A program made the position numbers and the translations under genes. From positions 160,001 through 224,000 of the IMG/VR virus record IMGVR_UViG_3300002092_001784: a DNA stretch of 64,000 nt; one strand, 5' to 3'. A model generated the notes under the pieces. That model saw only the letters and a list, made by a program, of their open reading frames with translations. It searched no databases and was not told the DNA's origin. Origin of the DNA: a virus (lineage: Duplodnaviria > Caudoviricetes). Positions 1 to 64,000 of the stretch are shown here, one piece after another; the stretch's first letter is position 1; each line of letters starts with the position of its first letter.

Positions 1-1
1 T

Positions 2-163
2 TGGGATGCTAATACCGAACACAATCCATCGGATGACCATATTATATCACTTGAAACATTTAATCCGGATAAAGAATACATATTAACACCGGATGATGTA
101 TCATATGAACAAAATTTTCTTAATGCTATATTCAAAAATATAATAGTTAACCATAATAAATAA
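2..163 (+). CDS. hypothetical protein, 5'-truncated by window edge
   Basis: Open frame WDANTEHNPSDD...NHNK* ending TAA 161-163, followed by AAAAATATG of next gene. Confidence 0.5.
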   Translation, partial: WDANTEHNPSDDHIISLETFNPDKEYILTPDDVSYEQNFLNAIFKNIIVNHNK

Positions 164-167
164 AAAT

Positions 168-350
168 ATGAATTACGAACTTAAACCAATTCCGGTCCAA
201 CAATATATTAACGTATATCTTACCGAACACGAAATTTTGTATTTGGGTTTATTAGCTACGGTATCAGAACCATTGGGAATGGATGCTGTATCTGAAATTA
301 TAAACAAATTTGTGGCAGAGTGTATCGATAGAAAAGCAAGATGGAATTGA
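168..350 (+). CDS. hypothetical protein (60 aa)
   Basis: ORF track; A-rich initiation context; tight packing. Confidence 0.6.
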   Translation: MNYELKPIPVQQYINVYLTEHEILYLGLLATVSEPLGMDAVSEIINKFVAECIDRKARWN

Positions 351-358
351 TTGAAACT

Positions 359-367
359 ATATTTATA
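359..367 (+). promoter_or_regulatory. candidate late promoter ATATTTATA
   Basis: Recurrent intergenic motif, 13 nt before ATG 381. Confidence 0.55.
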
Positions 368-380
368 TTAAAATCAAACT

Positions 381-626
381 ATGAAAAAACAAATATTAAC
401 ACTAATAGCAATTATTGGATTGCTGATTGCCTGCGACAGACACCCAAACATATCCGATATACAACAAATGGGAGCTATCAACATTAGTCAGTACCGTGGA
501 TATCAGGTGATTAGTAAGGATGGTGATTCTTTTTATTGGTATATAATGAAGGGTGATACCATTAAAGGAATTATTGTACCGAAATGGTTTAAGACGGTTT
601 ACAATGTAACCGATACCATTAAATAA
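381..626 (+). CDS. putative lipoprotein
   Basis: MKK-hydrophobic stretch-LLIAC lipobox. Confidence 0.65.
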   Translation: MKKQILTLIAIIGLLIACDRHPNISDIQQMGAINISQYRGYQVISKDGDSFYWYIMKGDTIKGIIVPKWFKTVYNVTDTIK

Positions 627-627
627 T

Positions 628-683
628 TTAACAATTAATTAACATTAAATATTTGGAATGTCCAAATAAATGATGTATATTTG
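628..683 (+). promoter_or_regulatory. TTAACA-N5-TTAACA box + Bacteroidota sigma70 promoter
   Basis: TTAACA 628/639, TTTG 652-655, 20-nt spacer, TATATTTG 676-683; TATTTGGA/TCCAAATA hairpin overlaps -33. Confidence 0.8.
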
Positions 684-702
684 AATATTAATCTTAGAAA
701 CT

Positions 703-1095
703 ATGAGTTACAAACTTTTTTTAGATGATGTCCGTATTCCGTATGACGTTTTTGAATATACCGATAACCAAACTTATTGTGATTTTTGGAATATTGTCAG
801 AAATTATGATGAATTTGTAAATCATATTGAACAATTTGGCCCACCTGATGTAATTAGTTTTGACCACGATTTGGCAGATTTACACTATGGTGTATCTTAT
901 AACAGTATTGGTAGTTACGGTGATGACCGGTTTAATGAAAAAACGGGCTATCACTGTGCAAGATGGTTTATTAATTGGTGTATGGACAGAGATATTATCT
1001 TTGATACTACCATTCTTATTCACTCTATGAATCCAGTTGGCGCAGAGAACATTCGTTCCTTATTTCAAACATATAATAAAATTTATAAATCTTAA
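703..1095 (+). CDS. cyclic-phosphate processing receiver-like domain protein
   Basis: Motifs LFLDDVRIP, ISFDHDL, KTGYHCA, HSMNPVG typical of this stand-alone receiver-like family. Confidence 0.7.
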   Translation: MSYKLFLDDVRIPYDVFEYTDNQTYCDFWNIVRNYDEFVNHIEQFGPPDVISFDHDLADLHYGVSYNSIGSYGDDRFNEKTGYHCARWFINWCMDRDIIFDTTILIHSMNPVGAENIRSLFQTYNKIYKS

Positions 1096-1113
1096 AAAGT
1101 AAAAAAAACAGTT

Positions 1114-1419
1114 ATGGAAACATTAATGAAAATGATTGAAGAAATTTTTTCAAATTATGAAGTACGATTTATCGTTGAACAGGCACATTTTGATCAGGAT
1201 AAACCGGTCTTTCGATTGAAACGTCGTAAAGCGGTAAGACTTTTGTGGTCAACAAAGCATTATGATGATTATGAAACAAATTCTATTCATAAAATAATCA
1301 ACTTCAAATCCCTAAAGGAAATTGAGACCTATCTTAAATTCCAATTTTCAGAACCCGAAGGATTTAAGACAAAAACATTTGATTTGAATTATAATAACAC
1401 TAACGTATCGGAGGAATAA
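1114..1419 (+). CDS. hypothetical protein
   Basis: ORF track; AGTTATG start. Confidence 0.7.
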   Translation: METLMKMIEEIFSNYEVRFIVEQAHFDQDKPVFRLKRRKAVRLLWSTKHYDDYETNSIHKIINFKSLKEIETYLKFQFSEPEGFKTKTFDLNYNNTNVSEE

Positions 1420-1420
1420 T

Positions 1421-1690
1421 ATGGAAATCGAAATGAAAGCAAATTACAGCGTACTCTACGATAGAGCACCGCAATTGAAGGTAACGCCAGCAGAACAAAA
1501 AAAGTTGGATGCTAAAGCCGAAAAAGAATATGTGGCAAAGCTGGCAAAATCAAAGAAAACAGCAGATGAACTATTGGCACTACTAAAAGAGTGCTACACA
1601 TTACATTCTAATAGGCATATGGGGGATGCAATCGTAACCGCCCAACTAACTATCAAATCAATAGAAACATTCAGAAATTCGTTGCAGTGA
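1421..1690 (+). CDS. hypothetical helical protein
   Basis: ORF track; abuts upstream stop. Confidence 0.7.
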   Translation: MEIEMKANYSVLYDRAPQLKVTPAEQKKLDAKAEKEYVAKLAKSKKTADELLALLKECYTLHSNRHMGDAIVTAQLTIKSIETFRNSLQ

Positions 1691-1902
1691 TAAGAATAAA
1701 CAAAGATAATTATGTAGATGCCATTAAAACGATGGCAGTTTCTGACAGTAATGCCAAAAGATTGATTTTTAAGAAATCAGATATTCCCAATACTGCAATT
1801 GTACATTTTGCATTTGATTGTGGTATAATAGTAAACATATCCGATTATGGTTCTTATTTTTCTGTGGTTAGTTGTATTGGTACAATAGAAGAGTTAACAT
1901 GA
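1687..1902 (+). CDS. hypothetical protein
   Basis: GTG start overlapping upstream TGA (GTGA). Confidence 0.55.
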   Translation: MIRINKDNYVDAIKTMAVSDSNAKRLIFKKSDIPNTAIVHFAFDCGIIVNISDYGSYFSVVSCIGTIEELT

Positions 1903-2096
1903 AAATAATCTATACAGAGCCTACATTACAGTATATGTTTGCAAATGGACTTCAAGACGAAGTTACTGAATTAATGGCAATTGGTGAGCATTGTCAAGTT
2001 GGAGATAAATTTCCTTACTTAAAAATTGAACAAAATGAAGATGTCACAGAAGGAAGAATTGAGGATACTCCGGTCAGTTCTTTGGAAGATAGGTAA
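1899..2096 (+). CDS. hypothetical protein
   Basis: ATG 1899 in ATGA overlap; 3' end overlaps next ORF by about 55 nt. Confidence 0.5.
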   Translation: MKIIYTEPTLQYMFANGLQDEVTELMAIGEHCQVGDKFPYLKIEQNEDVTEGRIEDTPVSSLEDR

Positions 2097-2265
2097 CGGT
2101 TTAATAGGAGTAGAAGCCAAAGGTAAATCAGAGTTACTAACAGCCACCCTGTCCGAAATCCGATATGGATATTGTTATGGACAAAGTAATTCAAACGAAG
2201 GTGATTCATGGAATGATACGGAAAAACGAAGAATACGTTCACTACAAAAATTAGACAAAATATGA
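2041..2265 (+). CDS. hypothetical protein
   Basis: MSQKEELRILRS...; ATGA coupling to next gene. Confidence 0.6.
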   Translation: MSQKEELRILRSVLWKIGNGLIGVEAKGKSELLTATLSEIRYGYCYGQSNSNEGDSWNDTEKRRIRSLQKLDKI

Positions 2266-2504
2266 AAAAAGAAGATGTTATAGAAAACGCATTGGCACTT
2301 GGGTTTGTTTTGGATTACGACCAATGGGATGCTGAAGGAAAAGGTTGGATACGATTTCAACTTGAAGAAGCTAATTTACAAGAAAAAGAATTAACACTTA
2401 TTTGGTGGAAAGATGCAAGTTTGGCAGCAAATTTACATCATGCGGGTCAAATCCTATTCAAATCAGGTCGGAAATCTAAAGTAATGGAATTAAATAATTA
2501 CTAA
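2262..2504 (+). CDS. hypothetical protein
   Basis: ORF track; ATGA coupling. Confidence 0.7.
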   Translation: MKKEDVIENALALGFVLDYDQWDAEGKGWIRFQLEEANLQEKELTLIWWKDASLAANLHHAGQILFKSGRKSKVMELNNY

Positions 2505-2518
2505 TATTTCAAATGTAT

Positions 2519-2527
2519 ATATTTATA
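2519..2527 (+). promoter_or_regulatory. candidate late promoter ATATTTATA
   Basis: Intergenic, upstream of 2569. Confidence 0.5.
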
Positions 2528-2568
2528 TAAAGTAATTATTAAACATTAACACATAGGAGGTAAAAATT

Positions 2569-2769
2569 ATGGGATTTGTATTTGGGTTTATACTAGGGTC
2601 TGCCTTAGTAGCAATAGGATTAATTGTAGCATACAATTTAAGGAAAGTTGAATTTGATAAAGTTGTAACCGAAATAGCAGATAAAGTTACTGGAATTGAA
2701 ACTAAAGTTATTTCCGAATTGGAAGCTCGCATTAAAGAGTTGGAAGATGCAATTAAGAATAAAATCTAA
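2569..2769 (+). CDS. small membrane-anchored coiled-coil protein
   Basis: N-terminal hydrophobic helix then heptad-like acidic/basic tail. Confidence 0.65.
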   Translation: MGFVFGFILGSALVAIGLIVAYNLRKVEFDKVVTEIADKVTGIETKVISELEARIKELEDAIKNKI

Positions 2770-2786
2770 AAAGATTTCAGATTAAT

Positions 2787-3158
2787 ATGAAGTATCTTAA
2801 AATTTTATCTATTGTATTATTATTATCGGTATATGGGTGTAAGGACACAATTACATATTACACCACACCGACTTCAACAATATCAATCACACCAACTTCA
2901 AACAATACGGTTCAAATTGAAACCGATGTAGTTGCTCAATCAAATCCAGTGAGAGGTATTGTAGTATCCAAAACAAAAGATGCTACACTTAACAACTCAA
3001 CCGCTGATATAATTTGGTTGAATAAGGGTATTGGTAAGGAAAGTATCAATATTGCATTGGAAAGTAAAACCGATTATTGGATTACTACTTTTGCATATTA
3101 TTCCGGTCAGGCCAATAACATTGGTTACAGTAAAGTGGTGGAAGTTAAAACAAATTAG
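2787..3158 (+). CDS. putative lipoprotein
   Basis: MKYLK-hydrophobic-VYGC lipobox; Thr/Ser-rich beta-like body. Confidence 0.65.
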   Translation: MKYLKILSIVLLLSVYGCKDTITYYTTPTSTISITPTSNNTVQIETDVVAQSNPVRGIVVSKTKDATLNNSTADIIWLNKGIGKESINIALESKTDYWITTFAYYSGQANNIGYSKVVEVKTN

Positions 3159-3162
3159 TTTC

Positions 3163-3218
3163 TTAACAATTTCTTAACATTAAAAGCTTGGTTATTCCAA
3201 GCTTTTTTTGTATATTTG
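3163..3218 (+). promoter_or_regulatory. TTAACA-N5-TTAACA box + Bacteroidota sigma70 promoter
   Basis: TTAACA 3163/3174, CTTG 3187-3190, 20-nt spacer, TATATTTG 3211-3218. Confidence 0.8.
3182..3209 (+). terminator. intrinsic terminator embedded in promoter
   Basis: AAAAGCTTGG-ttatt-CCAAGCTTTT plus T-run. Confidence 0.65.
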
Positions 3219-3267
3219 AATATCAGTTTGAGAGAGTTCATTATTTATTTCACTAATATTCATTTTT

Positions 3268-3558
3268 ATGAGTTTACCTTTTAATCCTTCGTTTCTTTAT
3301 TCCCGTGCTACTTCTATTAACGGGTTTTCCGAAATTGAAACCATTCTAAAATCGAAATGTATTTTTGGAACTGCTGTTTTTAATTCGTTAGAATCGGTTG
3401 TTGAAGATTATTCAGATTGGGATTCCGACCAAGGTTTTGGTGGTTCGGATACTACTTACGCCATTCAATCGTTTTTAGATTACTTAATCAGAGAAGCCGG
3501 TTTGGTTGGTGAGTTTGAAACAAAATTTACTCCCCGTTTATCAGTTGTTAAACTTTAA
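3268..3558 (+). CDS. hypothetical protein
   Basis: ORF directly downstream of promoter. Confidence 0.7.
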   Translation: MSLPFNPSFLYSRATSINGFSEIETILKSKCIFGTAVFNSLESVVEDYSDWDSDQGFGGSDTTYAIQSFLDYLIREAGLVGEFETKFTPRLSVVKL

Positions 3559-3573
3559 TTAAAAAACGAAATT

Positions 3574-3945
3574 ATGAAACATCTATTTGTCCCTTATGAG
3601 TTGGCGGTTAAACTCAAAGAAAAAGGGTTTGATGAAGAGTGTCTTGGATATTTTGATGTTGATAAAGGTTATACTTTAGGATATTATTTATGTTATCGTG
3701 AAGAAAGTTTTAATAGTTTCTTGTCTGAAGGGATAGCAGCTCCTCTTTATCAACAAGTATTAGATTGGTTAAGAGAAAAGCATGATATTCATATAGAGTT
3801 ACCAACAGGCGGGCATCCTAAAAAATATTATGTTTTTGTCCATAAAATGGATGGTGGGTGGATATATGAAGGTAATAATCAGAAGGAATTTGATTATTAT
3901 GATGGGTTGGAAGCAGGTATTAACGAAGCATTAAAACTTATTTAA
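3574..3945 (+). CDS. conserved-type phage hypothetical protein
   Basis: YELAVKLKEKGFDEEC...APLYQQVLDWLREKH pattern recalled from Bacteroidota phage proteins (not database-verified). Confidence 0.7.
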   Translation: MKHLFVPYELAVKLKEKGFDEECLGYFDVDKGYTLGYYLCYREESFNSFLSEGIAAPLYQQVLDWLREKHDIHIELPTGGHPKKYYVFVHKMDGGWIYEGNNQKEFDYYDGLEAGINEALKLI

Positions 3946-3946
3946 T

Positions 3947-4183
3947 ATGGAATGTCACAAAATAGAACGATACGAAAACGGTAGACCGGTATACCGATTG
4001 AAGAAAAAATTCAATACTTTGGATGAAGCCATTGCACAAGCAAAGTATGTTAATTCCGGAGAGTTTGTAATCCACAAAGTAGTAGCCTATAAATGTAAAG
4101 TATGTTTGAAGTATCATTTGGGCAGAAACGGAAAATTACTGACAGATAAACAAAGATTAAAATACAAATTAGAACATTGTTAA
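3947..4183 (+). CDS. small zinc-binding protein
   Basis: YKCKVCLKYHLG motif. Confidence 0.65.
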   Translation: MECHKIERYENGRPVYRLKKKFNTLDEAIAQAKYVNSGEFVIHKVVAYKCKVCLKYHLGRNGKLLTDKQRLKYKLEHC

Positions 4184-4235
4184 CAATTTCTTAACATTAA
4201 AAATTTGGAAATCCGTACTAAATGTAGTATATTTG
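4180..4235 (+). promoter_or_regulatory. TTAACA-N5-TTAACA box + Bacteroidota sigma70 promoter
   Basis: TTAACA 4180/4191, TTTG 4204-4207, 20-nt spacer, TATATTTG 4228-4235. Confidence 0.8.
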
Positions 4236-4276
4236 TGTATTGAGTTTTGAGAGTTATTAATTTTAATTTTATTGAT

Positions 4277-4687
4277 ATGAATGTTACTAATATTATTGAT
4301 GCTGATTATTTAGGTACTACTATGGTTGAATTTGTTGATGGTGGTGAAGTTAAGTATCGGGATTACCAATCGTTTGTTAGTGAAAACGGATACTCCGCAG
4401 TTAGGGAGTATGAACGAATTAAAGCCCGTGAACGGGTGATTGAAAAAGAGGCCTCTATTGCTAGAGGTGGGTTTGTTGAAGTTGGTATCTGTGACGTGGT
4501 TGACCGGTTGGGTATTGTTCAGGGTATGATGAATTACGATGAGGAATGTGAGGCCGTTAACAGTTGGTGTCACCGTTGGGATGTTATGTTATACGAAAGA
4601 CCAAAAGAATCCTTTTTCAAATCCGAAGGGCGTGGTTTGGCTAAAGAAGGTGGGTTTAGAGGTGTGTTATTTTCAAATTTATCTTAA
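4277..4687 (+). CDS. hypothetical protein
   Basis: ATG 4277 downstream of promoter (track uses upstream TTG 4247). Confidence 0.7.
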   Translation: MNVTNIIDADYLGTTMVEFVDGGEVKYRDYQSFVSENGYSAVREYERIKARERVIEKEASIARGGFVEVGICDVVDRLGIVQGMMNYDEECEAVNSWCHRWDVMLYERPKESFFKSEGRGLAKEGGFRGVLFSNLS

Positions 4688-4698
4688 AAATAAAAGTT

Positions 4699-4941
4699 AT
4701 GAAAGTTAAATTATTAAAAAAAGTTAGAAAACGGTTTACAATTAATAAAGTTACAAAGTATAATAAAACACCATTTTATCGTGTAGAAGATTTGGAACAA
4801 AGCTGGTGGAAATATGGTTCGGATTCATATGATGAAGCGTATGAAGAATTAAAAAAACAGATTCGTAACGAATATGGGTATACCGTAAAAGAGGGGCATA
4901 AGACAAAAATTGAAACGGTTTGGTATAATCAAAACAAATAA
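4699..4941 (+). CDS. hypothetical protein
   Basis: AAAGTTATG start. Confidence 0.7.
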   Translation: MKVKLLKKVRKRFTINKVTKYNKTPFYRVEDLEQSWWKYGSDSYDEAYEELKKQIRNEYGYTVKEGHKTKIETVWYNQNK

Positions 4942-4946
4942 AAGCT

Positions 4947-5174
4947 ATGAAAAACTTCAATTATAGTTGTGGATTTACAACAGCTAAATGTAAAGCTGGT
5001 ATTTTATCTATCACACATAACGGTAATATGGGTAATTCAATTGATAGGAGCGTTAACCCAAATTTAGAATTATTGGGTATTGAAACCATACAGCAATTGA
5101 AAACGAAATATACTGTTATTAAAGAGACCGGTTATCCTGATTATTCGTACCAAATACAGTTAAAAGTTAAATAG
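4947..5174 (+). CDS. hypothetical protein
   Basis: ORF track. Confidence 0.65.
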   Translation: MKNFNYSCGFTTAKCKAGILSITHNGNMGNSIDRSVNPNLELLGIETIQQLKTKYTVIKETGYPDYSYQIQLKVK

Positions 5175-5195
5175 TATTATTAAAAAAATAAAGTT

Positions 5196-5426
5196 ATGAA
5201 TATATCTGAAAAAATTAAGTATTTAGAGAGTCTATTACCTTATCCGGAAGTGGAAGATAAACATTATCCTCGGTTTGAAAAGCAAGCTCGTTATTTAGGT
5301 AATGGTGTATATAGTTTCAATGGTGTGTATGAAACGAATACCAGAGCATTATTTCTTATGGGCGTATTGGTAGCGGAGGGTATTTCATATGAGGTGGAAG
5401 ATGATGCTGAAATTGATGAACTATAA
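5196..5426 (+). CDS. hypothetical protein
   Basis: AAAGTTATG start. Confidence 0.7.
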   Translation: MNISEKIKYLESLLPYPEVEDKHYPRFEKQARYLGNGVYSFNGVYETNTRALFLMGVLVAEGISYEVEDDAEIDEL

Positions 5427-5439
5427 AAATATATAAGTT

Positions 5440-5604
5440 ATGGAAACTGAAATGTTAGGTATTGAATTAGACAACAACGAAGTATTAAACGCATATATGG
5501 ATATGTGGCAATTAATTTCCGATAAGGAACGAAGTAAGGCTATGGATTTGGCCGTTAGATTACGGAGAGCAGATGAACTTATAAAAACAATTTGGAAATT
5601 ATAA
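5440..5604 (+). CDS. hypothetical protein (54 aa, below track cut-off)
   Basis: AAGTTATG start; METEMLGIELDNNE...KTIWKL*. Confidence 0.6.
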   Translation: METEMLGIELDNNEVLNAYMDMWQLISDKERSKAMDLAVRLRRADELIKTIWKL

Positions 5605-5607
5605 ATT

Positions 5608-5772
5608 ATGAAAGATTTTTTAATACAATGGTTGGGTTACATTATACTATTTGTGGCAGTTGGTTACAAACGTAAAGAAGATAGTGAGTTAAAAATATTT
5701 TCAGCAGATTGGTGGGTTGTAACATTATTGGTTGGAACTGGTGTTGCTATTTTAGTACATTACTCTAAATAA
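5608..5772 (+). CDS. small two-TM membrane protein (54 aa)
   Basis: MKDFLIQWLGYIILFVAVG...WWVVTLLVGTGVAILVHYSK*. Confidence 0.6.
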   Translation: MKDFLIQWLGYIILFVAVGYKRKEDSELKIFSADWWVVTLLVGTGVAILVHYSK

Positions 5773-5783
5773 AATTATAAAAA

Positions 5784-7103
5784 ATGAAATTAAAAGAACC
5801 TAAAAATTCAAACTATGCAGCAATAGTTGTACAAATCAAAACTATTGTTCCTTTGGAAAATTGTGACAATGTAGTTGCTGCACAAATTATGGGAAATCAG
5901 GTTATTGTAAGTAAAGATGTACAAATCGAAGATATTGGTTTGTATTTTCCATTGGAAACTCAACTAACCGAACCATATCTTGCCAACAACAATCTGTATA
6001 AGGATGCCGAACTGAATAAGGATGCAACAAAAAAAGGATATTTTGAAAAGAATGGTCGTATTCGTTGTGTGAAGTTTAGAGGTAATAAATCAGAAGGTTT
6101 ATTTATGCCGATACAATCTTTATCTTTTGTCCTAAAGTCCCCACAATCGTTGGAAATTGGGCAAGAATTTGATGAATTGAATGGTATTGTATTGTGTCAG
6201 AAGTACATAGTTAAACTAAAGGGTGAACCCGGTGTTCCCGGTCAGAAGAAACAGAAAATCGGAAAGAAGGCCAAATCAAAACTGATTGAAAGTCAATTCC
6301 GTTTTCACGAAGATACTTCTATGTTATTCAGAAATCTACATCGTATTAATCCGAACGATATTATTAGTATAACTTACAAAGTGCATGGTACATCTGCAAT
6401 CTCTTCCAAACTGCTATGTAAGCGGCCATTAAAGTGGTATGAAACTGCATTGCAGAAATTGGGTGTAAAAATTGTGGACACTCATTATGATTACATTTAC
6501 TCAAGCCGTAAGGTTGTTAAAAACTCCGAATTGCGTGATACTGATAACTCTTTTTATAAAGAGGACATTTGGGGTATTACTCATACTGAATTGAAAGAGT
6601 TTTTGCAGGATGGTATGACAATCTACTATGAAGTGGTTGGGTATTTACCTAACGGTTCGTACATTCAAGGACCATATGATTACGGATGTGAAGCCGGTCA
6701 GCATAAAATTATGATTTACCGTATTACCTACACTAACCCATCAGGTAAGGTATTTGAGTTTTCAGTGAAGCAGGTTAAAGATTGGTGTAAAGAACGTGGG
6801 TTGGAAACCGTACCGCACCTTTACTATGGATACGCTAAAGATTTCTATGATATATACAATGTAAACGGTGATTTATCCGAAACACACATTGACGGATGGC
6901 GTGACGGGTTTTTACAAACTGTAAAAGATAAATACAACGAAAAAGATTGCTACCTTTGTGAAGCAAGAGTGCCCGAAGAAGGTGTAGTAATCCGTATTGA
7001 AAAGAATGAGTTTGAAGCTTATAAGGCAAAATCAAATCGATTCTATGAGTTTGAGACCAAACTGTTAGATAAAGGTGAATCAAACATCGAAGATGAAAAC
7101 TAA
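5784..7103 (+). CDS. ATP-dependent RNA ligase (DRB0094-like) with N-terminal OB-fold
   Basis: Nucleotidyltransferase motifs ITYKVHGT (I), YYEVVG (III), EEGVVIR (IV), YKAKS (V); N-terminus resembles tRNA-binding OB domain. Confidence 0.8.
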   Translation: MKLKEPKNSNYAAIVVQIKTIVPLENCDNVVAAQIMGNQVIVSKDVQIEDIGLYFPLETQLTEPYLANNNLYKDAELNKDATKKGYFEKNGRIRCVKFRGNKSEGLFMPIQSLSFVLKSPQSLEIGQEFDELNGIVLCQKYIVKLKGEPGVPGQKKQKIGKKAKSKLIESQFRFHEDTSMLFRNLHRINPNDIISITYKVHGTSAISSKLLCKRPLKWYETALQKLGVKIVDTHYDYIYSSRKVVKNSELRDTDNSFYKEDIWGITHTELKEFLQDGMTIYYEVVGYLPNGSYIQGPYDYGCEAGQHKIMIYRITYTNPSGKVFEFSVKQVKDWCKERGLETVPHLYYGYAKDFYDIYNVNGDLSETHIDGWRDGFLQTVKDKYNEKDCYLCEARVPEEGVVIRIEKNEFEAYKAKSNRFYEFETKLLDKGESNIEDEN

Positions 7104-7106
7104 TTC

Positions 7107-7162
7107 TTAACAATTTCTTAACATTAAAAGCTTGGATTTTCCAAGCTTTTAATGTATATTTG
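7107..7162 (+). promoter_or_regulatory. TTAACA-N5-TTAACA box + Bacteroidota sigma70 promoter
   Basis: TTAACA 7107/7118, CTTG 7131-7134, 20-nt spacer, TATATTTG 7155-7162. Confidence 0.8.
7126..7150 (+). terminator. intrinsic terminator embedded in promoter
   Basis: AAAAGCTTGGA-ttt-TCCAAGCTTTT. Confidence 0.65.
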
Positions 7163-7187
7163 TGTATAATCATTAGAGATATTAGTT

Positions 7188-7448
7188 ATGGAAAATTCAT
7201 TGAAGTTCACATTTGAGACAGTTGTTAGTTATGAACAGGCTTATTATTCCCGTAAGTTGTTTTTTGAGAGTTTTAACATTGTTCGGTTTCTTGTTAAGAA
7301 TCCGAATGGTTCTACCAACGATTTCCCTGTAAAAAGTAGGGAGGAAGCCCTTAAATTGGCCGTTTCATTGCCTGAACGTGGTTGTGAAATTCTGAAAGTG
7401 TATGAGTGTGAACATCGGGAAGAAGATAAAACGGAATATAGTTATTAA
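7188..7448 (+). CDS. hypothetical protein
   Basis: AGTTATG start after promoter. Confidence 0.7.
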   Translation: MENSLKFTFETVVSYEQAYYSRKLFFESFNIVRFLVKNPNGSTNDFPVKSREEALKLAVSLPERGCEILKVYECEHREEDKTEYSY

Positions 7449-7466
7449 TTATTAAAAAATAAAGTT

Positions 7467-7646
7467 ATGAGATATTTTACAATTCCTTTTTTAAGTATAC
7501 TTTACATTATGTGGAGTTATCGTTCAATTCGTAGTATTTACCGCAATGGTTGGGATATTGAAAATCCGCAGATAATATTATGGTTTATATGCACTATAAT
7601 GGCATTATTAGTTCCGTTTGTATTATTGAATGTTTTTTATTGGTAA
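7467..7646 (+). CDS. small membrane protein (59 aa)
   Basis: AAAGTTATG; two hydrophobic segments. Confidence 0.6.
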   Translation: MRYFTIPFLSILYIMWSYRSIRSIYRNGWDIENPQIILWFICTIMALLVPFVLLNVFYW

Positions 7647-7663
7647 CATTAATATTAAAAGTT

Positions 7664-7885
7664 ATGATTGTAGAGAAATCAAAAAAGAAACAAAAACGGA
7701 TTGAAATTGACTTATCCGGTCCAGAAGGTAACGCATTTGTATTGTTATCTTACGCCCGACGTTGGTGCAAAGATTTGGGTATGGATTATGAACCGTTACG
7801 AAAGGAGTTAACTACATGTGATTACAGTCATTTACTGAACACATTGGATAAACATTTTGGAAAATATGTAATCTTCTACAAATAG
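7664..7885 (+). CDS. conserved-type phage hypothetical protein
   Basis: AAAGTTATG at 7664; IDLSGPEGNAFVLL motif. Confidence 0.7.
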   Translation: MIVEKSKKKQKRIEIDLSGPEGNAFVLLSYARRWCKDLGMDYEPLRKELTTCDYSHLLNTLDKHFGKYVIFYK

Positions 7886-7889
7886 TAGG

Positions 7890-8234
7890 TTATTTATTTT
7901 CTATATCATCTATGATTTCATCAACATCCTTTTCGATATGTGCGGTTTGTTGTTCTATTTTCATAGAAAGTTCTTCGATTTTTGCTATCACTTCGTCTGT
8001 CCGTTTACCACTTAACTTTGAAGTATAACCCAAAACAGGAAGAGCAACACCTTGGAAAAATACAGAAATGATATACTGTATCCATCCTACTAAATTTGTG
8101 GGTTGATTAAAGTATAATGGTACTAATACCATTAATGTAATTATCCAAAACATTGTCATACTCGATAACGAGTCTGATAATATTTCTGCTAATTTATCCA
8201 TTGCTTTATTTAATTTGCCAATAATATTTTTCAT
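7890..8234 (-). CDS. membrane protein, DUF1003-like
   Basis: MKNIIGKLNK...; two TM helices then coiled coil; own ATATTTATA motif at 8250-8258 (-). Confidence 0.6.
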   Translation of the reverse strand: MKNIIGKLNKAMDKLAEILSDSLSSMTMFWIITLMVLVPLYFNQPTNLVGWIQYIISVFFQGVALPVLGYTSKLSGKRTDEVIAKIEELSMKIEQQTAHIEKDVDEIIDDIENK

Positions 8235-8249
8235 AGTGTATAAGTTTAC

Positions 8250-8258
8250 TATAAATAT
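8250..8258 (-). promoter_or_regulatory. candidate late promoter ATATTTATA
   Basis: TATAAATAT on + strand, 15 nt upstream of minus-strand ATG 8234. Confidence 0.55.
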
Positions 8259-8292
8259 TATTTTTACTATCAAACCTTTAATTAAAAAAAAA

Positions 8293-8550
8293 ATGAAAAA
8301 TAAATTGAGTTATGTATTTTCGTTAATAATTGTAGTTGCTTTGTTTACAGCTTGCGATTCATACCCATCTGCCGTAGTTTTGGTGGGTCATCAAAATCTT
8401 ATTGTCTATAAATCCGAACGGATTACCAATCCTAAAAATGGTGATTATAAATATGCTGTAACCGATGCCAGTGGGTACGGTTGGACGTTATATTCATTCG
8501 ATAAATACAGTATCGGTGATACGTTATATATTTCAAACAAAAAACGATGA
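8293..8550 (+). CDS. putative lipoprotein
   Basis: MKNK-hydrophobic-LFTAC lipobox. Confidence 0.65.
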   Translation: MKNKLSYVFSLIIVVALFTACDSYPSAVVLVGHQNLIVYKSERITNPKNGDYKYAVTDASGYGWTLYSFDKYSIGDTLYISNKKR

Positions 8551-8888
8551 AAGAAATAACAACAAAAATTACAGATTACAAACATTGTTATGTATGTGGT
8601 TCATCCGAAAAACGAAGTGGTGATTCTTTACACATATGGGATATAGAATACCAGTGTGGGTGTCGTTTAGTGGGTGCACTTGGTGACCCCACCGATTATG
8701 TGGAAATACCATGTCCGAATGAAACAAAAACATCGGAAGAATGGAGTAAAGAAGTTAATTATAAGATACTCGATCCCGATGGGTGGGATAGAAGTAATTG
8801 GCAATATTCTTTTTATGAACAACTAATTACACGTGAAGAATTTGATAACAGGTTGTTTCAGTCAACAATAGAAGGACGTATTTCTTAA
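8547..8888 (+). CDS. hypothetical protein with N-terminal Cys cluster
   Basis: CYVC...CGC; C-terminal ILDPDGWDR motif. Confidence 0.65.
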   Translation: MKEITTKITDYKHCYVCGSSEKRSGDSLHIWDIEYQCGCRLVGALGDPTDYVEIPCPNETKTSEEWSKEVNYKILDPDGWDRSNWQYSFYEQLITREEFDNRLFQSTIEGRIS

Positions 8889-8940
8889 CAATTTCTTAAC
8901 ATTAAAAATTTGGAAATTCATACTAAAAGTAGTATATTTG
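8885..8940 (+). promoter_or_regulatory. TTAACA-N5-TTAACA box + Bacteroidota sigma70 promoter
   Basis: TTAACA 8885/8896, TTTG 8909-8912, 20-nt spacer, TATATTTG 8933-8940. Confidence 0.8.
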
Positions 8941-8981
8941 AATATTGAGTTTTGATAGTGTTTAATCTTAATACCAAAAAT

Positions 8982-9350
8982 ATGAGTACTTTGAATTTCA
9001 GTGATTTGACCGGAAAGTTGGTTGATGTGGTTGTTTCTGTTGGTAATTTATCAGATGTAAAAAACCTAAAGGTCTGTAAGGTTAAGGCCCGTTCGTTGTT
9101 ATTTATCGAAGTTGATAGAACAAATCGTAAAAACATCTTCCGCAAGGTGGCTATTAAAGATGTAGTAGGGTTTTTTAACTCAAATACCGAAACTCCGGTC
9201 ATCTCCATTAAAAAAGATGTCATTCCAACCAAATGGGAATCGGAGTGGGGCACAATCGGTACATTTTCACCATCGATAGTGAATAACCAACAGAGGGTGG
9301 GTCAATTTACAGGCCGTTCATATCGTAAAAGCCGTTTTTACGGTAGGTAA
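8982..9350 (+). CDS. hypothetical protein
   Basis: ATG 8982 (MSTLNFSDL) downstream of promoter. Confidence 0.7.
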   Translation: MSTLNFSDLTGKLVDVVVSVGNLSDVKNLKVCKVKARSLLFIEVDRTNRKNIFRKVAIKDVVGFFNSNTETPVISIKKDVIPTKWESEWGTIGTFSPSIVNNQQRVGQFTGRSYRKSRFYGR

Positions 9351-9397
9351 TTTTTTGTTTTAATCATTATGAAATTGTTTAACTTATATCACATATT

Positions 9398-9700
9398 ATG
9401 AAATATTTTGTACCGTTTATTTGGAGATTGATTGTTGTTTTGACTTTCTGTACTTTTGTGTTAATTTTATCAATACCATTTTTAATATTAGCTACTCTAT
9501 GGAATTTTAATCCAAAACAAAATTGGAAATGGTTTAAGGGTGATATGATTGATACTCCATTTATGATTCAAGACTCATTTGAATATTATGCCGAATGTGT
9601 TCTTTATGAACGTGGAGTAGTTACTGAAGAGCCAAAACGTTGGAGGTACAACTCTCCTATGGATTATTTATTTGGTAGAAAAACATATATATCTGAATAA
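9398..9700 (+). CDS. membrane protein
   Basis: Long N-terminal hydrophobic segment. Confidence 0.6.
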   Translation: MKYFVPFIWRLIVVLTFCTFVLILSIPFLILATLWNFNPKQNWKWFKGDMIDTPFMIQDSFEYYAECVLYERGVVTEEPKRWRYNSPMDYLFGRKTYISE

Positions 9701-9717
9701 CACTAAAATATAATACT

Positions 9718-9876
9718 ATGGATAATTATGAATTAATATACGAATTGCAAGATAAAATTATTGATTTGAAAAATCTTATAATAGAACTAAATTTGGAGAA
9801 TCAGTATCTAAAATCCCAAAATGAGCAGTTGAAATCGCAACTTACAACCGAACGGTGTATGAAATCTAATAAATAA
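9718..9876 (+). CDS. small coiled-coil protein (52 aa)
   Basis: MDNYELIYELQDKIIDLKNLIIELNLENQYLKSQNEQLKSQL heptads. Confidence 0.55.
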   Translation: MDNYELIYELQDKIIDLKNLIIELNLENQYLKSQNEQLKSQLTTERCMKSNK

Positions 9877-9881
9877 ATACT

Positions 9882-10082
9882 ATGAAAAATATTGAAGTTG
9901 GAACAAAGTTTGAAAATAATAATGGTGACCAGTTTGAAATCACATATGTATCACCGGCTAAATTTAGTTTGAAAGCAAAAAATGTAAGAACACAAATACC
10001 ATATTCATTTTTGTGGTCGGACAAGTTTGATACATTCGTTATGGAAACCAATGCAAAAGTTCAATTAGGAAATTTAATTTAA
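9882..10082 (+). CDS. hypothetical protein
   Basis: ORF track. Confidence 0.65.
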   Translation: MKNIEVGTKFENNNGDQFEITYVSPAKFSLKAKNVRTQIPYSFLWSDKFDTFVMETNAKVQLGNLI

Positions 10083-10095
10083 TTAAAACTGTTAT

Positions 10096-10446
10096 ATGAA
10101 TTTACAATTTAAGTCAGCTGATAAAAAGTTTAATACACCGTACGCAAAGTATCTAAACATTATTATACAGGAATCGTTTACAGATACATTCCCATCTATG
10201 GTTCGTATTGGTAGAGCCCCTGCTTATGCAAAACATCTAATCGGTAAGAGGTATATTGATTTGGAAAAGGCAATCAAAGTCATTGATGCGGTTTACTCCG
10301 AACACCTTATTTCAAAGAATAGAAAAACAGCTTATAAGGATTTGGTTGAGTTGGGTATTGAATCTGATAGTATAACCGAATATGTACCTATCATTCCAAA
10401 GATAGATTATTCACAAACCGTAGTTAGTAGTTCACCTATTGACTAA
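10096..10446 (+). CDS. hypothetical protein
   Basis: ORF track. Confidence 0.7.
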   Translation: MNLQFKSADKKFNTPYAKYLNIIIQESFTDTFPSMVRIGRAPAYAKHLIGKRYIDLEKAIKVIDAVYSEHLISKNRKTAYKDLVELGIESDSITEYVPIIPKIDYSQTVVSSSPID

Positions 10447-10609
10447 TACGTTATGTATAACCTGCAGTTTATCAGTAAGTTAACTATATTTTATATATAA
10501 ATTCTTACTAAACTGCAAGCTATGCATTTATTTTACCAGAAAATTGTTATTTAACATAATAAGTTATAGGTTTTCAAAAACCTATACATTAAAGCCATAA
10601 CCTATAATT

Positions 10610-11038
10610 ATGAAATTGACCGTAGAATTAGTCCCAAGAACTGCTTGGTATTCTAACGTTCGTTCTAATGTGTCTACCAAAGAGTGGGATAGACTTAGAC
10701 GTAAGTGTTACGAGCTTGCAAATCGTCGTTGTGAAATTTGTAAAGGTGTCGGAACTAAACACCCAGTAGAATGTCATGAGACTTGGCAATATGATGATAC
10801 CAATCATATTCAAAAACTTATAGGGTTAATAGCGCTATGTCCCAACTGTCATAAAGTCAAACATCCGGGTCTTGCTCAAATGAAAGGGGAAACGAAGCTC
10901 GTAGAGCAACAATTAATGAAAGTTAATGGGATTACTTACTCCGAAGCGATAACCGTTATAAATGAGGCATTTAAGCAATGGGAGCGACGTAGTATGTATG
11001 ATTGGAAGTTGGATATTAGTTACTTAGATACTTATTAA
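10610..11038 (+). CDS. HNH endonuclease family protein
   Basis: CEIC...VECHETW...IALCPNCHKVKH. Confidence 0.8.
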   Translation: MKLTVELVPRTAWYSNVRSNVSTKEWDRLRRKCYELANRRCEICKGVGTKHPVECHETWQYDDTNHIQKLIGLIALCPNCHKVKHPGLAQMKGETKLVEQQLMKVNGITYSEAITVINEAFKQWERRSMYDWKLDISYLDTY

Positions 11039-11039
11039 T

Positions 11040-11351
11040 ATGAATAAAATAGCACAAATATTTAATGCTTGGAAAATCTCATATAACCCAACCGATGAAC
11101 AATCCGAATTGGCAGCTGCCCGTATGGAAATATGCGACAGATGTGAATATAAAACCCAAGCTACTATATATGTACCATATACACATTGTAACCAATGCTA
11201 CTGTAAATTAGATAAAAAGGTATTCTCAACCGATACAGAATATACGCCCGATACAAAATATCAAACATGTCCGAAAGGATTTTGGGCAGATGTAGAGAGG
11301 ACATGGAGTTTGAAAAACAGTAAGAAGAAATACGATAGTTTGAAAAAGTAA
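11040..11351 (+). CDS. Cys-rich zinc-binding protein (DUF6171-like)
   Basis: RMEICDRC...CNQCYC...CPKGFW. Confidence 0.55.
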   Translation: MNKIAQIFNAWKISYNPTDEQSELAAARMEICDRCEYKTQATIYVPYTHCNQCYCKLDKKVFSTDTEYTPDTKYQTCPKGFWADVERTWSLKNSKKKYDSLKK

Positions 11352-11359
11352 TATTTATT
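11351..11359 (+). promoter_or_regulatory. candidate late promoter ATATTTATT
   Basis: Immediately before ATG 11363. Confidence 0.45.
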
Positions 11360-11362
11360 AGC

Positions 11363-11674
11363 ATGATACGATTAACCGAACTACTGAATGTTAACTTTAA
11401 TAAAGTAAATTGGACTAAACAGTCTGAAAACGATAAGGCTATTATCTATAATATAATGATTAATGGACGTACCGGTGGTCGTATTATTTACGATAAAGCT
11501 CGTAAAATCTACATAGCTACAATGGAAAACTCAGATAATACGTTTCAACCTAAAAGTTTTAAGTCTAAAAAAGATGCAATTACTTATATGAGTTCATTTA
11601 GTGTGTTCTCAAATCCAATTACGGTTATGGGTGGTAGTGAAGAACCATCATATCAATCATATGCAGGTACTTGA
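11363..11674 (+). CDS. hypothetical protein
   Basis: MIRLTELL-type start; ORF track. Confidence 0.65.
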   Translation: MIRLTELLNVNFNKVNWTKQSENDKAIIYNIMINGRTGGRIIYDKARKIYIATMENSDNTFQPKSFKSKKDAITYMSSFSVFSNPITVMGGSEEPSYQSYAGT

Positions 11675-11700
11675 TTAATAAAAAAAAAGAATATAAAAAC

Positions 11701-11728
11701 AAAAGGGAGTAAATAACTCCCTTTTTTT
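11701..11728. terminator. bidirectional intrinsic terminator
   Basis: AAAAGGGAGT-aaata-ACTCCCTTTT between convergent genes. Confidence 0.8.
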
Positions 11729-11984
11729 AGTCTGTAATCCGTACACCATTATATGGTTTGATAAACTGAAGAAATGCTTTACCTGTTGAATCAGAATCTC
11801 TAAATGCTTCGTAACTTTCAATTTTTACGTTATCATATTGATATTCAGCGATTGGTGCTCCTTCTCTTTTCTTAAAAGTTACAACTAATTGATTATTTTT
11901 TAAGTTCATTACTGAATTTTCAATCATAGATGAATCGTATGTAACCAGTTCTACAATACCTACCGTTTCTACTGCTTTTTTCAT
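11727..11984 (-). CDS. KTSC domain protein
   Basis: SSMIENSVMN...LVVTFK...YQYDNV...YEAF...STGKAF pattern. Confidence 0.7.
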   Translation of the reverse strand: MKKAVETVGIVELVTYDSSMIENSVMNLKNNQLVVTFKKREGAPIAEYQYDNVKIESYEAFRDSDSTGKAFLQFIKPYNGVRITD

Positions 11985-12014
11985 ATCTTTAGTTTTTCAT
12001 AGTTATATTTCTTA

Positions 12015-12046
12015 CAAAGATACAAAAAATATTTCACATTTCCAAA
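12015..12046 (-). promoter_or_regulatory. Bacteroidota sigma70 promoter for KTSC gene
   Basis: Minus strand TTTG, 20-nt spacer, TATCTTTG. Confidence 0.75.
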
Positions 12047-12059
12047 TATATAGGCAAGA

Positions 12060-12083
12060 AAAAGGGAGTTAATCACTCCCTTT
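12060..12083 (-). terminator. intrinsic terminator
   Basis: AAAAGGGAGT-taatc-ACTCCCTTT, near-copy of 11701-11725. Confidence 0.75.
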
Positions 12084-12109
12084 AACCGAAACCTTATGAT
12101 TTAATTTAT

Positions 12110-12916
12110 TTAGTATTTAGTTCCACAATGTGGGCAGAACTTATAAGATGCTTTTTTAACTTTAGCACCACATTCAGTACAGTAATTTTTTATATCATCG
12201 GATTGATATACTTTCTGTGACATTGGTAAAATTTTCCAAGTTACAATACTATCTGTATGGTGAAGAAATGACCGATTTGAATTTACAAAATGTTGGTCCG
12301 ATTTTTCACCTTTATCAATAATGCCCGTTTCAACTTTGGGTGTTGATGGTGCTGATCTTAAATCCTTATTGAAAAATGTCTTACTATCACATAATAACGA
12401 GTTGGATGATAGCGTATTATTTTTTATTGAATTGATGTGACAATCATTGGTTGTCGTAAACGATGCTACCCCACCAATAAAACCTCCCGTATTTGTTGTA
12501 TATATTGGGTAGTTGGTATAAGTAATCGCACCTACATATGGATTTGAAGTTGGTACATATTCATCAAAAAATTCAATTTGAACATTACCGTTTTCAGATA
12601 TAGCTATAAATGCCTCAACTGTACTATCCACTTCGTAAGTATGGAATACGAATTTATTATTACTATCCAAAAATCTTTCCAAAAATATTCGTTCAGCAGG
12701 ACGTAAAACGATACCACCGCCAGATATATACTGACCGTTTATCTTAATTTGAGCTAAAATGTGAATGTGTTTTGGATTGTATAATTCGATTGTAAATGTA
12801 TCCGAATCTTTCAAGTAAACGGTATTACCGAATTGTTTTAATCTTTGCTTAAATTCGTTGGCAATAAAAGCAGATGGTTTTTTAAGGGATACCCCATCCC
12901 AAATTGATTGTTTCAT
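12110..12916 (-). CDS. conserved-type phage protein with C-terminal zinc ribbon
   Basis: C-terminal YCTECGAK...FCPHCGTK. Confidence 0.7.
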   Translation of the reverse strand: MKQSIWDGVSLKKPSAFIANEFKQRLKQFGNTVYLKDSDTFTIELYNPKHIHILAQIKINGQYISGGGIVLRPAERIFLERFLDSNNKFVFHTYEVDSTVEAFIAISENGNVQIEFFDEYVPTSNPYVGAITYTNYPIYTTNTGGFIGGVASFTTTNDCHINSIKNNTLSSNSLLCDSKTFFNKDLRSAPSTPKVETGIIDKGEKSDQHFVNSNRSFLHHTDSIVTWKILPMSQKVYQSDDIKNYCTECGAKVKKASYKFCPHCGTKY

Positions 12917-13022
12917 AATTATTTCTCCTTATTTTTTAATTGTATATAAACTTTTATTCGTTGGCCTTTCTCCAACTCAAATGTCACAAAGGACACTAAA
13001 GGTTTAACCACAAGGTTTCATA

Positions 13023-13031
13023 TATAAATAT
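13023..13031 (-). promoter_or_regulatory. candidate late promoter ATATTTATA
   Basis: TATAAATAT on + strand, about 105 nt upstream of ATG 12916. Confidence 0.5.
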
Positions 13032-13066
13032 ATAGTAGTTATAGAAAACGACAGATTATTGGACAT

Positions 13067-13101
13067 AAAAAATGGGTATATTTGAAAAAAACATACCCAT
13101 T
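13067..13101 (-). terminator. intrinsic terminator after ompA-like gene
   Basis: AATGGGTAT/ATACCCATT stem with A-run on + strand. Confidence 0.6.
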
Positions 13102-13121
13102 CTTAAAATATTAAAAAATCC

Positions 13122-14258
13122 TTACTGAATAATAACAGATTCGGTTCTACGATTTAATGCATGCTCAGCTTCTGTACATTTAACACCATCTTTACATTTG
13201 TTAACCAATTGGGTTTCACCAAATGCTTGAGCGTTAATTCGATTTACACTAATACCTTTACCCACTAAATAATCGATAACAGATTTACCACGTTTTTCTG
13301 AAAGTTTCATATTGTAGTTTGCCGGTCCTCTTGAATCCGTATGAGATTTAATACTTACATTTACAGTAACATCTTCTTTTAGGTTAGATGCCAAACTGTC
13401 CAAACTTGCAGTAGCTTTATCTGTTAAATTCCATTTATCAAATGCAAAATACACTTTGTATTTATTTCCCAATACAGATGGTTTTACCACCGGTGCTGGA
13501 ATTGGCTTAGGTTCGGGTTTAGGTTCTGGCTTTGGTTGTATCGCTTTTGGCAGTTCAACTATTGGTGCTGCAACTTTTTTGTGAGGTATTACAAAAGATA
13601 TACCTACATAATTGTAAAGTTTTGTACCATACGTTGTAGTCCTTGCGGAGTTTTCAGAAGTTCTACCATCTAATCTATCAGTGTTAACCCAACTCCATTG
13701 AGTACCGATATTAAGCTTAACCGTTTCTGTTAATTTGATACCAATACCCACTCCTAATGGAATTACTGGAAATTCAGTTTTAGTTCCTGTTGTGATTCCC
13801 ACTTTATTATTTAAGTGAGCTATACCCAAGCCAACCTTTCCGTATAGGTAAAGATTTCTATCAAACTTATTTGCGGATAGCAGATTATTGATATTCCATA
13901 CTGAGTTCAAATCATACTCATTTACCAATGTTCTAAAATTAGGTTCACTGTACGGTGTATCAAATCCGTGATAGTTCGTACCCGGTAATAGTGTATTTTG
14001 ATTCCAATTCAGTTCTAATGCAAATGTATGATTAAAATTCTTTTTTACATTAGCCCCAAATCCAATACCCGCTTGGCTATCCCAATCGTAGGTTGAATGT
14101 GATTTTAGTCCATTGAATTGATATTCTCCGGAATAATTGGCAACTCCACCATTTACTCCAATTTCCCATTTATTAAATGGTTCGGTGTTTGTTTTATCTT
14201 GTGCTGATAAAAAATTGAATGAAAGCAATAACGCAATCATAAAAAACAGTTTTTTCAT
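13122..14258 (-). CDS. ompA: OmpA-family outer-membrane protein (beta-barrel + Pro-rich linker + OmpA C-terminal peptidoglycan-binding domain)
   Basis: Signal peptide; alternating beta strands; (PK/PE)n linker; YFAFDK, SHTDSRG...YNMKLSEKRGKSV, CKDGVKC, ALNRRTE. Confidence 0.9.
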   Translation of the reverse strand: MKKLFFMIALLLSFNFLSAQDKTNTEPFNKWEIGVNGGVANYSGEYQFNGLKSHSTYDWDSQAGIGFGANVKKNFNHTFALELNWNQNTLLPGTNYHGFDTPYSEPNFRTLVNEYDLNSVWNINNLLSANKFDRNLYLYGKVGLGIAHLNNKVGITTGTKTEFPVIPLGVGIGIKLTETVKLNIGTQWSWVNTDRLDGRTSENSARTTTYGTKLYNYVGISFVIPHKKVAAPIVELPKAIQPKPEPKPEPKPIPAPVVKPSVLGNKYKVYFAFDKWNLTDKATASLDSLASNLKEDVTVNVSIKSHTDSRGPANYNMKLSEKRGKSVIDYLVGKGISVNRINAQAFGETQLVNKCKDGVKCTEAEHALNRRTESVIIQ

Positions 14259-14286
14259 ATCTACTTAATTTTTAGTTAATTATATA

Positions 14287-14318
14287 CAAATATATATAAA
14301 ATATCCGAATTTTCCAAA
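14287..14318 (-). promoter_or_regulatory. Bacteroidota sigma70 promoter for ompA-like gene
   Basis: Minus strand TTTG, 20-nt spacer, TATATTTG. Confidence 0.75.
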
Positions 14319-14339
14319 TGTTTTCATATTTATTTTTAA

Positions 14340-14395
14340 TTAACAATTATTTAACATTTAACATTTGGAAATGTGGATTTTTTTTATTACATTTA
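14340..14395 (+). promoter_or_regulatory. TTAACA-N5-TTAACA box + Bacteroidota sigma70 promoter
   Basis: TTAACA 14340/14351, TTTG 14364-14367, 20-nt spacer, TACATTTA 14388-14395. Confidence 0.75.
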
Positions 14396-14418
14396 CAATG
14401 TAATAATTAATTAGAGTT

Positions 14419-14769
14419 ATGGCAACAAACAATGAAAAGACCGAAAAGTATTTAGAAGGTAATCCGATTGTTAGTAAATTTATTGATGAGGTTAACACCA
14501 AAATCAAAAATTATTATGAAACCTCCTTACGAGGATTGGAATTTGAACCAGTTGTGGTTGAAGTTGGAAATAAATTTATTCGAGTTTGGCATAATCGTTC
14601 GTGTTGGGGGTTTATCAGTAGAGTGGATGGTGTATTAAAAGGTTCACCAATTAAAAAAGGTGATTTATTGATGGCCGCAAGTTGGAAATCACCAGCTAAA
14701 CATTCCCGTGGTAACATCATCGAAGGCAATGCAAGATGGGGAGTATACGGCCCCGAATACCTAAAATAA
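14419..14769 (+). CDS. conserved-type phage hypothetical protein
   Basis: KGDLLMAASWKSPAKHSRGNI motif. Confidence 0.7.
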   Translation: MATNNEKTEKYLEGNPIVSKFIDEVNTKIKNYYETSLRGLEFEPVVVEVGNKFIRVWHNRSCWGFISRVDGVLKGSPIKKGDLLMAASWKSPAKHSRGNIIEGNARWGVYGPEYLK

Positions 14770-14774
14770 TAAAT

Positions 14775-16160
14775 GTGATATTAAGAGAAAATCAAATCAC
14801 ACCTGTGCAAGTGGGTGTGAATTTTTTTAAGCAAAAGAAGGCAGACCCTTCTATTATAGTTGCTCCAACGGCATTTGGTAAATCGATTGTCATCGCAAAA
14901 ATATGCCATGAAGTTGGTGAAAAAATGGTTATAATTCAACCATCAAAAGAGTTATTAGAACAAAATTATAATAAGTTCATAAATTTGGGTGGGGTTGCTT
15001 CAATATATTCTGCTGCAATGAAAGAAAAAGAAATTGGTGAAGTTACATATGCCACCATTGGTTCTATTGTTAACATTGCTCACAAATTCAAATCATTGGG
15101 AATTACAAAAGTAATTATCGATGAGTGTGATAGATTCCCACGTGAGCCTGATGGTATGCTTCGTAGATTTTTATCAGCATCTGGAGTTACGCATGTATTG
15201 GGATTAACAGCAACACCATTAAAACTACAAACCAATATGGGAGAAGATGGTCGTCCGTTTTCCAAATTAGTAATGTTAACATCACCTTCTAAGAAAGGTA
15301 TATTTTTCAAACATATTATCCATGTTGCCCAAATTGAAGAAATGGTTCGTTTAGGATTTTGGTCACCGTTGGAATATGAATCATATGATTTTAGTACAGG
15401 TGAGTTAGTATATAATTCAACTAATGCTGATTTTACGGAAGAATCAATACAGAGGGCTTACAAAAATCAAGATATTGGCGGAAAGATAGTACGAAGAATT
15501 GCTGATATGCCCGAACGAAAATCTATACTAATCGCAGTACCATCGATTGCCGCAGCAAAGGAGTTATCAACTCGGTTACCATCGTGCGAAGCAGTATTTT
15601 CGGATATGCCAAATGCTGATAGAAAACGTATTATTGAGGAATTTAAGGAACTGAAACTCAGAATCGTTGTGCAGGTAAATATTCTTTCAGTTGGATTTGA
15701 CCACCCGCAGTTAGATTGTATTATAACGGGTCGCCCAACCGCTTCATTGAGTTGGTGGTATCAATTTGTAGGTAGAGTAACTCGTATTCATAACGAGAAG
15801 CTAAATGGGCTTGTTGTGGATTTTGTAGGTTCAGTTCCGAAGTTTGGAAAGGTTGAAGATTTATTGTTCAAAAAAGATAGTATGAATTGGAAACTTTTTG
15901 GCGAAGGAGATAAATTATTGACTGGTATACCTTTACATGAAATTGGATTACATATTGATGGTCAACCTTCACCGCAAGAAAAAGTTATTATGGGTGCGCC
16001 GGAAGAGACTGTAATTATGACATTTGGTAAATATAAAGATATTGAAGTTATAAAAATTCCAAAGTGGTACAGAGATTGGATGCTGAACAACATTAAGAAA
16101 ACGACATACAATTCTCCAATAATGAATGAAATAGAAAGATTAAAAGAAATTGGGATTTGA
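14775..16160 (+). CDS. superfamily 2 helicase (UvsW/RadD-like) with C-terminal DUF3820-like domain
   Basis: APTAFGKS (Walker A), IIDECD (Walker B), GLTAT, SVGFDHP, QFVGRVTR; C-terminal MTFGKYK...IPKWY; likely GTG start 14775. Confidence 0.9.
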   Translation: MILRENQITPVQVGVNFFKQKKADPSIIVAPTAFGKSIVIAKICHEVGEKMVIIQPSKELLEQNYNKFINLGGVASIYSAAMKEKEIGEVTYATIGSIVNIAHKFKSLGITKVIIDECDRFPREPDGMLRRFLSASGVTHVLGLTATPLKLQTNMGEDGRPFSKLVMLTSPSKKGIFFKHIIHVAQIEEMVRLGFWSPLEYESYDFSTGELVYNSTNADFTEESIQRAYKNQDIGGKIVRRIADMPERKSILIAVPSIAAAKELSTRLPSCEAVFSDMPNADRKRIIEEFKELKLRIVVQVNILSVGFDHPQLDCIITGRPTASLSWWYQFVGRVTRIHNEKLNGLVVDFVGSVPKFGKVEDLLFKKDSMNWKLFGEGDKLLTGIPLHEIGLHIDGQPSPQEKVIMGAPEETVIMTFGKYKDIEVIKIPKWYRDWMLNNIKKTTYNSPIMNEIERLKEIGI

Positions 16161-16327
16161 CGCTTAGTTATTCCGTGTCTGCAGTCAAGCTTTATTTTAA
16201 GTCTGCTTTCTTTAACAGGCTAGCCGCTTTTCCGTTGCTGTCAACCCCTAAATAGATATTCAGACATTTTCAAAACGACAGAAAAAATATGTTAAAAAAT
16301 GTTAAAATGGAAATATACATGAAATCG

Positions 16328-16359
16328 TTTGGAAATCTCAAAAATTTTTAGTAACTTTG
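16328..16359 (+). promoter_or_regulatory. Bacteroidota sigma70 promoter
   Basis: TTTG 16328-16331, 20-nt spacer, TAACTTTG 16352-16359. Confidence 0.75.
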
Positions 16360-16381
16360 TAAAAACTTAAATAGTGTAGTT

Positions 16382-16621
16382 ATGGATGAAGCAGCAAAAG
16401 AGATGGTAAATCACCCACAACATTACGGTGGAAATGATAATCCATATGAAGTTGTTAAAGTGTGTGAAGCCTGGGGTTTGGATAAAGATGCATATATTTT
16501 CAATGTAGTTAAGTATGTGGCAAGAGCTGGTAAAAAAGACCCGAAAAAGGAATTGGAAGATATGAAAAAAGCATTGTGGTATTTGGAAAGAAAGATACAG
16601 AGATTATCTGAAATAAAATGA
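16382..16621 (+). CDS. DUF3310/SaV-like protein
   Basis: VNHPQHYGG...NVVKYVARAGKK...EDMKKALWYL. Confidence 0.85.
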   Translation: MDEAAKEMVNHPQHYGGNDNPYEVVKVCEAWGLDKDAYIFNVVKYVARAGKKDPKKELEDMKKALWYLERKIQRLSEIK

Positions 16622-17055
16622 GAAAATTAGAATACTTCAAGACAATAGCAAATATTGCCAAATTAAATTCAAATGATATAACAACTCAGACGGGGTGTGT
16701 TATTGTGGATGGTTCTGATATGGTAATATCAACGGGTTGGAATACGTTTCCATATGGTGTTAATACTAATATATCAGAACGACAAGAACGACCGGAAAAG
16801 TATTATTGGTTTATTCATGCCGAAATTTATGCGATAACGGAAGCCGCTCGTAACGGATTATCTACGGATGGATGTACAATGTATATGACGTGCGGATTAC
16901 CGTGTTGTGATTGTGCTAAAGCTATAATTAACGCAGGTATTAAACGAATTTATTGTGTGGATGGTGAAGGAGCTAAAGGTCCTATTTGGCAGGGGCATTT
17001 TGAACGTAGCGTTGTAATGTTAGAAGAAGCAGGTGTTGAGGTAATTTATTATTAG
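16618..17055 (+). CDS. dCMP deaminase
   Basis: HAE and PCCDC zinc-binding motifs. Confidence 0.9.
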   Translation: MRKLEYFKTIANIAKLNSNDITTQTGCVIVDGSDMVISTGWNTFPYGVNTNISERQERPEKYYWFIHAEIYAITEAARNGLSTDGCTMYMTCGLPCCDCAKAIINAGIKRIYCVDGEGAKGPIWQGHFERSVVMLEEAGVEVIYY

Positions 17056-17072
17056 GTTGGATATTTATTGGT

Positions 17073-17705
17073 ATGAAATATATAAGATTAACGGAATTAG
17101 ATAACAAATATCCATCCATCGATAAGTACACACGTGGTACTACCGATGGTAGTATTGTATTATATGGACAAACACCAACAAAGCAATTGGTATTTAATAT
17201 ATCAGATTATAAAACAATAACTCCGGTAGCAGGAACTACTTTTAGGTTTATTTTAGCTATTTCCAAAGATATAAATGATACTACTCCTAAATTATTTACG
17301 TCACAAGGATATTTCGATGATTTGGCAGATAGTTTTAAGACCCACAATCCATATTTTATAACTGAAAGTTTTGGATTCAAAGTAAATTTTTATTACAATG
17401 ATTTATTGGCATTGTATACATCATTATCTGCGAATGAAACTGCGGAAAGTGTTCAGATGAAACAAAATATTTCTATCAATGCCGGTGTGATTGATTATGA
17501 AACATTGGTACGATATATTGATTGGTGCGTTGCAACGGCAAATCTGAACGATCTAAATACAAATGGTGTATTACCAGCAAATTCATTAGGAAGCTGGAAT
17601 ATTACCGTTCCAAATACAACAACACAGACATCCAATGTAGTTATATCACCCTCTCAAATTACAACAGGTAATACGAATAATTTATTAGTTACTGGTTCGA
17701 TTTAA
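17073..17705 (+). CDS. hypothetical protein, possibly virion-associated
   Basis: Thr/Ser/Asn-rich composition like the structural module. Confidence 0.6.
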   Translation: MKYIRLTELDNKYPSIDKYTRGTTDGSIVLYGQTPTKQLVFNISDYKTITPVAGTTFRFILAISKDINDTTPKLFTSQGYFDDLADSFKTHNPYFITESFGFKVNFYYNDLLALYTSLSANETAESVQMKQNISINAGVIDYETLVRYIDWCVATANLNDLNTNGVLPANSLGSWNITVPNTTTQTSNVVISPSQITTGNTNNLLVTGSI

Positions 17706-17717
17706 TTTTTCTTTTCC

Positions 17718-17726
17718 ATATTTATT
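17718..17726 (+). promoter_or_regulatory. candidate late promoter ATATTTATT
   Basis: Intergenic, upstream of 17742. Confidence 0.5.
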
Positions 17727-17741
17727 AATAAATCAATACGA

Positions 17742-18092
17742 ATGTATATGACATATTCTAAGGTAAATTGGAAACAATACTTGGATAGTTCTAACCCAAC
17801 TATCAATGCGTATTTAAGTGAGTTTGGGGATGATTTTATTAGACAAACTGCCCGACGAATAGAACTGGCACACAAACTAAAAAAACCACAAATAATTTTA
17901 TTTAGATTCAGAGATTCGGAAATACTTTCTGTGATGGAAAGTAGGGATTATTTGATTGCTCTTAAATATTTACTTAATTTATGTATTAAGTTGGAAAAAT
18001 ATGAATTATGTAGGGATATAACTAATGTAATACATTCGGTTGAGGTTCGAAAGAAAATTAAACTAATACAAAGAGATAGTGTATTTGTTTGA
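17742..18092 (+). CDS. hypothetical protein with UVR-like C-terminal helix
   Basis: LEKYELCRDI motif. Confidence 0.55.
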   Translation: MYMTYSKVNWKQYLDSSNPTINAYLSEFGDDFIRQTARRIELAHKLKKPQIILFRFRDSEILSVMESRDYLIALKYLLNLCIKLEKYELCRDITNVIHSVEVRKKIKLIQRDSVFV

Positions 18093-18126
18093 TAGAGTTT
18101 ATAATTTTTAACTAATTTAACTAATT

Positions 18127-18957
18127 ATGTCTAAAAAAGGGGAAGTAAAACCACAACCGTCAGAAACAACTAAAGATTCTGTACTACCTGTTCCTAAAAT
18201 TATTAAAAGAATTAAATTCAAATCAAAAAATCAGAAACGATTTTATAAAGCAATTGAGCAAGAAAATAATCAAATTATTATGGCTCATGCTTTGGCAGGG
18301 GCTGGTAAAACACATGTATCAATACAAAAGGGATTAGAATTACTCTTAAATAGGGCATCCAACATACAAAAAATCATAATAATAAATCCAACCGTGGATG
18401 TTGGTAATGAAGATAAACTTGGATTTCTACCCGGTGATTTAATGGAAAAAATTGAAGTACATAATGAATCATCGGTTTTTATTTTGAATCAAATAATAGG
18501 TGCAGCTGAAACAAAGAAATTAATAGAAAAGGGTAAGATCGAATTTAGAGTTCTTAATTTTTTAAGAGGTATAAATTTTCAAAACTCTTATATTATTATG
18601 GATGAAGCTCAAAACGCATCACCTCAACAGTTAAAAACTTTAGTAACCCGTATTTCTGATGATTCAAAACTTATTATGCAGGGTGACCTTTCGCAATGTG
18701 ATAAGTATCGCACTAACGGAACACCTGCCTATGAAAAAAGTGGGTTTTATGATGTGTGGACTAGATTAGCAATGGTTGAAGGTGTATATCAGATAGAATT
18801 TCAGCGAGAAGATTGTATTCGTTCTGGAATTGTAAAACGTGTTCTTGAACAATATGAATTAGAGGAACAAATATATCTGGGAGAACGTAATCCATATGAA
18901 TTGAATTATATTCAGAACGGTCAAACCGAATGGGATGATCCATATGAACCACAATAA
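18127..18957 (+). CDS. phoH: PhoH-like ATPase
   Basis: ALAGAGKT, LGFLPGDL, FLRG, MDEAQN, GDLSQCD, IRSGIV. Confidence 0.92.
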   Translation: MSKKGEVKPQPSETTKDSVLPVPKIIKRIKFKSKNQKRFYKAIEQENNQIIMAHALAGAGKTHVSIQKGLELLLNRASNIQKIIIINPTVDVGNEDKLGFLPGDLMEKIEVHNESSVFILNQIIGAAETKKLIEKGKIEFRVLNFLRGINFQNSYIIMDEAQNASPQQLKTLVTRISDDSKLIMQGDLSQCDKYRTNGTPAYEKSGFYDVWTRLAMVEGVYQIEFQREDCIRSGIVKRVLEQYELEEQIYLGERNPYELNYIQNGQTEWDDPYEPQ

Positions 18958-18987
18958 AATTATCAAATTAGTACAGTAGAATAACAG

Positions 18988-19019
18988 ATATAGCCTATGA
19001 AAATAGGCTATATTTTTTT
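18988..19019 (+). terminator. intrinsic terminator
   Basis: ATATAGCCTAT-gaaa-ATAGGCTATAT plus T-run. Confidence 0.85.
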
Positions 19020-19039
19020 AGTTAAAAAATGTTAAAATA

Positions 19040-19071
19040 TTAGGAAATACGAATTATATTTTGTATATTTG
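19040..19071 (+). promoter_or_regulatory. Bacteroidota sigma70 promoter
   Basis: TTAG 19040-19043, 20-nt spacer, TATATTTG 19064-19071. Confidence 0.7.
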
Positions 19072-19088
19072 AGTATTAATTATTGGTT

Positions 19089-19553
19089 ATGACAGAGAAA
19101 GAAAAAAAAGTAATTTTTATTGACATGGACGGTGTCATTACCGACTTCCTCGGAGGGGTCGATACTTATTGGGAGAAACATCATAATAAGAGTAAAAAAC
19201 GTACAGAGCCCGATACAATTCCCGGTATTTTTAGAGATTTATTACCAATCGAAGGAGCAATTGATTCAATCAACCGATTGGCCGAAAGTGGTAAGTATGA
19301 ATTATACATAGCAACCACCGCTCCTTGGGGGCATCCTGAGGCGGCAACTGATAAACGATATTGGATTGAAAAATATTTCGGAGAACTGTTTCACAAACGA
19401 TTAACAATTACTCACAATAAAGATATGTTATATGGTGATTATCTTATTGATGATAGAACTAAGAATGGTGCCGGAGAATTTAGAGGTGAACTAATTCATT
19501 TCGGTACAAAAAAATTCCCTGATTGGGAAGCAGTGTTAAAATATTTAGTATGA
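19089..19553 (+). CDS. 5'(3')-deoxyribonucleotidase (HAD, NT5C-like)
   Basis: FIDMDGVITDF, ATTAPW, DYLIDDR. Confidence 0.9.
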   Translation: MTEKEKKVIFIDMDGVITDFLGGVDTYWEKHHNKSKKRTEPDTIPGIFRDLLPIEGAIDSINRLAESGKYELYIATTAPWGHPEAATDKRYWIEKYFGELFHKRLTITHNKDMLYGDYLIDDRTKNGAGEFRGELIHFGTKKFPDWEAVLKYLV

Positions 19554-19948
19554 GAAAATCAGAAATAAAGTTACCATTAACTCCGATAACGGAGAACACC
19601 TTTAAGAGACAAGGTTGGATAAAACATACATTTTCAACAACTACAATGTCAGTTGATGAACTTGATGAAATGGATGATGACGATGATGATATAACACCAT
19701 CTGATCCTAATTCAAATGAAGCGTATTTTTATATTCTACCAATACCAAAAGCCAGAACTGATAATTACGCACCATTATTCGTTTCTAATGCATCAAATGA
19801 ACTTTCTGTTCTAAAAGAAATGGGTATTAACCCCGAAAATTTCTTTGTGGAAATTATGAATATGGATGGATTAGGATATTGTGATACCGAAGAAGATTTA
19901 GAAATTTTGTACAGAGCATTAACTGGAGATGATATAAACGCAAAATAA
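19550..19948 (+). CDS. hypothetical protein with acidic tract
   Basis: ATGA-coupled ATG 19550; DELDEMDDDDDD. Confidence 0.7.
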   Translation: MRKSEIKLPLTPITENTFKRQGWIKHTFSTTTMSVDELDEMDDDDDDITPSDPNSNEAYFYILPIPKARTDNYAPLFVSNASNELSVLKEMGINPENFFVEIMNMDGLGYCDTEEDLEILYRALTGDDINAK

Positions 19949-19955
19949 GTTATAA

Positions 19956-20612
19956 ATGAGAAATTACAATGAAGTTCAATTGGCTGAAAACTATGAAAAA
20001 TTTATTGATTTCATAAAGAAAGCCTTCGTTTCAAATCCAACCAGATTGGAACAATTATTATTTATGTATTCGGAAGAAGAGTTAGGTTCTGAGTTGGTGG
20101 TAGCTCCTGCGAGTGGTAAATTACATTTTCATTCGGCATATGTTGGTGGGTACATTGATCACGTTATGAATGTGTGTAAAAACGCATACAAACTTAAAGG
20201 AATTTATGAAGCCGGCGGTGGTACTATTGATTTTACAAATGAAGAATTGATATTTGCCGCATTGCATCATGATTTGGGAAAGCTTGGTGATGGAAAACAA
20301 CCATATTATATCCCACAAGAAAGTGATTGGCATCGGAAAAATAAGAATGAAATTTTCCAGTTAAACGGAGAACTTCACTATATGGATGTTACTCACCGTG
20401 CGTTATGGTTACTCAATCAATATGGAATAAAATATTCTCAAAAAGAAATGTTGGGAATAATGCTTGCTGATGGAATTTACAATGAAGCAAATAAAAAGTA
20501 TTTAGTTGCATATTCGGAAGATTTTCAGCTTAAAACAGAGTTACCTTATATTTTACATTGGGCAGATCATATGAGTTGCCGAATTGAAACATCTGAATAT
20601 AGAAATGGCTAA
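19956..20612 (+). CDS. HD-domain phosphohydrolase
   Basis: HSAYVGGYIDH...ALHHDLGK...HWADH. Confidence 0.88.
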   Translation: MRNYNEVQLAENYEKFIDFIKKAFVSNPTRLEQLLFMYSEEELGSELVVAPASGKLHFHSAYVGGYIDHVMNVCKNAYKLKGIYEAGGGTIDFTNEELIFAALHHDLGKLGDGKQPYYIPQESDWHRKNKNEIFQLNGELHYMDVTHRALWLLNQYGIKYSQKEMLGIMLADGIYNEANKKYLVAYSEDFQLKTELPYILHWADHMSCRIETSEYRNG

Positions 20613-20636
20613 TATGTAAAAAAATTACAGATAGCT

Positions 20637-20645
20637 ATATTTATA
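20637..20645 (+). promoter_or_regulatory. candidate late promoter ATATTTATA
   Basis: Upstream of structured hsp20 leader. Confidence 0.5.
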
Positions 20646-20720
20646 TATAATAGTGCCCGGCCGGCATATTAACCGCATCAGCCCATTATGGGGGATGTTT
20701 AACTTAAAAAACAAAAAAAG

Positions 20721-21200
20721 ATGAAAGACAATTTGACAAGAGGGTTTCCCACCCGTATTAATAGGGATGAGTTTCTTACACCATTCGATACAATTTTCGA
20801 TAGGTTTTTCAACGAAAGTTTCCCACAACTTTCAAAAGAGGTTGGTGTAAATGTGTTTCAATCATCATCGTATCCAAAATGTGATTTCATAGATTATGAT
20901 GATAGAATAGAAATCATAGCAGAGATTCCCGGATTATCTAAAGAGCAAATCGCAATTGATGTTGATGGTGATCAAGTTTCAATCAAAGGAAACAAATCAC
21001 AAACTTCACCGATGAAAGAAGGTGGAACTGTATTACATAGAGAATTAAAAAAATCTACATTCCAGCGTTCATTTATGGCGGATTCTAAGATATTTAACTT
21101 GGATAAAATTTCCGCAAAATTCAGTGATGGGATGCTTGAATTAGTAATTCCTAAAAGAGAAAAAGTAGTTCCGACTAAACGAATAATCGAAATCCAATAA
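20721..21200 (+). CDS. small heat-shock protein (Hsp20/alpha-crystallin)
   Basis: AEIPGLSKEQI, HRE...FQRSF, AKFSDGMLELVIPK. Confidence 0.92.
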   Translation: MKDNLTRGFPTRINRDEFLTPFDTIFDRFFNESFPQLSKEVGVNVFQSSSYPKCDFIDYDDRIEIIAEIPGLSKEQIAIDVDGDQVSIKGNKSQTSPMKEGGTVLHRELKKSTFQRSFMADSKIFNLDKISAKFSDGMLELVIPKREKVVPTKRIIEIQ

Positions 21201-21223
21201 CCTTAATTTAGGTGATAAAATCG

Positions 21224-21252
21224 AAAGGGTGGGTTAAAAACTCACCCTTTTT
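21224..21252 (+). terminator. intrinsic terminator
   Basis: AAAGGGTGGGTT-aaa-AACTCACCCTTT plus T-run. Confidence 0.8.
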
Positions 21253-21262
21253 CACATTTTTA

Positions 21263-21271
21263 ATATTTATA
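21263..21271 (+). promoter_or_regulatory. candidate late promoter ATATTTATA
   Basis: Just after terminator, upstream of 21294. Confidence 0.55.
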
Positions 21272-21293
21272 GTATATAACTAATAACGAAATT

Positions 21294-21473
21294 ATGAAAC
21301 CAGAATACCAACAAAGAGCAATTGAAAATCTAAGTGCTATTGATAAAAGGGCAGATATTGTTCAACAAATGATGGAAGGAACACGCCCTGCAAATCCAGC
21401 CGAAGCGCTTAGATTGATGAAAGAAATCAAAAGGTTAGTAGAATTAACAAACAATTTAGTGGATTTATCGTAA
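21294..21473 (+). CDS. small helical protein (59 aa, below track cut-off)
   Basis: MKPEYQQRAIENLSAIDKRA...LVDLS*. Confidence 0.65.
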   Translation: MKPEYQQRAIENLSAIDKRADIVQQMMEGTRPANPAEALRLMKEIKRLVELTNNLVDLS

Positions 21474-21474
21474 G

Positions 21475-22518
21475 ATGAATTGGCTTAAATATTTAGTAGG
21501 ATTTTCCGCACTTCTTGTAGCAGGATGTGCGGCATTTTTTTCTGTAAGTGGGCTTGGTGTGTTATTTAGTGGCGCATCTATGGCGGTTATGGTAATGGCG
21601 GGTTCGTTGGAATTTGCCAAATTAGTGGCTGCAACTTATCTGAAACAAACGTGGGATACTATTAAAGGATTTAATAAATGGTATTTAACTTTGGCAGTTG
21701 GGTTACTAATGTTAATTACATCTGCCGGTATCTTTGGTTATCTTTCAAATGCCTTCCAACAACAAAATATAAAGTTGGAGCAAGTGGAGAGGGAGATTTC
21801 AGTATATGATACTAAAATAAAACAAAATGAGAGTGAGATTGCAAGATACACTGAACAGTTGAAAAACTTACAGCAAATTCGTAATTCTCAGGAATCAAAC
21901 ATATCAAAGATAGTAGATAAGAATGGTTCAACTTCACGTTTGTCACAAATGGTGGGTTCTGCTGATAAGGAATTAACATCAATTTCGGCAAAAATAAATA
22001 CGCTTACAGATACCAACAATAAAAATTTTGAAAAAATAAATGAAATAAAAAATACTAACATTGATTTGGAAAAGGAAGTTGGGGGATTTAGATTTGTAGC
22101 CAAAGCCTTCAATGCCGATTTGAATACCGTTGTTAAGTTTTTTATATTTCTAATTGTATTTGTATTTGACCCATTGGCAATCGCACTCATTATAGCATTT
22201 AACGGGTTGATTGGTACAAATTTAACAAAATCTGAAATTCCCATTGAACCATCGGATGATATTAAGAGGTATAGAGTATATGGTGAAAGAGAATCAGATA
22301 AAACCGATGCTGAGATTCTTTTGGATACCATTGATAACCCAATCGAACCAAATGATGAGTTAAAAGCAGCAGCTGAAGAATATCAAAATGAAACGGAGGA
22401 GGTATCTACTCAACCAGAAGTGTGGCCTGATATACAAACAACACCGGCCGAAGAACCCGCAGTAAAAAAAAAATTGAAGAACCCACTGAAGGGCATAGTG
22501 AATTGGTTTCACCGTTAG
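21475..22518 (+). CDS. multi-pass membrane protein with long coiled coil (short form; see frameshift finding)
   Basis: Three N-terminal TM helices, coiled coil, TM FIFLIVFVFDPLAIALII, acidic tail. Confidence 0.75.
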   Translation: MNWLKYLVGFSALLVAGCAAFFSVSGLGVLFSGASMAVMVMAGSLEFAKLVAATYLKQTWDTIKGFNKWYLTLAVGLLMLITSAGIFGYLSNAFQQQNIKLEQVEREISVYDTKIKQNESEIARYTEQLKNLQQIRNSQESNISKIVDKNGSTSRLSQMVGSADKELTSISAKINTLTDTNNKNFEKINEIKNTNIDLEKEVGGFRFVAKAFNADLNTVVKFFIFLIVFVFDPLAIALIIAFNGLIGTNLTKSEIPIEPSDDIKRYRVYGERESDKTDAEILLDTIDNPIEPNDELKAAAEEYQNETEEVSTQPEVWPDIQTTPAEEPAVKKKLKNPLKGIVNWFHR

Positions 22519-22799
22519 ATGGTTTAACTCAAGACTTCTCACGTAGAGCGATTGATATTGATGGCAATGGAATCATAGATGGTTATGATACGAATGGTGA
22601 CGGTATTATAGATGAAATACAGACATTTAGTTCAGCAAGATATGGATATGTTGAGCATGAAAAACCATATTACGCCCGCCCTAACTTTGATTGGAGTAAT
22701 ACCGAAGGGTGGATACACAACCAAAATGCAGTGAATTATTGGATAACCCATATCAGACCTCACATATATCCTACTGATTTTACATCAAAAACTTATTAA
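22464..22799 (+). CDS. EF-hand-like (DxDxDG) segment, probable -1 frame continuation of 21475 gene
   Basis: Open -1 frame from A10 run: KKKIEEPTEGHSELVSPLDG...DIDGNGIID...DTNGDGIID; only TTG start at 22503 if independent. Confidence 0.6.
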   Translation, partial: KKKIEEPTEGHSELVSPLDGLTQDFSRRAIDIDGNGIIDGYDTNGDGIIDEIQTFSSARYGYVEHEKPYYARPNFDWSNTEGWIHNQNAVNYWITHIRPHIYPTDFTSKTY

Positions 22800-22801
22800 A
22801 C

Positions 22802-22857
22802 TTAACAATTTTTTAACATTGAAAGCTTGGATTTTCCAAGCTTTTTTTGTATCTTTA
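22802..22857 (+). promoter_or_regulatory. TTAACA-N5-TTAACA box + Bacteroidota sigma70 promoter
   Basis: TTAACA 22802/22813, CTTG 22826-22829, 20-nt spacer, TATCTTTA 22850-22857. Confidence 0.78.
22822..22848 (+). terminator. intrinsic terminator embedded in promoter
   Basis: AAAGCTTGGA-ttt-TCCAAGCTTT plus T-run. Confidence 0.65.
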
Positions 22858-22899
22858 AGTATTGATTTGAGAGAGATATTAACCACAAAAATAAAAGTT

Positions 22900-23100
22900 A
22901 TGATAAAATTTATAAAAAGGATAATAAAACAGTACATCACTTGTAAACACGAACAGTATAAAGTGATACGAAAAATAATGTGTGTTGGCGAATCATACCA
23001 ACCTAAATGGTTGGATGTCTGTAAATGTAAAATTTGTAGTAAAGAATATTACTCCGATTATTACTATGAATATGGTAACGAAAAACACTATGTTAAATAA
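22900..23100 (+). CDS. small Cys/His-containing protein
   Basis: AAAGTTATG at 22900; CKH...CKCKIC. Confidence 0.65.
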   Translation: MIKFIKRIIKQYITCKHEQYKVIRKIMCVGESYQPKWLDVCKCKICSKEYYSDYYYEYGNEKHYVK

Positions 23101-23116
23101 TATTGGTCATAACGAT

Positions 23117-23172
23117 TTAACAATTTCTTAACATTAAAAATTTGGAAATCGTTAATAAATGTGTTATATTTG
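23117..23172 (+). promoter_or_regulatory. TTAACA-N5-TTAACA box + Bacteroidota sigma70 promoter
   Basis: TTAACA 23117/23128, TTTG 23141-23144, 20-nt spacer, TATATTTG 23165-23172. Confidence 0.8.
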
Positions 23173-23214
23173 AATATCAGTTTGAGAGTTGTTAATCACT
23201 AAAAATTTTGAGTT

Positions 23215-23397
23215 ATGAAAGTTTCAGTTTCCAAAAGAACCAAATCAGTTAAGGGTAAAGAATCTTATGAATCAGTTGCAGCTAAGTTCGGTTTCAAAAA
23301 ACCGGTCTACCAAAAGTACATTATCATCAACGGTGTTCCCCACAAAGCTACGGCTGAAGGTTTAGTTCCATTAACCAAAGTTGTTAAATCCATTTAA
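23215..23397 (+). CDS. small basic protein
   Basis: GAGTTATG start after promoter. Confidence 0.65.
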   Translation: MKVSVSKRTKSVKGKESYESVAAKFGFKKPVYQKYIIINGVPHKATAEGLVPLTKVVKSI

Positions 23398-23407
23398 TTT
23401 TATTGTT

Positions 23408-23587
23408 ATGAAAAGAGAAGAAATTTTGAGTGTATTGGAAACATTATCACATTCACAGGGATTTTATAGTGGGATTATGCGTGGTTATTATAGAGCAACC
23501 GAAGAACAACGTGATGAGTTCCTTTCCGGATTGGAAGAACAGAATTTTGGTGGACCTGTTGATTTAGTTATGTATTTGGAATGTTAA
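23408..23587 (+). CDS. conserved-type phage hypothetical protein
   Basis: MKREEILSVLETLSHSQGFYSG...DLVMYLE. Confidence 0.65.
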   Translation: MKREEILSVLETLSHSQGFYSGIMRGYYRATEEQRDEFLSGLEEQNFGGPVDLVMYLEC

Positions 23588-23632
23588 AAAAAGAAATCTA
23601 TCAATGTATTACTAACTTTAATTAGAAACAAA

Positions 23633-23794
23633 ATGGATAAAGAGAACAAAATTGCGGAAAACCCAAAAACAGGCAATGATTTTATAGCCGATGTTAGTAG
23701 TATGTTAGTTGCTAACGGACTACCTGCTTTTGGTACAAAAGAATTTAATTATATGTGTAGTCAGTTTTTTGGTGGAAACCCTAAAAGCAACTAA
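23633..23794 (+). CDS. cassette-fusion peptide (53 aa) reading across an attC-like right arm
   Basis: MDKENKIAENPKTGNDFIAD-V-SSMLVANG...PKSN*; GAT GTT at the putative crossover. Confidence 0.5.
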   Translation: MDKENKIAENPKTGNDFIADVSSMLVANGLPAFGTKEFNYMCSQFFGGNPKSN

Positions 23795-23805
23795 TTAGTG
23801 CTAAC
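23693..23805. mobile_element. putative gene cassette with self-complementary ends
   Basis: GTTAGTAGTATGTTAGTTGCT (23693-23713) vs reverse complement of AGCAACTAATTAGTGCTAAC (23786-23805). Confidence 0.5.
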
Positions 23806-23829
23806 GATTGTAAATAAAAAAATAAAAAT

Positions 23830-24033
23830 ATGATTAAAGAACTTAAAATTGGGGACAAGGTTAAACTTGAAGGTTATGATGAAGCTTGGATAGGGTGGGT
23901 TACAAATTCTTCATATCAAATTAGTAAGATAAAAAGTAGGTTTGATGAAAACGGTAAAATATCAGTAGGTTGGTTGCTGAAGAATTTGGAAGTGCGTTGG
24001 GTTTCAAAGGAGGAGTGGCACTATAAAAATTAA
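23830..24033 (+). CDS. hypothetical protein (putative cassette gene)
   Basis: Flanked by GCTAACG (23800) and CATATAACG (24039) left-arm motifs. Confidence 0.65.
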   Translation: MIKELKIGDKVKLEGYDEAWIGWVTNSSYQISKIKSRFDENGKISVGWLLKNLEVRWVSKEEWHYKN

Positions 24034-24038
24034 TATTT

Positions 24039-24170
24039 CATATAACGGTCACAGATATATGTAGTTTTTCTTAAATTGAAACATAAAACTTAAATAAAAA
24101 TGGAAGAAGTAAATAAGAACACAGAAGTTGATAACACGGATAAAAAATTACATATATCTGATGTTATATG
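24039..24170. repeat. attC-like imperfect inverted repeat (132 bp)
   Basis: CATATAAC-ggtca-CAGATATATGTAGTTTTT ... AAAAAATTACATATATCTG-at-GTTATATG. Confidence 0.7.
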
Positions 24171-24333
24171 CAGTGTTTGTGGAGGAAAAAATATCCAAAT
24201 CACAGAACACAAAAAGATAACTGGGCCACCCGCAGGAACAAAAAGAAATCCACATAGAAAAACGACTTATGGATATTTTTTTAAGAGATATACTTGTGAA
24301 TGCGGCAGTGTGTGGGAAGAAAAGGAAAGTTAG
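24100..24333 (+). CDS. zinc-ribbon protein whose N-terminus is encoded in the attC-like loop
   Basis: MEEVNKNTEVDNTDKKLHISD-V-ICSVCGG...CECG. Confidence 0.7.
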   Translation: MEEVNKNTEVDNTDKKLHISDVICSVCGGKNIQITEHKKITGPPAGTKRNPHRKTTYGYFFKRYTCECGSVWEEKES

Positions 24334-24357
24334 TGTGATTGGAACATTGTATATAAC
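24163..24357. mobile_element. putative gene cassette with self-complementary ends
   Basis: GTTATATGCAGTGTT (24163-24177) vs AACATTGTATATAAC (24343-24357): 13/15 complementary. Confidence 0.55.
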
Positions 24358-24471
24358 TCATCGCTACACGCAATAATACCTAAGATTATATATCATGAAA
24401 TCAATCAATTATACCATTGAAATTAATTAAAATCATGAAACAAATTCATAAACTCATAAATTTGAATTAAA

Positions 24472-24678
24472 ATGGGATATTTAGTCGAAAAACAAATATT
24501 AAGCGGATTTGCGTTCCATCCTATGAATGCGGTGGATAGCTGGGAACAAAAAGAAAATAAGTTGTCAGTTGAAGATGCAAAGAAATCCGCTATTGAATAC
24601 GCAACTAAAATTGAAAAAGGTAAATACAGAGTAAGGGATATTTATTCCGGCAAAGTGTTGTTTGAAGTATCTTCGTAA
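24472..24678 (+). CDS. hypothetical protein
   Basis: ORF track. Confidence 0.6.
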   Translation: MGYLVEKQILSGFAFHPMNAVDSWEQKENKLSVEDAKKSAIEYATKIEKGKYRVRDIYSGKVLFEVSS

Positions 24679-24720
24679 GTATTTACAGCGAATACCTAAA
24701 TCAGAATGTCCATTTGATTC

Positions 24721-24776
24721 TTAACAATTTCTTAACATTAAAAATTTGGAAAGCTAAATTAAAAATAGTACCTTTA
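24721..24776 (+). promoter_or_regulatory. TTAACA-N5-TTAACA box + Bacteroidota sigma70 promoter
   Basis: TTAACA 24721/24732, TTTG 24745-24748, 20-nt spacer, TACCTTTA 24769-24776. Confidence 0.78.
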
Positions 24777-24817
24777 GGTATTGATTTGAGAGAGTTATTA
24801 ATTTTAATTTTGTTATT

Positions 24818-25027
24818 ATGAATACTGATTTTTTGAATACATTGAGTGGTGTTGATAAGGTTCTGTACAAATCGGCTTATCAGTTTACCGAACGGTATTG
24901 TAACGGAACTCCAGAAGAGTGTCACGCTGAAGGTCTTAAAAAAATTAAAGATACCCACAAATTGGCTTCTAAAAAAGAAGTTTGGGTAGATATTACCACC
25001 GGTCGTAAAGTTAGAGGCCAATTTTAA
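24818..25027 (+). CDS. hypothetical protein
   Basis: ORF downstream of promoter. Confidence 0.65.
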   Translation: MNTDFLNTLSGVDKVLYKSAYQFTERYCNGTPEECHAEGLKKIKDTHKLASKKEVWVDITTGRKVRGQF

Positions 25028-25052
25028 TTAAAATAATTATTAAAAATAAATC

Positions 25053-25092
25053 AATCCGGTATTGTTTATATCGGATTTTTTTTGTATATTTG
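25053..25092 (+). promoter_or_regulatory. overlapping terminator hairpin and sigma70 promoter
   Basis: AATCCGGTAT-tgttt-ATATCGGATT plus T-run; ATTG 25061-25064, N20, TATATTTG 25085-25092. Confidence 0.65.
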
Positions 25093-25115
25093 TATTAATC
25101 AATAAATCATAAAAT

Positions 25116-26009
25116 ATGAATTTAGGATATGCTTGCATAAATATGACAATGGGTAAAACGGTTACTACCAATCGTTCAATGGTTAAACGTACATTCAATC
25201 TAAGGGGACTGGATTATGTTTCCGAACTTACACTACTCAATGCAAAAGATATTATTAAAATATTGCAATGGAATCTTAAAAATAGTATTAAATTTTTCCG
25301 ATTATCATCTGCCATTGTACCGTGGGGTGATAAGTTAGATTTAACACAACTAAAAGATTACAAACAAATTTCGGATGCACTTAAAAAAGCCGGTGATTTC
25401 GCAACTCAAAACGATATTCGTATCACATCGCACCCCGGTCCGTTTGTAGTGCTTGTTTCACCAAACGAAACAGTTGTTGACAACGCAATCGCAGATTTGG
25501 AAATGCACGGTAAAATATTCGATATGATGGGGTTATCCAAATCAGTTTACAATAAGATTAATATCCATTGTAACGGTGTTTACGGAGATAAGTTATCAGC
25601 AATGGATAGATTCTGCACTAACTACCAAAGGTTATCAGAATCGGTTAAAACACGTCTTACTATTGAGAATGATGATAAAGCATCAATGTATTCTGTGGCA
25701 GACCTTATGTATATCCACAATAAAATAAAAATCCCTATTGTGTTTGATTATCACCATCACCAATTCTGTACCGGTGATTTATCAGAAGAGGCAGCATTAT
25801 CACTTGCTGTTTCAACGTGGCCGGACGGTATCACACCTGTTGTTCACTATTCAGAAAGTAAATCATCACACGAAAACAATACAAAGTTAAAACCACAAGC
25901 ACATTCAGATTATATCAAATCATTACCAAACACCTACGGTAATTCAGTTTCGATTATGGTGGAAGCAAAAGCTAAAGAACTTGCAATATTACCGTTTATA
26001 AAAAAATAA
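25116..26009 (+). CDS. uvsE: UV DNA damage endonuclease (UvsE/UVDE)
   Basis: LGYACIN, FFRLSS, HPG, TIENDD, FDYHHH, HYSES, QAHSD, VEAKAKE. Confidence 0.95.
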   Translation: MNLGYACINMTMGKTVTTNRSMVKRTFNLRGLDYVSELTLLNAKDIIKILQWNLKNSIKFFRLSSAIVPWGDKLDLTQLKDYKQISDALKKAGDFATQNDIRITSHPGPFVVLVSPNETVVDNAIADLEMHGKIFDMMGLSKSVYNKINIHCNGVYGDKLSAMDRFCTNYQRLSESVKTRLTIENDDKASMYSVADLMYIHNKIKIPIVFDYHHHQFCTGDLSEEAALSLAVSTWPDGITPVVHYSESKSSHENNTKLKPQAHSDYIKSLPNTYGNSVSIMVEAKAKELAILPFIKK

Positions 26010-26012
26010 ATT

Positions 26013-26210
26013 ATGAGTAAAAAAATAAAATATAGTGTTGATTGTTATATTCCTGGACAACATCATAGTAATATAATAGAATGTAGAGAAATGGCAATAT
26101 ATGGAGGGGCATATACTTTTTGGGATTGTGAATATGGTGAAACAAATAGACTAATAGCCTCGTACCCGATAATGTTTACGATTATTGAAAATACGGAAAC
26201 CGATGAATAA
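26013..26210 (+). CDS. hypothetical protein
   Basis: ORF track. Confidence 0.6.
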   Translation: MSKKIKYSVDCYIPGQHHSNIIECREMAIYGGAYTFWDCEYGETNRLIASYPIMFTIIENTETDE

Positions 26211-27459
26211 TTTAGATAAAAAATACACCGATTTACTTCAAGATATTTTGGATAACGGTGTTAAAAAAGAAGATAGAACTGGTACTGGTACTATATCAGT
26301 GTTTGGAAGACAAATAAGGCATAAAATGTCTGAAGGATTTCCTTTGCTAACTACCAAAAAGATGTATTTCAAAGGTATTGTAACCGAACTACTATGGTTT
26401 TTGCGTGGAGATACAAATATTGAGTATTTGGTTCATAATGATTGTCACATATGGGATGGGGATGCCTATAAGAGATACGTTAAAGAAAATCAATTTAACT
26501 CAAATGCAAAATGGTTGAAACCTGTACTGTTAGAAAATGGACATTATGGAGCAGATTTATATACAAAAGAAGAATTTATCAACAAAATAAAAACCGATAA
26601 TGAATTTGCTGAGGAATGGGGAGAACTTGGACCAGTGTATGGGAAGCAATGGCGAAAATGGGAAAGGTATGGTCATAGGGGGGTTCAGAATGGAGCATTG
26701 GACTGTGGATTTATTACCCAAGAAGATGTCGATAAAGAAATGTATATAGATCAAATCGCAACCCTAATCAACGACCTTAAAACAAATCCCGATAGCAGAA
26801 GATTGATGGTTAATAGCTGGAACGTAGGTGAAATTGACCAAATGGTTTTACCACCATGTCATTACGGATTTCAATGTTACACTAGAGAGTTGAGTCACAA
26901 AGAAAGGTGTGATTTATTTGGACATAATGATGATCCAAACCGAAAAGACTCTTATTCCAAATGGTTGGATGATAACGGATTTCCGAAAAGAGCTATCTCT
27001 TTAATGTGGAATCAACGTTCAGTAGATACACCATTGGGACTTCCATTCAATATAGCATCTTATGGGTTACTACTTACTATGATTGCCGATGAAGTTAATA
27101 TGGTGACTGATGAAGTTATTGGTAATTTAGGGGATTGTCACATATACCTTAACCAAATCGAAGGTGTTAAAGAACAAATTGGACGTGAATTTACATTAGA
27201 AGAACGAATTGATATGGCATCTAAATGTAACGGTTTTGACCCGTTTGATTTTGGTATTGGAGAACATAGAACTAACGCAATTCAAAAATATCATGACCAT
27301 GAAGTTTGTGATGCTTATGAAGTTCCCCGACGAACAAGAGAACCATATCCATTACCAACCGTTAAAGTTCAAGATGGTATAGAGTGTTCATCTATTAATG
27401 ATGTAATATTATTGGATTATAAATCACATCCAACAATTAAATTTCCTTTAAGCAACTAA
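26203..27459 (+). CDS. thyA: thymidylate synthase (with family-variable insertions)
   Basis: DRTGTGT, ELLWFLRG, GELGPVYGKQWR, SRR, LPPCH, QRSVD, GLPFN; ATG 26203. Confidence 0.95.
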   Translation: MNNLDKKYTDLLQDILDNGVKKEDRTGTGTISVFGRQIRHKMSEGFPLLTTKKMYFKGIVTELLWFLRGDTNIEYLVHNDCHIWDGDAYKRYVKENQFNSNAKWLKPVLLENGHYGADLYTKEEFINKIKTDNEFAEEWGELGPVYGKQWRKWERYGHRGVQNGALDCGFITQEDVDKEMYIDQIATLINDLKTNPDSRRLMVNSWNVGEIDQMVLPPCHYGFQCYTRELSHKERCDLFGHNDDPNRKDSYSKWLDDNGFPKRAISLMWNQRSVDTPLGLPFNIASYGLLLTMIADEVNMVTDEVIGNLGDCHIYLNQIEGVKEQIGREFTLEERIDMASKCNGFDPFDFGIGEHRTNAIQKYHDHEVCDAYEVPRRTREPYPLPTVKVQDGIECSSINDVILLDYKSHPTIKFPLSN

Positions 27460-27772
27460 AAAATTCAATAAATAAATTACAAAACCATGAAAGAATTATT
27501 TGAAAAACAATTAAAAAACGACACTCTAACTGAGGATAATATTGGTGAACTACATAATAAAACATATTTTAATGGGGAAGAAATACAAGTTGGCGATGTT
27601 ATACTATTTGCAATGTTAATGAGTGAAGTAATTGACAAAGAAGGTGAAATCCCAGAATTGCCAATGAAAATAATAATATTAAATGAAAGACATTTTAATT
27701 TGTTTGAATATGATGAACGACTTAATAAAAACAATGATTGGCCAATAATTAAATTTCCTTTAAGCAACTAAA
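27430..27772 (+). repeat. 31-bp direct repeat of the thyA 3' end, 312 bp apart
   Basis: ccaacaattaaatttcctttaagcaactaaa (27430-27460) and ccaataattaaatttcctttaagcaactaaa (27742-27772). Confidence 0.95.
27487..27771 (+). CDS. hypothetical protein ending in the duplicated ThyA C-terminus
   Basis: Ends PIIKFPLSN*; ThyA ends PTIKFPLSN*. Confidence 0.65.
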   Translation: MKELFEKQLKNDTLTEDNIGELHNKTYFNGEEIQVGDVILFAMLMSEVIDKEGEIPELPMKIIILNERHFNLFEYDERLNKNNDWPIIKFPLSN

Positions 27773-27775
27773 TTT

Positions 27776-27985
27776 ATGAAAATAACAATAAACGGAAAAG
27801 AACTTCTAAAACATTTAACGGAGTTTCACAATATAACTGATGAGGAAATTGAAAAAAGAGCCAACGGCGATGTTCAAAAACATTTACTATTGTTAATGGA
27901 AAGAGATTTTGTTCTAGAAATTAATACTGGAATTATTAAAGATTTGTTAAAATGGAGAAATGAAAGCGATAATAGCAAAAAATAA
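27776..27985 (+). CDS. hypothetical protein
   Basis: ORF track. Confidence 0.6.
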   Translation: MKITINGKELLKHLTEFHNITDEEIEKRANGDVQKHLLLLMERDFVLEINTGIIKDLLKWRNESDNSKK

Positions 27986-28346
27986 CAAAGATTTTATCGG
28001 GTTAGATGGAAATCTACCATGGAAGTGTTCAAGCGATTTAACACACTTCAAACACCTAACTATGGGTAGCACATTATTGGTAGGTTGGAAAACCGCTCAA
28101 ACGTTACCAAAACTGAAAGGTAGAACGGTTATAGTTTATGATAAAAACAATACCGAAACTGATTACACTAAAGCTGATTGGTGTATTGGTGGAAAGGATA
28201 CATACGAAAGATTTTGTGATAAATTTACAGAATTATATATATCACATATAGATGATGATACGATTGGAGATACCTATTTCCCTCGACTGGAAAAACTCAA
28301 TGTTAACTGCAAGATATATCATTACTATTTTAACCCAAATAAATAA
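27960..28346 (+). CDS. folA: dihydrofolate reductase
   Basis: IGLDGNLPW...DLTHFK, VGWKT, PKLKGR, CIGG, GDTYFP. Confidence 0.9.
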   Translation: MKAIIAKNNKDFIGLDGNLPWKCSSDLTHFKHLTMGSTLLVGWKTAQTLPKLKGRTVIVYDKNNTETDYTKADWCIGGKDTYERFCDKFTELYISHIDDDTIGDTYFPRLEKLNVNCKIYHYYFNPNK

Positions 28347-28351
28347 TAGAT

Positions 28352-28600
28352 ATGACACTTAAAGAGTTAAAAGAATGGATTAACGGTTTACCGGAAGAGT
28401 TTTCTGAATTTGAAGTAGTAAATGGTGAAGAAGCTGAATTAGATGGTCAGTATTGGTATCGCAAGGATAAACCGATAGTTTCCGCAATGGTAGATGATGA
28501 AAATCAAGAAGTATGCCTGTTTAATGGTGCTACAAGCGAATTATCGGATGAAGATATTGCTGAAATTAATAAATTAAAGGAAGAACAATCCACAAATTAA
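28352..28600 (+). CDS. acidic hypothetical protein
   Basis: MTLKELKEWINGLPEE pattern. Confidence 0.65.
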   Translation: MTLKELKEWINGLPEEFSEFEVVNGEEAELDGQYWYRKDKPIVSAMVDDENQEVCLFNGATSELSDEDIAEINKLKEEQSTN

Positions 28601-28614
28601 AATAAAAAAAAGTT

Positions 28615-29187
28615 ATGAAAGTAAAAAAAATTGAAGAATCCGTAATTTCCGATAAGGATATTAAATTATATACGGAGTCCGTTTCTAAATTAAATGGTGT
28701 TGTATTTACCGCAGCGGATGTGAATATAGATAAACGGATTATAACAGTTCGTATTGGGGCTAAAGAAGATGAATTGACTATGATCAATCCAAAGGTTATT
28801 GAATCTGCCGATAAATTTGTTGTTTATTTTGAAATCGATGACAGAAAGAAAAAGGTTAGAAAAACCAAACGGTCACCTTATTTAGTTGTAGAAACTGATA
28901 ATTTGGGCAAGGTGGAGTTTAAGGCAGAGAAAGAACATTGGAAAAATGCTGAAGAATTTATGACAGATGCTGGACTTGCAGAGTGTGTATTGGTTCAGAG
29001 AGCAATTGATGCGATTGACGGAATATCAATAATGGATTCTGTACGCAAGTATTCGGATACGGTTGTTAATAATTATAAACCCGGTCGTAACGAAAAGATT
29101 TTAATGGAAAGCGGTGATGGTGAAATGGTTTTTGTTAAAAGTAAATATTCACCAAACTACGAGCAAAAAGGATATAAACTTTTATAA
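28615..29187 (+). CDS. peptide deformylase-like protein, catalytic motifs degenerate
   Basis: TAADVNIDKRII, MINPKVI, AECVLVQRAIDAIDG in place of HExxH; C-terminal PGRNE SEC-C-like. Confidence 0.65.
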   Translation: MKVKKIEESVISDKDIKLYTESVSKLNGVVFTAADVNIDKRIITVRIGAKEDELTMINPKVIESADKFVVYFEIDDRKKKVRKTKRSPYLVVETDNLGKVEFKAEKEHWKNAEEFMTDAGLAECVLVQRAIDAIDGISIMDSVRKYSDTVVNNYKPGRNEKILMESGDGEMVFVKSKYSPNYEQKGYKLL

Positions 29188-29189
29188 TT

Positions 29190-29438
29190 ATGGAAGGAAT
29201 TGATACAACTGCATTTTTACAAATGCAAAAGGATTTATTAACAGTTCAAATTATAGTTGAATGTCTGGTTGATGAACTCATTGAAACCAATGTTATATCT
29301 AAAGAAACGTTTTCGGTTAGATTGGATTCTAAAATAAAAATTATTACTGGTATTTTGGATAAGATGAAAACTGATGCTGTTGGGTTAGATACATTATTGA
29401 AATCGCCAATGGCATCGAATAAAGTTGGACAAGCATAA
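29190..29438 (+). CDS. hypothetical protein
   Basis: ORF track. Confidence 0.65.
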   Translation: MEGIDTTAFLQMQKDLLTVQIIVECLVDELIETNVISKETFSVRLDSKIKIITGILDKMKTDAVGLDTLLKSPMASNKVGQA

Positions 29439-29449
29439 TTTTTATAGTG

Positions 29450-29731
29450 ATGGCAATATTTTTAACAATATGTATATTATTGGTATTATCATTGATTAGT
29501 AATTTTATACTTCTTATATTCGGTATTCGAATGGTTAAAAAAAATGAAGTATTGGCTGATTACATAAATGAATTTGATAATAGACAAGATAATACATTAC
29601 ATCAGCTGGAAACTATGCTTTCAGAAATGAGAGAAATTGATCTACGTGGTTCATTTGAATCGGATGATGAAGTTGGTGGTGTTTTTTCTGAATTGAAAGA
29701 CATCATAGAACAGTACAAAAACTTAATTTAA
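29450..29731 (+). CDS. membrane-anchored protein
   Basis: N-terminal TM; IDLRGSFESDDEVG motif. Confidence 0.65.
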   Translation: MAIFLTICILLVLSLISNFILLIFGIRMVKKNEVLADYINEFDNRQDNTLHQLETMLSEMREIDLRGSFESDDEVGGVFSELKDIIEQYKNLI

Positions 29732-29733
29732 CC

Positions 29734-30483
29734 ATGCCAAGAAAGAAAAAAAGTAGAATATATTTCACAGATGATACCGAACAAGCTATTATAGAATATA
29801 ATAAAACTACGGATGGCACACTTCGAAATCGAATTTATAAAGAACGGATTCAATATCCATTTGAAAAATTAGCAGAAAACATATTAAATACATTTAAGTT
29901 TTCGTATTTCGATATTTCAAAAGCAGATGTACAGTCCGAAGTAGTATCTACGTTGATTGAAAAAATTCATATGTTTAAGGAGGGTAGGGGTAAGGCATTT
30001 TCATACTTTAGTATTGTGGCTAAAAATCACCTAATACTAAAAAATAATGGAAATTATAAACGATTTAAGAAAGTTACTCCTATATCGGAAATGCCGGAAA
30101 CTTGGAATCCAGAAAACGATTTCAGAGAAGTTGAAATGAATGATGAATATTCGGAGTTCAAACAACTGATGTTAAATTATTGGGACAAAAATCTGACAAG
30201 AGTATTTACCAAAAAAAGGGACATACAAATAGCAGATGCAGTTCTTGAATTATTTAGAAGAAGTCAATATATTGAAAACTTTAATAAGAAACATTTATAC
30301 CTTTTAATTCGTGAAATGACCGATTGTAAAACGCATTATATTACAACCGTTGTTAATGAAATGAAAAAACATCAGGTAAAAATGTTAAATAGTTATTTCG
30401 AAACCGGAATGTTTGAAGAACAAAATATTCCTTTTTGGGAAGAACCATATTTATTAGAAGAAACAAATAACGAAGAAGATTAA
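29734..30483 (+). CDS. late-transcription sigma factor, T4 gp55-like (sigma70 region 2)
   Basis: KAFSYFSIVAKNHLI resembles the gp55 region-2 PFAYFTQI segment; located ahead of late genes. Confidence 0.6.
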   Translation: MPRKKKSRIYFTDDTEQAIIEYNKTTDGTLRNRIYKERIQYPFEKLAENILNTFKFSYFDISKADVQSEVVSTLIEKIHMFKEGRGKAFSYFSIVAKNHLILKNNGNYKRFKKVTPISEMPETWNPENDFREVEMNDEYSEFKQLMLNYWDKNLTRVFTKKRDIQIADAVLELFRRSQYIENFNKKHLYLLIREMTDCKTHYITTVVNEMKKHQVKMLNSYFETGMFEEQNIPFWEEPYLLEETNNEED

Positions 30484-30484
30484 T

Positions 30485-30856
30485 ATGGAACGGATAGCAT
30501 CGATGTTTTTTCACAGTAGAACCCAAGCGCATGTATTTCACTTGAGAGTTAAAGGACCTGGAGCATATGCAGCTCATAAAGCATTGCAAGATTATTATGA
30601 TGGTATTGTAGACCTTATCGATGGGTTGGTTGAATCATATCAAGGAAAATATGGATTAATTGAATTTAAGAATGTATCAAATATAGATAATAATGCGGAA
30701 GCGGATAATATAATTTCTTATTTCAAAAATCTATGTATTTTTCTTGAAAAAGAAAGACAAGATGAAAAGTTAAAAGATTCTTGGATTCAAAATCAAATTG
30801 ATAATGTGTGTGAATTATTAAATTCCACTTTATATAAGTTAACTAACTTACAATAA
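30485..30856 (+). CDS. ferritin/Dps-like protein (DUF5856-like)
   Basis: HSRTQAHVFH...HKALQDYYDGIVDLIDGLVESYQG...QNQIDNV...YKL. Confidence 0.75.
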   Translation: MERIASMFFHSRTQAHVFHLRVKGPGAYAAHKALQDYYDGIVDLIDGLVESYQGKYGLIEFKNVSNIDNNAEADNIISYFKNLCIFLEKERQDEKLKDSWIQNQIDNVCELLNSTLYKLTNLQ

Positions 30857-30877
30857 TACATCATTTTTATTATTTGG

Positions 30878-30913
30878 GGGTATCTGATATTTATTATTGG
30901 ATACCCTTTTTTT
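30878..30913 (+). terminator. terminator hairpin with late-promoter motif in its loop
   Basis: GGGTATCT-gATATTTATTatt-GGATACCC plus T7. Confidence 0.65.
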
Positions 30914-30951
30914 GTGTCTAATTGTACAATTTTATGTAAAATATTAAAAAT

Positions 30952-31242
30952 ATGTCATATTTACAAAAACTTTTAAGTAAATTACTGAATGATAATAATC
31001 ATTTCAATGAAAAAATATTCGTTGGATTGTTATCGTTTTTATTAATTGCAGTTACTATGATTTTGGATTTAGTTACTGGGTATGTAGGCAAACCGTTGGT
31101 TATTAATGAGTTTGTATTTAATGGGGTATTGATATTGTGTTTGGGTTCTCTTGGAATTTCAAGTGTGGATAAGTTTACAAATAAACACAATCCGGCGAAT
31201 GGTGAAGATGATGCTGATATACAAGACCCACCTGTTCAATAA
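30952..31242 (+). CDS. holin-like two-TM protein
   Basis: Two TM helices, charged C-terminus. Confidence 0.5.
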   Translation: MSYLQKLLSKLLNDNNHFNEKIFVGLLSFLLIAVTMILDLVTGYVGKPLVINEFVFNGVLILCLGSLGISSVDKFTNKHNPANGEDDADIQDPPVQ

Positions 31243-31253
31243 TTATAAATCAT

Positions 31254-31262
31254 ATATTTATA
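31254..31262 (+). promoter_or_regulatory. candidate late promoter ATATTTATA
   Basis: Upstream of 31284. Confidence 0.55.
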
Positions 31263-31283
31263 TATATAATTAACATTGATAGT

Positions 31284-31928
31284 ATGTGGAAGAGTTTATT
31301 TGATTTGAAAAATATAGTAATTGCAGTATTGGCTGGTATAATTCTATGGCAAACATTTGTAGTGATTCCTAATAAGAAAAAAGGTGACACTGTTTATATA
31401 GATGGTAAACCATATGAAGTGGTAGTACATAAAGTAGATACTGTATATAAATGGAAAGAAAAAATTGTATTTAAGGATGGTTCTAAAATCCATTATGATA
31501 CAGTATACATTCAGCTTCCAATTAATATAGATACATTCAAAGTAGTCAGAGATTATTATGCAAAATATATAGCTACCGATACATTGGTTCTTGATAATAA
31601 AATGGGTACTATAACAATTCGTGATACGATTACTCAAAATAAAATACTAAACAGATGGTGGCATTCCAATATAAAAGAAACTACTATAAATGATGTAACG
31701 ATAGTTAAAGAACCCGCAAGAACTCAATTATATTGGGGAATTGATGGTTCGTTTAATTCAACAACATTTATGAACGCAGCATCGGTAGGTGTTATACTAA
31801 AAACAAAATCAGATATGCTATATAAATTGGGAATTGGTATTGCTGATTCGCATATTGGTACATCGATAAATGGGGTAACGCCATATGTTGGTGCTGGGGT
31901 ATACTGGAAAATAAAATTAAAAAAATAA
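31284..31928 (+). CDS. membrane-anchored beta-rich protein (lysis-associated candidate)
   Basis: N-terminal TM, DTVY repeats, C-terminal beta strands ending YWKIKLKK; next to holin-like gene. Confidence 0.5.
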   Translation: MWKSLFDLKNIVIAVLAGIILWQTFVVIPNKKKGDTVYIDGKPYEVVVHKVDTVYKWKEKIVFKDGSKIHYDTVYIQLPINIDTFKVVRDYYAKYIATDTLVLDNKMGTITIRDTITQNKILNRWWHSNIKETTINDVTIVKEPARTQLYWGIDGSFNSTTFMNAASVGVILKTKSDMLYKLGIGIADSHIGTSINGVTPYVGAGVYWKIKLKK

Positions 31929-31931
31929 AAA

Positions 31932-32324
31932 ATGTCAACCGATTTTGAATTATTTAAGGGAAAATCATTAAGCTCTTTGTTTAAGGATATATACACCAAT
32001 CAAGTGACTAAAAAGGATAGAATAAGTGAATTAATTGAAGATATTCGTAAATTATTACTATCTCCAAGCGATATGGCTGTACTTGGCCCAATTATAAAAG
32101 ATTTAATCGAAACATCTGTAAAAAATGATGACCAATTACTTAAACTTGCTACTATTGCACAACGAATAATAGCAAGTGATAAAAAGTCAGAAGGTGATGA
32201 TGGGTTTTTAAGCGCAGCTGAGAAAGCTCAACTATTAAAGGATTTGGAAGAAACAAAAATTGAAGTACAAAAGGTTGATGAATTGGAAGATGAAGTTGAT
32301 AAGATAAAAAAGAAAATTAAATAA
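31932..32324 (+). CDS. conserved-type helical phage protein
   Basis: FKGKSLSSLFKDIY...VKNDDQLLKLATIAQR. Confidence 0.65.
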   Translation: MSTDFELFKGKSLSSLFKDIYTNQVTKKDRISELIEDIRKLLLSPSDMAVLGPIIKDLIETSVKNDDQLLKLATIAQRIIASDKKSEGDDGFLSAAEKAQLLKDLEETKIEVQKVDELEDEVDKIKKKIK

Positions 32325-32326
32325 CG

Positions 32327-33547
32327 ATGCCAATACAAAATGCAATAACATCAAATACAACGTTTACTCAATTTTCGGGTGGTGCTAAATCCGTATTGGG
32401 ACATGCTGTTGTATATTCTGTAATATTGGATGATAAACACCCACTAATAAAGAATGGAAATGAACATATTACACATATTGGTGCGATTGAATTTAGGTAT
32501 GTTTCAAAATCTCCAACTGATGACGATAATTTACCAATAGCATTTCCAATTGATAAGAATTTTAGAAATTTACCGGTAATAAATGAAACGGTTGAAATTA
32601 TAGATGATAATTCTGGATTACTATATTACAGAAGAATTGGTTTAGAATTATCGCCAAATGTAAATTCAGATACTAGCTATATTAGTACATTTTTTAAGCC
32701 GGTATCGGTATCATCGGTTGCTTCTTATATCAAATCAGCAGCAGTTGGAATTATTAGTGGTAACGGTGGCGGTGCATCGAAATTTGATAAATATGGAGAT
32801 TATTTCAAACCACAAAAAGTACATAAACTTAAATTGTACGAAGGTGATAGCGTATTTGAAAGCAGGTTTGGACAATCTATTCGATTTTCTGGATATAATA
32901 ATGATGGTAACAAATATTCACCTACTATTATAATCCGAAACTATGAAAATGCAAAATCGCAAGATTTGAAAGCAACTGAATTGACAGAGGAAGATGTGAA
33001 TATGGATGGTAGTACGATTGCTTTAACTTCTCAAGATTATAAATCAGCATTTCAACCGGGTACTGTAAATAATGGATCATCGGATATGGAGACGAAACCG
33101 AAATCATTCAAAGATTATCCATCGGAATTGAAAGGACATCAAATGCTGTTTAGTTCCGATAGGATAATTATATCAGCTAGAAAATCTGAAATGATTTTTT
33201 ATTCAAAGAAAAATTATGGGTTTATATCTGATGGACAAATGTCTATGGATAATAAACTGGGTATTGAAATAAATGTTGGCGGTGATACGAATATAAAAAC
33301 CAATAGTAAAGATATTAATATGAATACTGATAGTGGGCATGTTAATGTTGGTAATACAGATTTAGAGCCATTGGTCAAAGGAAATCAGTTGGTAACTGTA
33401 TTGCAAAATTTAATAGATGCTATAAATCAGCAAGTATATCTAACTCCAGCTGGTCCTTCAGCTCCCGGACCTGTAAATAAGCCGGCATTTGAGCAAATAA
33501 AAGCAAATCTAAAAGTAATACTAAGTAAACTAAATAATGTTTCATAA
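32327..33547 (+). CDS. baseplate hub/spike protein (T4 gp5/gpV-like)
   Basis: N-terminal OB-like region (PVINETV), EGDSVFESRFGQSIRFS, C-terminal beta-repeat and LVKGNQL...TPAGPS. Confidence 0.6.
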   Translation: MPIQNAITSNTTFTQFSGGAKSVLGHAVVYSVILDDKHPLIKNGNEHITHIGAIEFRYVSKSPTDDDNLPIAFPIDKNFRNLPVINETVEIIDDNSGLLYYRRIGLELSPNVNSDTSYISTFFKPVSVSSVASYIKSAAVGIISGNGGGASKFDKYGDYFKPQKVHKLKLYEGDSVFESRFGQSIRFSGYNNDGNKYSPTIIIRNYENAKSQDLKATELTEEDVNMDGSTIALTSQDYKSAFQPGTVNNGSSDMETKPKSFKDYPSELKGHQMLFSSDRIIISARKSEMIFYSKKNYGFISDGQMSMDNKLGIEINVGGDTNIKTNSKDINMNTDSGHVNVGNTDLEPLVKGNQLVTVLQNLIDAINQQVYLTPAGPSAPGPVNKPAFEQIKANLKVILSKLNNVS

Positions 33548-34104
33548 TGTCATGGAGTCTATTCAAACAGAACATTAAAAATGTAGAGGATCATCCCGAA
33601 AACATAAAATCCGTTAACCAAATAGCTCATCTATATGCTACCGAATATGATGCGGCAATAAAAAGAGGTGGTGATTTAGTAAATCATATCCCAATAATGA
33701 CCGGTAATGTAGGTGCGTTGGAATCTATGATGTTATTGGCATTGAACAGTGGATTAAATTCGCAAGGAACTTATAATTTGGTACATCAAATGGGACCCGG
33801 TATTATATTGTATTGGACCGGTGCTACTATGATGACCGCTCCAGTACCAATCACACCTGCGATTGGGGCAATTGTAAATACAGCATGTACTGCTGGTATA
33901 TGTAATAATCCCGGTCAATGGAACGAAGTACAACCGCCGCCACAACCAGCAGATTCAACTTCCCCAATGGTAGATCAATTCATAGCATATGCTAAAATTC
34001 ACTTAACAACCATTGGTGGTATGTTTAATACAATATCATTGTATCCACCGTTGGCATCTCCGGGTCCGGGTGTTGTGATGTGGAATGGGTATATGGTTCC
34101 GTGA
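33547..34104 (+). CDS. virion/baseplate-associated protein
   Basis: Coupled to gp5-like gene. Confidence 0.55.
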   Translation: MSWSLFKQNIKNVEDHPENIKSVNQIAHLYATEYDAAIKRGGDLVNHIPIMTGNVGALESMMLLALNSGLNSQGTYNLVHQMGPGIILYWTGATMMTAPVPITPAIGAIVNTACTAGICNNPGQWNEVQPPPQPADSTSPMVDQFIAYAKIHLTTIGGMFNTISLYPPLASPGPGVVMWNGYMVP

Positions 34105-34137
34105 TATTCCATTCGTTTCCAAAAATAAACAATTCAA

Positions 34138-34146
34138 ATATTTATA
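34138..34146 (+). promoter_or_regulatory. candidate late promoter ATATTTATA
   Basis: Upstream of ATG 34158. Confidence 0.55.
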
Positions 34147-34157
34147 GTTATAACAAA

Positions 34158-34673
34158 ATGAACAATAAGATGAATATTGATAAATTATTCGAAGCAATTC
34201 AGATTCTAGTCAATGAAGAAGTGAAAAGACAGTTACCAAATGCGGTTAAGCAAGAAATAGCTAAACTAAATGAAGTAAAGACATCGGTGAAACCAAAATC
34301 AAACGGATTATCTATGGCTAAGGCTATTTTGGGTGAAGATACTACAACTGTATCTTCAAAAAAACCTAAAAAGCAAGTTACCTATACTAAAAATCCGATG
34401 ATAAATCAAATTTTGAATGAAACACAACAACAAAAATTTGATATGGGAGATACTGAGTTCAGAACTGCTAATTTCGATCATTCAAATGCAAATACTATAA
34501 TTGATAGAGCAGCATTTGCGGCTAAGATTGGGTATGGTGATATGATAAACTTACCATCGACTACAATTGAGGGTAGACCTGTTAATATATCAAATGAAGC
34601 AGTTCAGCCGGTAGTAAAAGCATTAAACAGAGATTACACCGAATTGGTAAAACGATTCAATAAACCAAAGTAA
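34158..34673 (+). CDS. hypothetical protein
   Basis: Start re-set to ATG 34158 after promoter motif. Confidence 0.65.
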   Translation: MNNKMNIDKLFEAIQILVNEEVKRQLPNAVKQEIAKLNEVKTSVKPKSNGLSMAKAILGEDTTTVSSKKPKKQVTYTKNPMINQILNETQQQKFDMGDTEFRTANFDHSNANTIIDRAAFAAKIGYGDMINLPSTTIEGRPVNISNEAVQPVVKALNRDYTELVKRFNKPK

Positions 34674-34676
34674 TAA

Positions 34677-35105
34677 ATGGCAGTAGTTTTAGGTTCAAAA
34701 CCATTATCAGATACGGATGCATATGTAGATTATGCAATAGGATTGGCATTGCCATTACAGATAGGTAATACTGCGTTTAGACAGACATTTACTATGATGG
34801 ATCAGGTCGGTGCCAATATACAAAATTTATTATTAACTACACGTGGTGAACGTATTATGCAACCGGAATTTGGAAGTAACTTAGGTGAAATATTGTTTGA
34901 ACAAGAAACGGATAATATAGCAAAATCTATTGAATATGCCATTACTAACGCGATAGCAATTTGGTTGCCGTATGTGAGTATTAGTGAAATACATATAGAT
35001 ACATCTAATCAATCAAAGGATAAAAATATAGTAGGTGTAACATTAACATTTTCTATTAATGGATACCCAAACTTAGGTACAGTAACATTTACAGTTCAAG
35101 GATAA
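34677..35105 (+). CDS. baseplate wedge subunit, T4 gp25/gpW-like
   Basis: NLLLTTRGERIMQPEFGSNL...IAIWLPYV. Confidence 0.88.
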   Translation: MAVVLGSKPLSDTDAYVDYAIGLALPLQIGNTAFRQTFTMMDQVGANIQNLLLTTRGERIMQPEFGSNLGEILFEQETDNIAKSIEYAITNAIAIWLPYVSISEIHIDTSNQSKDKNIVGVTLTFSINGYPNLGTVTFTVQG

Positions 35106-35111
35106 TAAAAA

Positions 35112-37148
35112 ATGGCACTATCAACAACAAATAAAACTTTTAAGAATAAAGGTAAGGATATAAAGTATCTTAATAAGGATTTTGTAGATTTCAGAAATAA
35201 TTTGATTGAATTTTCAAAAACTTATTTTCCAAAAACCTATTCTGATTTTAATGAGACATCTCCGGGTATGATGTTTATTGAGATGGCATCATATATTGGT
35301 GATACTCTTTCATATTATATTGATGATACGTTAAAGGAATCATTAATGGTATATGCTGAAGATATTACCAATATCATTCCATTGGCACAGTATTTAGGGT
35401 ATAAACCCAAAGTAACATCACCTGCTGTAACTACGGTATCTGTATACCAATTAGTTCCATCAACTGGGGTAGGCGTAAATAATGTACCTGATTCTAATTA
35501 TTTTTTAAGAATAAGAGAAGGAATGGTTATGGCTTCCAAAACCAATTCTATAACATTTGTGACAACTGAAGTTGTTGATTTTTCGGATACGGTTAATAGA
35601 GAAATAACAGTGTATCAGAAAGATTCCATTACAGGTGATCCAACGTTATATTTGGTGAAAAAATATGCACAGGCGGTATCATCTACATTAAAAACAGCTA
35701 CATTTACTTTTACAAGTTATCAACCATTTCAATATATAGACCTTTCGGATACAAATGTAATACAAATTTTAGATGTTAGGGATTCAAACGGAAACAAATG
35801 GTATGAAGTTCCTTATTTGGCACAAGAGATGGTATTTATTGATCAGCCAAATACACAGGAAAATGATCCGGATTTGTATCAATTCAAAACAACAGTTCCG
35901 TTTATCTTAAAAACTATTAAAACTCCTAGAAGATTTGTAGTAAAGGTAAATTCAAATAGTACTACTACTATACAATTCGGAACAGGAGACCCATCGGCAA
36001 GTGATGAATTACTTATACCAAATTTGAAAAATGTTGGATTAGGATTACCTAATTCTATAAATAAACTTGATCAATCATATGATCCTACTAATTTTTTGAA
36101 TACAAGTACATATGGTACATCACCATCAAATACTACAATTACTGTTAAATATTATGTTGGCGGTGGTATAACATCAAATATACCAAAAGGAGATTTAACT
36201 CAAATAACATCTATTGTAGTTGATAATGATGTATCTACATATAGTGATTCTGAAAAGGCAACATTTAATAGTATACGAAATTCCGTAGCAGTGGATAATG
36301 AAGTACCGGGCGTTGGCGGTAGAAGTGGTGAGAATGTGGAAGAGATAAGACAAAATGCGTTGGCATATTTTGGTGCTCAAAACCGAGCGGTTACTGCTAA
36401 GGATTATCAAGTTAGGGTGTTATCAATGCCGTCTAAATATGGTTCTATTGCAAAAGTATATGCAACCGCTGATGGTACACTTGATAACAATTCCCCTGCT
36501 TCGATTTTAGCATCACCAAATAATTTACAAGAGTTTACCGATTTGGTATATAGTTATGTAAATAAGCCAGATTCTCAAGAATTATCATGGGGGCAGATTT
36601 CTGATAGTATTTCTCAATATTTGGTTGGAAAAACTACAAATAAATCTGAAAAAAATAATCCATTCGCTATAAATTTATATCTATTGGCGTATGATGGTGA
36701 TGGTCATTTAACTGCAACAAATATGGCAATTAAAGAAAATCTGAAAACATATTTGGGTGAATATAAAATATTAACAGATGGTATCAACGTAATTGATGGA
36801 TATATCGTTAATATTGGAGTTACTTTTGAAATTATTGCTTATAAAAATTACAATAAAAGTGAGGTAGTTGCAAATTGTATTTTAGCATTAAAGGATTACT
36901 TTAATATAGATAATTGGTCATTTAACCAAACTATTAATTTAAGTGAAATTGAATTGATGCTGGCAAATATTGAGGGAGTATCAACTGTACCTAAATTGGA
37001 AATTGATAATTTGTGTGGTGGTGTGTATTCTCCAAATTCATATAATGTATTGACCGCTACTAAAAATAAAATGATTTATCCATCACTTGATCCTTGTGTT
37101 TTTGAAGTTAAATTTCCAAATACTGATATAAAGGGGAGGGCTATATAA
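35112..37148 (+). CDS. baseplate wedge protein, T4 gp6/gpJ-like
   Basis: YSDFNETSPGMMFIEMASYIGD, LAQYLGYKP, QNRAVTAKDY. Confidence 0.85.
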   Translation: MALSTTNKTFKNKGKDIKYLNKDFVDFRNNLIEFSKTYFPKTYSDFNETSPGMMFIEMASYIGDTLSYYIDDTLKESLMVYAEDITNIIPLAQYLGYKPKVTSPAVTTVSVYQLVPSTGVGVNNVPDSNYFLRIREGMVMASKTNSITFVTTEVVDFSDTVNREITVYQKDSITGDPTLYLVKKYAQAVSSTLKTATFTFTSYQPFQYIDLSDTNVIQILDVRDSNGNKWYEVPYLAQEMVFIDQPNTQENDPDLYQFKTTVPFILKTIKTPRRFVVKVNSNSTTTIQFGTGDPSASDELLIPNLKNVGLGLPNSINKLDQSYDPTNFLNTSTYGTSPSNTTITVKYYVGGGITSNIPKGDLTQITSIVVDNDVSTYSDSEKATFNSIRNSVAVDNEVPGVGGRSGENVEEIRQNALAYFGAQNRAVTAKDYQVRVLSMPSKYGSIAKVYATADGTLDNNSPASILASPNNLQEFTDLVYSYVNKPDSQELSWGQISDSISQYLVGKTTNKSEKNNPFAINLYLLAYDGDGHLTATNMAIKENLKTYLGEYKILTDGINVIDGYIVNIGVTFEIIAYKNYNKSEVVANCILALKDYFNIDNWSFNQTINLSEIELMLANIEGVSTVPKLEIDNLCGGVYSPNSYNVLTATKNKMIYPSLDPCVFEVKFPNTDIKGRAI

Positions 37149-37149
37149 T

Positions 37150-38214
37150 ATGTATAATTTTTTAACAGCATCGAAAGATGCATCGGTATACTCACTACAA
37201 TCGTATCAAAATGCTGGTTTGGATCAGATATTGGAGATAAGTAAAACGTATTATACGGGAGCAAAGGGTATATCAAGAGCACTATTAAAGTTTGATATTA
37301 CCGATTTATCGCAATCATTATCGGAAGGTAATAGTTCATTATCAGAGGTATTTCTTATTATGAAAGATGTTGCAAGTAATGAAATACCATTAGAGTATAC
37401 ATTATATGGAAATGCTGTTTCTCAAAGTTGGGAAATGGGCATTGGCACACGGTTTGATGAAATAACAACAGCAGGTGTTACTTGGAAAGCAAGAGATGGG
37501 GAATCATCATTAAAATGGTTGCCAAATAATACATATGCACCCAATTCAACCGGTTCATATGCTGGATATGGCGGAGTATGGTATACGGATTATGAAGTAT
37601 CGCAATTCTTTTCATATTCAACTGCCGATGTAAATATGGATATTAAACCATTGGTAAACGCATGGGTGAGTAGTTCAATTCCAAATGATGGTATGATATT
37701 ACGTTATTCTTCAGAATTTGAAAATAATAATATTGATTATGGTGTAATCCAATTATTCAGTAAAGAAACTAACACAATACACCAACCAAAAATTAGAGTT
37801 GGGTGGGATGATCAGATATTTTTAACAGGTTCATTATCGCCGATAGAGTCAACTAATGTGAAGATTGGTATTACTGATTTGAAACCCTATTATAAAGTTG
37901 GAAGTATTGCAAAGTTTACTATATTTGGTAGACAGGTATATCCATTGAAAACATTTATAAATCCATTTCCATATGTTGAATTACAGTATTTACCGCAAAC
38001 TACTTATTATCAAATACGTGATATTGGGACAGATGATATTATAATTCCATTTTCTGAATATTCTAAAGTAAGTTGTAATTCGGATGGAAATTATATAAAG
38101 GTGGATTTTTCAAATTGGGAAATTGATAGAAAATATAAAATAGAATTTAAGACGGAACATAACGGTTCGGTTGAATATTTTGATAATAATATAATATTTG
38201 GTATTGAAAAATAA
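37150..38214 (+). CDS. virion structural protein (DNRLRE-like domain)
   Basis: KDASVY...NAGLDQILEI...SRALLKFD...FSKETNTIHQPKI. Confidence 0.6.
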   Translation: MYNFLTASKDASVYSLQSYQNAGLDQILEISKTYYTGAKGISRALLKFDITDLSQSLSEGNSSLSEVFLIMKDVASNEIPLEYTLYGNAVSQSWEMGIGTRFDEITTAGVTWKARDGESSLKWLPNNTYAPNSTGSYAGYGGVWYTDYEVSQFFSYSTADVNMDIKPLVNAWVSSSIPNDGMILRYSSEFENNNIDYGVIQLFSKETNTIHQPKIRVGWDDQIFLTGSLSPIESTNVKIGITDLKPYYKVGSIAKFTIFGRQVYPLKTFINPFPYVELQYLPQTTYYQIRDIGTDDIIIPFSEYSKVSCNSDGNYIKVDFSNWEIDRKYKIEFKTEHNGSVEYFDNNIIFGIEK

Positions 38215-38216
38215 AT

Positions 38217-39314
38217 ATGGTAAAGGCAGGACTACAAAATGAAGAAGTAATAAGTGAGTTATTAGTTAGCGGTTCGTTGGTTATTAAACCAAAGAGTCCA
38301 ACTGGTGTTAATTATTTCGAAGCGGTTGATACTACCGATGGTATTCTTGCGGCTAAATTAACCAAACCGCATTACAATAAGCCGGAGGTTATTAAATCAA
38401 TAGATACGATTATAAAAGAATTATTACCTGTACCTGAAGTCATATTACCACCAACTGTTCCATTGGAAACGTATCAAACGGCATCATTGACTATTGATAG
38501 TCTGACAGCAACAATAGTGGGATTAAATGCAAAAATTGATGGGTTAAATTCTCAAATAGTATCACTACAATCAACAACACAAAGCTTATCTGCTACGGCT
38601 GATTCTGAAAAATTAAATGTAGCATCATTTCAGAATCAATCCGCCCAGGCAAACCAAAAGATACAAAGCTCTATTTCGGATTTACAAAATGCATTACAAA
38701 AAGCAACATTAGAAGCGGCACAGAGAGTATCATTAACGGCTATAAACGAATCTCTTAAAATACAAATAGATTCATTAACAAAAGAAATTGATACCCTAAA
38801 TCAACAATTATCTGCTCAAGCTCAGGCTGTTAGTGCTGGTGGTACTCCGACGGGTCAACTTGCTACTATATTATTTGATGGTGGTGGTGATCCAAGTAAA
38901 ACGGTATTTCCATCTATGATTTACCACGATTTTAATGGAGGGAGTGCCACCGTTGGTACTTTTGCCGCACCGAACAATACATATAAATCGGCATTTAGAA
39001 GTAATTTTACAGTTATAGCAAACGCTGTAAAAGATATAATTGTTAATATCACATTTTCCGGTAACATAAATCAAACTCCATTTGATTTTGGTACAACACT
39101 ACCGGTAACAATCAAAGCAGGGGCACAGTTAAAATTTCCATTAAATAAACCAACCACATACTTAAATGGTTTGACAGGAAAAACAGGAGGTGGATTGTTT
39201 AGTACGGCTACACCAAGTAATTATGATTTTACTATGACGGTTACTATTACCGATGTGGCAACCGGATTAATCAATGAATCCAAAGATTTTACATTTCATA
39301 TATATAAATATTAA
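38217..39314 (+). CDS. virion protein with central coiled coil
   Basis: Long heptad region followed by beta-rich C-terminus. Confidence 0.6.
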   Translation: MVKAGLQNEEVISELLVSGSLVIKPKSPTGVNYFEAVDTTDGILAAKLTKPHYNKPEVIKSIDTIIKELLPVPEVILPPTVPLETYQTASLTIDSLTATIVGLNAKIDGLNSQIVSLQSTTQSLSATADSEKLNVASFQNQSAQANQKIQSSISDLQNALQKATLEAAQRVSLTAINESLKIQIDSLTKEIDTLNQQLSAQAQAVSAGGTPTGQLATILFDGGGDPSKTVFPSMIYHDFNGGSATVGTFAAPNNTYKSAFRSNFTVIANAVKDIIVNITFSGNINQTPFDFGTTLPVTIKAGAQLKFPLNKPTTYLNGLTGKTGGGLFSTATPSNYDFTMTVTITDVATGLINESKDFTFHIYKY

Positions 39315-39316
39315 TT

Positions 39317-40660
39317 ATGGCAATACAGTTTTTCAAAGATATAGTTGATAGTAAAGGGTATCGAATAAGTTCAAAGGATAGATCAATCTTTGAAACTGCC
39401 GATTTACAATCATTCTTTGGGTTGAGTGATATGGATGCCATTGAGTTTGTATTATATGATGCAAACGATAATCAATTACCACAAGGTGATTATGGGTTGG
39501 TACGATATGTAACACTCAATACACAAAATATTTCAGATTACTTTTTAATAGCCGATGGTACTATATTTCAAGCTAATAAATTCCCAAGCGAATATTTTAT
39601 TGATGCTGAACGTTTAATAAATGAAGCCGGTTATGATAATGGTATTTTTAAGACTCAAATTACACTTATTAATAAGAGATTGGGTACTGAACAACCAAAT
39701 CGTAAAGTGTGGATTTCCGAAATATCACCATCAAGAACAGAGGTTAGAATATTACCACTAAAAAACGAAGAAAACAATCAAACTGATTTATACGAACGGT
39801 TTGGTATATTTCAAAGAGATGGCGAGTTCAGAGATGATACGTTAATTTACATATTGCATTTTATAGAAAAAATAAATCCTATGATAATAGGTACAACTAT
39901 AAAAGCAAGATATACAGAACAATGGTATAATAAATTATGTACAGAATATAAAATATCGAGTTTTGATCAGTTGGTTACGATTATCTATAATAAATTTATG
40001 GAGGCTGCACTTTATGAAATTACTAATAGAATTTCGGATATACGCAATTTGAATTATGGAAATCCTAAAACAACAAAACCATCTTTACAGTTAACTAAAG
40101 AGCAACTAAAGGCAATATATTTGGACATATTGATAAAATGTATTGATTATTATTTGGCTTATGCTGATTCTCAAGCATTTGCAACATATACATTATCTTT
40201 GGATTCAAGTATTGATGAAACACGACGTTTAATGCACAGAACAACAACATATAGTACATTTGAATCAAGTTCAAAACCACCGGATGTCGTAATTGAACAA
40301 AAACAAAGAGTATGCGATACTGATGATGATGCTGTTAAGAAATTTGCAAAAGATTGTGATGATGAATTTGGTCGTGATATTGATGTGGTTGTTGTTGATA
40401 AAGATACAAAAGTACCAATTTCTAAACATATTTCTACTAATACTAATATTAAATACTTCAAACCATCATTGCGTGGTGAACCTAGTGTAGAGGCACAGAG
40501 TACTGTAACAAAAATAGAAATACCAATGGTAAAAGGGGCAACTACTGGTGAATTTAGTTTATCAAATAATACATTAAATAGTATACTATCTGATAATTAT
40601 AATAGTGGCAGTATTGCGCAAGTTTTGAATAAAATAAAAGCAACTAATAACATAGTCTAA
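39317..40660 (+). CDS. putative structural protein
   Basis: ISEISPSRTEVRI motif; position in baseplate cluster. Confidence 0.6.
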   Translation: MAIQFFKDIVDSKGYRISSKDRSIFETADLQSFFGLSDMDAIEFVLYDANDNQLPQGDYGLVRYVTLNTQNISDYFLIADGTIFQANKFPSEYFIDAERLINEAGYDNGIFKTQITLINKRLGTEQPNRKVWISEISPSRTEVRILPLKNEENNQTDLYERFGIFQRDGEFRDDTLIYILHFIEKINPMIIGTTIKARYTEQWYNKLCTEYKISSFDQLVTIIYNKFMEAALYEITNRISDIRNLNYGNPKTTKPSLQLTKEQLKAIYLDILIKCIDYYLAYADSQAFATYTLSLDSSIDETRRLMHRTTTYSTFESSSKPPDVVIEQKQRVCDTDDDAVKKFAKDCDDEFGRDIDVVVVDKDTKVPISKHISTNTNIKYFKPSLRGEPSVEAQSTVTKIEIPMVKGATTGEFSLSNNTLNSILSDNYNSGSIAQVLNKIKATNNIV

Positions 40661-43600
40661 TGTCATTACAGAATACAAATAATATTATACAAGTTCCATT
40701 GGGTGTGGATGGTTTACCATTTGGTGGTATTGTAACTAATAGTAGTTCAATATCCCCAATACCTATTGTTTCGAAAGACCCGACATACTACGGTACTATA
40801 AATGCGGATACTCCGCATACGATTACAATTTCTTCAAATGTAGCTGGAGCAAGTATAATATTAAACGGTGAAAATACATTTAAGACAACAAACGCTTCAA
40901 TGACTTGGGCGTTATCTGATATATTAAATTCCACAATAACCAATACTATTGAATTACAAAAAACAGGGTTCGTTTGTACTGAACGATTTGTAATATCCGT
41001 AGTTCAAAATCCTAATTATAATTGGGTAACGCCAATTACACAATATACTGAAGATGGTGTATTACTTAAAACTGCAATTGCCGATTCGGTAAAGACGGGA
41101 GTTAAGGTACTACCTCAAAAAATGTATACTAACGTTCCACCTCATATTATAGATGTGGCTTATTATAAAAATGGAGTATTGACACCATTTACTGGAACGA
41201 TAGAAAACGGTGTTAATTCATCAACATCAATCGAATTTTCATTAGATGCGTTCACCGCAGTAATAGCTCCAGTTGATCAGACGGTGATTTCAACACCAAC
41301 ACCATCAACAAACGTAGTATCACCTGTTGTAACGCCTGTACTTACACAGCACTCACTGGCATTTAATGTCACAAGTTCTAATTTAACTACAAGTTCTGTT
41401 AATATTATCAAACATGATGTAACTACAAATGCAGATTCATCATTAGCAATAACTTCGGGTAGTTCTGTATATTATAGTACTTTTGCCGATACATATACAA
41501 TAGTATCATCCGATACTACATTACATAGAATTAGTTCTATTACAATTCAATCGACCATATATCCGCAAAAAACAATTACGGCGTTATTGGGTGAAAGTCT
41601 TACAACTACAATAACAGCAGATTCGGATTATGTCGTTTCTATTGTATCGGAGGAAATACCAACACAAACGGTATCTACTGCAAAGACTTCCATTATATTG
41701 ACTAATCAAAATGTAGATAGAAAATACAATATAAACTCAAATACTGATATACCTATTGCGTTTGTTAAACCCTATAATGTTCATAAAGTTAGAGTCAATG
41801 TAAATGATAAACAATATGAGTTTAAGGATTTGGGAGATGATGATGTTTGTGGTATTTCAATTCCTAAAGAAGCATATAATACGGTTGGTGATCATAAAAC
41901 ACATATTACTCCAGTTGATGATGATGATAACGATTGTGAAGTAACTGAAATAGTACATACGGTTGTTGAGGATTATTATGTGGGTATTCCTGATATTTTT
42001 AACATAGTTTACCCATCTATAATACAAGGACAGGATTACGTTGGAACTGATGTAAATTTTGATTTACAGTGGGATTCGGCAAATACAGATTATATTAGAT
42101 TATACAGTGGTACTAATTTTATACAACTACCTGCAATTGCGACACAGGTTCTAAATGTGAAGCAATTATTGGGAATGGCAAACGCTGTATTTTCTGAAAA
42201 CGATACCCAAATATCATTTCAATTAAAACTAATTCCATATAATGATAGTGGTGTTGATGATGCCGTAGGGAAAGAAGAAGTTATTACTATTAAGTTTATT
42301 AAAGGTAGGGATACAATACCACGCCCAGTAGCTATTACAAGAATTGCCGAAGCATTTCAATTACAATTTGATACGATAGATGTAGATGATGAGGGTTCTA
42401 AATATCTTACACATCTTTTACATTTGGGGGATGGTAATAACAAAATAATTACAACGTGGACTGGTAGTAATGATTCTGTTATATTAAAACTATATGAACC
42501 ACTACCAACTTCAGTTGATGTAAATCAATTAGTTTGGGTTTCCAAAATACAATCAAATACTACAATAGAATCGGTCACTCTTATCGGAGCTACGGCTTCG
42601 TATTGTGAACCGTTAAGAGGACCTAATTTTACAGTTGAACCGGATAATAGTATTGGATTTAAGGTATTTGATGATTTAATAGCAAGTGGATCGGCAACAT
42701 CTACCGATTTATTAAATAAATATTCTGAAAAAGTAGGAATAGACACTAAACGATTTAATATACAATTTGTAAGTGGTTCTCAATATGTATTTGAAAACTT
42801 TGTAAATTTTAGTTCGGCTGAAGAACGTGTTAATAATTTTTATTACAAACTTCAACTGATTGAAAATTATCAGAAACAATATAATTCATCAACGGGTAGT
42901 AGTTCAGCTATTTCTGGAATAAATGCACAAAGTGCATATGATTCATTAAATGGTGTAATGCAAGGGTTTGATGCTTTTGAGGATTTCTTATACACAGATA
43001 CTACTTCGGATTTATCATATCCTAAAGTTGATGGTAATCCAATACCATCCACAACGGATGATGCTCTTAATTGGTTGGATAACATAACAGCAACTGCTTC
43101 ATATTTTGATAAGTACAATCCAAATTATTTGGCTAATAACTATCCTCAGTATGTAAAAGAAAACGTAGATCATGCTGATTTTGTGGTGTTTAATGATATG
43201 ATCGGACAGCATTTTGATATAATATGGATGTATATCAATGCTATGAACAAAAATAAACAAGTTGAAGCAATTCAATCCAAAGGTGGTATCATAAATGATA
43301 TGGTATTCTATATGTTAGAATCTATGGGTTGGGGAGCTAAAATGGCTTATGATTCGGAATATCTATGGGAACATGCATTTGGATTGTATAGAGATGGTAC
43401 TCAAAAATATGTATCACCGTTGGTTCAAGCAAATGAACAGGTGTGGAGACGTATTTTGTATAATTTACCATATCTTCTAAAACATAAAGGTACGGCAAGG
43501 GCATTAAAAGCAGCTATGGCGTGTTATGGTGTTCCACAATCATTACTCACTATAATGGAATTTGGAGGACCTCAAAATCCTACTGGAGATGCTGTAACTC

Positions 43601-45624
43601 AATTCACATTTGAGGACAGGACTTGTGCAATATCGTTGGATACTAATTCAAGTATAATTATTCCTTGGAAGCAAGTACCATCCACATCGGCGTACCCAGA
43701 ATGTATTGAAATAAGAATAAAACCAAGCATTGTACAAAATTGCACTTTAATTAATGTAAATCAATTTACACTTCAATTAATTCAAATAGTTGGAAATCTT
43801 TCAAAATTAAGATTGATATTCGATTCTATGATAATCGATAGCGATTCATTTAATTTATCTACTGCGGATTATTCACAAATAGTAATAAATAGACATCAAG
43901 ATGTTGGATTAAATTCTTTCTATGAAGTTATATTCCAAACAACAGATGGTACTAAAATTATAAATCCAATTACAGTGACACATGAACATTTGACATCTGT
44001 GTGGGAAGGTAGTGGGGTTGTGACTATTGGTGGTGATAATTATGTTGGGGTTATTGATGAATTTAGACTATGGAAAGTACCATTACAAACTTCTAAATTA
44101 GATAATCATACATTATTTCCGGATGCTATTAATGGAAATTCATATACATCATCTACTTCTGATTTACTATTTAGATTGGATTTTGAATATCCAAAAAACA
44201 GAATAATAGACCCATATATTAAAAATGTGGCTATTAACACAGAATATGGTGCAACTTATGCTACGGCAAGCAATTTTTGGTCTGCTCCAGCATATCCATA
44301 TCAATATATTCCTTATGAAAGGGTTGTAACTGCAAATGTACCATCCGTTGGATTTGGATATGCAAATAAAATACGATTTGAAACTCAAGAATTGATTGGT
44401 GATCTTTCATATAAAGTAAGGGCTACTAAAAAATCTTACGATAGGGGCCCGATAGATTCATCTCGATTAGGATTTTTCCTATCCCCAACAAAGGAGTTAA
44501 ATTTGGATATACTGAAAGCATTTGGTGAGTTTAATATAGATGATTATATTGGAGACCCATCGGATGAATATACTGATAAATATGCACAGTTAGATGAGTT
44601 AAGACATTACTACTTTGAAAGACTGGACAGAAATATTAATGAATACATTCAGTTGGTTAGGAATATTGATAAATCATTATATGATGTTCTTGAAGATTTA
44701 TCACCGGCAAGAGCTAAAATATCCAAAGGATTACTAATTGAACCGCATTACTTAGAAAGAAATAAAACCAAATGGAAAAAAGTAGAATCGGACAAAGGTG
44801 ATTATACCGGTACAGTAGATGCGGCAGAACATACTGATATTGCTTCAACTTATAATACTGAAGATGCATTATTAGATGCAAGTGAAGTAGCAACATTTGA
44901 TTTTCAAATGGATAACTATGATGGTATTATCACTTCAAATGATGTAATTCAGTTGGATGGTGACCAATCTGCACATGATGCCAATTTACAATATTTTGCT
45001 ACTGATTTTATGGAAGTTACCGTTCCTACCTACGATAGTTCGATAACAGTCCCATCTGGCGCATCATTAGTTGGTGAATTTGGATCATTGCCACTCACTG
45101 CAGTTGGTATGGAGCCGGACTCTCTTGCTAATGCCGGATATGGTTTATACGCAAACAATGGAGTTGGGAAGGTGACAACGATTGATAGTGCCGGAAATAA
45201 AATTTGGAGTAGACAAAACATATATTTGGTAACAGAACAATACCAAATAAATGTACCAACTCAAGTTTCTGGCAGTCCGGTGTTAGGTGCATTGCCGGGT
45301 GAGCAAGTAGTATATGCGGACAGACCTGTTACTAAAACAAAACATAAAGTGGTTACTTTACCTTGGGATATTAGTAACAGTATAACTTTAGGAAACGGTA
45401 TAGTAGATGTACAAACTCTAAATGGTTACTTCCCTACACATCACAAATATACTAATAATTTATCGGAAGGATTGAAACGTTCATTGTATAAAGGTTCAGT
45501 TCAATCAGCAACTACAACTCCTGATGGATTGCCTGCGGTTGAAATCTTTACAACTAATCCTAATATATTGAAGGTAGCTAATACAGGTAGAAGTTCGGGC
45601 GAACCAATTCTCGTAGTTTCATAA
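40660..45624 (+). CDS. large baseplate/tail structural protein (1654 aa; gp7-like with LamG-like domain)
   Basis: LPYLLKHKGTAR...CYGVP baseplate motif; GVIDEFRLW LamG-like motif. Confidence 0.65.
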   Translation: MSLQNTNNIIQVPLGVDGLPFGGIVTNSSSISPIPIVSKDPTYYGTINADTPHTITISSNVAGASIILNGENTFKTTNASMTWALSDILNSTITNTIELQKTGFVCTERFVISVVQNPNYNWVTPITQYTEDGVLLKTAIADSVKTGVKVLPQKMYTNVPPHIIDVAYYKNGVLTPFTGTIENGVNSSTSIEFSLDAFTAVIAPVDQTVISTPTPSTNVVSPVVTPVLTQHSLAFNVTSSNLTTSSVNIIKHDVTTNADSSLAITSGSSVYYSTFADTYTIVSSDTTLHRISSITIQSTIYPQKTITALLGESLTTTITADSDYVVSIVSEEIPTQTVSTAKTSIILTNQNVDRKYNINSNTDIPIAFVKPYNVHKVRVNVNDKQYEFKDLGDDDVCGISIPKEAYNTVGDHKTHITPVDDDDNDCEVTEIVHTVVEDYYVGIPDIFNIVYPSIIQGQDYVGTDVNFDLQWDSANTDYIRLYSGTNFIQLPAIATQVLNVKQLLGMANAVFSENDTQISFQLKLIPYNDSGVDDAVGKEEVITIKFIKGRDTIPRPVAITRIAEAFQLQFDTIDVDDEGSKYLTHLLHLGDGNNKIITTWTGSNDSVILKLYEPLPTSVDVNQLVWVSKIQSNTTIESVTLIGATASYCEPLRGPNFTVEPDNSIGFKVFDDLIASGSATSTDLLNKYSEKVGIDTKRFNIQFVSGSQYVFENFVNFSSAEERVNNFYYKLQLIENYQKQYNSSTGSSSAISGINAQSAYDSLNGVMQGFDAFEDFLYTDTTSDLSYPKVDGNPIPSTTDDALNWLDNITATASYFDKYNPNYLANNYPQYVKENVDHADFVVFNDMIGQHFDIIWMYINAMNKNKQVEAIQSKGGIINDMVFYMLESMGWGAKMAYDSEYLWEHAFGLYRDGTQKYVSPLVQANEQVWRRILYNLPYLLKHKGTARALKAAMACYGVPQSLLTIMEFGGPQNPTGDAVTQFTFEDRTCAISLDTNSSIIIPWKQVPSTSAYPECIEIRIKPSIVQNCTLINVNQFTLQLIQIVGNLSKLRLIFDSMIIDSDSFNLSTADYSQIVINRHQDVGLNSFYEVIFQTTDGTKIINPITVTHEHLTSVWEGSGVVTIGGDNYVGVIDEFRLWKVPLQTSKLDNHTLFPDAINGNSYTSSTSDLLFRLDFEYPKNRIIDPYIKNVAINTEYGATYATASNFWSAPAYPYQYIPYERVVTANVPSVGFGYANKIRFETQELIGDLSYKVRATKKSYDRGPIDSSRLGFFLSPTKELNLDILKAFGEFNIDDYIGDPSDEYTDKYAQLDELRHYYFERLDRNINEYIQLVRNIDKSLYDVLEDLSPARAKISKGLLIEPHYLERNKTKWKKVESDKGDYTGTVDAAEHTDIASTYNTEDALLDASEVATFDFQMDNYDGIITSNDVIQLDGDQSAHDANLQYFATDFMEVTVPTYDSSITVPSGASLVGEFGSLPLTAVGMEPDSLANAGYGLYANNGVGKVTTIDSAGNKIWSRQNIYLVTEQYQINVPTQVSGSPVLGALPGEQVVYADRPVTKTKHKVVTLPWDISNSITLGNGIVDVQTLNGYFPTHHKYTNNLSEGLKRSLYKGSVQSATTTPDGLPAVEIFTTNPNILKVANTGRSSGEPILVVS

Positions 45625-45664
45625 ACCTAAATTGATTGTTTATTAACGAAAATTAAAGTTTAAT

Positions 45665-45673
45665 ATATTTATA
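45665..45673 (+). promoter_or_regulatory. candidate late promoter of homing endonuclease 1
   Basis: ATATTTATA within TATATTTATATGTAT, identical to 48352-48366. Confidence 0.6.
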
Positions 45674-45676
45674 TGT

Positions 45677-46390
45677 ATGAAATATATTTTTACATATAAG
45701 ACTATTAACTTGGTAAATAATAAAGTTTATATAGGGGTTCATTCAACTACAAATTTGAATGATGGATATTTAGGGAGTGGATATAAATTACAAGATGCTA
45801 TAAAAAAATATGGTAAACAATATTTTGAAATGAATCCTATACAATTTTTTAATTCAATTGAAGAAGCTTACCAACACGAAGCTGAATTGGTTAATGAAAA
45901 CTGGGTGCAATCAAACGGTAATTACAATACTGCTTTGGGTGGATTTGGCGGATTTTATCATATAGATACGAAAGGTGAAAATAATCCAAATTATGGAAAA
46001 CGATGGAATGATGAATGGAAAACAGCACAAAGAGAACGAATGAGAGAATACTACAAAAACAACCCTGCTCCAAGAAAAGGAGCAACCCATTCGGATGAAT
46101 CCAAAGAAAAAATGAGTAAATCAAAAACAGAATTTTATAAAGAGCACCCAAGTCCAATGAAAGGTACGATTATGTCAGTTGAAACAAAAAGAAAAATAAG
46201 TCAATCAAGAAAAGGATGTGGTGTTAAACCAGTCATACAATATACTAAAGAAAATGAATTTATAAAAAGATGGGATAGTATTATCAGTGCTGCAACTTTT
46301 CTAAAAATACATTCGGCATCAATTAGTATATGTGTAAACGGAAAGAGTAAAACATCTGGCGGGTATATTTGGAAATATGCTGACAGTTAA
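45677..46390 (+). mobile_element. free-standing GIY-YIG homing endonuclease (NUMOD3 repeats + NUMOD1)
   Basis: YIFTYKTIN...KVYIGVH; KGATHSDESKEKMS; VIQY...WDSI..AA...GGYIWKY. Confidence 0.9.
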
Positions 46391-46419
46391 CTATTAAAAT
46401 TCAAAAATAAAAATTGGTT

Positions 46420-46428
46420 ATATTTATT
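46420..46428 (+). promoter_or_regulatory. candidate late promoter ATATTTATT
   Basis: Upstream of 46463. Confidence 0.55.
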
Positions 46429-46462
46429 AATAACAAACAAATAATTAAATACAATACACAAA

Positions 46463-47086
46463 ATGGCATATTTGGACAATACAGAGATTACAGTAGACGC
46501 CATCCTTACAAAAAAGGGTAGACAGAAATTAGCATCAGGCCAATCTCTCAATATAACAAAATTTGCGTTATCGGATGATGAAATTGATTACACATTGTAT
46601 GAACCAGCACACCCAAAAGGTTCTGCTTATTATGATGCAGCAATTAGAGCAATTCCAATTACAGAAGCAAGTCCTGATGAAACTCAAGTATTGAGATATA
46701 AATTAGTAACACTTCCAAAGGGAACTACACAAATTCCTGTCGTATCATTGGGTATTGCTTCAATCGGAGCATATCAAAGTGATGGTGGAGTTGCTTTATC
46801 ACCAACTACTTCTCCTGCTGGAAACCAAAATGCGGGATATACTACGGTTTTGGCAGATCAACGTGCTGGGACATTAACTGTAACACAGGGTGCAAATGCA
46901 GTTGGTAGTGTTCCTGTTTTCTTAGGAGAATCAATAACCACAACCGCACAAGTTGTTAGTGGATTACAATTCAGATTTACACCAAATCCGAACTTAACAA
47001 CAAGCATAACCACAACTATTACTGTTTATGGAAATGAAACCGGTGGTTCTCAAACTATACCTGTAATTATAACTTATAAAGCATAA
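46463..47086 (+). CDS. virion structural protein
   Basis: YLDNTEITVDAILTKKGR...FALSDDEIDY motif; in tail cluster. Confidence 0.65.
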   Translation: MAYLDNTEITVDAILTKKGRQKLASGQSLNITKFALSDDEIDYTLYEPAHPKGSAYYDAAIRAIPITEASPDETQVLRYKLVTLPKGTTQIPVVSLGIASIGAYQSDGGVALSPTTSPAGNQNAGYTTVLADQRAGTLTVTQGANAVGSVPVFLGESITTTAQVVSGLQFRFTPNPNLTTSITTTITVYGNETGGSQTIPVIITYKA

Positions 47087-47092
47087 TAATAT

Positions 47093-48301
47093 ATGGCACT
47101 CATAACAGACCCATCAATAACATCACAAATATCAGCAGCAGCTAATTCTGGGGTAATTGATACCGCTCAAGTAATAGCAATTCTAAATTCTGTTCTACCT
47201 GCGGGTCAGCAGATTTCTACGGCAACCGCTGGTACTACAACGGGAATATATAAACAGTTTGGGGATTTTGATATGGTTAATGCCAAAGTTGAGGTTGTAA
47301 CAACTGGACTTTGGACAAACGGATCGGGATCATTAACTACATTCTTTACATCTTCCGCACAAACTGCATCAGTTAGTGGGCAGTATTATACAAATGTATA
47401 TAATGCAAACCCAACAACCGATACAACTGCCGAAGTTCAATATGCAGTTGCATATGGACATGCATACGGAAGTGGTTCAGTATCTTTACAAGTTAGTGAT
47501 AACGCATTGTTAGCAACAAAAAGTACATACGCACAGTATAGATCAATGTTGTTACAACCAAATGATAACCTTTTCTCTTTTCAAAACGCATCAAATACTA
47601 CAACTGATTCAAATGATATTTATGTAATTAACATTGCACGTTCAAGATACAAAGAATCAATGGATGCTGGTAACTGGGAATTATTATTGAGTGGTTCTAA
47701 TGGTGTATTCCATTTCATTGATGATAGTGGTAAGAAATTTAGTGATACTGCTGGAAACCCCGGTAATGTGTTCAATGTAGTTAGTGGAGGGCTTAACTTA
47801 GGAACTCAATTAGATGCTACTATAAAAACAGCAACAGCAACAAACGGATTGGGATATGGATTATTCTATCCTGATAGAGGAATAATTGTACTAAATCCTG
47901 CAGCAATAGGTAATACCGTTGGTAAAGTATTTATTGGTAATTCACTTGTGGAATTGAGTGGTAGTTTAAGTACTGCGGCAGAACAATACAATCATATGAG
48001 ATTGCACGCAGCAATTAGTGGAGCTGGTGATTTTGAGGCAAGAAGTACTGAAAATGTATCTACTCAACATTTCTTTGTAAGAGCAACTAATAGAGAATTT
48101 AATTACTCAAACAATCCTACTTATGTGGATGGTAATGGTAATTTTATTGAACCATCATTCCAAACAGACCCTAAAACATATATTACAACTGTTGGATTAC
48201 TGAATGATTCAAATGAATTAATTGCGGTAGCAAAGACATCGCAACCAATTCCTAAATCATTTGATACAGAAACACTTATCAGGGTCAAATTATCGTTTTG
48301 A
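47093..48301 (+). CDS. tail/baseplate structural protein with tail-collar-like C-terminus
   Basis: TYITTVGLLNDSNELIAVAKTSQP; paralogous C-terminus to 49275 gene. Confidence 0.65.
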   Translation: MALITDPSITSQISAAANSGVIDTAQVIAILNSVLPAGQQISTATAGTTTGIYKQFGDFDMVNAKVEVVTTGLWTNGSGSLTTFFTSSAQTASVSGQYYTNVYNANPTTDTTAEVQYAVAYGHAYGSGSVSLQVSDNALLATKSTYAQYRSMLLQPNDNLFSFQNASNTTTDSNDIYVINIARSRYKESMDAGNWELLLSGSNGVFHFIDDSGKKFSDTAGNPGNVFNVVSGGLNLGTQLDATIKTATATNGLGYGLFYPDRGIIVLNPAAIGNTVGKVFIGNSLVELSGSLSTAAEQYNHMRLHAAISGAGDFEARSTENVSTQHFFVRATNREFNYSNNPTYVDGNGNFIEPSFQTDPKTYITTVGLLNDSNELIAVAKTSQPIPKSFDTETLIRVKLSF

Positions 48302-48342
48302 TGTAAATACTCTAATTAAAGTTAAAGTTAGATATGTTTTTG

Positions 48343-48379
48343 AAAGTTCCGTATATTTATATGTATACGGAACTTTTTT
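48343..48379 (+). promoter_or_regulatory. 13-bp hairpin overlapping late promoter and translation start region of homing endonuclease 2
   Basis: AAAGTTCCGTATA-tttatatg-TATACGGAACTTT; ATATTTATA 48353-48361; ATG 48383. Confidence 0.75.
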
Positions 48380-48382
48380 ATT

Positions 48383-49246
48383 ATGGAAAAAATTAAATGC
48401 CAATTGTGCCAAAACGAATTTAATCCCAAACAAATGGGTATGCATGTTACTCGTACTCATAAAATCACATACGATGAATATGCTACTATGTATTGGGAAA
48501 CTTTACCAAATTATTCACCATGCAAAGTGTGTGGAACTATTTGTACAGGAACCTATTGTTCAATGGACTGCCAAAAAACCGGAGTGAGTTCTAAACTAAA
48601 AGGTATAAAACAACCACCAAGAACGAAAGAACATTGTGAAAAAATAAGTAAGGCGGCAAAGGAACGGCTTAAAGATAAAACTAAACATCCTTGGTTGGGT
48701 AGAAACCATTCCGATGAAACAATTAAAAAAATATCCAAATCGTGTAAAGAAAAATATAAAGATGCAACTCATCAACCAAGATTAGGAAAACGGTTTACCG
48801 ATGAATCCAAACAAAAGATAAGCAAATCTCAATCCAAATTTTACGAAACACACGATTCTCCATTCAAGGGTAAAACACATACCCCGGAATCTATTCGTAA
48901 AATATTTGAAAATAAGCCAATGAACAAATTGGAAAAGCGGGTAGCCGATTGGTTCGATGCACGTGGCATTGGATACACATTTCAGTTTTTTATAAATTCT
49001 GATGGTATTTGTAAATCATATGATTTCAAATTAAAAGGTTCTAAAACTATTGTCGAAATTAACGGAGATTATTGGCACGGTGGTTCTGGTATTGAGAAGC
49101 ATGTGTTTAATGTAGATGTTAATATTGAAAATGATAAATTGAAAAAGAAAATGGCAGAAGATTTGGGCTATCACGTTATTACGATTTGGGAACACGATAT
49201 AAAGAATGATATAACAATATTAGAAAGTACATTAAATTTAACTTAA
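48383..49246 (+). mobile_element. free-standing homing endonuclease-like gene (Zn fingers + NUMOD3 + Vsr/DUF559-type nuclease)
   Basis: CQLC..H..TH; GRNHSDETIKKIS, GKRFTDESKQKIS, KGKTHTPES; YDF...IVEINGDYWHG...ITIWEHD. Confidence 0.85.
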
Positions 49247-49250
49247 ACCG

Positions 49251-49259
49251 ATATTTATA
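49251..49259 (+). promoter_or_regulatory. candidate late promoter ATATTTATA
   Basis: Upstream of 49275. Confidence 0.55.
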
Positions 49260-49274
49260 CATAAACAGTAATGT

Positions 49275-50222
49275 ATGCTTAAAGAAATTTCAAAATCAGA
49301 TATCAATGTTCGTTCATTTCAAGTTTATAAAGAATGGACTGTGGATCAAAATGATATATTGCCAGTATTTGGTAAGCATATAACTTCTTCTTTATTTGAT
49401 CCGGAAACGGACGAGAAGAGTTGCGGTGTTTACAAGCGGTTGGTATACCAATCAGTAAAAACTCAATTTTATCACAATCCAGCAACGGCATCTGTATTAT
49501 TTGAACAGGGATTAAGAAAATCATACGCATCAACGGATGAACGTGTTATTGGGGATGATATTGCTGTTATTGCAATACCGCAAGTTCAGTATGGAGAGAG
49601 TATAAAGATAGGTTCGGTTTCCCTAACAGATGGTTCTAAAACTTATATTGATGATAGTAACTCGAATTTGGTATATAATAATACAATATATGGAAACGTT
49701 TTTTATGATAAAGGAATAATTGTATTGACTAATGAAATTGTAAGTGGTTCTACTTTATCTGATTATTCATTAACGTATCGTTCTACAAAAACTATACATG
49801 AGAATGAAGTATTCATTGAAGTTCTACCTAATGAATTTAATGTATCAACAAATCCATCCGCATATTATGAAGATGGGCAGAGCAGTTATCAAATGATAGT
49901 TAATAATTCAAACTATAAACCATATAGAGACCGAGAATTTAAGGGTACATATCTTAAAACATTTTACACATCGGGCATACGACATATCCGAAATACACAG
50001 TATCCGTACACATCTTCGTTAGACCCTACTAAATTTGGAAGTTTTGATGATTATGAACTAAGTGGTTCTGCTGATATGACGGGTTCATATCTTGCACCAT
50101 TTATAACAACGATTGGGTTGTATGATAACGAATTGAATTTAGTAGCAGTTGCTAAATTACCTCAACCTATTAAATCACTTCCTGATTATCCGGTTAACTT
50201 TATAATACGATTTGATAATTAA
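49275..50222 (+). CDS. tail/baseplate structural protein (paralog of 47093 gene)
   Basis: FITTIGLYDNELNLVAVAKLPQP. Confidence 0.65.
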   Translation: MLKEISKSDINVRSFQVYKEWTVDQNDILPVFGKHITSSLFDPETDEKSCGVYKRLVYQSVKTQFYHNPATASVLFEQGLRKSYASTDERVIGDDIAVIAIPQVQYGESIKIGSVSLTDGSKTYIDDSNSNLVYNNTIYGNVFYDKGIIVLTNEIVSGSTLSDYSLTYRSTKTIHENEVFIEVLPNEFNVSTNPSAYYEDGQSSYQMIVNNSNYKPYRDREFKGTYLKTFYTSGIRHIRNTQYPYTSSLDPTKFGSFDDYELSGSADMTGSYLAPFITTIGLYDNELNLVAVAKLPQPIKSLPDYPVNFIIRFDN

Positions 50223-50236
50223 AATAAAAAATAGTT

Positions 50237-50245
50237 ATATTTATA
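50237..50245 (+). promoter_or_regulatory. candidate late promoter ATATTTATA
   Basis: Upstream of 50267. Confidence 0.55.
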
Positions 50246-50266
50246 ATAAACTAAAACTTAATAACT

Positions 50267-50476
50267 ATGTCAAAGATACTTGATTTATACGGTAAGGGAA
50301 CTATAACAGGAGCTCCTAATTTAACTGGATTAGATAAGACACCAATAGATACTAAAGAGTTAACACCTGCTGCAATTGATAAAGCAAACTTAGGAGTATT
50401 GGGAAGTGGCAATCCATCTGGCTATGGTGGATATGATAATGCAAAAACTTACGAATCACTGATTGGGGCAAAATAA
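50267..50476 (+). CDS. small hypothetical (possible virion) protein
   Basis: ORF after late motif. Confidence 0.6.
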   Translation: MSKILDLYGKGTITGAPNLTGLDKTPIDTKELTPAAIDKANLGVLGSGNPSGYGGYDNAKTYESLIGAK

Positions 50477-50479
50477 ATA

Positions 50480-50938
50480 ATGAGTTGGATTTTTATGGAT
50501 AAATTGGTTACAGAGGATAGCACCCCAGCGGGTGCTATTGGTTTTGTCTATAAGATTGTCCATATACCAACCGGAAAGTTTTACATAGGTAAGAAGAATT
50601 TAGTATCTACCCGAAGATTAAAAATTGGAAAACGTGAATTACAATCCATAAAAGAATCAAGAAAGGCAGATGGTATACTTGGTAGATTACCATCCAAAAA
50701 AACAGTAAAAACAGATAGTGATTGGGAAACTTATTATTCATCAAATGAGGAATTAATTCAGATGGTGAAAGATGGTAAGGCAGATGAATTACGCAGAGAA
50801 ATTATTCAATTTTGTTTTTCTAAAAAAGCATTATCCTATTACGAATTATATTGGCAATTCAAATACGATGTTCTTATCGTTGATGATTGCTATAACAATA
50901 ACATCGGTGGAACTTACTACCGAAAAGATTTAATTTAA
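50480..50938 (+). CDS. GIY-YIG family nuclease (T4-like conserved type)
   Basis: GFVYKIV...KFYIGKK...WETYYSS...YNNNIGG. Confidence 0.8.
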   Translation: MSWIFMDKLVTEDSTPAGAIGFVYKIVHIPTGKFYIGKKNLVSTRRLKIGKRELQSIKESRKADGILGRLPSKKTVKTDSDWETYYSSNEELIQMVKDGKADELRREIIQFCFSKKALSYYELYWQFKYDVLIVDDCYNNNIGGTYYRKDLI

Positions 50939-50953
50939 TTAATAACAAAAGTT

Positions 50954-51154
50954 ATGACAATTCCAGAAATAGCAAGAAAGTACAAAATTTCAGAAGCATT
51001 CCTAAATTCTAAGGATGATGGGTTAATGATTGCCGCAGAATCATTAATGGAAGTAAAAGAACAGGTATTGGGCGGAGCACCGCCTGATGTATTGGCTGCT
51101 AATTTACAAAAACTTATAGACTTTCTAGCCGATTGTAAAAATTCTAATCATTAA
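50954..51154 (+). CDS. small hypothetical protein
   Basis: AAAGTTATG start. Confidence 0.65.
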   Translation: MTIPEIARKYKISEAFLNSKDDGLMIAAESLMEVKEQVLGGAPPDVLAANLQKLIDFLADCKNSNH

Positions 51155-51186
51155 TTAGGATAATTCATTTATTTTTTGTATATTTG
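51155..51186 (+). promoter_or_regulatory. Bacteroidota sigma70 promoter for replication genes
   Basis: TTAG 51155-51158, 20-nt spacer, TATATTTG 51179-51186. Confidence 0.7.
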
Positions 51187-51206
51187 TGTAGTTCAAAATT
51201 GAAACT

Positions 51207-52139
51207 ATGCTTTCTGGAAAAAATAAACTTGTTGTAATATCAATATTAGATAGTGTATTAGGTGTTGGTTCATCATTAAAACATAATGAACAGGTACACT
51301 TATGTCCATTCTGCCATCACCATAAACCAAAACTACAAGTAAACTTAGATACTCAAAAATGGCATTGCTGGGTTTGTAATGCTAAAGGTAAGAGAATCAA
51401 ATCGTTACTTAACAGACTGAATACCGATGTAAGGGATATACAGAGGATTGTAGGGATTTATGGTGATGAAGATACCAATGTATCCACTGAAGAAATTGAA
51501 GTCAAATTATACCTTCCTAAAGAGTTTAAGCAGTTATACTTCAAACCAAAATCAATAAATCCTACATACAATCAAGCCATATTTTATTTGAAAGGTAGAG
51601 GTATCACTATGTCCGACATCGTTAAATATAATATCGGATATTGTGAAACTGGAATATACGGCGGTAGGATTATCATACCTTCTTATGATGAAAACGGTGA
51701 ACTTAATTATTTTATAGCTCGTTCATTTTATGAAGGTGAAGCACCTTATAAAAATCCGCCTGTTAGTAGAAATGTAATTGTGTTTGAAAATCAAATAAAT
51801 TGGAATGAACCTATTACATTGGTTGAGGGCGCCTATGATGCGTTTTCTGTAAAACGAAATGTGATACCTTTGCTTGGTAAATTCCTATTAAGTAAATTGA
51901 AAGATAAAATTATTGAAAAGGGAGTTAAGGATATTACAATTCTTATGGATGCTGACGCTGTTAAACAAAGTACAACACATACAGATTATTTTATTAAAAA
52001 CGATATACGAATACGAAATATTATTCCGGAAGGTGATGATGCAGGAAAGATGGGATTTACGAAAGTGAATGAACTAATTAAGAACGCAAAAGAAACCCGA
52101 TGGGATGATAATATTTTGGCTAAACTAAACACGATATAA
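51207..52139 (+). CDS. dnaG: DNA primase (zinc finger + TOPRIM)
   Basis: CPFC...HCWVC; GRIIIP; VEGAYD; MDAD. Confidence 0.88.
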   Translation: MLSGKNKLVVISILDSVLGVGSSLKHNEQVHLCPFCHHHKPKLQVNLDTQKWHCWVCNAKGKRIKSLLNRLNTDVRDIQRIVGIYGDEDTNVSTEEIEVKLYLPKEFKQLYFKPKSINPTYNQAIFYLKGRGITMSDIVKYNIGYCETGIYGGRIIIPSYDENGELNYFIARSFYEGEAPYKNPPVSRNVIVFENQINWNEPITLVEGAYDAFSVKRNVIPLLGKFLLSKLKDKIIEKGVKDITILMDADAVKQSTTHTDYFIKNDIRIRNIIPEGDDAGKMGFTKVNELIKNAKETRWDDNILAKLNTI

Positions 52140-52142
52140 TTG

Positions 52143-55100
52143 ATGGGACTAAAGAAGATTTTTCATATAGCAGATATACACATACGAAATGTAAATAGAC
52201 ACGCTGAATACAGACAAGTTTTTGAAAAGATATTTGACGAAATCCGTAAAAGAGGAACTGATGATTCAATCATATATTTGGGAGGTGATATAGTTCATGC
52301 TAAGTTGGATTTATCACCGGAAATAATCCGTGAAGTAAGTTGGTTATTTACAGAGTGTTCTAACTTATGTACAACTATTTTAATAGCAGGAAACCATGAT
52401 TGTAATATGAATAATATGGACAGGTTGGATGCACTTACTCCGATAGTAGATGCTCTAAATCTATCAAACTTTCATTATCTGCGTGATACTCAAGTTTACT
52501 CTATTGGTGGTGTTGATTTTGCAGTATTCAGTATTTTCGATAAAAGAATCAATTGGCCAAAACCGGCAGAAATGTTTGGTAATAAGAAGATTGCTTTATT
52601 TCACGGACCTATTGATGCATCCACAACTGATGTGGGGTATGTTGTAAGTAGTAGACATTTTAAGCCAGAGATATTTGATGGGTTTGATGCTGCGTTGCTA
52701 GGTGATATACATAAAAGACAGATGATTATTTCTGAAACTGATTGTAAGATTGTATATCCGGGTTCCCCTATTCAGCAAAATTTTGGTGAGAGTCTAAATG
52801 GGCATGGGTTTTTAGTTTGGGATTTGGATACATTTACCTATGAGGGAGTTGATATTCAAAATGACTATGGGTATTATACGTTGGATATTGATAATGGCGT
52901 TGTTCCTGATGTGGTGGATATACCAAAACACCCAAGGTTAAGAGTTAGATTATCTAACACTTCTGCATCAGATACAAAACGTATAGTTACTGAAATTAAA
53001 ATGAAGTATGGTGTGAATGATTTTACGATTGTTCGTACTGATTCATTTTCAAAGATGCGTTCTGGAAATCGTACTTCTAAGTTGGAATTTGATGATATAA
53101 CTAATATTACCTACCAAAATGCTCTTATCACAGATTATGTTCAGAGAATGTTACCGAACGCATCTGATTCTGATATTGCCGGATTGGAAACTATAAATAC
53201 GGACATCAATGGTAGAATTTCTATGGATGATTTTCATCGAAATATAAGTTGGAAACCGATTCGATTTGAATTTGAAAATATGTTTTCCTATGGTACTGGT
53301 AATGTTGTTAATTTTGATAAGATAAGTGGGTTGATGGGATTATTTGCACCAAATGCGCAAGGTAAATCTTCAATATTGGATGCTGTATCATTTTGTATAT
53401 TCGACAAATGTAGTAGAACATTCAGAGCATCATCTATTCTTAATAACCGTGCAACTTCTTTTTGGTGTGAATTGCAAGCAGAAATAAATGGAATTGAATA
53501 CCATATCCGTAGGGAAGCAAAAACTGTTAATAAAGGTAAGAATGTAAAGGTAGATGTTCAGTTTTGGAAAATGGAAGGTGGACAATCAGTATCATTAAAT
53601 GGAACAGAACGTAGGGATACCGATTCCATAATCGAACAGTATTTTGGTAGATATGAAGATTTTCTATTAACAGCATTATCCGTTCAAGGAAATAATGCAC
53701 TTTTCATTGATAAATCACAAACAGAACGAAAGGATTTGTTGGCTCAGTTTATGGGTCTTAATATTTTTGATAAATTATATGAAACTGCAAGTGAAGATGT
53801 GAAAGAAGTAAGCACTCTTATTAAGAATTTCAAAAGAACTGATTTTACAACAGAACTCGCTGAAAAACAAATTGAATTAAAAAAGAAAAAACAGGAGTTT
53901 GGAGAACTTGACTTAAAAATTAAAGAAAAGGAACTAAGTATTGGGGAACTAAATTCAGAAATAGTTGAACTTTCTAAAAATATTATACCGATTGATGATA
54001 ATTTGGATATTGATGAATTAACTAAGAAAAAGAAAGGTATTCAATCAGAACTTACAACTTTAACTGAAGCCAAATACACAAAAACTGAAAAATTAACCGA
54101 AACCAAACAGCAGATATTTGAAACAAGTGAAATTATAGAAAGTAAAAGTAAATTGAATGGTATTGATATAACTACTGCAAAACAACAATGGGACAGTTAT
54201 ACCGATAAAATAGTAGAAATTACACATAAGATAGAATTATTAGCACAATCTATAAGTTCTAATGTTGAAAAGTTATCTCATTTGGAAAAGCATGAATATG
54301 ATCCAAATTGTAAATTCTGTATGAATAATGTATTTGTAACAGATGCGATTGCTACTAAAGCTATTGTGGCTGAACAATATATTGAATTGGATGGGTTACG
54401 TTCGGCATCAAAATCATTCACAGATATTGCATATCCTTTTACCAATGCAAAGTCACAATGGAATGAGTGGTTAACATTAACTGAAACTAAAAAACGATTA
54501 TCTACTGTTAGGGACAAGATACAATCCGAGTTAAAGAATTGTGACACTAAAGAAGAATTATTATTGCATCAATTAAAATCGGTAAATGATGATATTGATA
54601 GATACAATGATAATGAAGAATCAATTATAACCAATAAAGGTTTGAATAAACAAATTTCTTTGATTAATGAATCACAGCGTGAGTTGGGAATTGAATTAAA
54701 TGATTTGAAAAAACAGTTATTGAGAATAACGGCTGACACCGGTTCTATTAAAACTTTTATTGATACTACAAAGGCTAAAATGAAAGAGGTAAAAGAATTG
54801 GAGATTAAAAATAGATTGTATACCTTTTATTTAGAGTCCGTCAAACGTGACGGTATTCCTTATGAATTGATTACCAAAGCATTGCCGGTTATAGAAGATG
54901 AAATAAACAACATCTTATCTCAGGTAGTTGATTTTCATATTGTGATGGATACGGATGGTAAAAACATAAACGCCAAAATAGTTTACGAAGATAATGAATG
55001 GGCTTTGGAAATGTGTAGTGGTATGGAAAAATTCATTAGTGGATTGGCAATCAGAGTTGCATTAATCAATATTTGTAATTTACCAAGACCTAACTTTTTG

Positions 55101-55286
55101 GTTATAGATGAAGGTTTTGGAACTTTGGATAGTGAAAACCTTTCATCGTTGTTTATGATGATGCAATATTTGAAAACACAATTTGATTTTATTTGGGTAA
55201 TATCGCATTTGGATCAGATGCGTGATATTGTTGATGGTTTAATAGAAATTAAAAAGATTAACGGATACAGTAATATTAAATTTTAA
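52143..55286 (+). CDS. fused Mre11/SbcD nuclease - Rad50/SbcC ATPase (T4 gp47-gp46-like)
   Basis: HIADIH, GGD, AGNHD, LGDIH; APNAQGKS; CKFC hook; CSGME; LVIDEGFG; VISH. Confidence 0.92.
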   Translation: MGLKKIFHIADIHIRNVNRHAEYRQVFEKIFDEIRKRGTDDSIIYLGGDIVHAKLDLSPEIIREVSWLFTECSNLCTTILIAGNHDCNMNNMDRLDALTPIVDALNLSNFHYLRDTQVYSIGGVDFAVFSIFDKRINWPKPAEMFGNKKIALFHGPIDASTTDVGYVVSSRHFKPEIFDGFDAALLGDIHKRQMIISETDCKIVYPGSPIQQNFGESLNGHGFLVWDLDTFTYEGVDIQNDYGYYTLDIDNGVVPDVVDIPKHPRLRVRLSNTSASDTKRIVTEIKMKYGVNDFTIVRTDSFSKMRSGNRTSKLEFDDITNITYQNALITDYVQRMLPNASDSDIAGLETINTDINGRISMDDFHRNISWKPIRFEFENMFSYGTGNVVNFDKISGLMGLFAPNAQGKSSILDAVSFCIFDKCSRTFRASSILNNRATSFWCELQAEINGIEYHIRREAKTVNKGKNVKVDVQFWKMEGGQSVSLNGTERRDTDSIIEQYFGRYEDFLLTALSVQGNNALFIDKSQTERKDLLAQFMGLNIFDKLYETASEDVKEVSTLIKNFKRTDFTTELAEKQIELKKKKQEFGELDLKIKEKELSIGELNSEIVELSKNIIPIDDNLDIDELTKKKKGIQSELTTLTEAKYTKTEKLTETKQQIFETSEIIESKSKLNGIDITTAKQQWDSYTDKIVEITHKIELLAQSISSNVEKLSHLEKHEYDPNCKFCMNNVFVTDAIATKAIVAEQYIELDGLRSASKSFTDIAYPFTNAKSQWNEWLTLTETKKRLSTVRDKIQSELKNCDTKEELLLHQLKSVNDDIDRYNDNEESIITNKGLNKQISLINESQRELGIELNDLKKQLLRITADTGSIKTFIDTTKAKMKEVKELEIKNRLYTFYLESVKRDGIPYELITKALPVIEDEINNILSQVVDFHIVMDTDGKNINAKIVYEDNEWALEMCSGMEKFISGLAIRVALINICNLPRPNFLVIDEGFGTLDSENLSSLFMMMQYLKTQFDFIWVISHLDQMRDIVDGLIEIKKINGYSNIKF

Positions 55287-55444
55287 GAACCAACTTTCAA
55301 AACATTAGTAGGCATTTTTGTAGTTATAGATTGTTTAACAATTTTAGCTACGAAAGTGCTTATTTTTATGTCATGCTCTATACAATACAATTTCAATTCT
55401 TTATATAACTCGGTTTCTATCTGTATTGTGTTGTATTTTTTCAT
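55283..55444 (-). CDS. small ribbon-helix-helix-type DNA-binding protein (53 aa, below track cut-off)
   Basis: MKKYNTIQIETELYKELKLYCIEHDIKISTFVAKIV strand-helix-helix pattern. Confidence 0.6.
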   Translation of the reverse strand: MKKYNTIQIETELYKELKLYCIEHDIKISTFVAKIVKQSITTKMPTNVLKVGS

Positions 55445-55500
55445 AAAATATATATTCAATGAGTTTATATAGAATATATATTATAATTTCCATTTTTTGA

Positions 55501-55509
55501 ATATTTATA
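55501..55509 (+). promoter_or_regulatory. candidate late promoter ATATTTATA
   Basis: Upstream of ATG 55536. Confidence 0.55.
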
Positions 55510-55535
55510 AATAATCAATCGTAATATTCACAATA

Positions 55536-58500
55536 ATGGCAAGAATTAAGAAGTATTCACCAAACATAGACCCTCATCTAACAAACTATGCTACATTTAT
55601 AGTAGATACAAACCCAAATTCGGATTACTTTAAGATTACCGAATTTAAGGAGGCGTTTACTGGTGGAAAGAACGGATTTTTAATTGAAGGTTCGGAACAT
55701 CTATTAGAAACTACTGAAATCAAAATTGAAATTTTAGATGTAGATGGTAATCCTATATACTATGAACCTGGGCAAGGTGTTCCGGAATATTACGAAGGGT
55801 TATCCAAAGTTGTTGCCGTTTATATTTACGAAGATACTCCAATTGGGACAGCCAAAATAACAATACTTGGTGAATTAAAAACGTACAACACTAATGGTGT
55901 AGTACAAACAATTCCAGCCGAATGGCAAAATCTATACAATGTAAAATGGGAAAAAACATTCAAAGTAAATCGTTTACTTTCAAACGAAGATAAAGTACGA
56001 TTCTATAAAAGACCTCAAGTACAAATTGAAGAACTTGTAAAACCGTTATATTCAACAACCTTAAATCAAATAACTCAAAATGGCATTGTTAATGGGACGC
56101 CGTTATCGCCGGTAGAAGGACAAGATTTAACCAATTACAAATTGGCAACCTTTTACAGATTGACAGCTACGGATACTACGGCTTGGACTGGCTCAATCGT
56201 TGGTACTTCATTATCATTCCCTGATATAAATTATTATCCATTAGCAGATGAGGTTATAAATACAAATGAGTTAATTGTCAGTACACCATACACCTCGGGT
56301 TCAATCGTACAATCATTTGTATCACAGAGTTATACAGCATCATTCAGTTTATTAAGTGGTATTAGTGCAAGTACTGTAACTGGTTCATTTGCTAAAATGA
56401 CAATAAGTGATTTAACTACATTTGTTGGTGATGTTGCACGGGTAAAAGTATTTAGATTATCCGCATCTGATGTGGGAGACTATCAATTTGTACAAGAGGT
56501 AGTATTAGAATCAAATGAGTTACTTGTTGATTTGAATACAACAAATTCATTGCAGGAATATTATGGGATATTTACACAACCTATATTAGAAACGTATTGG
56601 GTAACCTCATCAAATAATTTGGTAACTACATTCGATCAAAGTTATCTTTATGATTCGGCAAGATTCAATGGGACCGATATACCTAACTATTTTTATACAG
56701 TTGATACCATACCTATTACGGCTGGTGTTGAATACACATTAGATTTTAATGTAAGATTATCTCAAAATGTTTCATCAAGTTATTATATATCCGCATTTTT
56801 AAGCGGTTCTCGTCAAACTACTGTAAATGGTATTCCAACCACAATTCAGATAAACCAACCGATAGCAACCATAAACTCATCGGATAGTTTACTTCAGAAA
56901 AGTACAAGTACAAGCAATATAAATGCGGAAAGCATTGATAATGCAAAATTGTATTTTGAAATAGTTGGTAGTGGGTGGTATATAGCTAATGTTAGTTTTA
57001 AGGCATCCCAAGAAACAGCATTTTCGCCTGATGTGATAAGTTTTATCCAATCCGTACCAAGAAGTTTACCAACTGAAACTTTTAATTATCGTTTTGAGTT
57101 TTACGATATAAATAACAATTATATCCCTGTTAAAGTAGAAGCATCAAAAACTTTTACCGGTGGTAATCAGCAGGCGTTAACAAAAACATTACGGTTACTA
57201 CCAAATAATTTATATTTCCAATTCGATTCGGCATCAAAGGCAGTTCCACCGACTACAATTAACTTTAACATACAATCAACCGGTATTACCAGCTCTTTCA
57301 ATTATACATCTCGATCATTTGATATATCGGGATTTCCGGTATCACAATCATTGTATATCGGAGGACAGTATCCGGGATTATTACAATTTGATAGTTCATC
57401 GAACGCATACCTAACCGTAGGTAATTTTACGGGATCGAATCCAGCCGTCAGTGTACAGTATATTGAATATACGGTAGAATCCGAAGGTGTGACAGATAGT
57501 ACTGTAATTACTAAAATGGTTTCGGGTGCATCTGGTCTTCCGGGTGCAGATGGTGCGCCTGCTGTAACATATACGATTAGACCATATAATGGAACGGCAA
57601 TTAGAAATAGTAGTACTGCAAGTTTAGAAGTACAGGCAGTAAAAACAATCGGTTCTGCTGATATTCTATTAAGTAGTACTGCGATTGATAATGCTGGAAT
57701 TGTTAAATTACACGTATTATCTGGCTCAAAATATATTCCATTAGATAGTGCATCTGCGGCGGGTTATGTTGTGGGGTTAAAAACGGGTTCTATTGGAACG
57801 CATGAAATAAATTACAATCCAATATTTTACAGAGAATCAATTACAAATGAGATAGTTTTGTATCTTATGCCTGCTTCGGCAAATCCATTACCTTCTCAAA
57901 TTTATACATCATTAACACTTCAAGACCTGCAAGATGGATTGAATCCCGGTTCTTTATCCACAACGGGAGATATGCTTACGAGTGATTATACGGTATCAAC
58001 TGTATTTTCCCCAACAAAGGGTGCAGCAACTGCATCTTTCTTTCTGAGAGGAACTACAACCAATCCAATAGTGGCATGTGTGGATGTATATCCATCTATG
58101 TCATATGATAGTAACTTTTTACCGAGATATTGGTTATATTATACAACAGGAAGTGTGAATCCTACTATTTCCGTTCAAGCGGTGGACGATAATAAAAATA
58201 TTGTTCAAATGGGTGCACTGGGATCATATACTGCTGATTTGGCAAAACAAAGTAAAAATATATCATTTACATTTACTTATACAGAACCATATACACAGGC
58301 AACAGCAACCGCTAATAAAACATTTACAATCGTACCATCGGCAAGAGCGGGATACGATGCAGTTTCATTTGAATTAACACCACCAACCATTGTGTTAAAT
58401 GCGGACGCGAAAGGTAATATATTGGATTATTCGCCTACTATTACAGATTTGAGAGTAAAGCAAGGTGTTAATTACCTAACATTTACAGGTTCTGGCGCAG

Positions 58501-61500
58501 GGGGGACATTTTATACATCAAGTGCAATCACTTCGGTTAACATAACTAAAGGTACACTATCATCATCTACCGCATCTTTACATTTGGGAGTGGCATCTAA
58601 TTCTACAAAATTAAGTGGTAGTATAACATATCCGATAACATATCATCCATTCTTTACACAATCATCGTACACTACTACAATTACACAACCAATTAGTACG
58701 GTATTGGCAGGTGCGCCACCTATTAATATTATAGTATCGCCATCCGCATATAATTTTACTGGAGATCAAAATGGTGTTATTAATAATTATACGGGCTCAA
58801 ACACTAAAATACAAATACAAGAAGGTACTGATTATTTAGTATATACCACAACTCCTGGGCCGGGAACATTTCAACTAAGTTCTGCCACATTTAATAATAT
58901 TACAGCATCTTCTATTGTGGGAAGTGGTAACACTGTAAATGTAACGGGATTTTCAAATATGAATCCGTTAATAACAACCGCAAGTGTTAATTACAATTTT
59001 GTGGTACATCCATATTCGATATACCCCGGATATTCGATTGGTACATCTTCATTGAGTACAACTCAAATATTTACTCGTGTTAATGCAGGTCCTACTGGTA
59101 GTTCGGGAACGTCTGGAGCCGATCCTGTTGTAATTACTATTAATCCAACTACGGTAGTATTAGGTGCAGACCCGATGGGTGTTGTAACTGGTTCTGGGTA
59201 TTTGCCAACGGTAACTGATATTACATTGATGCAGGGAACTCGTTATCTTGCATTTACATCATCTAAACAAACCGGTTCGTTTTATACTTCTAGCGCAATT
59301 GTTGGGGCAGGTATCACCGTAGGACAATTATCGGGTTCATATACGGCTTCACTACATTTGGGTACGGCATCGTTAATGGTTACCGGTAGTTCACTTACGG
59401 CAAGTATTACATATCCTTTGGTAATTTATCCATATAATTCATCATCATATACAACAACTGTAACTCAACAAATTACAAAAGCCGTACAAGGTGGGTATCC
59501 AATAACTGTAAATCTTAATCCTACTGCCGTTTCACTTCCTGCTGATTATACTGGACATATAACAGATTATACACCGGCAAATACTCAAATAACCGTAACT
59601 GAAGGGCCTCACTCATCAGTATTTACTGCAAGTGGAGCACCCGGTACTTTCCAAATGTTGGCGGCAATAGCAGATGGGTGGTCATCGTATCCAAGTCCTG
59701 CTGTTGGTGATAATACACTTACTGCAAGTTATAGTGGCTCTACGGCAACTGGAAATTGGGTAATGGCTGATAATATTGATGCAGCATCTATAAATTATCT
59801 TATGTTGGTGTATCCATATTCATTAACATCATATGCCACTCTTGTATCAAAAACTCAAACATTTAGTAAGAGTAAGGCCGGTGCAGCCGGTGTGTCTGGT
59901 ACGAGTGGAAATTCTGCAAAAACATTAATGTTGAGTGCTACTTCTCAGATATTTACAAAATCTAAGACGGGTACGATTTCACCATCAGCAATTGGATTTA
60001 CAGCTAAAAAACAAAATTTAACAGGCACAACTACATTTCAATCAAATCCTAGTGGATTACTATCATCGATTGTGGGTGATACTGCTGTTTTAACTTCTAC
60101 CGATTTTGGATCAAATACATCGGTTGCAATAACCGCATCCGTAGTTGATGGCGCAACTACTTATTATGATTATATGACGGTTGCTTTGGTTTCTGATGGT
60201 GGTAACGCACTTACTGCGGTTTTATCAAATGAGGCAGTAGGTATTCCGGCGGATTATTCTGGTAATGTTTTAAGTTATAATGGATCGGGTACTGTTATTT
60301 ATTTATATGAAGGATCAACTCAATTAGATTATACGGCATCAAACTCGTTTAATAATGGTAGTTGGACGGTAAGTGCAGCATCGGTTGGAATTAATGATGC
60401 AGTTATAACCGATACGGGAACAACTGCTACCGTTTCCGATTATACGCAAATGGGATATGGTATTAACAACGCAACTGTAACTTTTACGATTACCGGTAGA
60501 ACTCAAAATGGTTCATTATTTTCAGCATTAAGTAAAACTCAAGTTATAACAAAAGTATTACAAGGAATTTCTGCTAAGAATTTATCAATAAATGCTTCTT
60601 CGTTTACATTTAGTAGTAATGCAGTTGGTGCAGTTACACCGACATCAATTTTGTTTTCAGCAACTAAACAAAATATAACAGCACCTGTAACATATACATC
60701 CGTGCCATCGGCAACTTTTACAAATTTGGTAAATGATACGGCTACATTAACTTATAGTAATTTTAGTTCAGCAGTTGGTTCTGCTACATCATTGATTGTT
60801 ACTGCCTCTTGTACGGATGGGGCTGTTACCTATTATGATTACACAACAATTAGTTTGATAAAGGATGGTACGAATACATTAACACCTGTATTATCAAACG
60901 AAGCAGTGGCAATACCCGTTGATTCTAGTGGTAATGTTATTAGTTACGCTGGTACTGGAACTCAACTTTATGTATATCAGGGTACAACTCCATTAAATTA
61001 TGTACTACAATTTCCAACGGCATCGGGGTATTGGACAGCAGTACCGATTGGAACTAATATTATAGTATCATCGGGAGTATCAGGCGATATTTCCGCAAGT
61101 TATGCGGATTATAGTGGATTAACCGTAGGTGCTACTGGGGCTACTGTTAATTTTATTATTTCTGGGACAGGATTGAACGGAAGCAGTTTCAGTGGGTTAT
61201 CAAAACTACAAACAATCGCAACTGTAAAATCAGGAACAAGCGGTACGGCAGGTAGTAGTGGTACAGCAGGTAGTAGTGGTACAGCAGGTAGTAGTGGTAC
61301 AGCAGGTTTATCGGGTAGGGTTTTAAGATTAACAACACCATCGCAAGTGTTTACCAAATTAAAGACCGGTGTAATTACACCAACTTCTATATCACTAACT
61401 GCCATTCCACAAAATATAGTAGGTACATCTGCATATGCCACATTCTATTCATCATCGGTAGTACCTGCTGGACCAATGAGTGTTGTAGGAAATGTAGCAA

Positions 61501-64000
61501 CAATTACTTCTGCAAACTTCACAGGAAGTTCTGGTACAAACGCATCTATGATTGTTACGGCATCTATGTACGATACCACAACTTTAACTACCTATTCGGA
61601 TTATATGACCGTTGCTTTGGTTACGGAAGGTAGTGATGCTATTACAGCAGTACTTTCAAACGAAGCAGTTGCATTTGCATCCGATATAAACGGTACTATT
61701 TCTCCTGCAAATTATGCTGGCAGTGGTACGAAAATATATGTATATCAGGGAGCAACTCAATTAGATTATACCGGCTCATCACCTACTGCAAGTTCATGGA
61801 CTACGGTAGCTACTGTAAATGGTATAAATTCGCCAGTTATCACCGATGGTGGAACTTTTGCGGTTATAGCTGATTATACATCTATGACTTCTGATGCAGC
61901 AAGCGCTTCATTTGCAATAACCGGTTACGGACAAAATGGAAGTAGTTTCTCACCAATTACAAAAATTCAATCTTTTGTAAAGGCAAAATCGGGAACGAAT
62001 GGTACGGCAGGTAGTAGTGGTACTGCTGGTTTATCGGGTAGAGTTTTAAGATTGGCATCCCCATCCCAAGTCTTTACCAAATTAAAGACCGGTGCAATTA
62101 CACCAACCTCAATAACATTAACTGCTAATACACAAAACATAGCAGGTACAAATAGTCCTTCGGGTTTGGCGGGAAAGACTCTGACATTGACGTCTGGAAC
62201 AGTACCTCAGATATTTACTAAAACGGGTACAACACTTTCACCAACACAAATGGTTCTCACCGCAAATCCGCAAAATATAGTAAGTGCGTCTGGTACTTTT
62301 GTAACATTCACAACTTCATCGGTTGGTTCGGCTGGGCCGTTAACTATTGTAGGAAACGTAGCAACACTACCATCGGCATCAATGGGGGCTAATACATATA
62401 TGGGTATTACTGCTTCAATGTATGATATTACAACGGGCGCAACTTATTCGGATTACATAACAGTGCCTGTTGTTGTCAGTAGTGCTACTACAATTACACC
62501 AGTACTTACAAATGAATACCATTTAGTTCCTGTTGATAATAATGGTGGTGTTATAAGTTTGGCAGGTAGTGGTACATCAATATATGTGTATCAGGGTGCA
62601 ACGGCATTAACATATGTTACGGGCCCAACCACTGCAAATGGACAATGGACTATGACAGCAGTTGCAAACGGTGTATCTTCACCCGTTATTGGTGGAAGTG
62701 GTACTACTTTCGCTACAATTGGTCAGTATTCATCAATGACAGCAAATACCGCTACTGTTACCTTTACAATATCAGGAAAACAATCTGGAGGTACAGCATT
62801 TGGTCCGATTACAAAAACACAAACACTTCTACAAGTAAAATCGGATATATCGGATGTTGCCACATTCACATTTTCTTCAATTACACCTGCCGGTCCGTTG
62901 AATATTATTGGAAACAATGCAACAATTACTTCCGCAAATTTCACAGGAAGTGCCGGTAATAATACTGCTATGGTTGTGACTGCTTCAATTTATGATACGG
63001 CTACCAATTCCAACTATTACGATTATATGACCGTTGCTTTGGTTAATGAAGGTACAGATGGTATTACGGCAGTACTTTCAAACGAAGCACAAACATTCGC
63101 ATCTGATATAAACGGTAATGTACTTGCCTCTAGTTTTGTTGGGAGTGGTACGAACATTTATGTATATCAGGGAGCAACACAGTTACAATATACTGGTTCA
63201 TCACCTACCGCAAGTTCATGGACTGTAGTAGCTACTCCAACCGGCATGAGTACTCCATCGATTACAGATGGTGGAACTTTTGCGGTTGTGGCTGATTATA
63301 CATCTATGACATCAACAGCAGATTCTGCTAGTGTTTCATTTGCAATAACCGGATATGGTCAGAATGGAAGTAGTTTTTCACCGATTACAAAAATACAATC
63401 ATTTACAAAAGCAAGGTCTGGTACGAACGGAACGGCAGGAACAGCAGGAACGGCAGGTGCAAATGCAGTTGTTATAACGATGACACCACCTGCACAAAGT
63501 GTACCATACAGTAGTAGTTATGGTACTCCAGTCACAGTACAAGTATCAGTTGTGGAAAACGGAACGGCATATACACCAACTACTGCAAATCCACTAACTG
63601 TAAATTCAACATATAGAATTACCGCAGTAAGTGGGTGTACTGTTAATGCGGTAACTGGTGTAGTAACACCAACAACACCATCTGCATTGACAGGAACTAC
63701 TGCTGTTTTTTCTGTTCAATACAGAGATAGTAAAGGTATTATTTCCGGAACAATTAACCAAACACATATTGTTACCGTAGTTCCTAGTGGTGATCCGGGA
63801 CCGGGTGTTGTTTATAGGGGTGCATATGTATCTACGGTTGTATATTATTACACACCGACCCGTAGAGATGTTGTTTCATATGGTGGGGTATATTATTTGG
63901 CAAATAATACAGCTAAAAGTGGTACTAACGGTTGGGCAACTCCAACTGGTACGGGTGATTGGGCTAATTTTGGTGCAACGTTTACATCTGTTGCTACTGA
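55536..64000 (+). CDS. giant tail fibre/adhesin (>2820 aa), 3'-truncated by window edge
   Basis: MARIKKYSPNIDPH...; same frame still open at window end (WANFGATFTSVAT); absent from track, consistent with no stop; tandem beta-rich repeats and Gly/Ser/Thr linkers. Confidence 0.85.
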   Translation, partial: MARIKKYSPNIDPHLTNYATFIVDTNPNSDYFKITEFKEAFTGGKNGFLIEGSEHLLETTEIKIEILDVDGNPIYYEPGQGVPEYYEGLSKVVAVYIYEDTPIGTAKITILGELKTYNTNGVVQTIPAEWQNLYNVKWEKTFKVNRLLSNEDKVRFYKRPQVQIEELVKPLYSTTLNQITQNGIVNGTPLSPVEGQDLTNYKLATFYRLTATDTTAWTGSIVGTSLSFPDINYYPLADEVINTNELIVSTPYTSGSIVQSFVSQSYTASFSLLSGISASTVTGSFAKMTISDLTTFVGDVARVKVFRLSASDVGDYQFVQEVVLESNELLVDLNTTNSLQEYYGIFTQPILETYWVTSSNNLVTTFDQSYLYDSARFNGTDIPNYFYTVDTIPITAGVEYTLDFNVRLSQNVSSSYYISAFLSGSRQTTVNGIPTTIQINQPIATINSSDSLLQKSTSTSNINAESIDNAKLYFEIVGSGWYIANVSFKASQETAFSPDVISFIQSVPRSLPTETFNYRFEFYDINNNYIPVKVEASKTFTGGNQQALTKTLRLLPNNLYFQFDSASKAVPPTTINFNIQSTGITSSFNYTSRSFDISGFPVSQSLYIGGQYPGLLQFDSSSNAYLTVGNFTGSNPAVSVQYIEYTVESEGVTDSTVITKMVSGASGLPGADGAPAVTYTIRPYNGTAIRNSSTASLEVQAVKTIGSADILLSSTAIDNAGIVKLHVLSGSKYIPLDSASAAGYVVGLKTGSIGTHEINYNPIFYRESITNEIVLYLMPASANPLPSQIYTSLTLQDLQDGLNPGSLSTTGDMLTSDYTVSTVFSPTKGAATASFFLRGTTTNPIVACVDVYPSMSYDSNFLPRYWLYYTTGSVNPTISVQAVDDNKNIVQMGALGSYTADLAKQSKNISFTFTYTEPYTQATATANKTFTIVPSARAGYDAVSFELTPPTIVLNADAKGNILDYSPTITDLRVKQGVNYLTFTGSGAGGTFYTSSAITSVNITKGTLSSSTASLHLGVASNSTKLSGSITYPITYHPFFTQSSYTTTITQPISTVLAGAPPINIIVSPSAYNFTGDQNGVINNYTGSNTKIQIQEGTDYLVYTTTPGPGTFQLSSATFNNITASSIVGSGNTVNVTGFSNMNPLITTASVNYNFVVHPYSIYPGYSIGTSSLSTTQIFTRVNAGPTGSSGTSGADPVVITINPTTVVLGADPMGVVTGSGYLPTVTDITLMQGTRYLAFTSSKQTGSFYTSSAIVGAGITVGQLSGSYTASLHLGTASLMVTGSSLTASITYPLVIYPYNSSSYTTTVTQQITKAVQGGYPITVNLNPTAVSLPADYTGHITDYTPANTQITVTEGPHSSVFTASGAPGTFQMLAAIADGWSSYPSPAVGDNTLTASYSGSTATGNWVMADNIDAASINYLMLVYPYSLTSYATLVSKTQTFSKSKAGAAGVSGTSGNSAKTLMLSATSQIFTKSKTGTISPSAIGFTAKKQNLTGTTTFQSNPSGLLSSIVGDTAVLTSTDFGSNTSVAITASVVDGATTYYDYMTVALVSDGGNALTAVLSNEAVGIPADYSGNVLSYNGSGTVIYLYEGSTQLDYTASNSFNNGSWTVSAASVGINDAVITDTGTTATVSDYTQMGYGINNATVTFTITGRTQNGSLFSALSKTQVITKVLQGISAKNLSINASSFTFSSNAVGAVTPTSILFSATKQNITAPVTYTSVPSATFTNLVNDTATLTYSNFSSAVGSATSLIVTASCTDGAVTYYDYTTISLIKDGTNTLTPVLSNEAVAIPVDSSGNVISYAGTGTQLYVYQGTTPLNYVLQFPTASGYWTAVPIGTNIIVSSGVSGDISASYADYSGLTVGATGATVNFIISGTGLNGSSFSGLSKLQTIATVKSGTSGTAGSSGTAGSSGTAGSSGTAGLSGRVLRLTTPSQVFTKLKTGVITPTSISLTAIPQNIVGTSAYATFYSSSVVPAGPMSVVGNVATITSANFTGSSGTNASMIVTASMYDTTTLTTYSDYMTVALVTEGSDAITAVLSNEAVAFASDINGTISPANYAGSGTKIYVYQGATQLDYTGSSPTASSWTTVATVNGINSPVITDGGTFAVIADYTSMTSDAASASFAITGYGQNGSSFSPITKIQSFVKAKSGTNGTAGSSGTAGLSGRVLRLASPSQVFTKLKTGAITPTSITLTANTQNIAGTNSPSGLAGKTLTLTSGTVPQIFTKTGTTLSPTQMVLTANPQNIVSASGTFVTFTTSSVGSAGPLTIVGNVATLPSASMGANTYMGITASMYDITTGATYSDYITVPVVVSSATTITPVLTNEYHLVPVDNNGGVISLAGSGTSIYVYQGATALTYVTGPTTANGQWTMTAVANGVSSPVIGGSGTTFATIGQYSSMTANTATVTFTISGKQSGGTAFGPITKTQTLLQVKSDISDVATFTFSSITPAGPLNIIGNNATITSANFTGSAGNNTAMVVTASIYDTATNSNYYDYMTVALVNEGTDGITAVLSNEAQTFASDINGNVLASSFVGSGTNIYVYQGATQLQYTGSSPTASSWTVVATPTGMSTPSITDGGTFAVVADYTSMTSTADSASVSFAITGYGQNGSSFSPITKIQSFTKARSGTNGTAGTAGTAGANAVVITMTPPAQSVPYSSSYGTPVTVQVSVVENGTAYTPTTANPLTVNSTYRITAVSGCTVNAVTGVVTPTTPSALTGTTAVFSVQYRDSKGIISGTINQTHIVTVVPSGDPGPGVVYRGAYVSTVVYYYTPTRRDVVSYGGVYYLANNTAKSGTNGWATPTGTGDWANFGATFTSVAT
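61251..61304 (+). repeat. 3 x 18-bp perfect tandem repeat encoding GSSGTA
   Basis: GGTAGTAGTGGTACAGCA at 61251, 61269, 61287. Confidence 0.95.
61464..63439 (+). repeat. about 550-bp direct duplication inside tail fibre gene (61464-62010 and 62886-63439)
   Basis: Long shared tracts, e.g. gattatatgaccgttgctttggtt, gcagtactttcaaacgaagca, gatggtggaacttttgcggtt, tcatttgcaataaccgg. Confidence 0.9.

Follow-up and report, generated by a model that had tools for sequence, protein, structure and literature searches.

Among described systems, integrons and CALINs come closest to the locus analysed here. Their sites are folded, with only the AAC/GTT boxes conserved, and consist of two helical boxes, an unpaired spacer and a variable loop, as do the sites reported below; their cassettes, like ours, are promoterless, co-oriented small genes whose 5' box matches their own 3' box. 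This match was reportedly used by Hall, Brookes and Stokes in 1991 to place the integron crossover at G/TT. A tyrosine recombinase of the Xer/IntI clade is likewise common to integrons and the present family. Besides, Xer-type tyrosine recombinases act on the folded attP of CTX phages, there on a folded single strand, and on pdif modules, which are small modules between inverted sites. The CTX/pdif sites are conserved dif-like 28-mers bound by the host XerC/D; the present family differs in that no more than 4-5 bases are fixed and many arrays are accompanied by a short recombinase gene of their own.

Two lines of work have dealt with comparable elements in phages. Screening 10,705 phage genomes with IntegronFinder and HattCI, Qi et al. 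(2023, PMC9892861) reported 17 CALINs, with hairpins of phages P12002L and PH101 scored as attC. IntI1 recombined five of the six tested phage sites at G/TT, that of PH101 included, while the tested site that was not recombined was P12002L_attC1 (Qi et al. 2023). The latter has the same architecture and loop (TCGTTTTAATG) as the short hairpin of our family and is the closest tested site; PH101_attC1 and attC2 have the TAACG...TTGTTA frame in common with the family. The second line concerns the PeSL cassettes of T4-type phages (Arbiol et al. 2010, PMC2839356; Comeau et al. 2014, PMC4122927). There, as here, small promoter/stem-loop modules flank ORFan genes in plastic regions of large lytic phages, and gene swapping via mini-circles was proposed, with no integrase in the phage. 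Unlike the present sites, however, PeSLs are conserved sequence repeats whose exchange is driven by homology, with crossovers inside the repeat, and they have neither AAC/GTT boxes nor covarying arms nor own-end pairing of the gene units. Our hairpins, in turn, are not conserved promoters with a terminator stem-loop, as their sequences vary and covary. Phage members of the family are so far represented in the literature only by sporadic 'CALIN' matches (Qi et al. 2023), and our literature search found no paper on arrays, on an own-end rule in phages, on leader-coding sites or on an Xer-like recombinase at the 3' end.

The window, i.e. the whole stretch of 64,000 nucleotides that was analysed, covers bases 160001-224000 of a 266-kb IMG/VR virus record (IMGVR_UViG_3300002092_001784; 32% GC, CheckV 100%). 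Its source is a freshwater jumbo phage; the matching public DNA runs are freshwater metagenome contigs only, and among the public runs listed there were no RNA datasets containing the stretch. At the locus, a run of small + strand ORFs lies between promoter-like repeat copies at 23117 and 24721, with a UV endonuclease gene and then a thymidylate synthase gene downstream. A Pfam search of these small ORFs gave no match, and searching a phage database with the region, and also with a 4.6-kb array, returned only the Cellulophaga phage phi17:1 (through the leader of ORF-A) and one uncultured huge phage. We read positions 23693-24357 as a small array of integron-like gene cassettes that is partly decayed and has no recombinase, with a probability of about 0.7. 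On this reading, the locus belongs, as an orphan in partial decay, to a large integron-like system of Bacteroidota phages that is essentially undescribed. Its features are:

22802-22873, 23117-23188 and 24721-24792, also 628, 3163, 4180, 7107, 8885 and 14340, + strand: copies of the repeat TTAACAATTTCTTAACATTAAAAATTTGGAAA
23633..23794, + strand: ORF-A, 53 aa, leader (MDKENK..NDFIADV) plus body of cassette A
23680..23692, + strand: orphan right arm (TTTTATAGCCG followed by AT) of the hairpin formerly before cassette A, left arm lost
23693..23805, + strand: cassette A, 5' box GTTAGTAGTATG.., 3' box ..TTAGTGCTAAC
23806..23829, + strand: hairpin relic, spacer GATTG and an A-rich stretch into the ATG of ORF-B, directly after TAAC
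23830-24033, + strand: ORF-B, 67 aa, in a unit that includes the 3' box
23830..24046, + strand: the ORF-B unit, with consensus 3' box AATATTTCATATAAC (24032-24046), which fits nnnATTnnnnnTAAC; 5' box missing
24043..24166, + strand: intact attC-like hairpin (TAAC, spacer GGTCA, left arm, 73-nt loop, right arm, AT, GTTA)
24052-24069 and 24143-24160, + strand: left and right arms of this hairpin, 17/18 Watson-Crick pairs plus one G:T
24100..24333, + strand: ORF-C, 77 aa, 22-aa leader MEEVNKNTEVDNTDKKLHISDV, then a zinc-ribbon body (CxxC..CxC)
24163..24357, + strand: cassette C, 5' box GTTATATGCAGTGTT (24163-24177), 3' box AACATTGTATATAAC (24343-24357)

The cassette region sits inside one transcription unit between two promoter-like repeats, yet the 32-nt repeats at 23117 and 24721 do not coincide with a cassette boundary. 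The repeat TTAACAATTTCTTAACATTAAAAATTTGGAAA occurs in 24 copies on the + strand of the 266-kb genome and in none on the - strand; about 16 nt further on comes GTATATTTG, often then TTGAGAG. The spacing in GTATATTTG is that of Bacteroidota-type -33 TTTG / -7 TAnnTTTG elements, which supports a Bacteroidota host; with its upstream element TTAACA-N5-TTAACA, the repeat probably represents a class of phage promoters. In some copies a terminator-like stem (AAGCTTGG..CCAAGCTT) is present, and these are therefore PeSL-like, so that the window carries a PeSL-like promoter repeat separately from its cassettes. Just 3' of the cassette region lie a UvdE-type UV endonuclease gene (25116-26009; PF03851, E 5e-67) and a long thymidylate-synthase-like ORF (26185-27459). 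In 11 of the 39 loci seeded on the leader of ORF-C, a ThyA-like gene was also seen at a distance of a few kb or less from the arrays.

The observation that drew attention to this locus was that the ends of each segment, after GTT and before AAC, are complementary to each other. For cassette C, the strings were confirmed in place and pair at 13/15 positions by Watson-Crick rules, both mismatches being G(5'):T(3'); in cassette A, 23693-23713 and 23786-23805 give 17 matches with one gap, again as claimed. In the terms of classical integrons, a 5' core complementary to the cassette's own inverse core at the 3' end is hence found twice in the window (13/15 and 17/20). The earlier note had further held that cassette C matches its own end better than the flank of the upstream arm. 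Here, 24039-24046 (CATATAAC) does pair with 24163-24170 for 8 contiguous bp, as described, but the ungapped flank still reaches 12/15 and the margin within the window is barely 13 versus 12. Moreover, GTT..AAC segments are no commoner in the window than in dinucleotide shuffles, an outcome that the earlier note had formally counted against its own reading: two segments of 80-1500 nt with at least 13/15 pairs were observed, against 3.55±2.0 in 40 dinucleotide shuffles of the window, and one segment with 15/15 pairs when wobble is counted, against 0.55. Mutual complementarity of cassette ends is accordingly at chance level inside the window alone and holds family-wide; the pattern is highly significant only once related loci are included.

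These related loci are defined by a hairpin that separates the cassettes. In the window, the element at 24043-24166 has the make-up of an attC-type folded site, i.e. AAC/GTT boxes, spacer, second helix and variable loop. Its 73-nt loop contains the ATG at 24100 and leader codons, its conserved G:T pair is G24064:T24148, and its folding energy is unremarkable against shuffles (z -1.1). Aligned leader-hairpin sites from other loci share this layout: over ~125 nt, TAAC is followed by a spacer of 3-6 nt starting with G, the left arm, an A-rich loop with an ATG and leader codons, a right arm encoding KKLHIS, then AT or T, and GTTA. Further hairpins of the same design, with very different arms, follow the stop codon of most downstream genes. 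Scanning with the pattern [TC]AAC[GT], a stem of >=13 pairs and GTT[AG], we found 165 hairpins co-oriented with the genes against 13 on the opposite strand in 376 kb seeded on a leader 21-mer, 340 against 6 in a viral set seeded independently on a different short hairpin, and 124 against 7 in a prokaryote genome set made up mostly of Bacteroidota MAG contigs. Shufflon-type inversion between 15-nt repeats was dropped as an explanation because the elements are nearly always co-oriented.

Altogether, there were at least 489 unique hairpins of the form TAACG–stem–loop–stem–TGTTA, with a median stem of 19 pairs and a median loop of 50 nt; 161 of the 489, about a third, contain a start codon. Loops carry A-rich motifs resembling 5'UTRs, and a rolling-circle nick motif (CTTGATA) was not among the enriched loop k-mers. 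RNAalifold predicted 17 pairs for 54 aligned hairpins, 16 of them with compensatory double changes, and one G:U, flanked by A:U and U:A, was kept in 52 of the 54. Wobbles in the stems are one-sided (262 with G in the left and T in the right arm, 84 the reverse), and the invariant G:T pairs let one strand fold better. None of the Rfam families matches the hairpins. The family was found overwhelmingly on phage contigs and Bacteroidota MAG contigs; among cultured phages, P12002L has six family hairpins, on its early-gene strand, and phi17:1 has one. An 11-nt loop, TCGTTTTAATG, is invariant while its closing stems vary (L004, L017, L034, L041, L193, L258 and phi17:1, L001:2780-2812). This loop is found on hairpin-type stems as well as on stems of the GTTA/TAAC type ('empty cassettes') and has >120 matches each in the viral and prokaryote collections, numbers that are lower bounds. 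A second candidate family hairpin of the source genome lies outside the window on the - strand (139588-139710; TAACGATTGGGGCCGAGCTATC ... GATAGGCTCGTCCCAATC .. GTTAGTATG).

Across the family, the pairing of cassette ends is well above chance. Among 28 distinct leader-hairpin cassettes, own ends paired at 12.9/15 positions by Watson-Crick rules and at 14.1 with G:T, compared with 8.65 to the ends of other cassettes and 8.5 to the far flank of the upstream hairpin. For 110 distinct cassettes, each lying between two successive hairpins (length 100-1791 nt, median 305), own ends reached 11.36/15 against 7.92±0.14 for permuted partners (maximum of 2000 permutations, 8.39), and the two flanks of one hairpin scored 8.04. 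The pairing covers 15 nt, with the consensus GTTAKnnGYAGTnnn ... nnnATTRCnnMTAAC, and 82 of the 110 cassettes have G(5'):T(3') at its position 11; the same YAGT/ATTR motif with its G:T recurs within the hairpin stems. Cassettes never abut, a hairpin always lying between them, and 'empty cassettes' of 29 nt also occur, built as GTTAn5-TCGTTTTAATG-n5TAAC. The circular cassette junction was also folded in silico, as had been suggested: with the own 3' box, the hairpin and the own 5' box in a row, all 15 outer pairs close (-14.9 kcal/mol), compared with 8 outer pairs (-12.3 kcal/mol) in the hybrid site found in the genome.

The cassette boundaries became visible in family-by-family inspection, in which the same cassette is followed or preceded by different sequence directly beyond TAAC or GTTA; a histogram of BLAST end points was uninformative owing to the heterogeneity of the cassettes. 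Both window cassettes recur elsewhere with other neighbours, and homology breaks exactly at the GTTA/TAAC boxes, as predicted. One metagenomic locus (L046), with an 81%-identical ORF-A, has an intact hairpin on each side of its cassette A homolog, whose ends pair at 17/20 positions without a gap; where the window keeps only TAAC and GATTG after cassette A, it has an intact hairpin of 19 pairs. Another (L047), with an 84%-identical ORF-C body, has the same 5' box and the 3' box AACATTGCATATAAC, which pair at 14/15 positions plus the canonical G:T. Its upstream hairpin is related to that of the window, the arms differing by a compensated T:A to A:T change, and directly after TAAC, where homology to the window stops, it carries an intact unrelated hairpin.

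These comparisons also clarify the state of the array. The orphan right arm noticed near 23680-23700 is real: L046 and phi17:1 keep its partner, CGGCTATGAAG, ~100 nt upstream (11 pairs, two of them G:T), which is absent from the window. The supposed orphan left arm at 24351, by contrast with this, turned out to be only the 3' box of cassette C itself, and the sequence after it is unlike any hairpin arm. A partly decayed array is nevertheless a fair description, with one intact hairpin, two relics, three cassette 3' boxes and no integrase. A possible relic of a terminal site after cassette C (AAGATTATATAT, ~27 nt past TAAC) was considered, but the resemblance is too weak to claim. Gene order, which the earlier note had proposed to compare across related contigs, gave a more limited answer, in that strain-level relatives keep the order A-B-C with no cassette turnover seen at this depth. 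Presence/absence indels were searched for among all fetched loci, with none found and only unrelated Helicobacter matches. In the strain-level relatives (L287-L296), gene content does vary beside the promoter repeats, immediately 5' of the cassette region; the varying stretch lies upstream of the homolog of window position 23215, the A-B-C cassettes being fixed. The differences comprise a 98-aa versus a 193-aa ORF and extra ORFs of 66, 69, 77 and 88 aa, and in L290 an additional ORF, of 110 aa, precedes the UvdE gene.

In both window cassettes the start falls inside an ORF, 23693 being codon 21 of ORF-A and 24163 codon 22 of ORF-C. This follows from the fact that about a third of the hairpins carry a start codon and a leader that reads into the cassette body, and is therefore a regular feature of the family that does not refute the cassettes. 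The leader of ORF-C (MEEVNKNTEVDNTDKKLHISDV), encoded by the hairpin loop and right arm, was near-invariant in ~95 metagenomic proteins of 44-106 aa with mutually unrelated bodies, as found by protein searches, and the leader gives way to the body exactly behind the Val of the GTT codon. The zinc-ribbon body of ORF-C, for its part, also occurs behind other leaders. A 21-mer from the end of this leader, i.e. from the right arm, was found exactly in 39 IMG/VR loci on contigs of 4.6 to 324 kb, whose neighbouring genes are not syntenic with the window. ORF-A has 15 metagenomic homologs that cover its full length at 70-83% identity, and gp8 of phi17:1 shares its leader and continues with a different body. 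In L014, L017 and L028 (around 6288 in the last), the leader (..EEDKNLEQNLDNSNEKLHISDV) lies within a longer upstream frame and has no ATG start of its own, and the left arm is missing. Readings of the leader as a T4-like capsid-targeting/protease signal (FIAD/ISDV) or a RiPP leader were dropped, as variants read LSVV or ISVV; covariation of the non-coding left arm with the leader codons also speaks against protein-signal readings.

Some relatives of the array are accompanied by a recombinase. PF00589 was matched in 2 of 5 array-bearing records, both times by a gene of 265-266 aa directly after the last cassette and on the same strand, and tblastn detected homologs in 20 viral loci out of 158, among them 11 of the 39 seeded on the leader, and in 4 of the 120 genome loci. 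In the viral loci, the gene marks the 3' end of the array, with 2-16 co-oriented hairpins upstream and ~0 downstream, and the last cassette ends at a conserved terminal site, TAAC/TAtnATATAT.., ~55-60 nt before the recombinase ATG. The protein combines a SAM-like N-domain (PF13495) with the catalytic domain PF00589 and belongs to the Xer/IntI clade; its best profiles were XerA-like, XerC/D and integron-integrase, all below cut-off, the XerA-like model scoring highest (184-186 bits, cut-off 220). The 266-kb genome of the window has neither a PF00589 match nor a tblastn match to the 265-aa recombinase, which makes the mini-array in the window an orphan, and no tyrosine recombinase was found in the cultured carriers phi17:1 and P12002L either.

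Taken as an integron-like system, the family would consist of folded single-strand sites alternating with cassettes, each site running from TAAC through a short spacer that stays unpaired into a ~19-bp stem, which has an invariant G:T and a variable loop, and on to TGTTA. Each unit would once have been a circle whose outer stem was completed by the unit's own two ends, and a tyrosine recombinase, making its cut next to the AAC/GTT triplet, would have inserted it; own-end pairing is what is expected of such a formerly circular unit. The earlier proposal of a circle with one intact hairpin and a crossover at G/TT is therefore in line with the own-end pairing and the tyrosine recombinase at the array end in relatives, but no circle, excision or presence/absence polymorphism was seen, and its definition of the unit probably needs revision. 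Since the recombinase and terminal site are at the 3' end, the mobile unit is more likely a hairpin together with the next gene on the sense strand. With the enzyme in this position, the integron grammar of site, cassette, attC and cassette can be read from the enzyme only on the complementary strand. Exchange would then take place at TAA/C on the sense strand, which is G/TT on the complementary strand, and the sense strand, on which the wobbles are G:T and not A:C, would be the one that folds, equivalent to the bottom strand of attC. Among homologous cassette configurations, 5 keep the upstream hairpin only, 1 the downstream hairpin only and 10 neither (3, 0 and 4 without the seeded families); the few informative ones agree with hairpin plus following gene as the unit and are weak evidence for it. 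Hairpin families combine with equally many upstream and downstream cassette families, which decides nothing because the uniform attC families of chromosomal integrons show the same. An orphan array such as that in the window may be served by the recombinase of a co-infecting phage or of the host, or by none any more.

A different reading places the function of the stems in RNA, where a helix would close every cistron and every translation-initiation region of polycistronic phage mRNAs and serve in their processing, stability or control of translation, and modularity would arise by homologous recombination within conserved hairpins, as with PeSL. Several observations suit this. All elements are in sense orientation to the genes, the cassette region is inside one transcription unit between promoter-like repeats, and the loops bear A-rich 5'UTR-like motifs and, in 161 of 489 cases, start codons. 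Likewise, the wobbles are G:U-compatible on the sense strand (262 G:T versus 84 T:G) with one G:U invariant, and conservation of G:T on the sense strand fits RNA structure just as well. Yet the RNA reading leaves unexplained why an Xer-like recombinase and a terminal site mark one array end, why boundaries are exact at 4-bp boxes with only 4-5 common bases, and why unrelated genes should pay for a 15-bp helix in their coding ends; the hairpins also match no Rfam family. We hence consider it unlikely, if worth keeping in mind.

Less probable still is that phages simply acquired ordinary bacterial integron cassettes, with true attC sites for IntI, from their hosts, as has been proposed for phage CALINs. 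The AAC/GTT boxes, the two-stem architecture and the own-end logic do resemble attC, IntegronFinder/HattCI flagged members of the family, and IntI1 recombined some phage sites. The enzyme, however, is an Xer-like protein of ~265 aa that scores 146-157 bits with the integron-integrase model TIGR02249 (cut-off 265); its match to this model falls into two stretches, consistent with a missing IntI-specific insert. No IntI with the specific additional domain was found in the 266-kb genome, nor is this domain present in the enzyme of the relatives. Whereas the classical intI-attI-Pc assembly heads its array and cassettes are read away from intI, the relatives' enzyme and terminal site lie 3' on the same strand, with the genes pointing towards the enzyme, and the window has neither of the two. 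Besides, the outer box is 15 bp long, instead of 7 bp, and has an invariant G:T that may stand in for extrahelical bases, and start codons with an N-terminal leader are found in about a third of the sites. The family resides overwhelmingly on phage and Bacteroidota MAG contigs, mostly in phages without any recombinase; the window itself has one intact site and no enzyme.

We regard it as very improbable that the elements are MITE-like palindromes or cargo of a single-strand (HUH) transposase and not substrates of a tyrosine recombinase. That the elements have terminal inverted repeats, occur in huge numbers, are partly coding in frame and have the conserved loop TCGTTTTAATG would be compatible with this, but the arm sequences covary instead of staying conserved, target duplications were not seen, the loops show no enrichment of a rolling-circle nick motif, and beside the arrays a tyrosine recombinase was found but no transposase. 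Finally, chance inverted repeats in AT-rich DNA would match the in-window counts, which equal those of shuffled controls, but are contradicted by the family-wide permutation test and by homologs of both cassettes that keep pairing through substitutions, with homology ending at the boxes, and can practically be set aside.

The integron-like reading of the locus invites a wider picture, to which we give slightly less than even odds: Bacteroidota phages may run their own integron-like system, in which a short Xer-type recombinase moves units of folded site plus gene and the site doubles as translation start and shared N-terminal leader. Hundreds of unrelated small proteins, probably for host takeover or anti-defence, might thereby be exchanged as ready-to-express modules between phages of 16 to >300 kb, with orphan arrays being serviced in trans at co-infection. 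The leader-in-hairpin design is unusual in that >95 unrelated proteins have a common 22-aa N-terminus, owing to the start codon inside the recombination site. TAACG…TGTTA together with own-end pairing provides a simple handle for accessory genes in phage metagenomes, and Cellulophaga phage phi17:1 and Polaribacter phage P12002L are cultured carriers for experiments. If the mechanism is true, it would constitute a route of site-specific gene exchange among lytic phages, jumbo phages included, would help explain the mosaic ORFan regions of phage genomes, and would extend integron-type folded single-strand recombination to another recombinase, array polarity and host class.

Follow-up and report, generated by a model that had tools for sequence, protein, structure and literature searches.

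Two small open reading frames (ORFs) in a phage genome raise the question of whether a recombination site can double as the 5′ end of a gene. A first-pass annotation, made from the sequence of this locus alone, held that ORF1 (positions 23633-23794, + strand, 53 amino acids) and ORF2 (24100-24333, + strand, 77 amino acids) each begin within a recombination site, read across the putative crossover in the same codon phase, and thereby provide cassettes that otherwise have no start with a start codon and an N-terminal leader. The stretch of DNA analyzed, hereafter called the window, is 64,000 nucleotides long and corresponds to bases 160001-224000 of a 266,153-bp IMG/VR phage record (34% G+C); DNA of this phage is matched in freshwater metagenomes. 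On balance, the data favor the view that ORF1 and ORF2 belong to a cassette system of Bacteroidota phages that resembles an integron and in which a subset of the sites donates starts and leaders.

The shared reading phase is directly confirmed by the sequence. The ORF1 leader, MDKENKIAENPKTGNDFIAD|V, reads across GAT (23690-92) and GTT (23693-95), with 20 residues before the valine, and continues in-frame into a 32-residue cassette protein. The ORF2 leader, MEEVNKNTEVDNTDKKLHISD|V, reads across GAT (24160-62) and GTT (24163-65) in the same phase, with 21 residues before the valine, and is fused to a 55-residue cassette protein that resembles a zinc ribbon. The DNA modules carrying these leaders are termed E0 (..GNDFIADV, leader 1) and E2 (..KKLHISDV, leader 2). 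Both ORFs lie in a run of small + strand ORFs between 22.8 and 25.1 kb that is bounded by repeated Bacteroidota-type promoter boxes. A Pfam search of ten small ORFs between 22.5 and 26 kb yielded no match for ORF1 or ORF2, and only UvdE nearby.

For ORF2, the claim that the start codon resides inside the loop of the site holds. The complete E2 module (24047..24162, + strand) is composed of the spacer GGTCA, an L′′ arm (24052-24069), a 73-nt loop carrying an A-rich stretch and the ATG at 24100, an L′ arm (24143-24160), and the spacer AT. Together with its outer boxes this module constitutes site 2, a bulged hairpin of 132 bp in total, in which R′′ CATATAAC (24039-46), the 5-nt spacer, L′′, the loop, L′, the 2-nt spacer and R′ GTTATATG (24163-70) follow one another, and whose 18-nt L arms are 94% complementary. 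Both strands of the site fold (z -2.2 and -2.7), and this is the sole + strand site of strict geometry nearby in a scan of 266 kb, where shuffled genomes gave 0-2 each. The cassette 2 body (24163..24357, + strand) begins with R′ GTTATATGCAGT, which pairs at 9/10 positions with R′′ ATTGTATATAAC (ending at 24357). This R stem extends to 12 bp if two G.T pairs are counted, one of which is the conserved position-11 G.T of the family.

A homologue of cassette 2 encoded by the 642-kb megaphage LR756502 has no leader and no boxes, and carries its own ATG; it begins MKIN-CPIC at the point where the window reads ..HISDVI-CSVC. Because the ATG of this leaderless homologue sits at the junction position, leader 2 stands in for a native start. 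Immediately upstream of site 2 is a neighboring ORF (23830-24033, + strand) with its own ATG, located in a segment (23830..24046) that ends in an R′′-type box, CATATAAC (24039-24046). This box ends 13 nt past the stop codon, a spacing typical of the family, and doubles as the left R arm of site 2. No R′ matching it was found upstream, and the segment is probably a decayed cassette.

The site that precedes ORF1, on the other hand, is a 5′-truncated copy of E0 (23612..23692, + strand), which matches only positions 50-137 of an E0 nhmmer profile of ~138 positions. It retains an A-rich untranslated stretch, the ATG at 23633, the 20-codon leader, the L′ arm ATAGCCG (23684-23690) and the spacer AT (23691-92). 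The left arm, made up of the 5-nt spacer, L′′ CGGCTAT and an inner hairpin, is absent. That the ORF1 start lies ‘in the loop’ is true only by homology with complete copies elsewhere. Complete E0 copies and the E2 site form a hairpin, but the ORF1 site does not fold (z +0.46).

The cassette 1 body (23693..23805, + strand) extends from R′ GTTAGTAGTA (23693-23702) to R′′ TAGTGCTAAC (23796-23805) and ends 11 nt beyond the stop codon. Its R′ and R′′ are inverse complements at 8/10 positions, versus 6.6/10 for the control, and its geometry fits the family. Full-length homologues of ORF1 form 15 clusters with 70-83% identity, among which the cassette part is strongly conserved as protein and leader residues 2-14 vary freely. 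Cellulophaga phage phi17:1 shares only the start of the gene: positions 23612-23707 of the window and the beginning of its gp8 gene have 81% DNA identity, and the remainders of the two proteins are unrelated. A tblastn search with ORF1 against phage records missed the phi17:1 leader because the leader is too short.

No tyrosine recombinase is present in the 266 kb of this genome, and nhmmer and tblastn searches of the window and genome found neither a recombinase remnant nor its upstream junction. A scan of this genome for perfect 10-nt cassette ends returned 34 pairs, which is the background level, and therefore there is no large cassette array. Rfam covariance models (E<=1) gave no relevant match in the window locus or the phi17:1 locus. 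Joints detected in four freshwater DNA runs, three of them probably from the source sample, with sides of <60 nt, map only to promoter boxes repeated throughout the genome (22846-22870, 23110-23188 and 24717-24776) and none to cassette boundaries, a result from four runs that is uninformative on excision. Since the genome is without a recombinase and the ORF1 site is without its left arm, the leader sites of the window are orphan copies, and the window is a decayed, recombinase-less remnant with one truncated and one intact leader site.

Evidence that these leaders are portable comes from copies in other genomes. A degenerate DNA pattern for GNDFIADV recovered 38 IMG/VR loci, and the exact E0 21-mer revealed 10 further true copies on MAG or isolate contigs, mostly from Bacteroidota or from mis-binned phage contigs, such that leader 1 is carried by about 48 phage or MAG contigs. 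Seven other 21-mer matches (five flavobacterial chromosomal and two others) were rejected as unrelated genes that happen to encode NDFIADV. The modules are 85-90% identical over ~125 bp, and homology between unrelated contigs is restricted to about -125..+1 around the junction. Genes co-occurring with the E0 loci were limited to ordinary phage genes, such as those for helicase, portal and terminase, and no recombinase was seen on these small contigs. Leader 2 (M..NKNTE.DNTDKKLHISDV) was retrieved by searching with the right arm of site 2, and is present on 22 IMG/VR contigs, mostly of 50-325 kb.

Neither leader is tied to one downstream domain. Among 25 non-redundant scored copies, E0 precedes 23 distinct and unrelated cassette clusters, whose products include N6/N4 and C5 DNA methyltransferases and NUMOD4/HNH endonucleases; the methyltransferase Pfam domain begins at profile position 1 about 18 residues past the leader. 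E2 is joined to at least 15 unrelated C-termini and obeys the same rule for cassette ends as E0, which is described below. The converse arrangement is provided by a 172-nt cassette (C0, ~92% identical), which lies behind E0 in three loci (L007, L013 and L048) and behind an unrelated 52-residue leader in a fourth (L008), where homology begins within ..TAGCCGATG|TTAGG. Because C0 occurs with two different leaders, leaders and cassettes must have been re-paired at the GTT side. Thus, the proposal that cassette shuffling creates N-terminal fusions is supported.

The reading frames argue equally for fusion to start-less cassettes, as had been suggested. Among complete E0 units, 40/41 are open for at least 25 codons beyond the junction. 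Of 23 E2 frames, 21 are open from the loop ATG past the junction and the other two are cut by a contig end. No in-frame ATG just beyond the junction was found in the E0 and E2 units examined. The ..DV phase, whose conservation had also been predicted, is kept in 41/41 complete E0 units and 23/23 E2 copies; across 30 distinct families of leader-donating sites, 24 are in phase 0, five in phase 2 and one in phase 1. Leader donation is nevertheless confined to a minority: of the 90 sites scored in recombinase-linked arrays, 25 (~28%) donate a leader, with loops mostly of 60-100 nt, whereas 49 precede cassettes with their own start (loops mostly 11-50 nt) and 16 are unclear.

The sites share a common order of parts, in which a ..TAAC box is followed by a 5-nt spacer, L′′, the loop, L′, a 2-nt spacer and a GTTA.. 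box. AAC and GTT are invariant and TAAC/GTTA are usual, in agreement with the attC cores R′′ (RYYYAAC) and R′ (GTTRRRY); many cores fit this pattern (GCCTAAC/GTTAGGC) and others deviate in their R/Y pattern. The left spacer is 5 nt long in 68/80 sites and the right one 2 nt long in 63/80. We distinguished 43 L stems, which enclose loops of 11 to about 180 nt, and L stems that pair perfectly over 7 bp or more accompany 44% of cassette starts versus 2.6% of control GTTs. The second inverted repeat, the unpaired spacers and the variable loop are as in attC sites (57-141 bp), the asymmetry of the spacers being atypical.

Each cassette starts at GTT, and the 10-14 nt with which it opens return as the inverse complement in its own last 10-14 nt, which end in AAC at or just past the stop codon; the TAA of TAAC often serves as the stop. 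In 41 units chosen by their leader alone, R′ and R′′ are perfect inverse complements (10/10) in 27 and match at no fewer than 9/10 positions in 36, compared with 6.6/10 when the ends of other cassettes serve as the control. The inner 6-nt ‘barcodes’ take 28 different forms among these 41 units. Perfect terminal-repeat pairs number 102, versus 21-31 in shuffles, and a cassette start pairs with its own end at 9.7/10 positions compared with 5.5/10 for the end of the neighboring (preceding) cassette. Such complementarity to the cassette’s own end is the classical signature of integron cassettes and a known footprint of a circular cassette stage.

Pairing of the R boxes extends past a near-invariant G.T at position 11, and mismatches are strongly biased, with G.T versus A.C ratios of 89:10 in R stems and 92:28 in L stems. 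This wobble bias suggests that the sense (top) strand is the one that folds, and not the bottom strand as for attC sites, in which extrahelical bases mark the bottom strand for recombination. RNAalifold analysis of 18 E2 copies recovered the L stem and no compensatory pairs, because the search pattern had a fixed right arm.

Many of the arrays that carry such sites abut one type of gene. On contigs of 265,845 bp and 108 kb, the arrays, which include E0 and/or E2 sites, stop about 50 nt short of a gene for a 267-amino-acid tyrosine recombinase. Two representatives (P0018, 267 amino acids; P0019, 266 amino acids) match XerA, IntI and XerC/D models, all below the cut-offs; the best model is XerA-type, and TIGR02249 is matched in two stretches with 158 bits versus a cut-off of 265. 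Both proteins are too short to contain the IntI-specific insert and do not have the IntI domain. Homologues with 57-81% identity are present in 54 IMG/VR loci. Cassettes lie upstream of the recombinase in 34/34 loci with at least 1.5 kb of upstream DNA, at a density of 1.03 per kb versus 0.08 per kb downstream, and the last R′′/AAC is located 44-61 nt before the recombinase gene in 30/38 loci. A conserved TATnATATATA, which was not found in the window, directly follows the last AAC and is a candidate for a primary insertion site (attI) next to the recombinase. Several other array-bearing phages, phi17:1 and an 84-kb complete contig among them, have no recombinase either, and therefore mobility of the units in such carriers must act in trans, be past, or proceed by another route.

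Comparison of near-identical phages indicates what has moved recently. A 960-nt block made of a site plus its cassette (99.9% identical) is internal in one array (L087) and last beside the recombinase in two others (L100 and L101), where its right end falls exactly at AAC| and the transposed cassette abuts the TATnATATATA motif. More generally, site-plus-cassette blocks sit in unrelated flanks with AAC| at both sides. The recent unit of movement therefore carries its own leader, and is not an ORF-then-attC unit with a G|TT crossover; exchange at the G|TT side is seen only as older re-assortment. The first-pass assignment of the crossover to GAT|GTT identifies one of two breakpoints; the other, AAC|, is the boundary of the best-resolved recent move, in which a site travels with its own cassette. 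Because this clearest recent event keeps leader and cassette together, new fusions are evolutionary rarities, and these could arise by homologous or microhomology recombination instead.

It is conceivable that the stems act exclusively as RNA, as elements for the stability, processing or translation of mRNA, and that the modules are exchanged through stretches of conserved regulatory sequence, by ordinary homologous or microhomology recombination, with no site-specific recombination at all. The nearest phage precedent for mobile regulatory cassettes is the PeSL motif of T4-type phages, an early promoter with an adjacent terminator-like stem-loop that flanks small accessory ORFs in hyperplastic regions and that has been proposed to mediate modular shuffling, possibly via circles (PMC2839356, PMC4122927). 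This precedent lends the RNA explanation some weight, as do the wobble bias, which favors the sense strand and hence the same sequence as the RNA, the G.U pairs that result from one-sided changes in E2, the identity shared by E0 modules, which suffices for phage recombination, and the many carriers without a recombinase, this genome included. However, purely RNA-level elements would not be expected to show a tight, position-specific link to one recombinase family, nor breakpoints exactly at AAC| even where the flanks lack homology, nor unique cassette ends that pair with each other far better than with those of neighbors. Furthermore, cleavage of the L stem in RNA would sever the leader from its cassette. 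PeSLs are described as non-coding, are thought to act by homologous recombination, and are described without AAC/GTT boxes, cassette-specific terminal complementarity, a linked recombinase or a donated leader; the phage stems described here enclose a start codon and are partly coding. We therefore regard an exclusively RNA-level role as unlikely, and the integron-like reading is retained in what follows.

A separate issue is whether the leader matters as a peptide. The first-pass annotation viewed it as a ‘peptide tag’, and this view is not supported. Entropy in E0 codons 2-13 is 0.81/0.66/0.77 by codon position, which shows no codon-position pattern, and synonymous sites in codons 14-21 are almost invariant. 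In complete E0 copies these latter codons pair with the left arm, giving a two-part stem in which the GNDFIA codons are the right side and upstream CGGCTAT..TTGCC the left. The leaders of the 30 site families are 11-54 residues long and unrelated except for a hydrophobic-x-D-V end, which is no more than the phase-0 reading of L′, the spacer and GTT. Because the synonymous sites are frozen in the codons of the stem arm, we read the peptide as a structural by-product: the conserved ..IADV and ..ISDV endings are a stem arm plus a GTT core in frame, and not a selected tag. The peptide pattern [LF]x[IV][SA]DV offered for database searches does not accommodate FIADV of ORF1, and a whole-genome search with it returned only ORF2 and chance matches. 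The role of the leader is likely to lie in placing initiation within an unstructured, A-rich loop.

The same data bear on the more specific suggestion that the leader is a functional peptide signal, such as a capsid-targeting or export tag that a protease removes at ..AD|V. The internal-protein loci of phage T4 are hyperplastic, and their products have in common a short targeting sequence at the N-terminus with the ending ..FIAE, a resemblance that may serve as a lead by analogy. A sharp border between a conserved leader and a variable body, and cargo consisting mostly of small proteins of unknown function, would also suit a signal of this kind. Selection at the level of DNA, as seen from the unconstrained and synonymously frozen codons, argues against it, as do the existence of many site families with unrelated leaders and the occurrence of three reading phases. 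Moreover, one and the same leader is attached to cytoplasmic enzymes (DNA methyltransferases and an HNH endonuclease), and gp8 of phi17:1 is annotated only as hypothetical. A peptide signal is thus improbable.

We give still less credence to the possibility that the units are non-autonomous single-strand transposons, IS200/IS605-like or mobilized by another HUH protein, which insert 3′ of TAAC and carry the leader incidentally. The ..AAC that flanks units on the left and also ends them, the single-strand bias and the inner hairpin that E0 carries subterminally on its left side are features that such elements might display, but right-end hairpins are not consistently present, the L stems are not compact terminal hairpins but extend over 11-180 nt, the enzyme linked to the arrays is a tyrosine recombinase and not a Y1/HUH protein, and the units are ordered in head-to-tail arrays. 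That the leader ORFs are mere chance frames with real starts elsewhere is barely credible, since short ORFs in AT-rich DNA with no Pfam matches might suggest as much, but the E0 and E2 frames counted above run open past junctions that have no in-frame ATG just beyond them, and the cassette part of ORF1 is conserved as protein.

Under the integron-like reading, each unit consists of a structured site followed by a cassette body, and in a subset of site families a loop of 60-100 nt holds an A-rich initiation region, an ATG and a leader of 11-54 codons. The leader runs via L′ and the GTT box into a cassette with no start of its own. Since leader and start-less cassette are continuous, the site would supply translation initiation; the loop possibly also supplies a promoter, to judge by a resemblance of sequence only. 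Ribosomes may load on the unstructured A-rich RNA of the loop and then unwind the arms. Bacteroidota initiate translation without a strong Shine-Dalgarno sequence, and a start placed in the loop would suit these hosts. For recombination, the sense strand is presumed to fold, and the short Xer-like tyrosine recombinase at the end of the array would exchange units at AAC|. A rarer exchange at the L′/R′ junction (..G|TT) would re-pair leaders with cassettes and yield new N-terminal fusions.

A chemistry of this type is familiar. In Xer recombination on folded single-stranded DNA, as for attP of the CTX phage, and in recombination of single-stranded attC, a one-strand hairpin mimics a two-arm site with a bulged center, and one strand exchange is followed by replication. 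The phage sites are unlike CTX attP in that they are many, are arranged in arrays and overlap coding sequence, and in their case use of folded DNA by the recombinase is only inferred.

The likeness to integrons covers the AAC/GTT cores, the second inverted repeat, the unpaired spacer, the variable loop and a site of about 130 bp, as well as the complementarity between the first bases of a cassette and its own distal core, the head-to-tail arrays beside a tyrosine recombinase of the Xer/IntI clade, and cargo rich in orphan DNA methyltransferases. Unlike integrons, the phage system employs a recombinase of ~267 amino acids that is without the IntI insert, does not reach the family cut-off and is encoded co-oriented at the distal end of the array. 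The two spacers of a phage site differ in length (5 versus 2 nt), the cores pair over 10-14 bp and have a fixed G.T, wobble pairs are biased toward the sense strand and not the bottom strand, the mobile unit is a site plus the downstream gene, and the loops can carry a start codon and leader. By the usual account, integron cassettes are promoterless genes that bring their own starts, and attC sites are non-coding; in the phage system, the 5′ end of a gene is at the same time a recombination site.

The closest integron parallel for such an arrangement is found at class 1 attI1, which contains ORF-11 and ORF-18, with ORF-11 spanning the crossover and rescuing expression of cassettes without a translation initiation region, which make up roughly 20% of all cassettes (Hanau-Bercot et al., reviewed in PMC8876359, section 3.1). 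As in the phage sites, a short ORF with its own initiation region inside the recombination site extends across the crossover. However, ORF-11 ends at the TAG in the incoming GTTAG core and acts by translational coupling, whereas the reading frame of a phage leader continues through GTT-AG. and joins that of the cassette protein. In addition, the attI1 ORF is present only at the single attI, and phage leaders occur at every leader-type site of an array. No publication turned up in our literature searches that describes leaders encoded by a site or a phage platform equipped with this recombinase, and a review of the field (PMC8618304) contained nothing on inverted-integrase integrons.

We tentatively extend this reading to a broader model, in which folded sense-strand sites of a phage integron-like platform serve both as substrates of the short, insert-less Xer-like recombinase and as portable modules of promoter, start and leader, with GTT-side exchange plugging start-less segments behind a ready-made N-terminus. 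If true, the platform would amount to a natural means of fusing genes in frame and of expressing captured fragments. It would offer phages a route to express captured coding fragments, including anti-restriction methyltransferases, that have no initiation signals of their own. A site that acts as a 5′ end would explain short ‘conserved N-termini’ that recur on unrelated phage proteins, as well as frozen synonymous sites and mis-started gene calls, and models of structure-specific recombination sites would have to allow for coding as a further constraint. Both leader DNA motifs could be used as inexpensive markers for such cassettes in metagenomes, and Cellulophaga baltica with phi17:1 is an isolated host-phage pair that carries one such leader.

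Clusters of attC have been predicted in virulent phages and described as integrase-less CALINs, with no description of the leader feature (Qi et al. 2023, PMC9892861). P12002L_attC1 was the one site that the class 1 integrase IntI1 failed to recombine (PMC9892861), and its published primer sequence has exactly the architecture reported here, in the short-loop form.

Cassettes whose first ~10 nucleotides are the exact inverse complement of their own last ~10 nucleotides lie, up to 13 of them within 7 kb, in recombinase-linked arrays of IMG/VR loci (L083-L129). A gene for an Xer-like tyrosine recombinase of ~267 amino acids is located 44-61 nucleotides beyond the last cassette of these arrays (e.g. 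L083:2080-2880), and the intervening region includes a conserved TATnATATATA stretch that is a candidate for the primary insertion site. A 916-nucleotide cassette, together with its 40-nucleotide short-loop site, is 99.9% identical among three of the loci compared (L087:583-1542; L100:2634-3593; L101:5981-6940). Its array position in L087 differs from that in L100 and L101, in phages that are near-identical, and in two of the three it adjoins the recombinase-side junction.

At 23830-24046 of the window, an ORF with its own ATG ends 13 nucleotides ahead of an R''-type box (CATATAAC), and there is no matching GTT box upstream of it. This ORF looks like a decayed cassette, and therefore the region 23612-24357 may be a worn array of three units. 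Around this remnant, a promoter-like box of ~70 nucleotides is repeated (22802-22873, 23117-23188 and 24723-24790) with the layout TTAACAATTT.TTAACATT.AAA..TTGGA ... TAT.TTTGA.TAT, which carries the TTTG / TAnnTTTG arrangement of a Bacteroidota-type promoter. Further copies occur across the genome, and the repeat interrupts the metagenome assemblies at these places. The stretch at 25116-27459, immediately downstream of the remnant, carries a UvdE UV-endonuclease gene, matched by Pfam at E = 5e-67, together with an ORF that resembles thymidylate synthase.

The site of leader module 1 (E0) is also carried, with its 172-nucleotide cassette C0, by an isolate genome, on a 185 kb scaffold of Aequorivita marina S2608 (L048:261-432). 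The exact 21-mer of this leader recurs within an identical 98-codon frame, which includes ..ILNDFIADVVKGKG.., in Flavobacteriia chromosomal contigs from five genera (L044, L045, L050, L054 and L057). The site architecture is absent around this frame in all five contigs, and the frame may be an unrelated gene, either conserved or mobile.

In Polaribacter phage P12002L (L059), GTTAGGCAC / GTTGGCAGTA-type ends are present on both sides of the DNA methyltransferase genes gp35-gp37 (29237-31120, minus strand). The annotated start of gp35 is downstream of the GTT box, and thus its true start may have been mis-called.

Follow-up and report, generated by a model that had tools for sequence, protein, structure and literature searches.

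Does the long imperfect inverted repeat at positions 24039–24170 of this 64-kb stretch of phage DNA (the window) serve as a recombination site, and if so, what does it move? A sequence-only reading had taken the repeat for a non-canonical attC-type site resembling those of integrons, with AAC and GTT core boxes, unequal unpaired spacers, a second stem and a large loop. From the analysis presented here, the hairpin is best explained as a recombination site that heads a single mobile gene cassette (24047–24357) within an integron-like system of giant freshwater phages, a reading to which a probability of about 0.68 is assigned. The hosts of these phages are probably Bacteroidota.

A re-reading of the letters of the window recovered the inverted repeat as claimed, together with each of the elements listed above. 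In a repeat search of the window, the two 18-nt arms of the inner stem are 94% complementary (17/18 paired), and the outer octamer CATATAAC (24039–24046) pairs with GTTATATG (24163–24170) at 8/8 positions. The left spacer is 5 nt in length, while the right spacer consists of the two bases AT between the end of the right arm (24160) and GTTA (24163–24166). When the entire window was scanned for 17/18 inverted repeats within 150 nt, this hairpin was the single one identified, and none was present in 60 first-order Markov shuffles of the window. The predicted fold has an energy of −28.6 kcal/mol as RNA (z = −3.27), −12.3 kcal/mol as + strand DNA (z = −1.4) and −11.1 kcal/mol as − strand DNA (z = −1.6); taken alone, these folding energies are modest and unremarkable. 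The right arm falls within an ORF of 77 aa (24100–24333) whose ATG sits in the loop. No second copy of the hairpin was found in the 266,153-bp virus record that contains the window and is rated complete. A scan of 22000–26500 against the Rfam families produced sub-threshold chance matches only. Against cultured-phage DNA, megablast returned zero matches and the sole blastn match was 96 nt to Cellulophaga phage phi17:1, in a different ORF. The features of the locus are collected in Table 1.

Table 1. Features of the hairpin and of the putative cassette, in window coordinates.
Feature	Position	Strand	Basis
End box of the preceding unit, ATT-TCATA-TAAC	24035–24046	+	Family consensus ATK-n5-TAAC
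TAAC core, putative crossover box	24043–24046	+	Homology breakpoints between loci at −1/0 and +4/+5
Left unpaired spacer, GGTCA	24047–24051	+	Family left spacer of 4–5 nt
Left arm of the inner stem, class A	24052–24069	+	17/18 pairing with 24143–24160; nearly invariant in 111 copies
73-nt loop: conserved 5' leader region, ATG at 24100, first 14 codons	24070–24142	+	Nucleotide-level conservation across loci
Right arm of the inner stem, codons KKLHIS	24143–24160	+	Pairing; widespread exact 26-nt core
GTTA core and start box (GTTA-n5-MGT) at the head of the cassette body; encodes D V I C S within the ORF	24163–24177	+	Pairs with 24343–24357
Cassette ORF P0001, 77 aa: 22-aa leader, then a CxxC...CxC small protein	24100–24333	+	
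End box of the cassette, AACATTGTATATAAC; TAAC at 24354–24357 is the putative right boundary	24343–24357	+	Pairing with start box
Putative mobile unit of 311 nt, comprising the hairpin, the ORF and the end box	24047–24357	+	Breakpoints in relatives

With the 77-aa protein as the query, 24 viral loci were identified, and most of the matches were confined to residues 1–25 with 56–92% identity. An alignment of the underlying DNA demonstrated that approximately 135 nt, from TAACG to GATGTTA, are conserved at the nucleotide level with unrelated sequence on both sides. At least 120 metagenome contigs carry an exact match to the 26-nt core of the right arm, as do 28 viral contigs and 2 from MAGs. The element, termed class A, has at least 138 distinct copies. 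All 138 are in frame with a small ORF, 135 of these ORFs being complete with lengths of 31–114 aa (median 77 aa), and indels within the leader are multiples of three. The parts that follow the leader belong to 79 unrelated clusters of small proteins. Conservation ends at ATK-n5-TAAC on the left and at GTTA-n5-MGT on the right. Since MGT specifies either Ser (AGT) or Arg (CGT), which are unlike residues with like codons, the constraint acts upon the nucleic acid. Within the present ORF, the right arm together with the GTT core is translated as DKKLHISDV; for the purpose of annotation, the nucleotide-invariant amino terminus MxxxNKNTExxxTDKKLHISDV reflects a DNA site rather than a protein domain. 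On one metagenome contig (L153), three class A copies lie approximately 285 nt apart: the whole unit of hairpin and cargo is tandemly duplicated, and a third hairpin with a different cargo follows.

The hairpin at 24039–24170 represents one class of a large hairpin family. A purpose-written finder identified approximately 390 hairpins with the order TAAC, spacer, stem, loop, stem, spacer and GTTA in 133 related phage and metagenome loci (786 kb), compared with 0–1 hairpins in shuffled genomes. The left spacer is 4–5 nt and begins with G in 370 of 393 hairpins, the stem is mostly 18–21 bp as extended by the finder, the loop ranges from 8 to 98 nt, and the right spacer is 1–2 nt. All of the hairpins lie on the gene strand. 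Of the 261 calls made on the minus strand, 258 are the same hairpins at lower scores because G·T pairs become A·C pairs. Among 172 distinct stems, three to five Watson-Crick or wobble-compatible pair types were observed at each of 11 positions, with all four Watson-Crick types at ten positions and three at position 6. Stem pairing is 67–99% Watson-Crick, falling to 26–56% with shuffled partners. The sequence-only reading had hinged upon related hairpins with conserved AAC and GTT boxes elsewhere, and these are both numerous and covarying. Approximately half of all hairpins, beyond class A as well, contain an ATG from which an ORF continues across both the right arm and the GTT. As a counterpoint to the recombination-site reading, stem sequences are highly conserved within classes, unlike those of most attC sites.

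The two ends of a cassette are complementary to each other. On average, the 12 nt after the GTTA of one site and the 12 nt before the TAAC of the next form 7.8 Watson-Crick pairs out of 12, and 54% of cassettes reach at least 10/12. Three controls (own flanks, the next-but-one site and random pairs) averaged 4.5/12 with 4–7% reaching at least 10/12. The end pairing includes a constant T·G pair in which ATK lies opposite MGT. When the ends were rejoined in silico, 206 of 239 cassettes folded better than they did in the array (mean of −20.1 vs −14.9 kcal/mol with DNA parameters), and the + strand was more stable than the − strand in 232 of the 239. For the present cassette, the start and end boxes are paired at 12/12 positions beyond the core, including three G·T pairs, and no other combination of GTTA and TAAC in 23100–24800 is above 8/12. 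Its rejoined ends have a predicted energy of −14.9 kcal/mol as + strand DNA, compared with −12.3 kcal/mol in place and −11.1 kcal/mol on the − strand.

Breakpoints of homology were collected from blastn matches between loci; a match had to span at least 250 nt, of which at least 100 nt lay outside of hairpins, with 80% identity or more. From this set, 134 match ends fall at TAAC (84 left, 50 right) and 19 at GTTA (10 left, 9 right), where chance would account for about 1–2% per class; 44 ends fall inside hairpins. With the bait, class A, left out, 70 ends remain at TAAC and 12 at GTTA. The TAAC breakpoints lie at offsets of −1/0 and +4/+5, a span of 5 nt, placing the junction inside TAAC(G). 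Loci L075 and L085 are 98–99% identical except for a difference of 1831 nt, equivalent to four or five units, that has ATAACG at both borders. Among 13 pairs of homologous cassette bodies, 10 share the upstream hairpin and none shares the downstream hairpin. Taken together, the breakpoints and the pattern of shared hairpins define the unit as hairpin, ORF and end box, so that the hairpin travels with the ORF downstream of it. While the expectation of site-specific breaks in gene content among relatives was borne out by the 134 ends, their position was not as first proposed. The breakpoint had been placed at the G/TT of 24163; the breaks occur at TAAC instead, which on the other strand is G|TTA.

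A candidate for the enzyme emerged from clustering of the neighboring ORFs. Of 134 loci, 20 carry a member of a single recombinase family, encoded on the hairpin strand and usually 0.25–3 kb downstream, and so the linked tyrosine recombinase that had been sought is found beside arrays in relatives. The protein is 265 aa in length with PF00589 (Phage_integrase) and SAM_4 domains. Around the recombinase gene in 15 loci, there are 77 hairpins upstream and 2 downstream. A hairpin-less TAAC-TATTATATAT site, which has no second arm, lies in front of the gene in 13 loci. In two large genomes, G001 and G004 (the latter of 288 kb, with terminal repeats), the sole tyrosine recombinase adjoins arrays of 4 and 5 hairpins, respectively. 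The best family matches of the recombinase are archaeal XerA, integron integrase and XerC/D, all of them under the cut-offs (on TIGR02249 it scores 148 bits, the cut-off being 265). Among solved structures, XerA and VchIntIA are its best relatives. Its catalytic residues can be aligned with those of IntI1; the IntI-specific insert of approximately 48 aa is absent, and for this reason the enzyme is not considered to be an integron integrase. The link between hairpins and enzyme is statistical since genomes without the recombinase retain hairpins (8 in G003, 5 in G005 and 1 in the genome of the present phage, G000).

The best plasmid homolog of the recombinase (347 aa, 45% identity, also without the IntI insert) is encoded by the Chryseobacterium plasmid NZ_CP041688 (L183). 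Within positions 7773–13571 of this plasmid, the recombinase gene is followed by five AAC..GTT hairpins of 125–140 nt that separate single genes. The flanks of these hairpins are complementary in the manner of cassettes, and, as in the canonical orientation, the antisense strand gives the better fold of these hairpins. Polaribacter phage Freya_10 was considered as a further example of the system and set aside: it encodes a 37% homolog of the recombinase with no TAAC hairpins near the gene. Among Polaribacter phages Freya_1 to Freya_10 (MT732463–MT732472), genome size ranges from 43,978 to 48,920 bp and the position of the integrase gene from 104 to 4201; from these shifts, the strains differ mainly in a block of small ORFs just upstream of the recombinase homolog, and this block yielded no TAAC hairpins.

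The 266-kb genome of the present phage contains one such cassette, 24047–24357, and no tyrosine recombinase (PF00589) anywhere, which disposes of the earlier suggestion that the recombinase would be encoded elsewhere in the phage and is a counterpoint to the preferred reading. The cassette is accordingly either a stranded copy or one that is served in trans by a co-infecting relative. No hairpin follows the end box. The cassette ORF belongs to no Pfam family and has a weak match to one PHROG of the function-unknown type.

The cassette sits in a run of small ORFs that starts at a host-type promoter, TTTG-N20-TATATTTG, near 23140–23170. The upstream ORF P0002 has no relatives among viral contigs. 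The units of P0002 and P0004 were considered as decayed cassettes and rejected with end pairing of at most 8/12, not above background. The amino terminus of P0004 (53 aa, 23633–23794), MDKENKIAENPKTGNDFIADVSS, resembles the class A leader, including its DV-x-x-S ending, and may represent a decayed cassette head, with end pairing at background level as noted. Outside of the window, at G000:93870, a second TTG-n5-TAACGGTTG-TAATATAT motif lies directly 5' of an ATG with no right arm; it may be a half-site like that preceding the recombinase gene of relatives. Other genes in the vicinity of the cassette encode an Hsp20 family protein (20721–21200), a UvdE UV endonuclease (25116–26009) and a thymidylate synthase of 424 aa (26185–27459) that exceeds its family profile in length. 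The window also contains two very long ORFs, 40660–45624 (1654 aa) and 55536–63998 (at least 2821 aa, running off the window).

Five DNA sequencing runs matched the phage, four with at least 90% of sampled words and one with 5%; no RNA run did. Contigs assembled from four freshwater runs take a single unbroken path over the cassette with no variant, in assemblies where rare forms would not show, and one unitig covers 23340–24747 without a variant at the cassette. No recombination product or junction was seen at the cassette, which weighs against the preferred reading. A direct repeat, AACAATTTCTTAACATTAAAAATTTGGAAA, is present at 23117–23150 and 24719–24752, and its first copy is followed by a promoter of the Bacteroidota type (TTTG, 20 nt, TATATTTG). 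Contig depth at the repeat is 5–15 times that alongside, so that the repeat must be common to many phages in the samples, and assembly paths branch there. The few assembly joints at this repeat have sides of less than 35 nt and were read as repeat artifacts.

From these data, a mechanism may be proposed in which the folding of a single strand, the position of the cut, catalysis by the linked enzyme and a circular intermediate are all extrapolated from patterns in the DNA. A single-stranded + strand would fold into the inner stem, the unpaired spacers of 5 and 2 nt, and the outer stem. A Xer/IntI-like tyrosine recombinase of the relatives would then cut within TAA|C at two successive sites. In the circle so released, the end box 24343–24357 would pair with the start box 24163–24177, completing an outer stem of 15 bp. 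Re-entry of the circle would take place at the TAAC of a further hairpin or at the site before the recombinase gene, where TAAC has no hairpin. The expected circular junction would have the end box ...TGTATATAAC joined to GGTCACAGATATATG..., and the expected empty site would read ...TTTCATATAAC joined to TCATCGCTACACG.... Viewed on the opposite strand, the arrangement would have the geometry of an integron, with a recombinase, an attI-like site, cassettes bearing a 3' site and crossover at G|TTA. The ORFs are inverted with respect to this geometry, and every site consequently stands in front of its gene. The class A site additionally supplies a start codon and a 22-residue leader. The attC-type reading survives in substance with respect to the logic of the site; its crossover box lies instead on the AAC side of the given strand, and the enzyme is not IntI. 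A point against the model is the presence of 79 unrelated cargos on one hairpin class, which requires either some exchange at the GTTA side or another route by which cassettes are made.

A different account, considered unlikely, is that of a PeSL-like regulatory cassette that ends or stabilizes the upstream message and starts the next gene, shuffled by homologous or illegitimate recombination with no dedicated enzyme. Such a cassette would be in keeping with the placement of every hairpin before a small accessory ORF, the start codon carried by about half, the restriction to the gene strand, the persistence of hairpins in genomes without a recombinase, and the modular shuffling and mini-circles that PeSLs are known to mediate (PMC2839356, PMC4122927). 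Recombination of this kind would be expected to spread breaks over the 60–130 nt of shared sequence, and the observed breaks are instead concentrated in a 5-nt core (134 vs 44 inside hairpins). It also assigns no role to end complementarity that is specific to each cassette, does not account for polar arrays that end at a recombinase gene, and sits poorly with a genome that has one copy and no repeated motif. Host-type promoters (TTTG-N19-21-TAnnTTTG) occur nearby, but there is none within 24035–24177. A more general promoter idea was also rejected: TTG-n4-6-TAAC..TATAT is not enriched in the genome, with 5 found and 6.3 expected.

Slightly less probable again is an RNA structure on the message, with an inner stem and an outer stem around the ORF that control translation or serve as RNase III-type processing sites dividing a polycistronic transcript into stable units, and with the cassette pattern the product of selection for intact units. 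The G·T pairs of the sense strand are equally consistent with an RNA structure, wobbles compatible with G·U being tolerated on that strand only, and the z-score of the RNA fold, the ATG within the loop and the location of the element inside an apparent operon agree with such a role. Processing at a stem at 24163–24177 would, however, cut within the coding sequence, changes in the class A left arm occur without compensation in the right arm, and there is no Rfam match. This account also leaves unexplained the retention of the hairpin beside the ORF that follows it, the polarity with respect to the recombinase, and the hairpin-less TAAC site before its gene. An inverton, a palindromic element moved by an HUH transposase or a chance repeat is highly improbable: while a start codon is flanked by inverted repeats and the ends are sharp with terminal inverted repeats, the loop was inverted at 0 junctions compared with 99 normal left junctions (in 2.2 Mb of assemblies, which hide minor forms), the 73-nt spacing is very short for inversion, the genome has one copy and no recombinase, no HUH (Y1) transposase was found in five genomes, and chance is excluded by the shuffles and by conservation.

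Returning to the cassette reading, a broader proposal is that Bacteroidota-type giant phages run a mirror-image integron composed of an I2-less Xer-like recombinase, folded + strand hairpins and a site that doubles as an expression head; the odds of this are judged to be about even. As an expression head with a leader region, an ATG and a 22-aa leader, the site could take up an ORF that lacks a start codon and have it expressed as a fusion. For integrons, an IntI-specific domain is thought to be needed for acting on folded single strands. If a plain Xer-type enzyme serves the same site logic, then either the chemistry arose twice or the IntI-specific domain is dispensable. The system would explain how tiny orphan genes are exchanged with base-pair precision among large phages of the virulent type, and it offers an approach to how cassettes and their sites are made. 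If true, these phages draw on a common stock of small accessory proteins that can be exchanged rapidly and may serve in host takeover or counter-defence, and the 79 families of cargo on one site class would be a natural place to seek host-takeover and anti-defence proteins.

With respect to known systems, the linked enzyme is most closely related in sequence and structure to the Xer recombinases (archaeal XerA and XerC/D). XerCD can act on the folded single strand of a phage, as in the case of the CTX phage. The dif site is a single 28-bp double-stranded site for chromosome resolution, and Xer/dif differs from the present system in having no array of hairpins between genes.

Literature searches found no published description of these phage hairpin-cassette arrays. 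The PeSLs of T4-type phages share short conserved hairpins before small orphan genes in the variable regions of large phages, and a tie to gene shuffling and mini-circles (PMC2839356, PMC4122927). They differ in that their recombination is homology-based, with no breakpoints at core boxes, cassette-specific end pairing or dedicated recombinase. Many copies, each with a terminator stem-loop and a host-type promoter, are the hallmark of PeSLs, unlike the single copy in this genome. CALINs and lone attC sites that lack an integrase have been described in virulent phages, including Polaribacter phage P12002L (Qi et al. 2023, PMC9892861). In common with the present phage, these genomes have attC-like sites with no integron integrase nearby. 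The phage CALINs were found with the canonical attC model and are recombined by IntI1, and their likeness to the present hairpins is by description; a phage-encoded recombinase, a mirror orientation or an embedded leader is not described for them (PMC9892861).

The comparison with integrons is the most extensive. Integron integrases use the I2 helix insert to act on folded single strands (PMC7790495). The phage-linked recombinase differs in having no such IntI-specific insert and in scoring under every integron-integrase cut-off. The phage site is 5' of its ORF, the ORFs are inverted relative to the polarity of the site, and the crossover does not fall at the G|TT of the 3' box on the given strand, agreeing with integrons only when read on the opposite strand. 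The outer stem is 12–16 bp rather than 7, and the asymmetric spacers of 4–5 nt vs 1–2 nt depart from the canonical attC, whose extrahelical bases were not identified in the phage hairpins. The sites also carry start codons and leaders, and the host of the cassettes is a virus. Against these differences, the phage sites resemble integron attC sites in layout, with core boxes of AAC and GTT, a pair of imperfect stems, a variable loop and a spacer left unpaired, and in both systems one strand folds better than the other. In both, a cassette begins with bases that can pair with the box preceding its own AAC and not with the flank of a neighboring site, the crossover is confined to the core, and one repeat family serves many unrelated ORFs. 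Among the relatives only, a polar array abuts a tyrosine recombinase with a simple site beside its gene. The closest likeness is to the sequence-homogeneous repeats of approximately 125 nt in sedentary chromosomal integrons, such as that of Vibrio cholerae (PMC8876359, PMC7790495).
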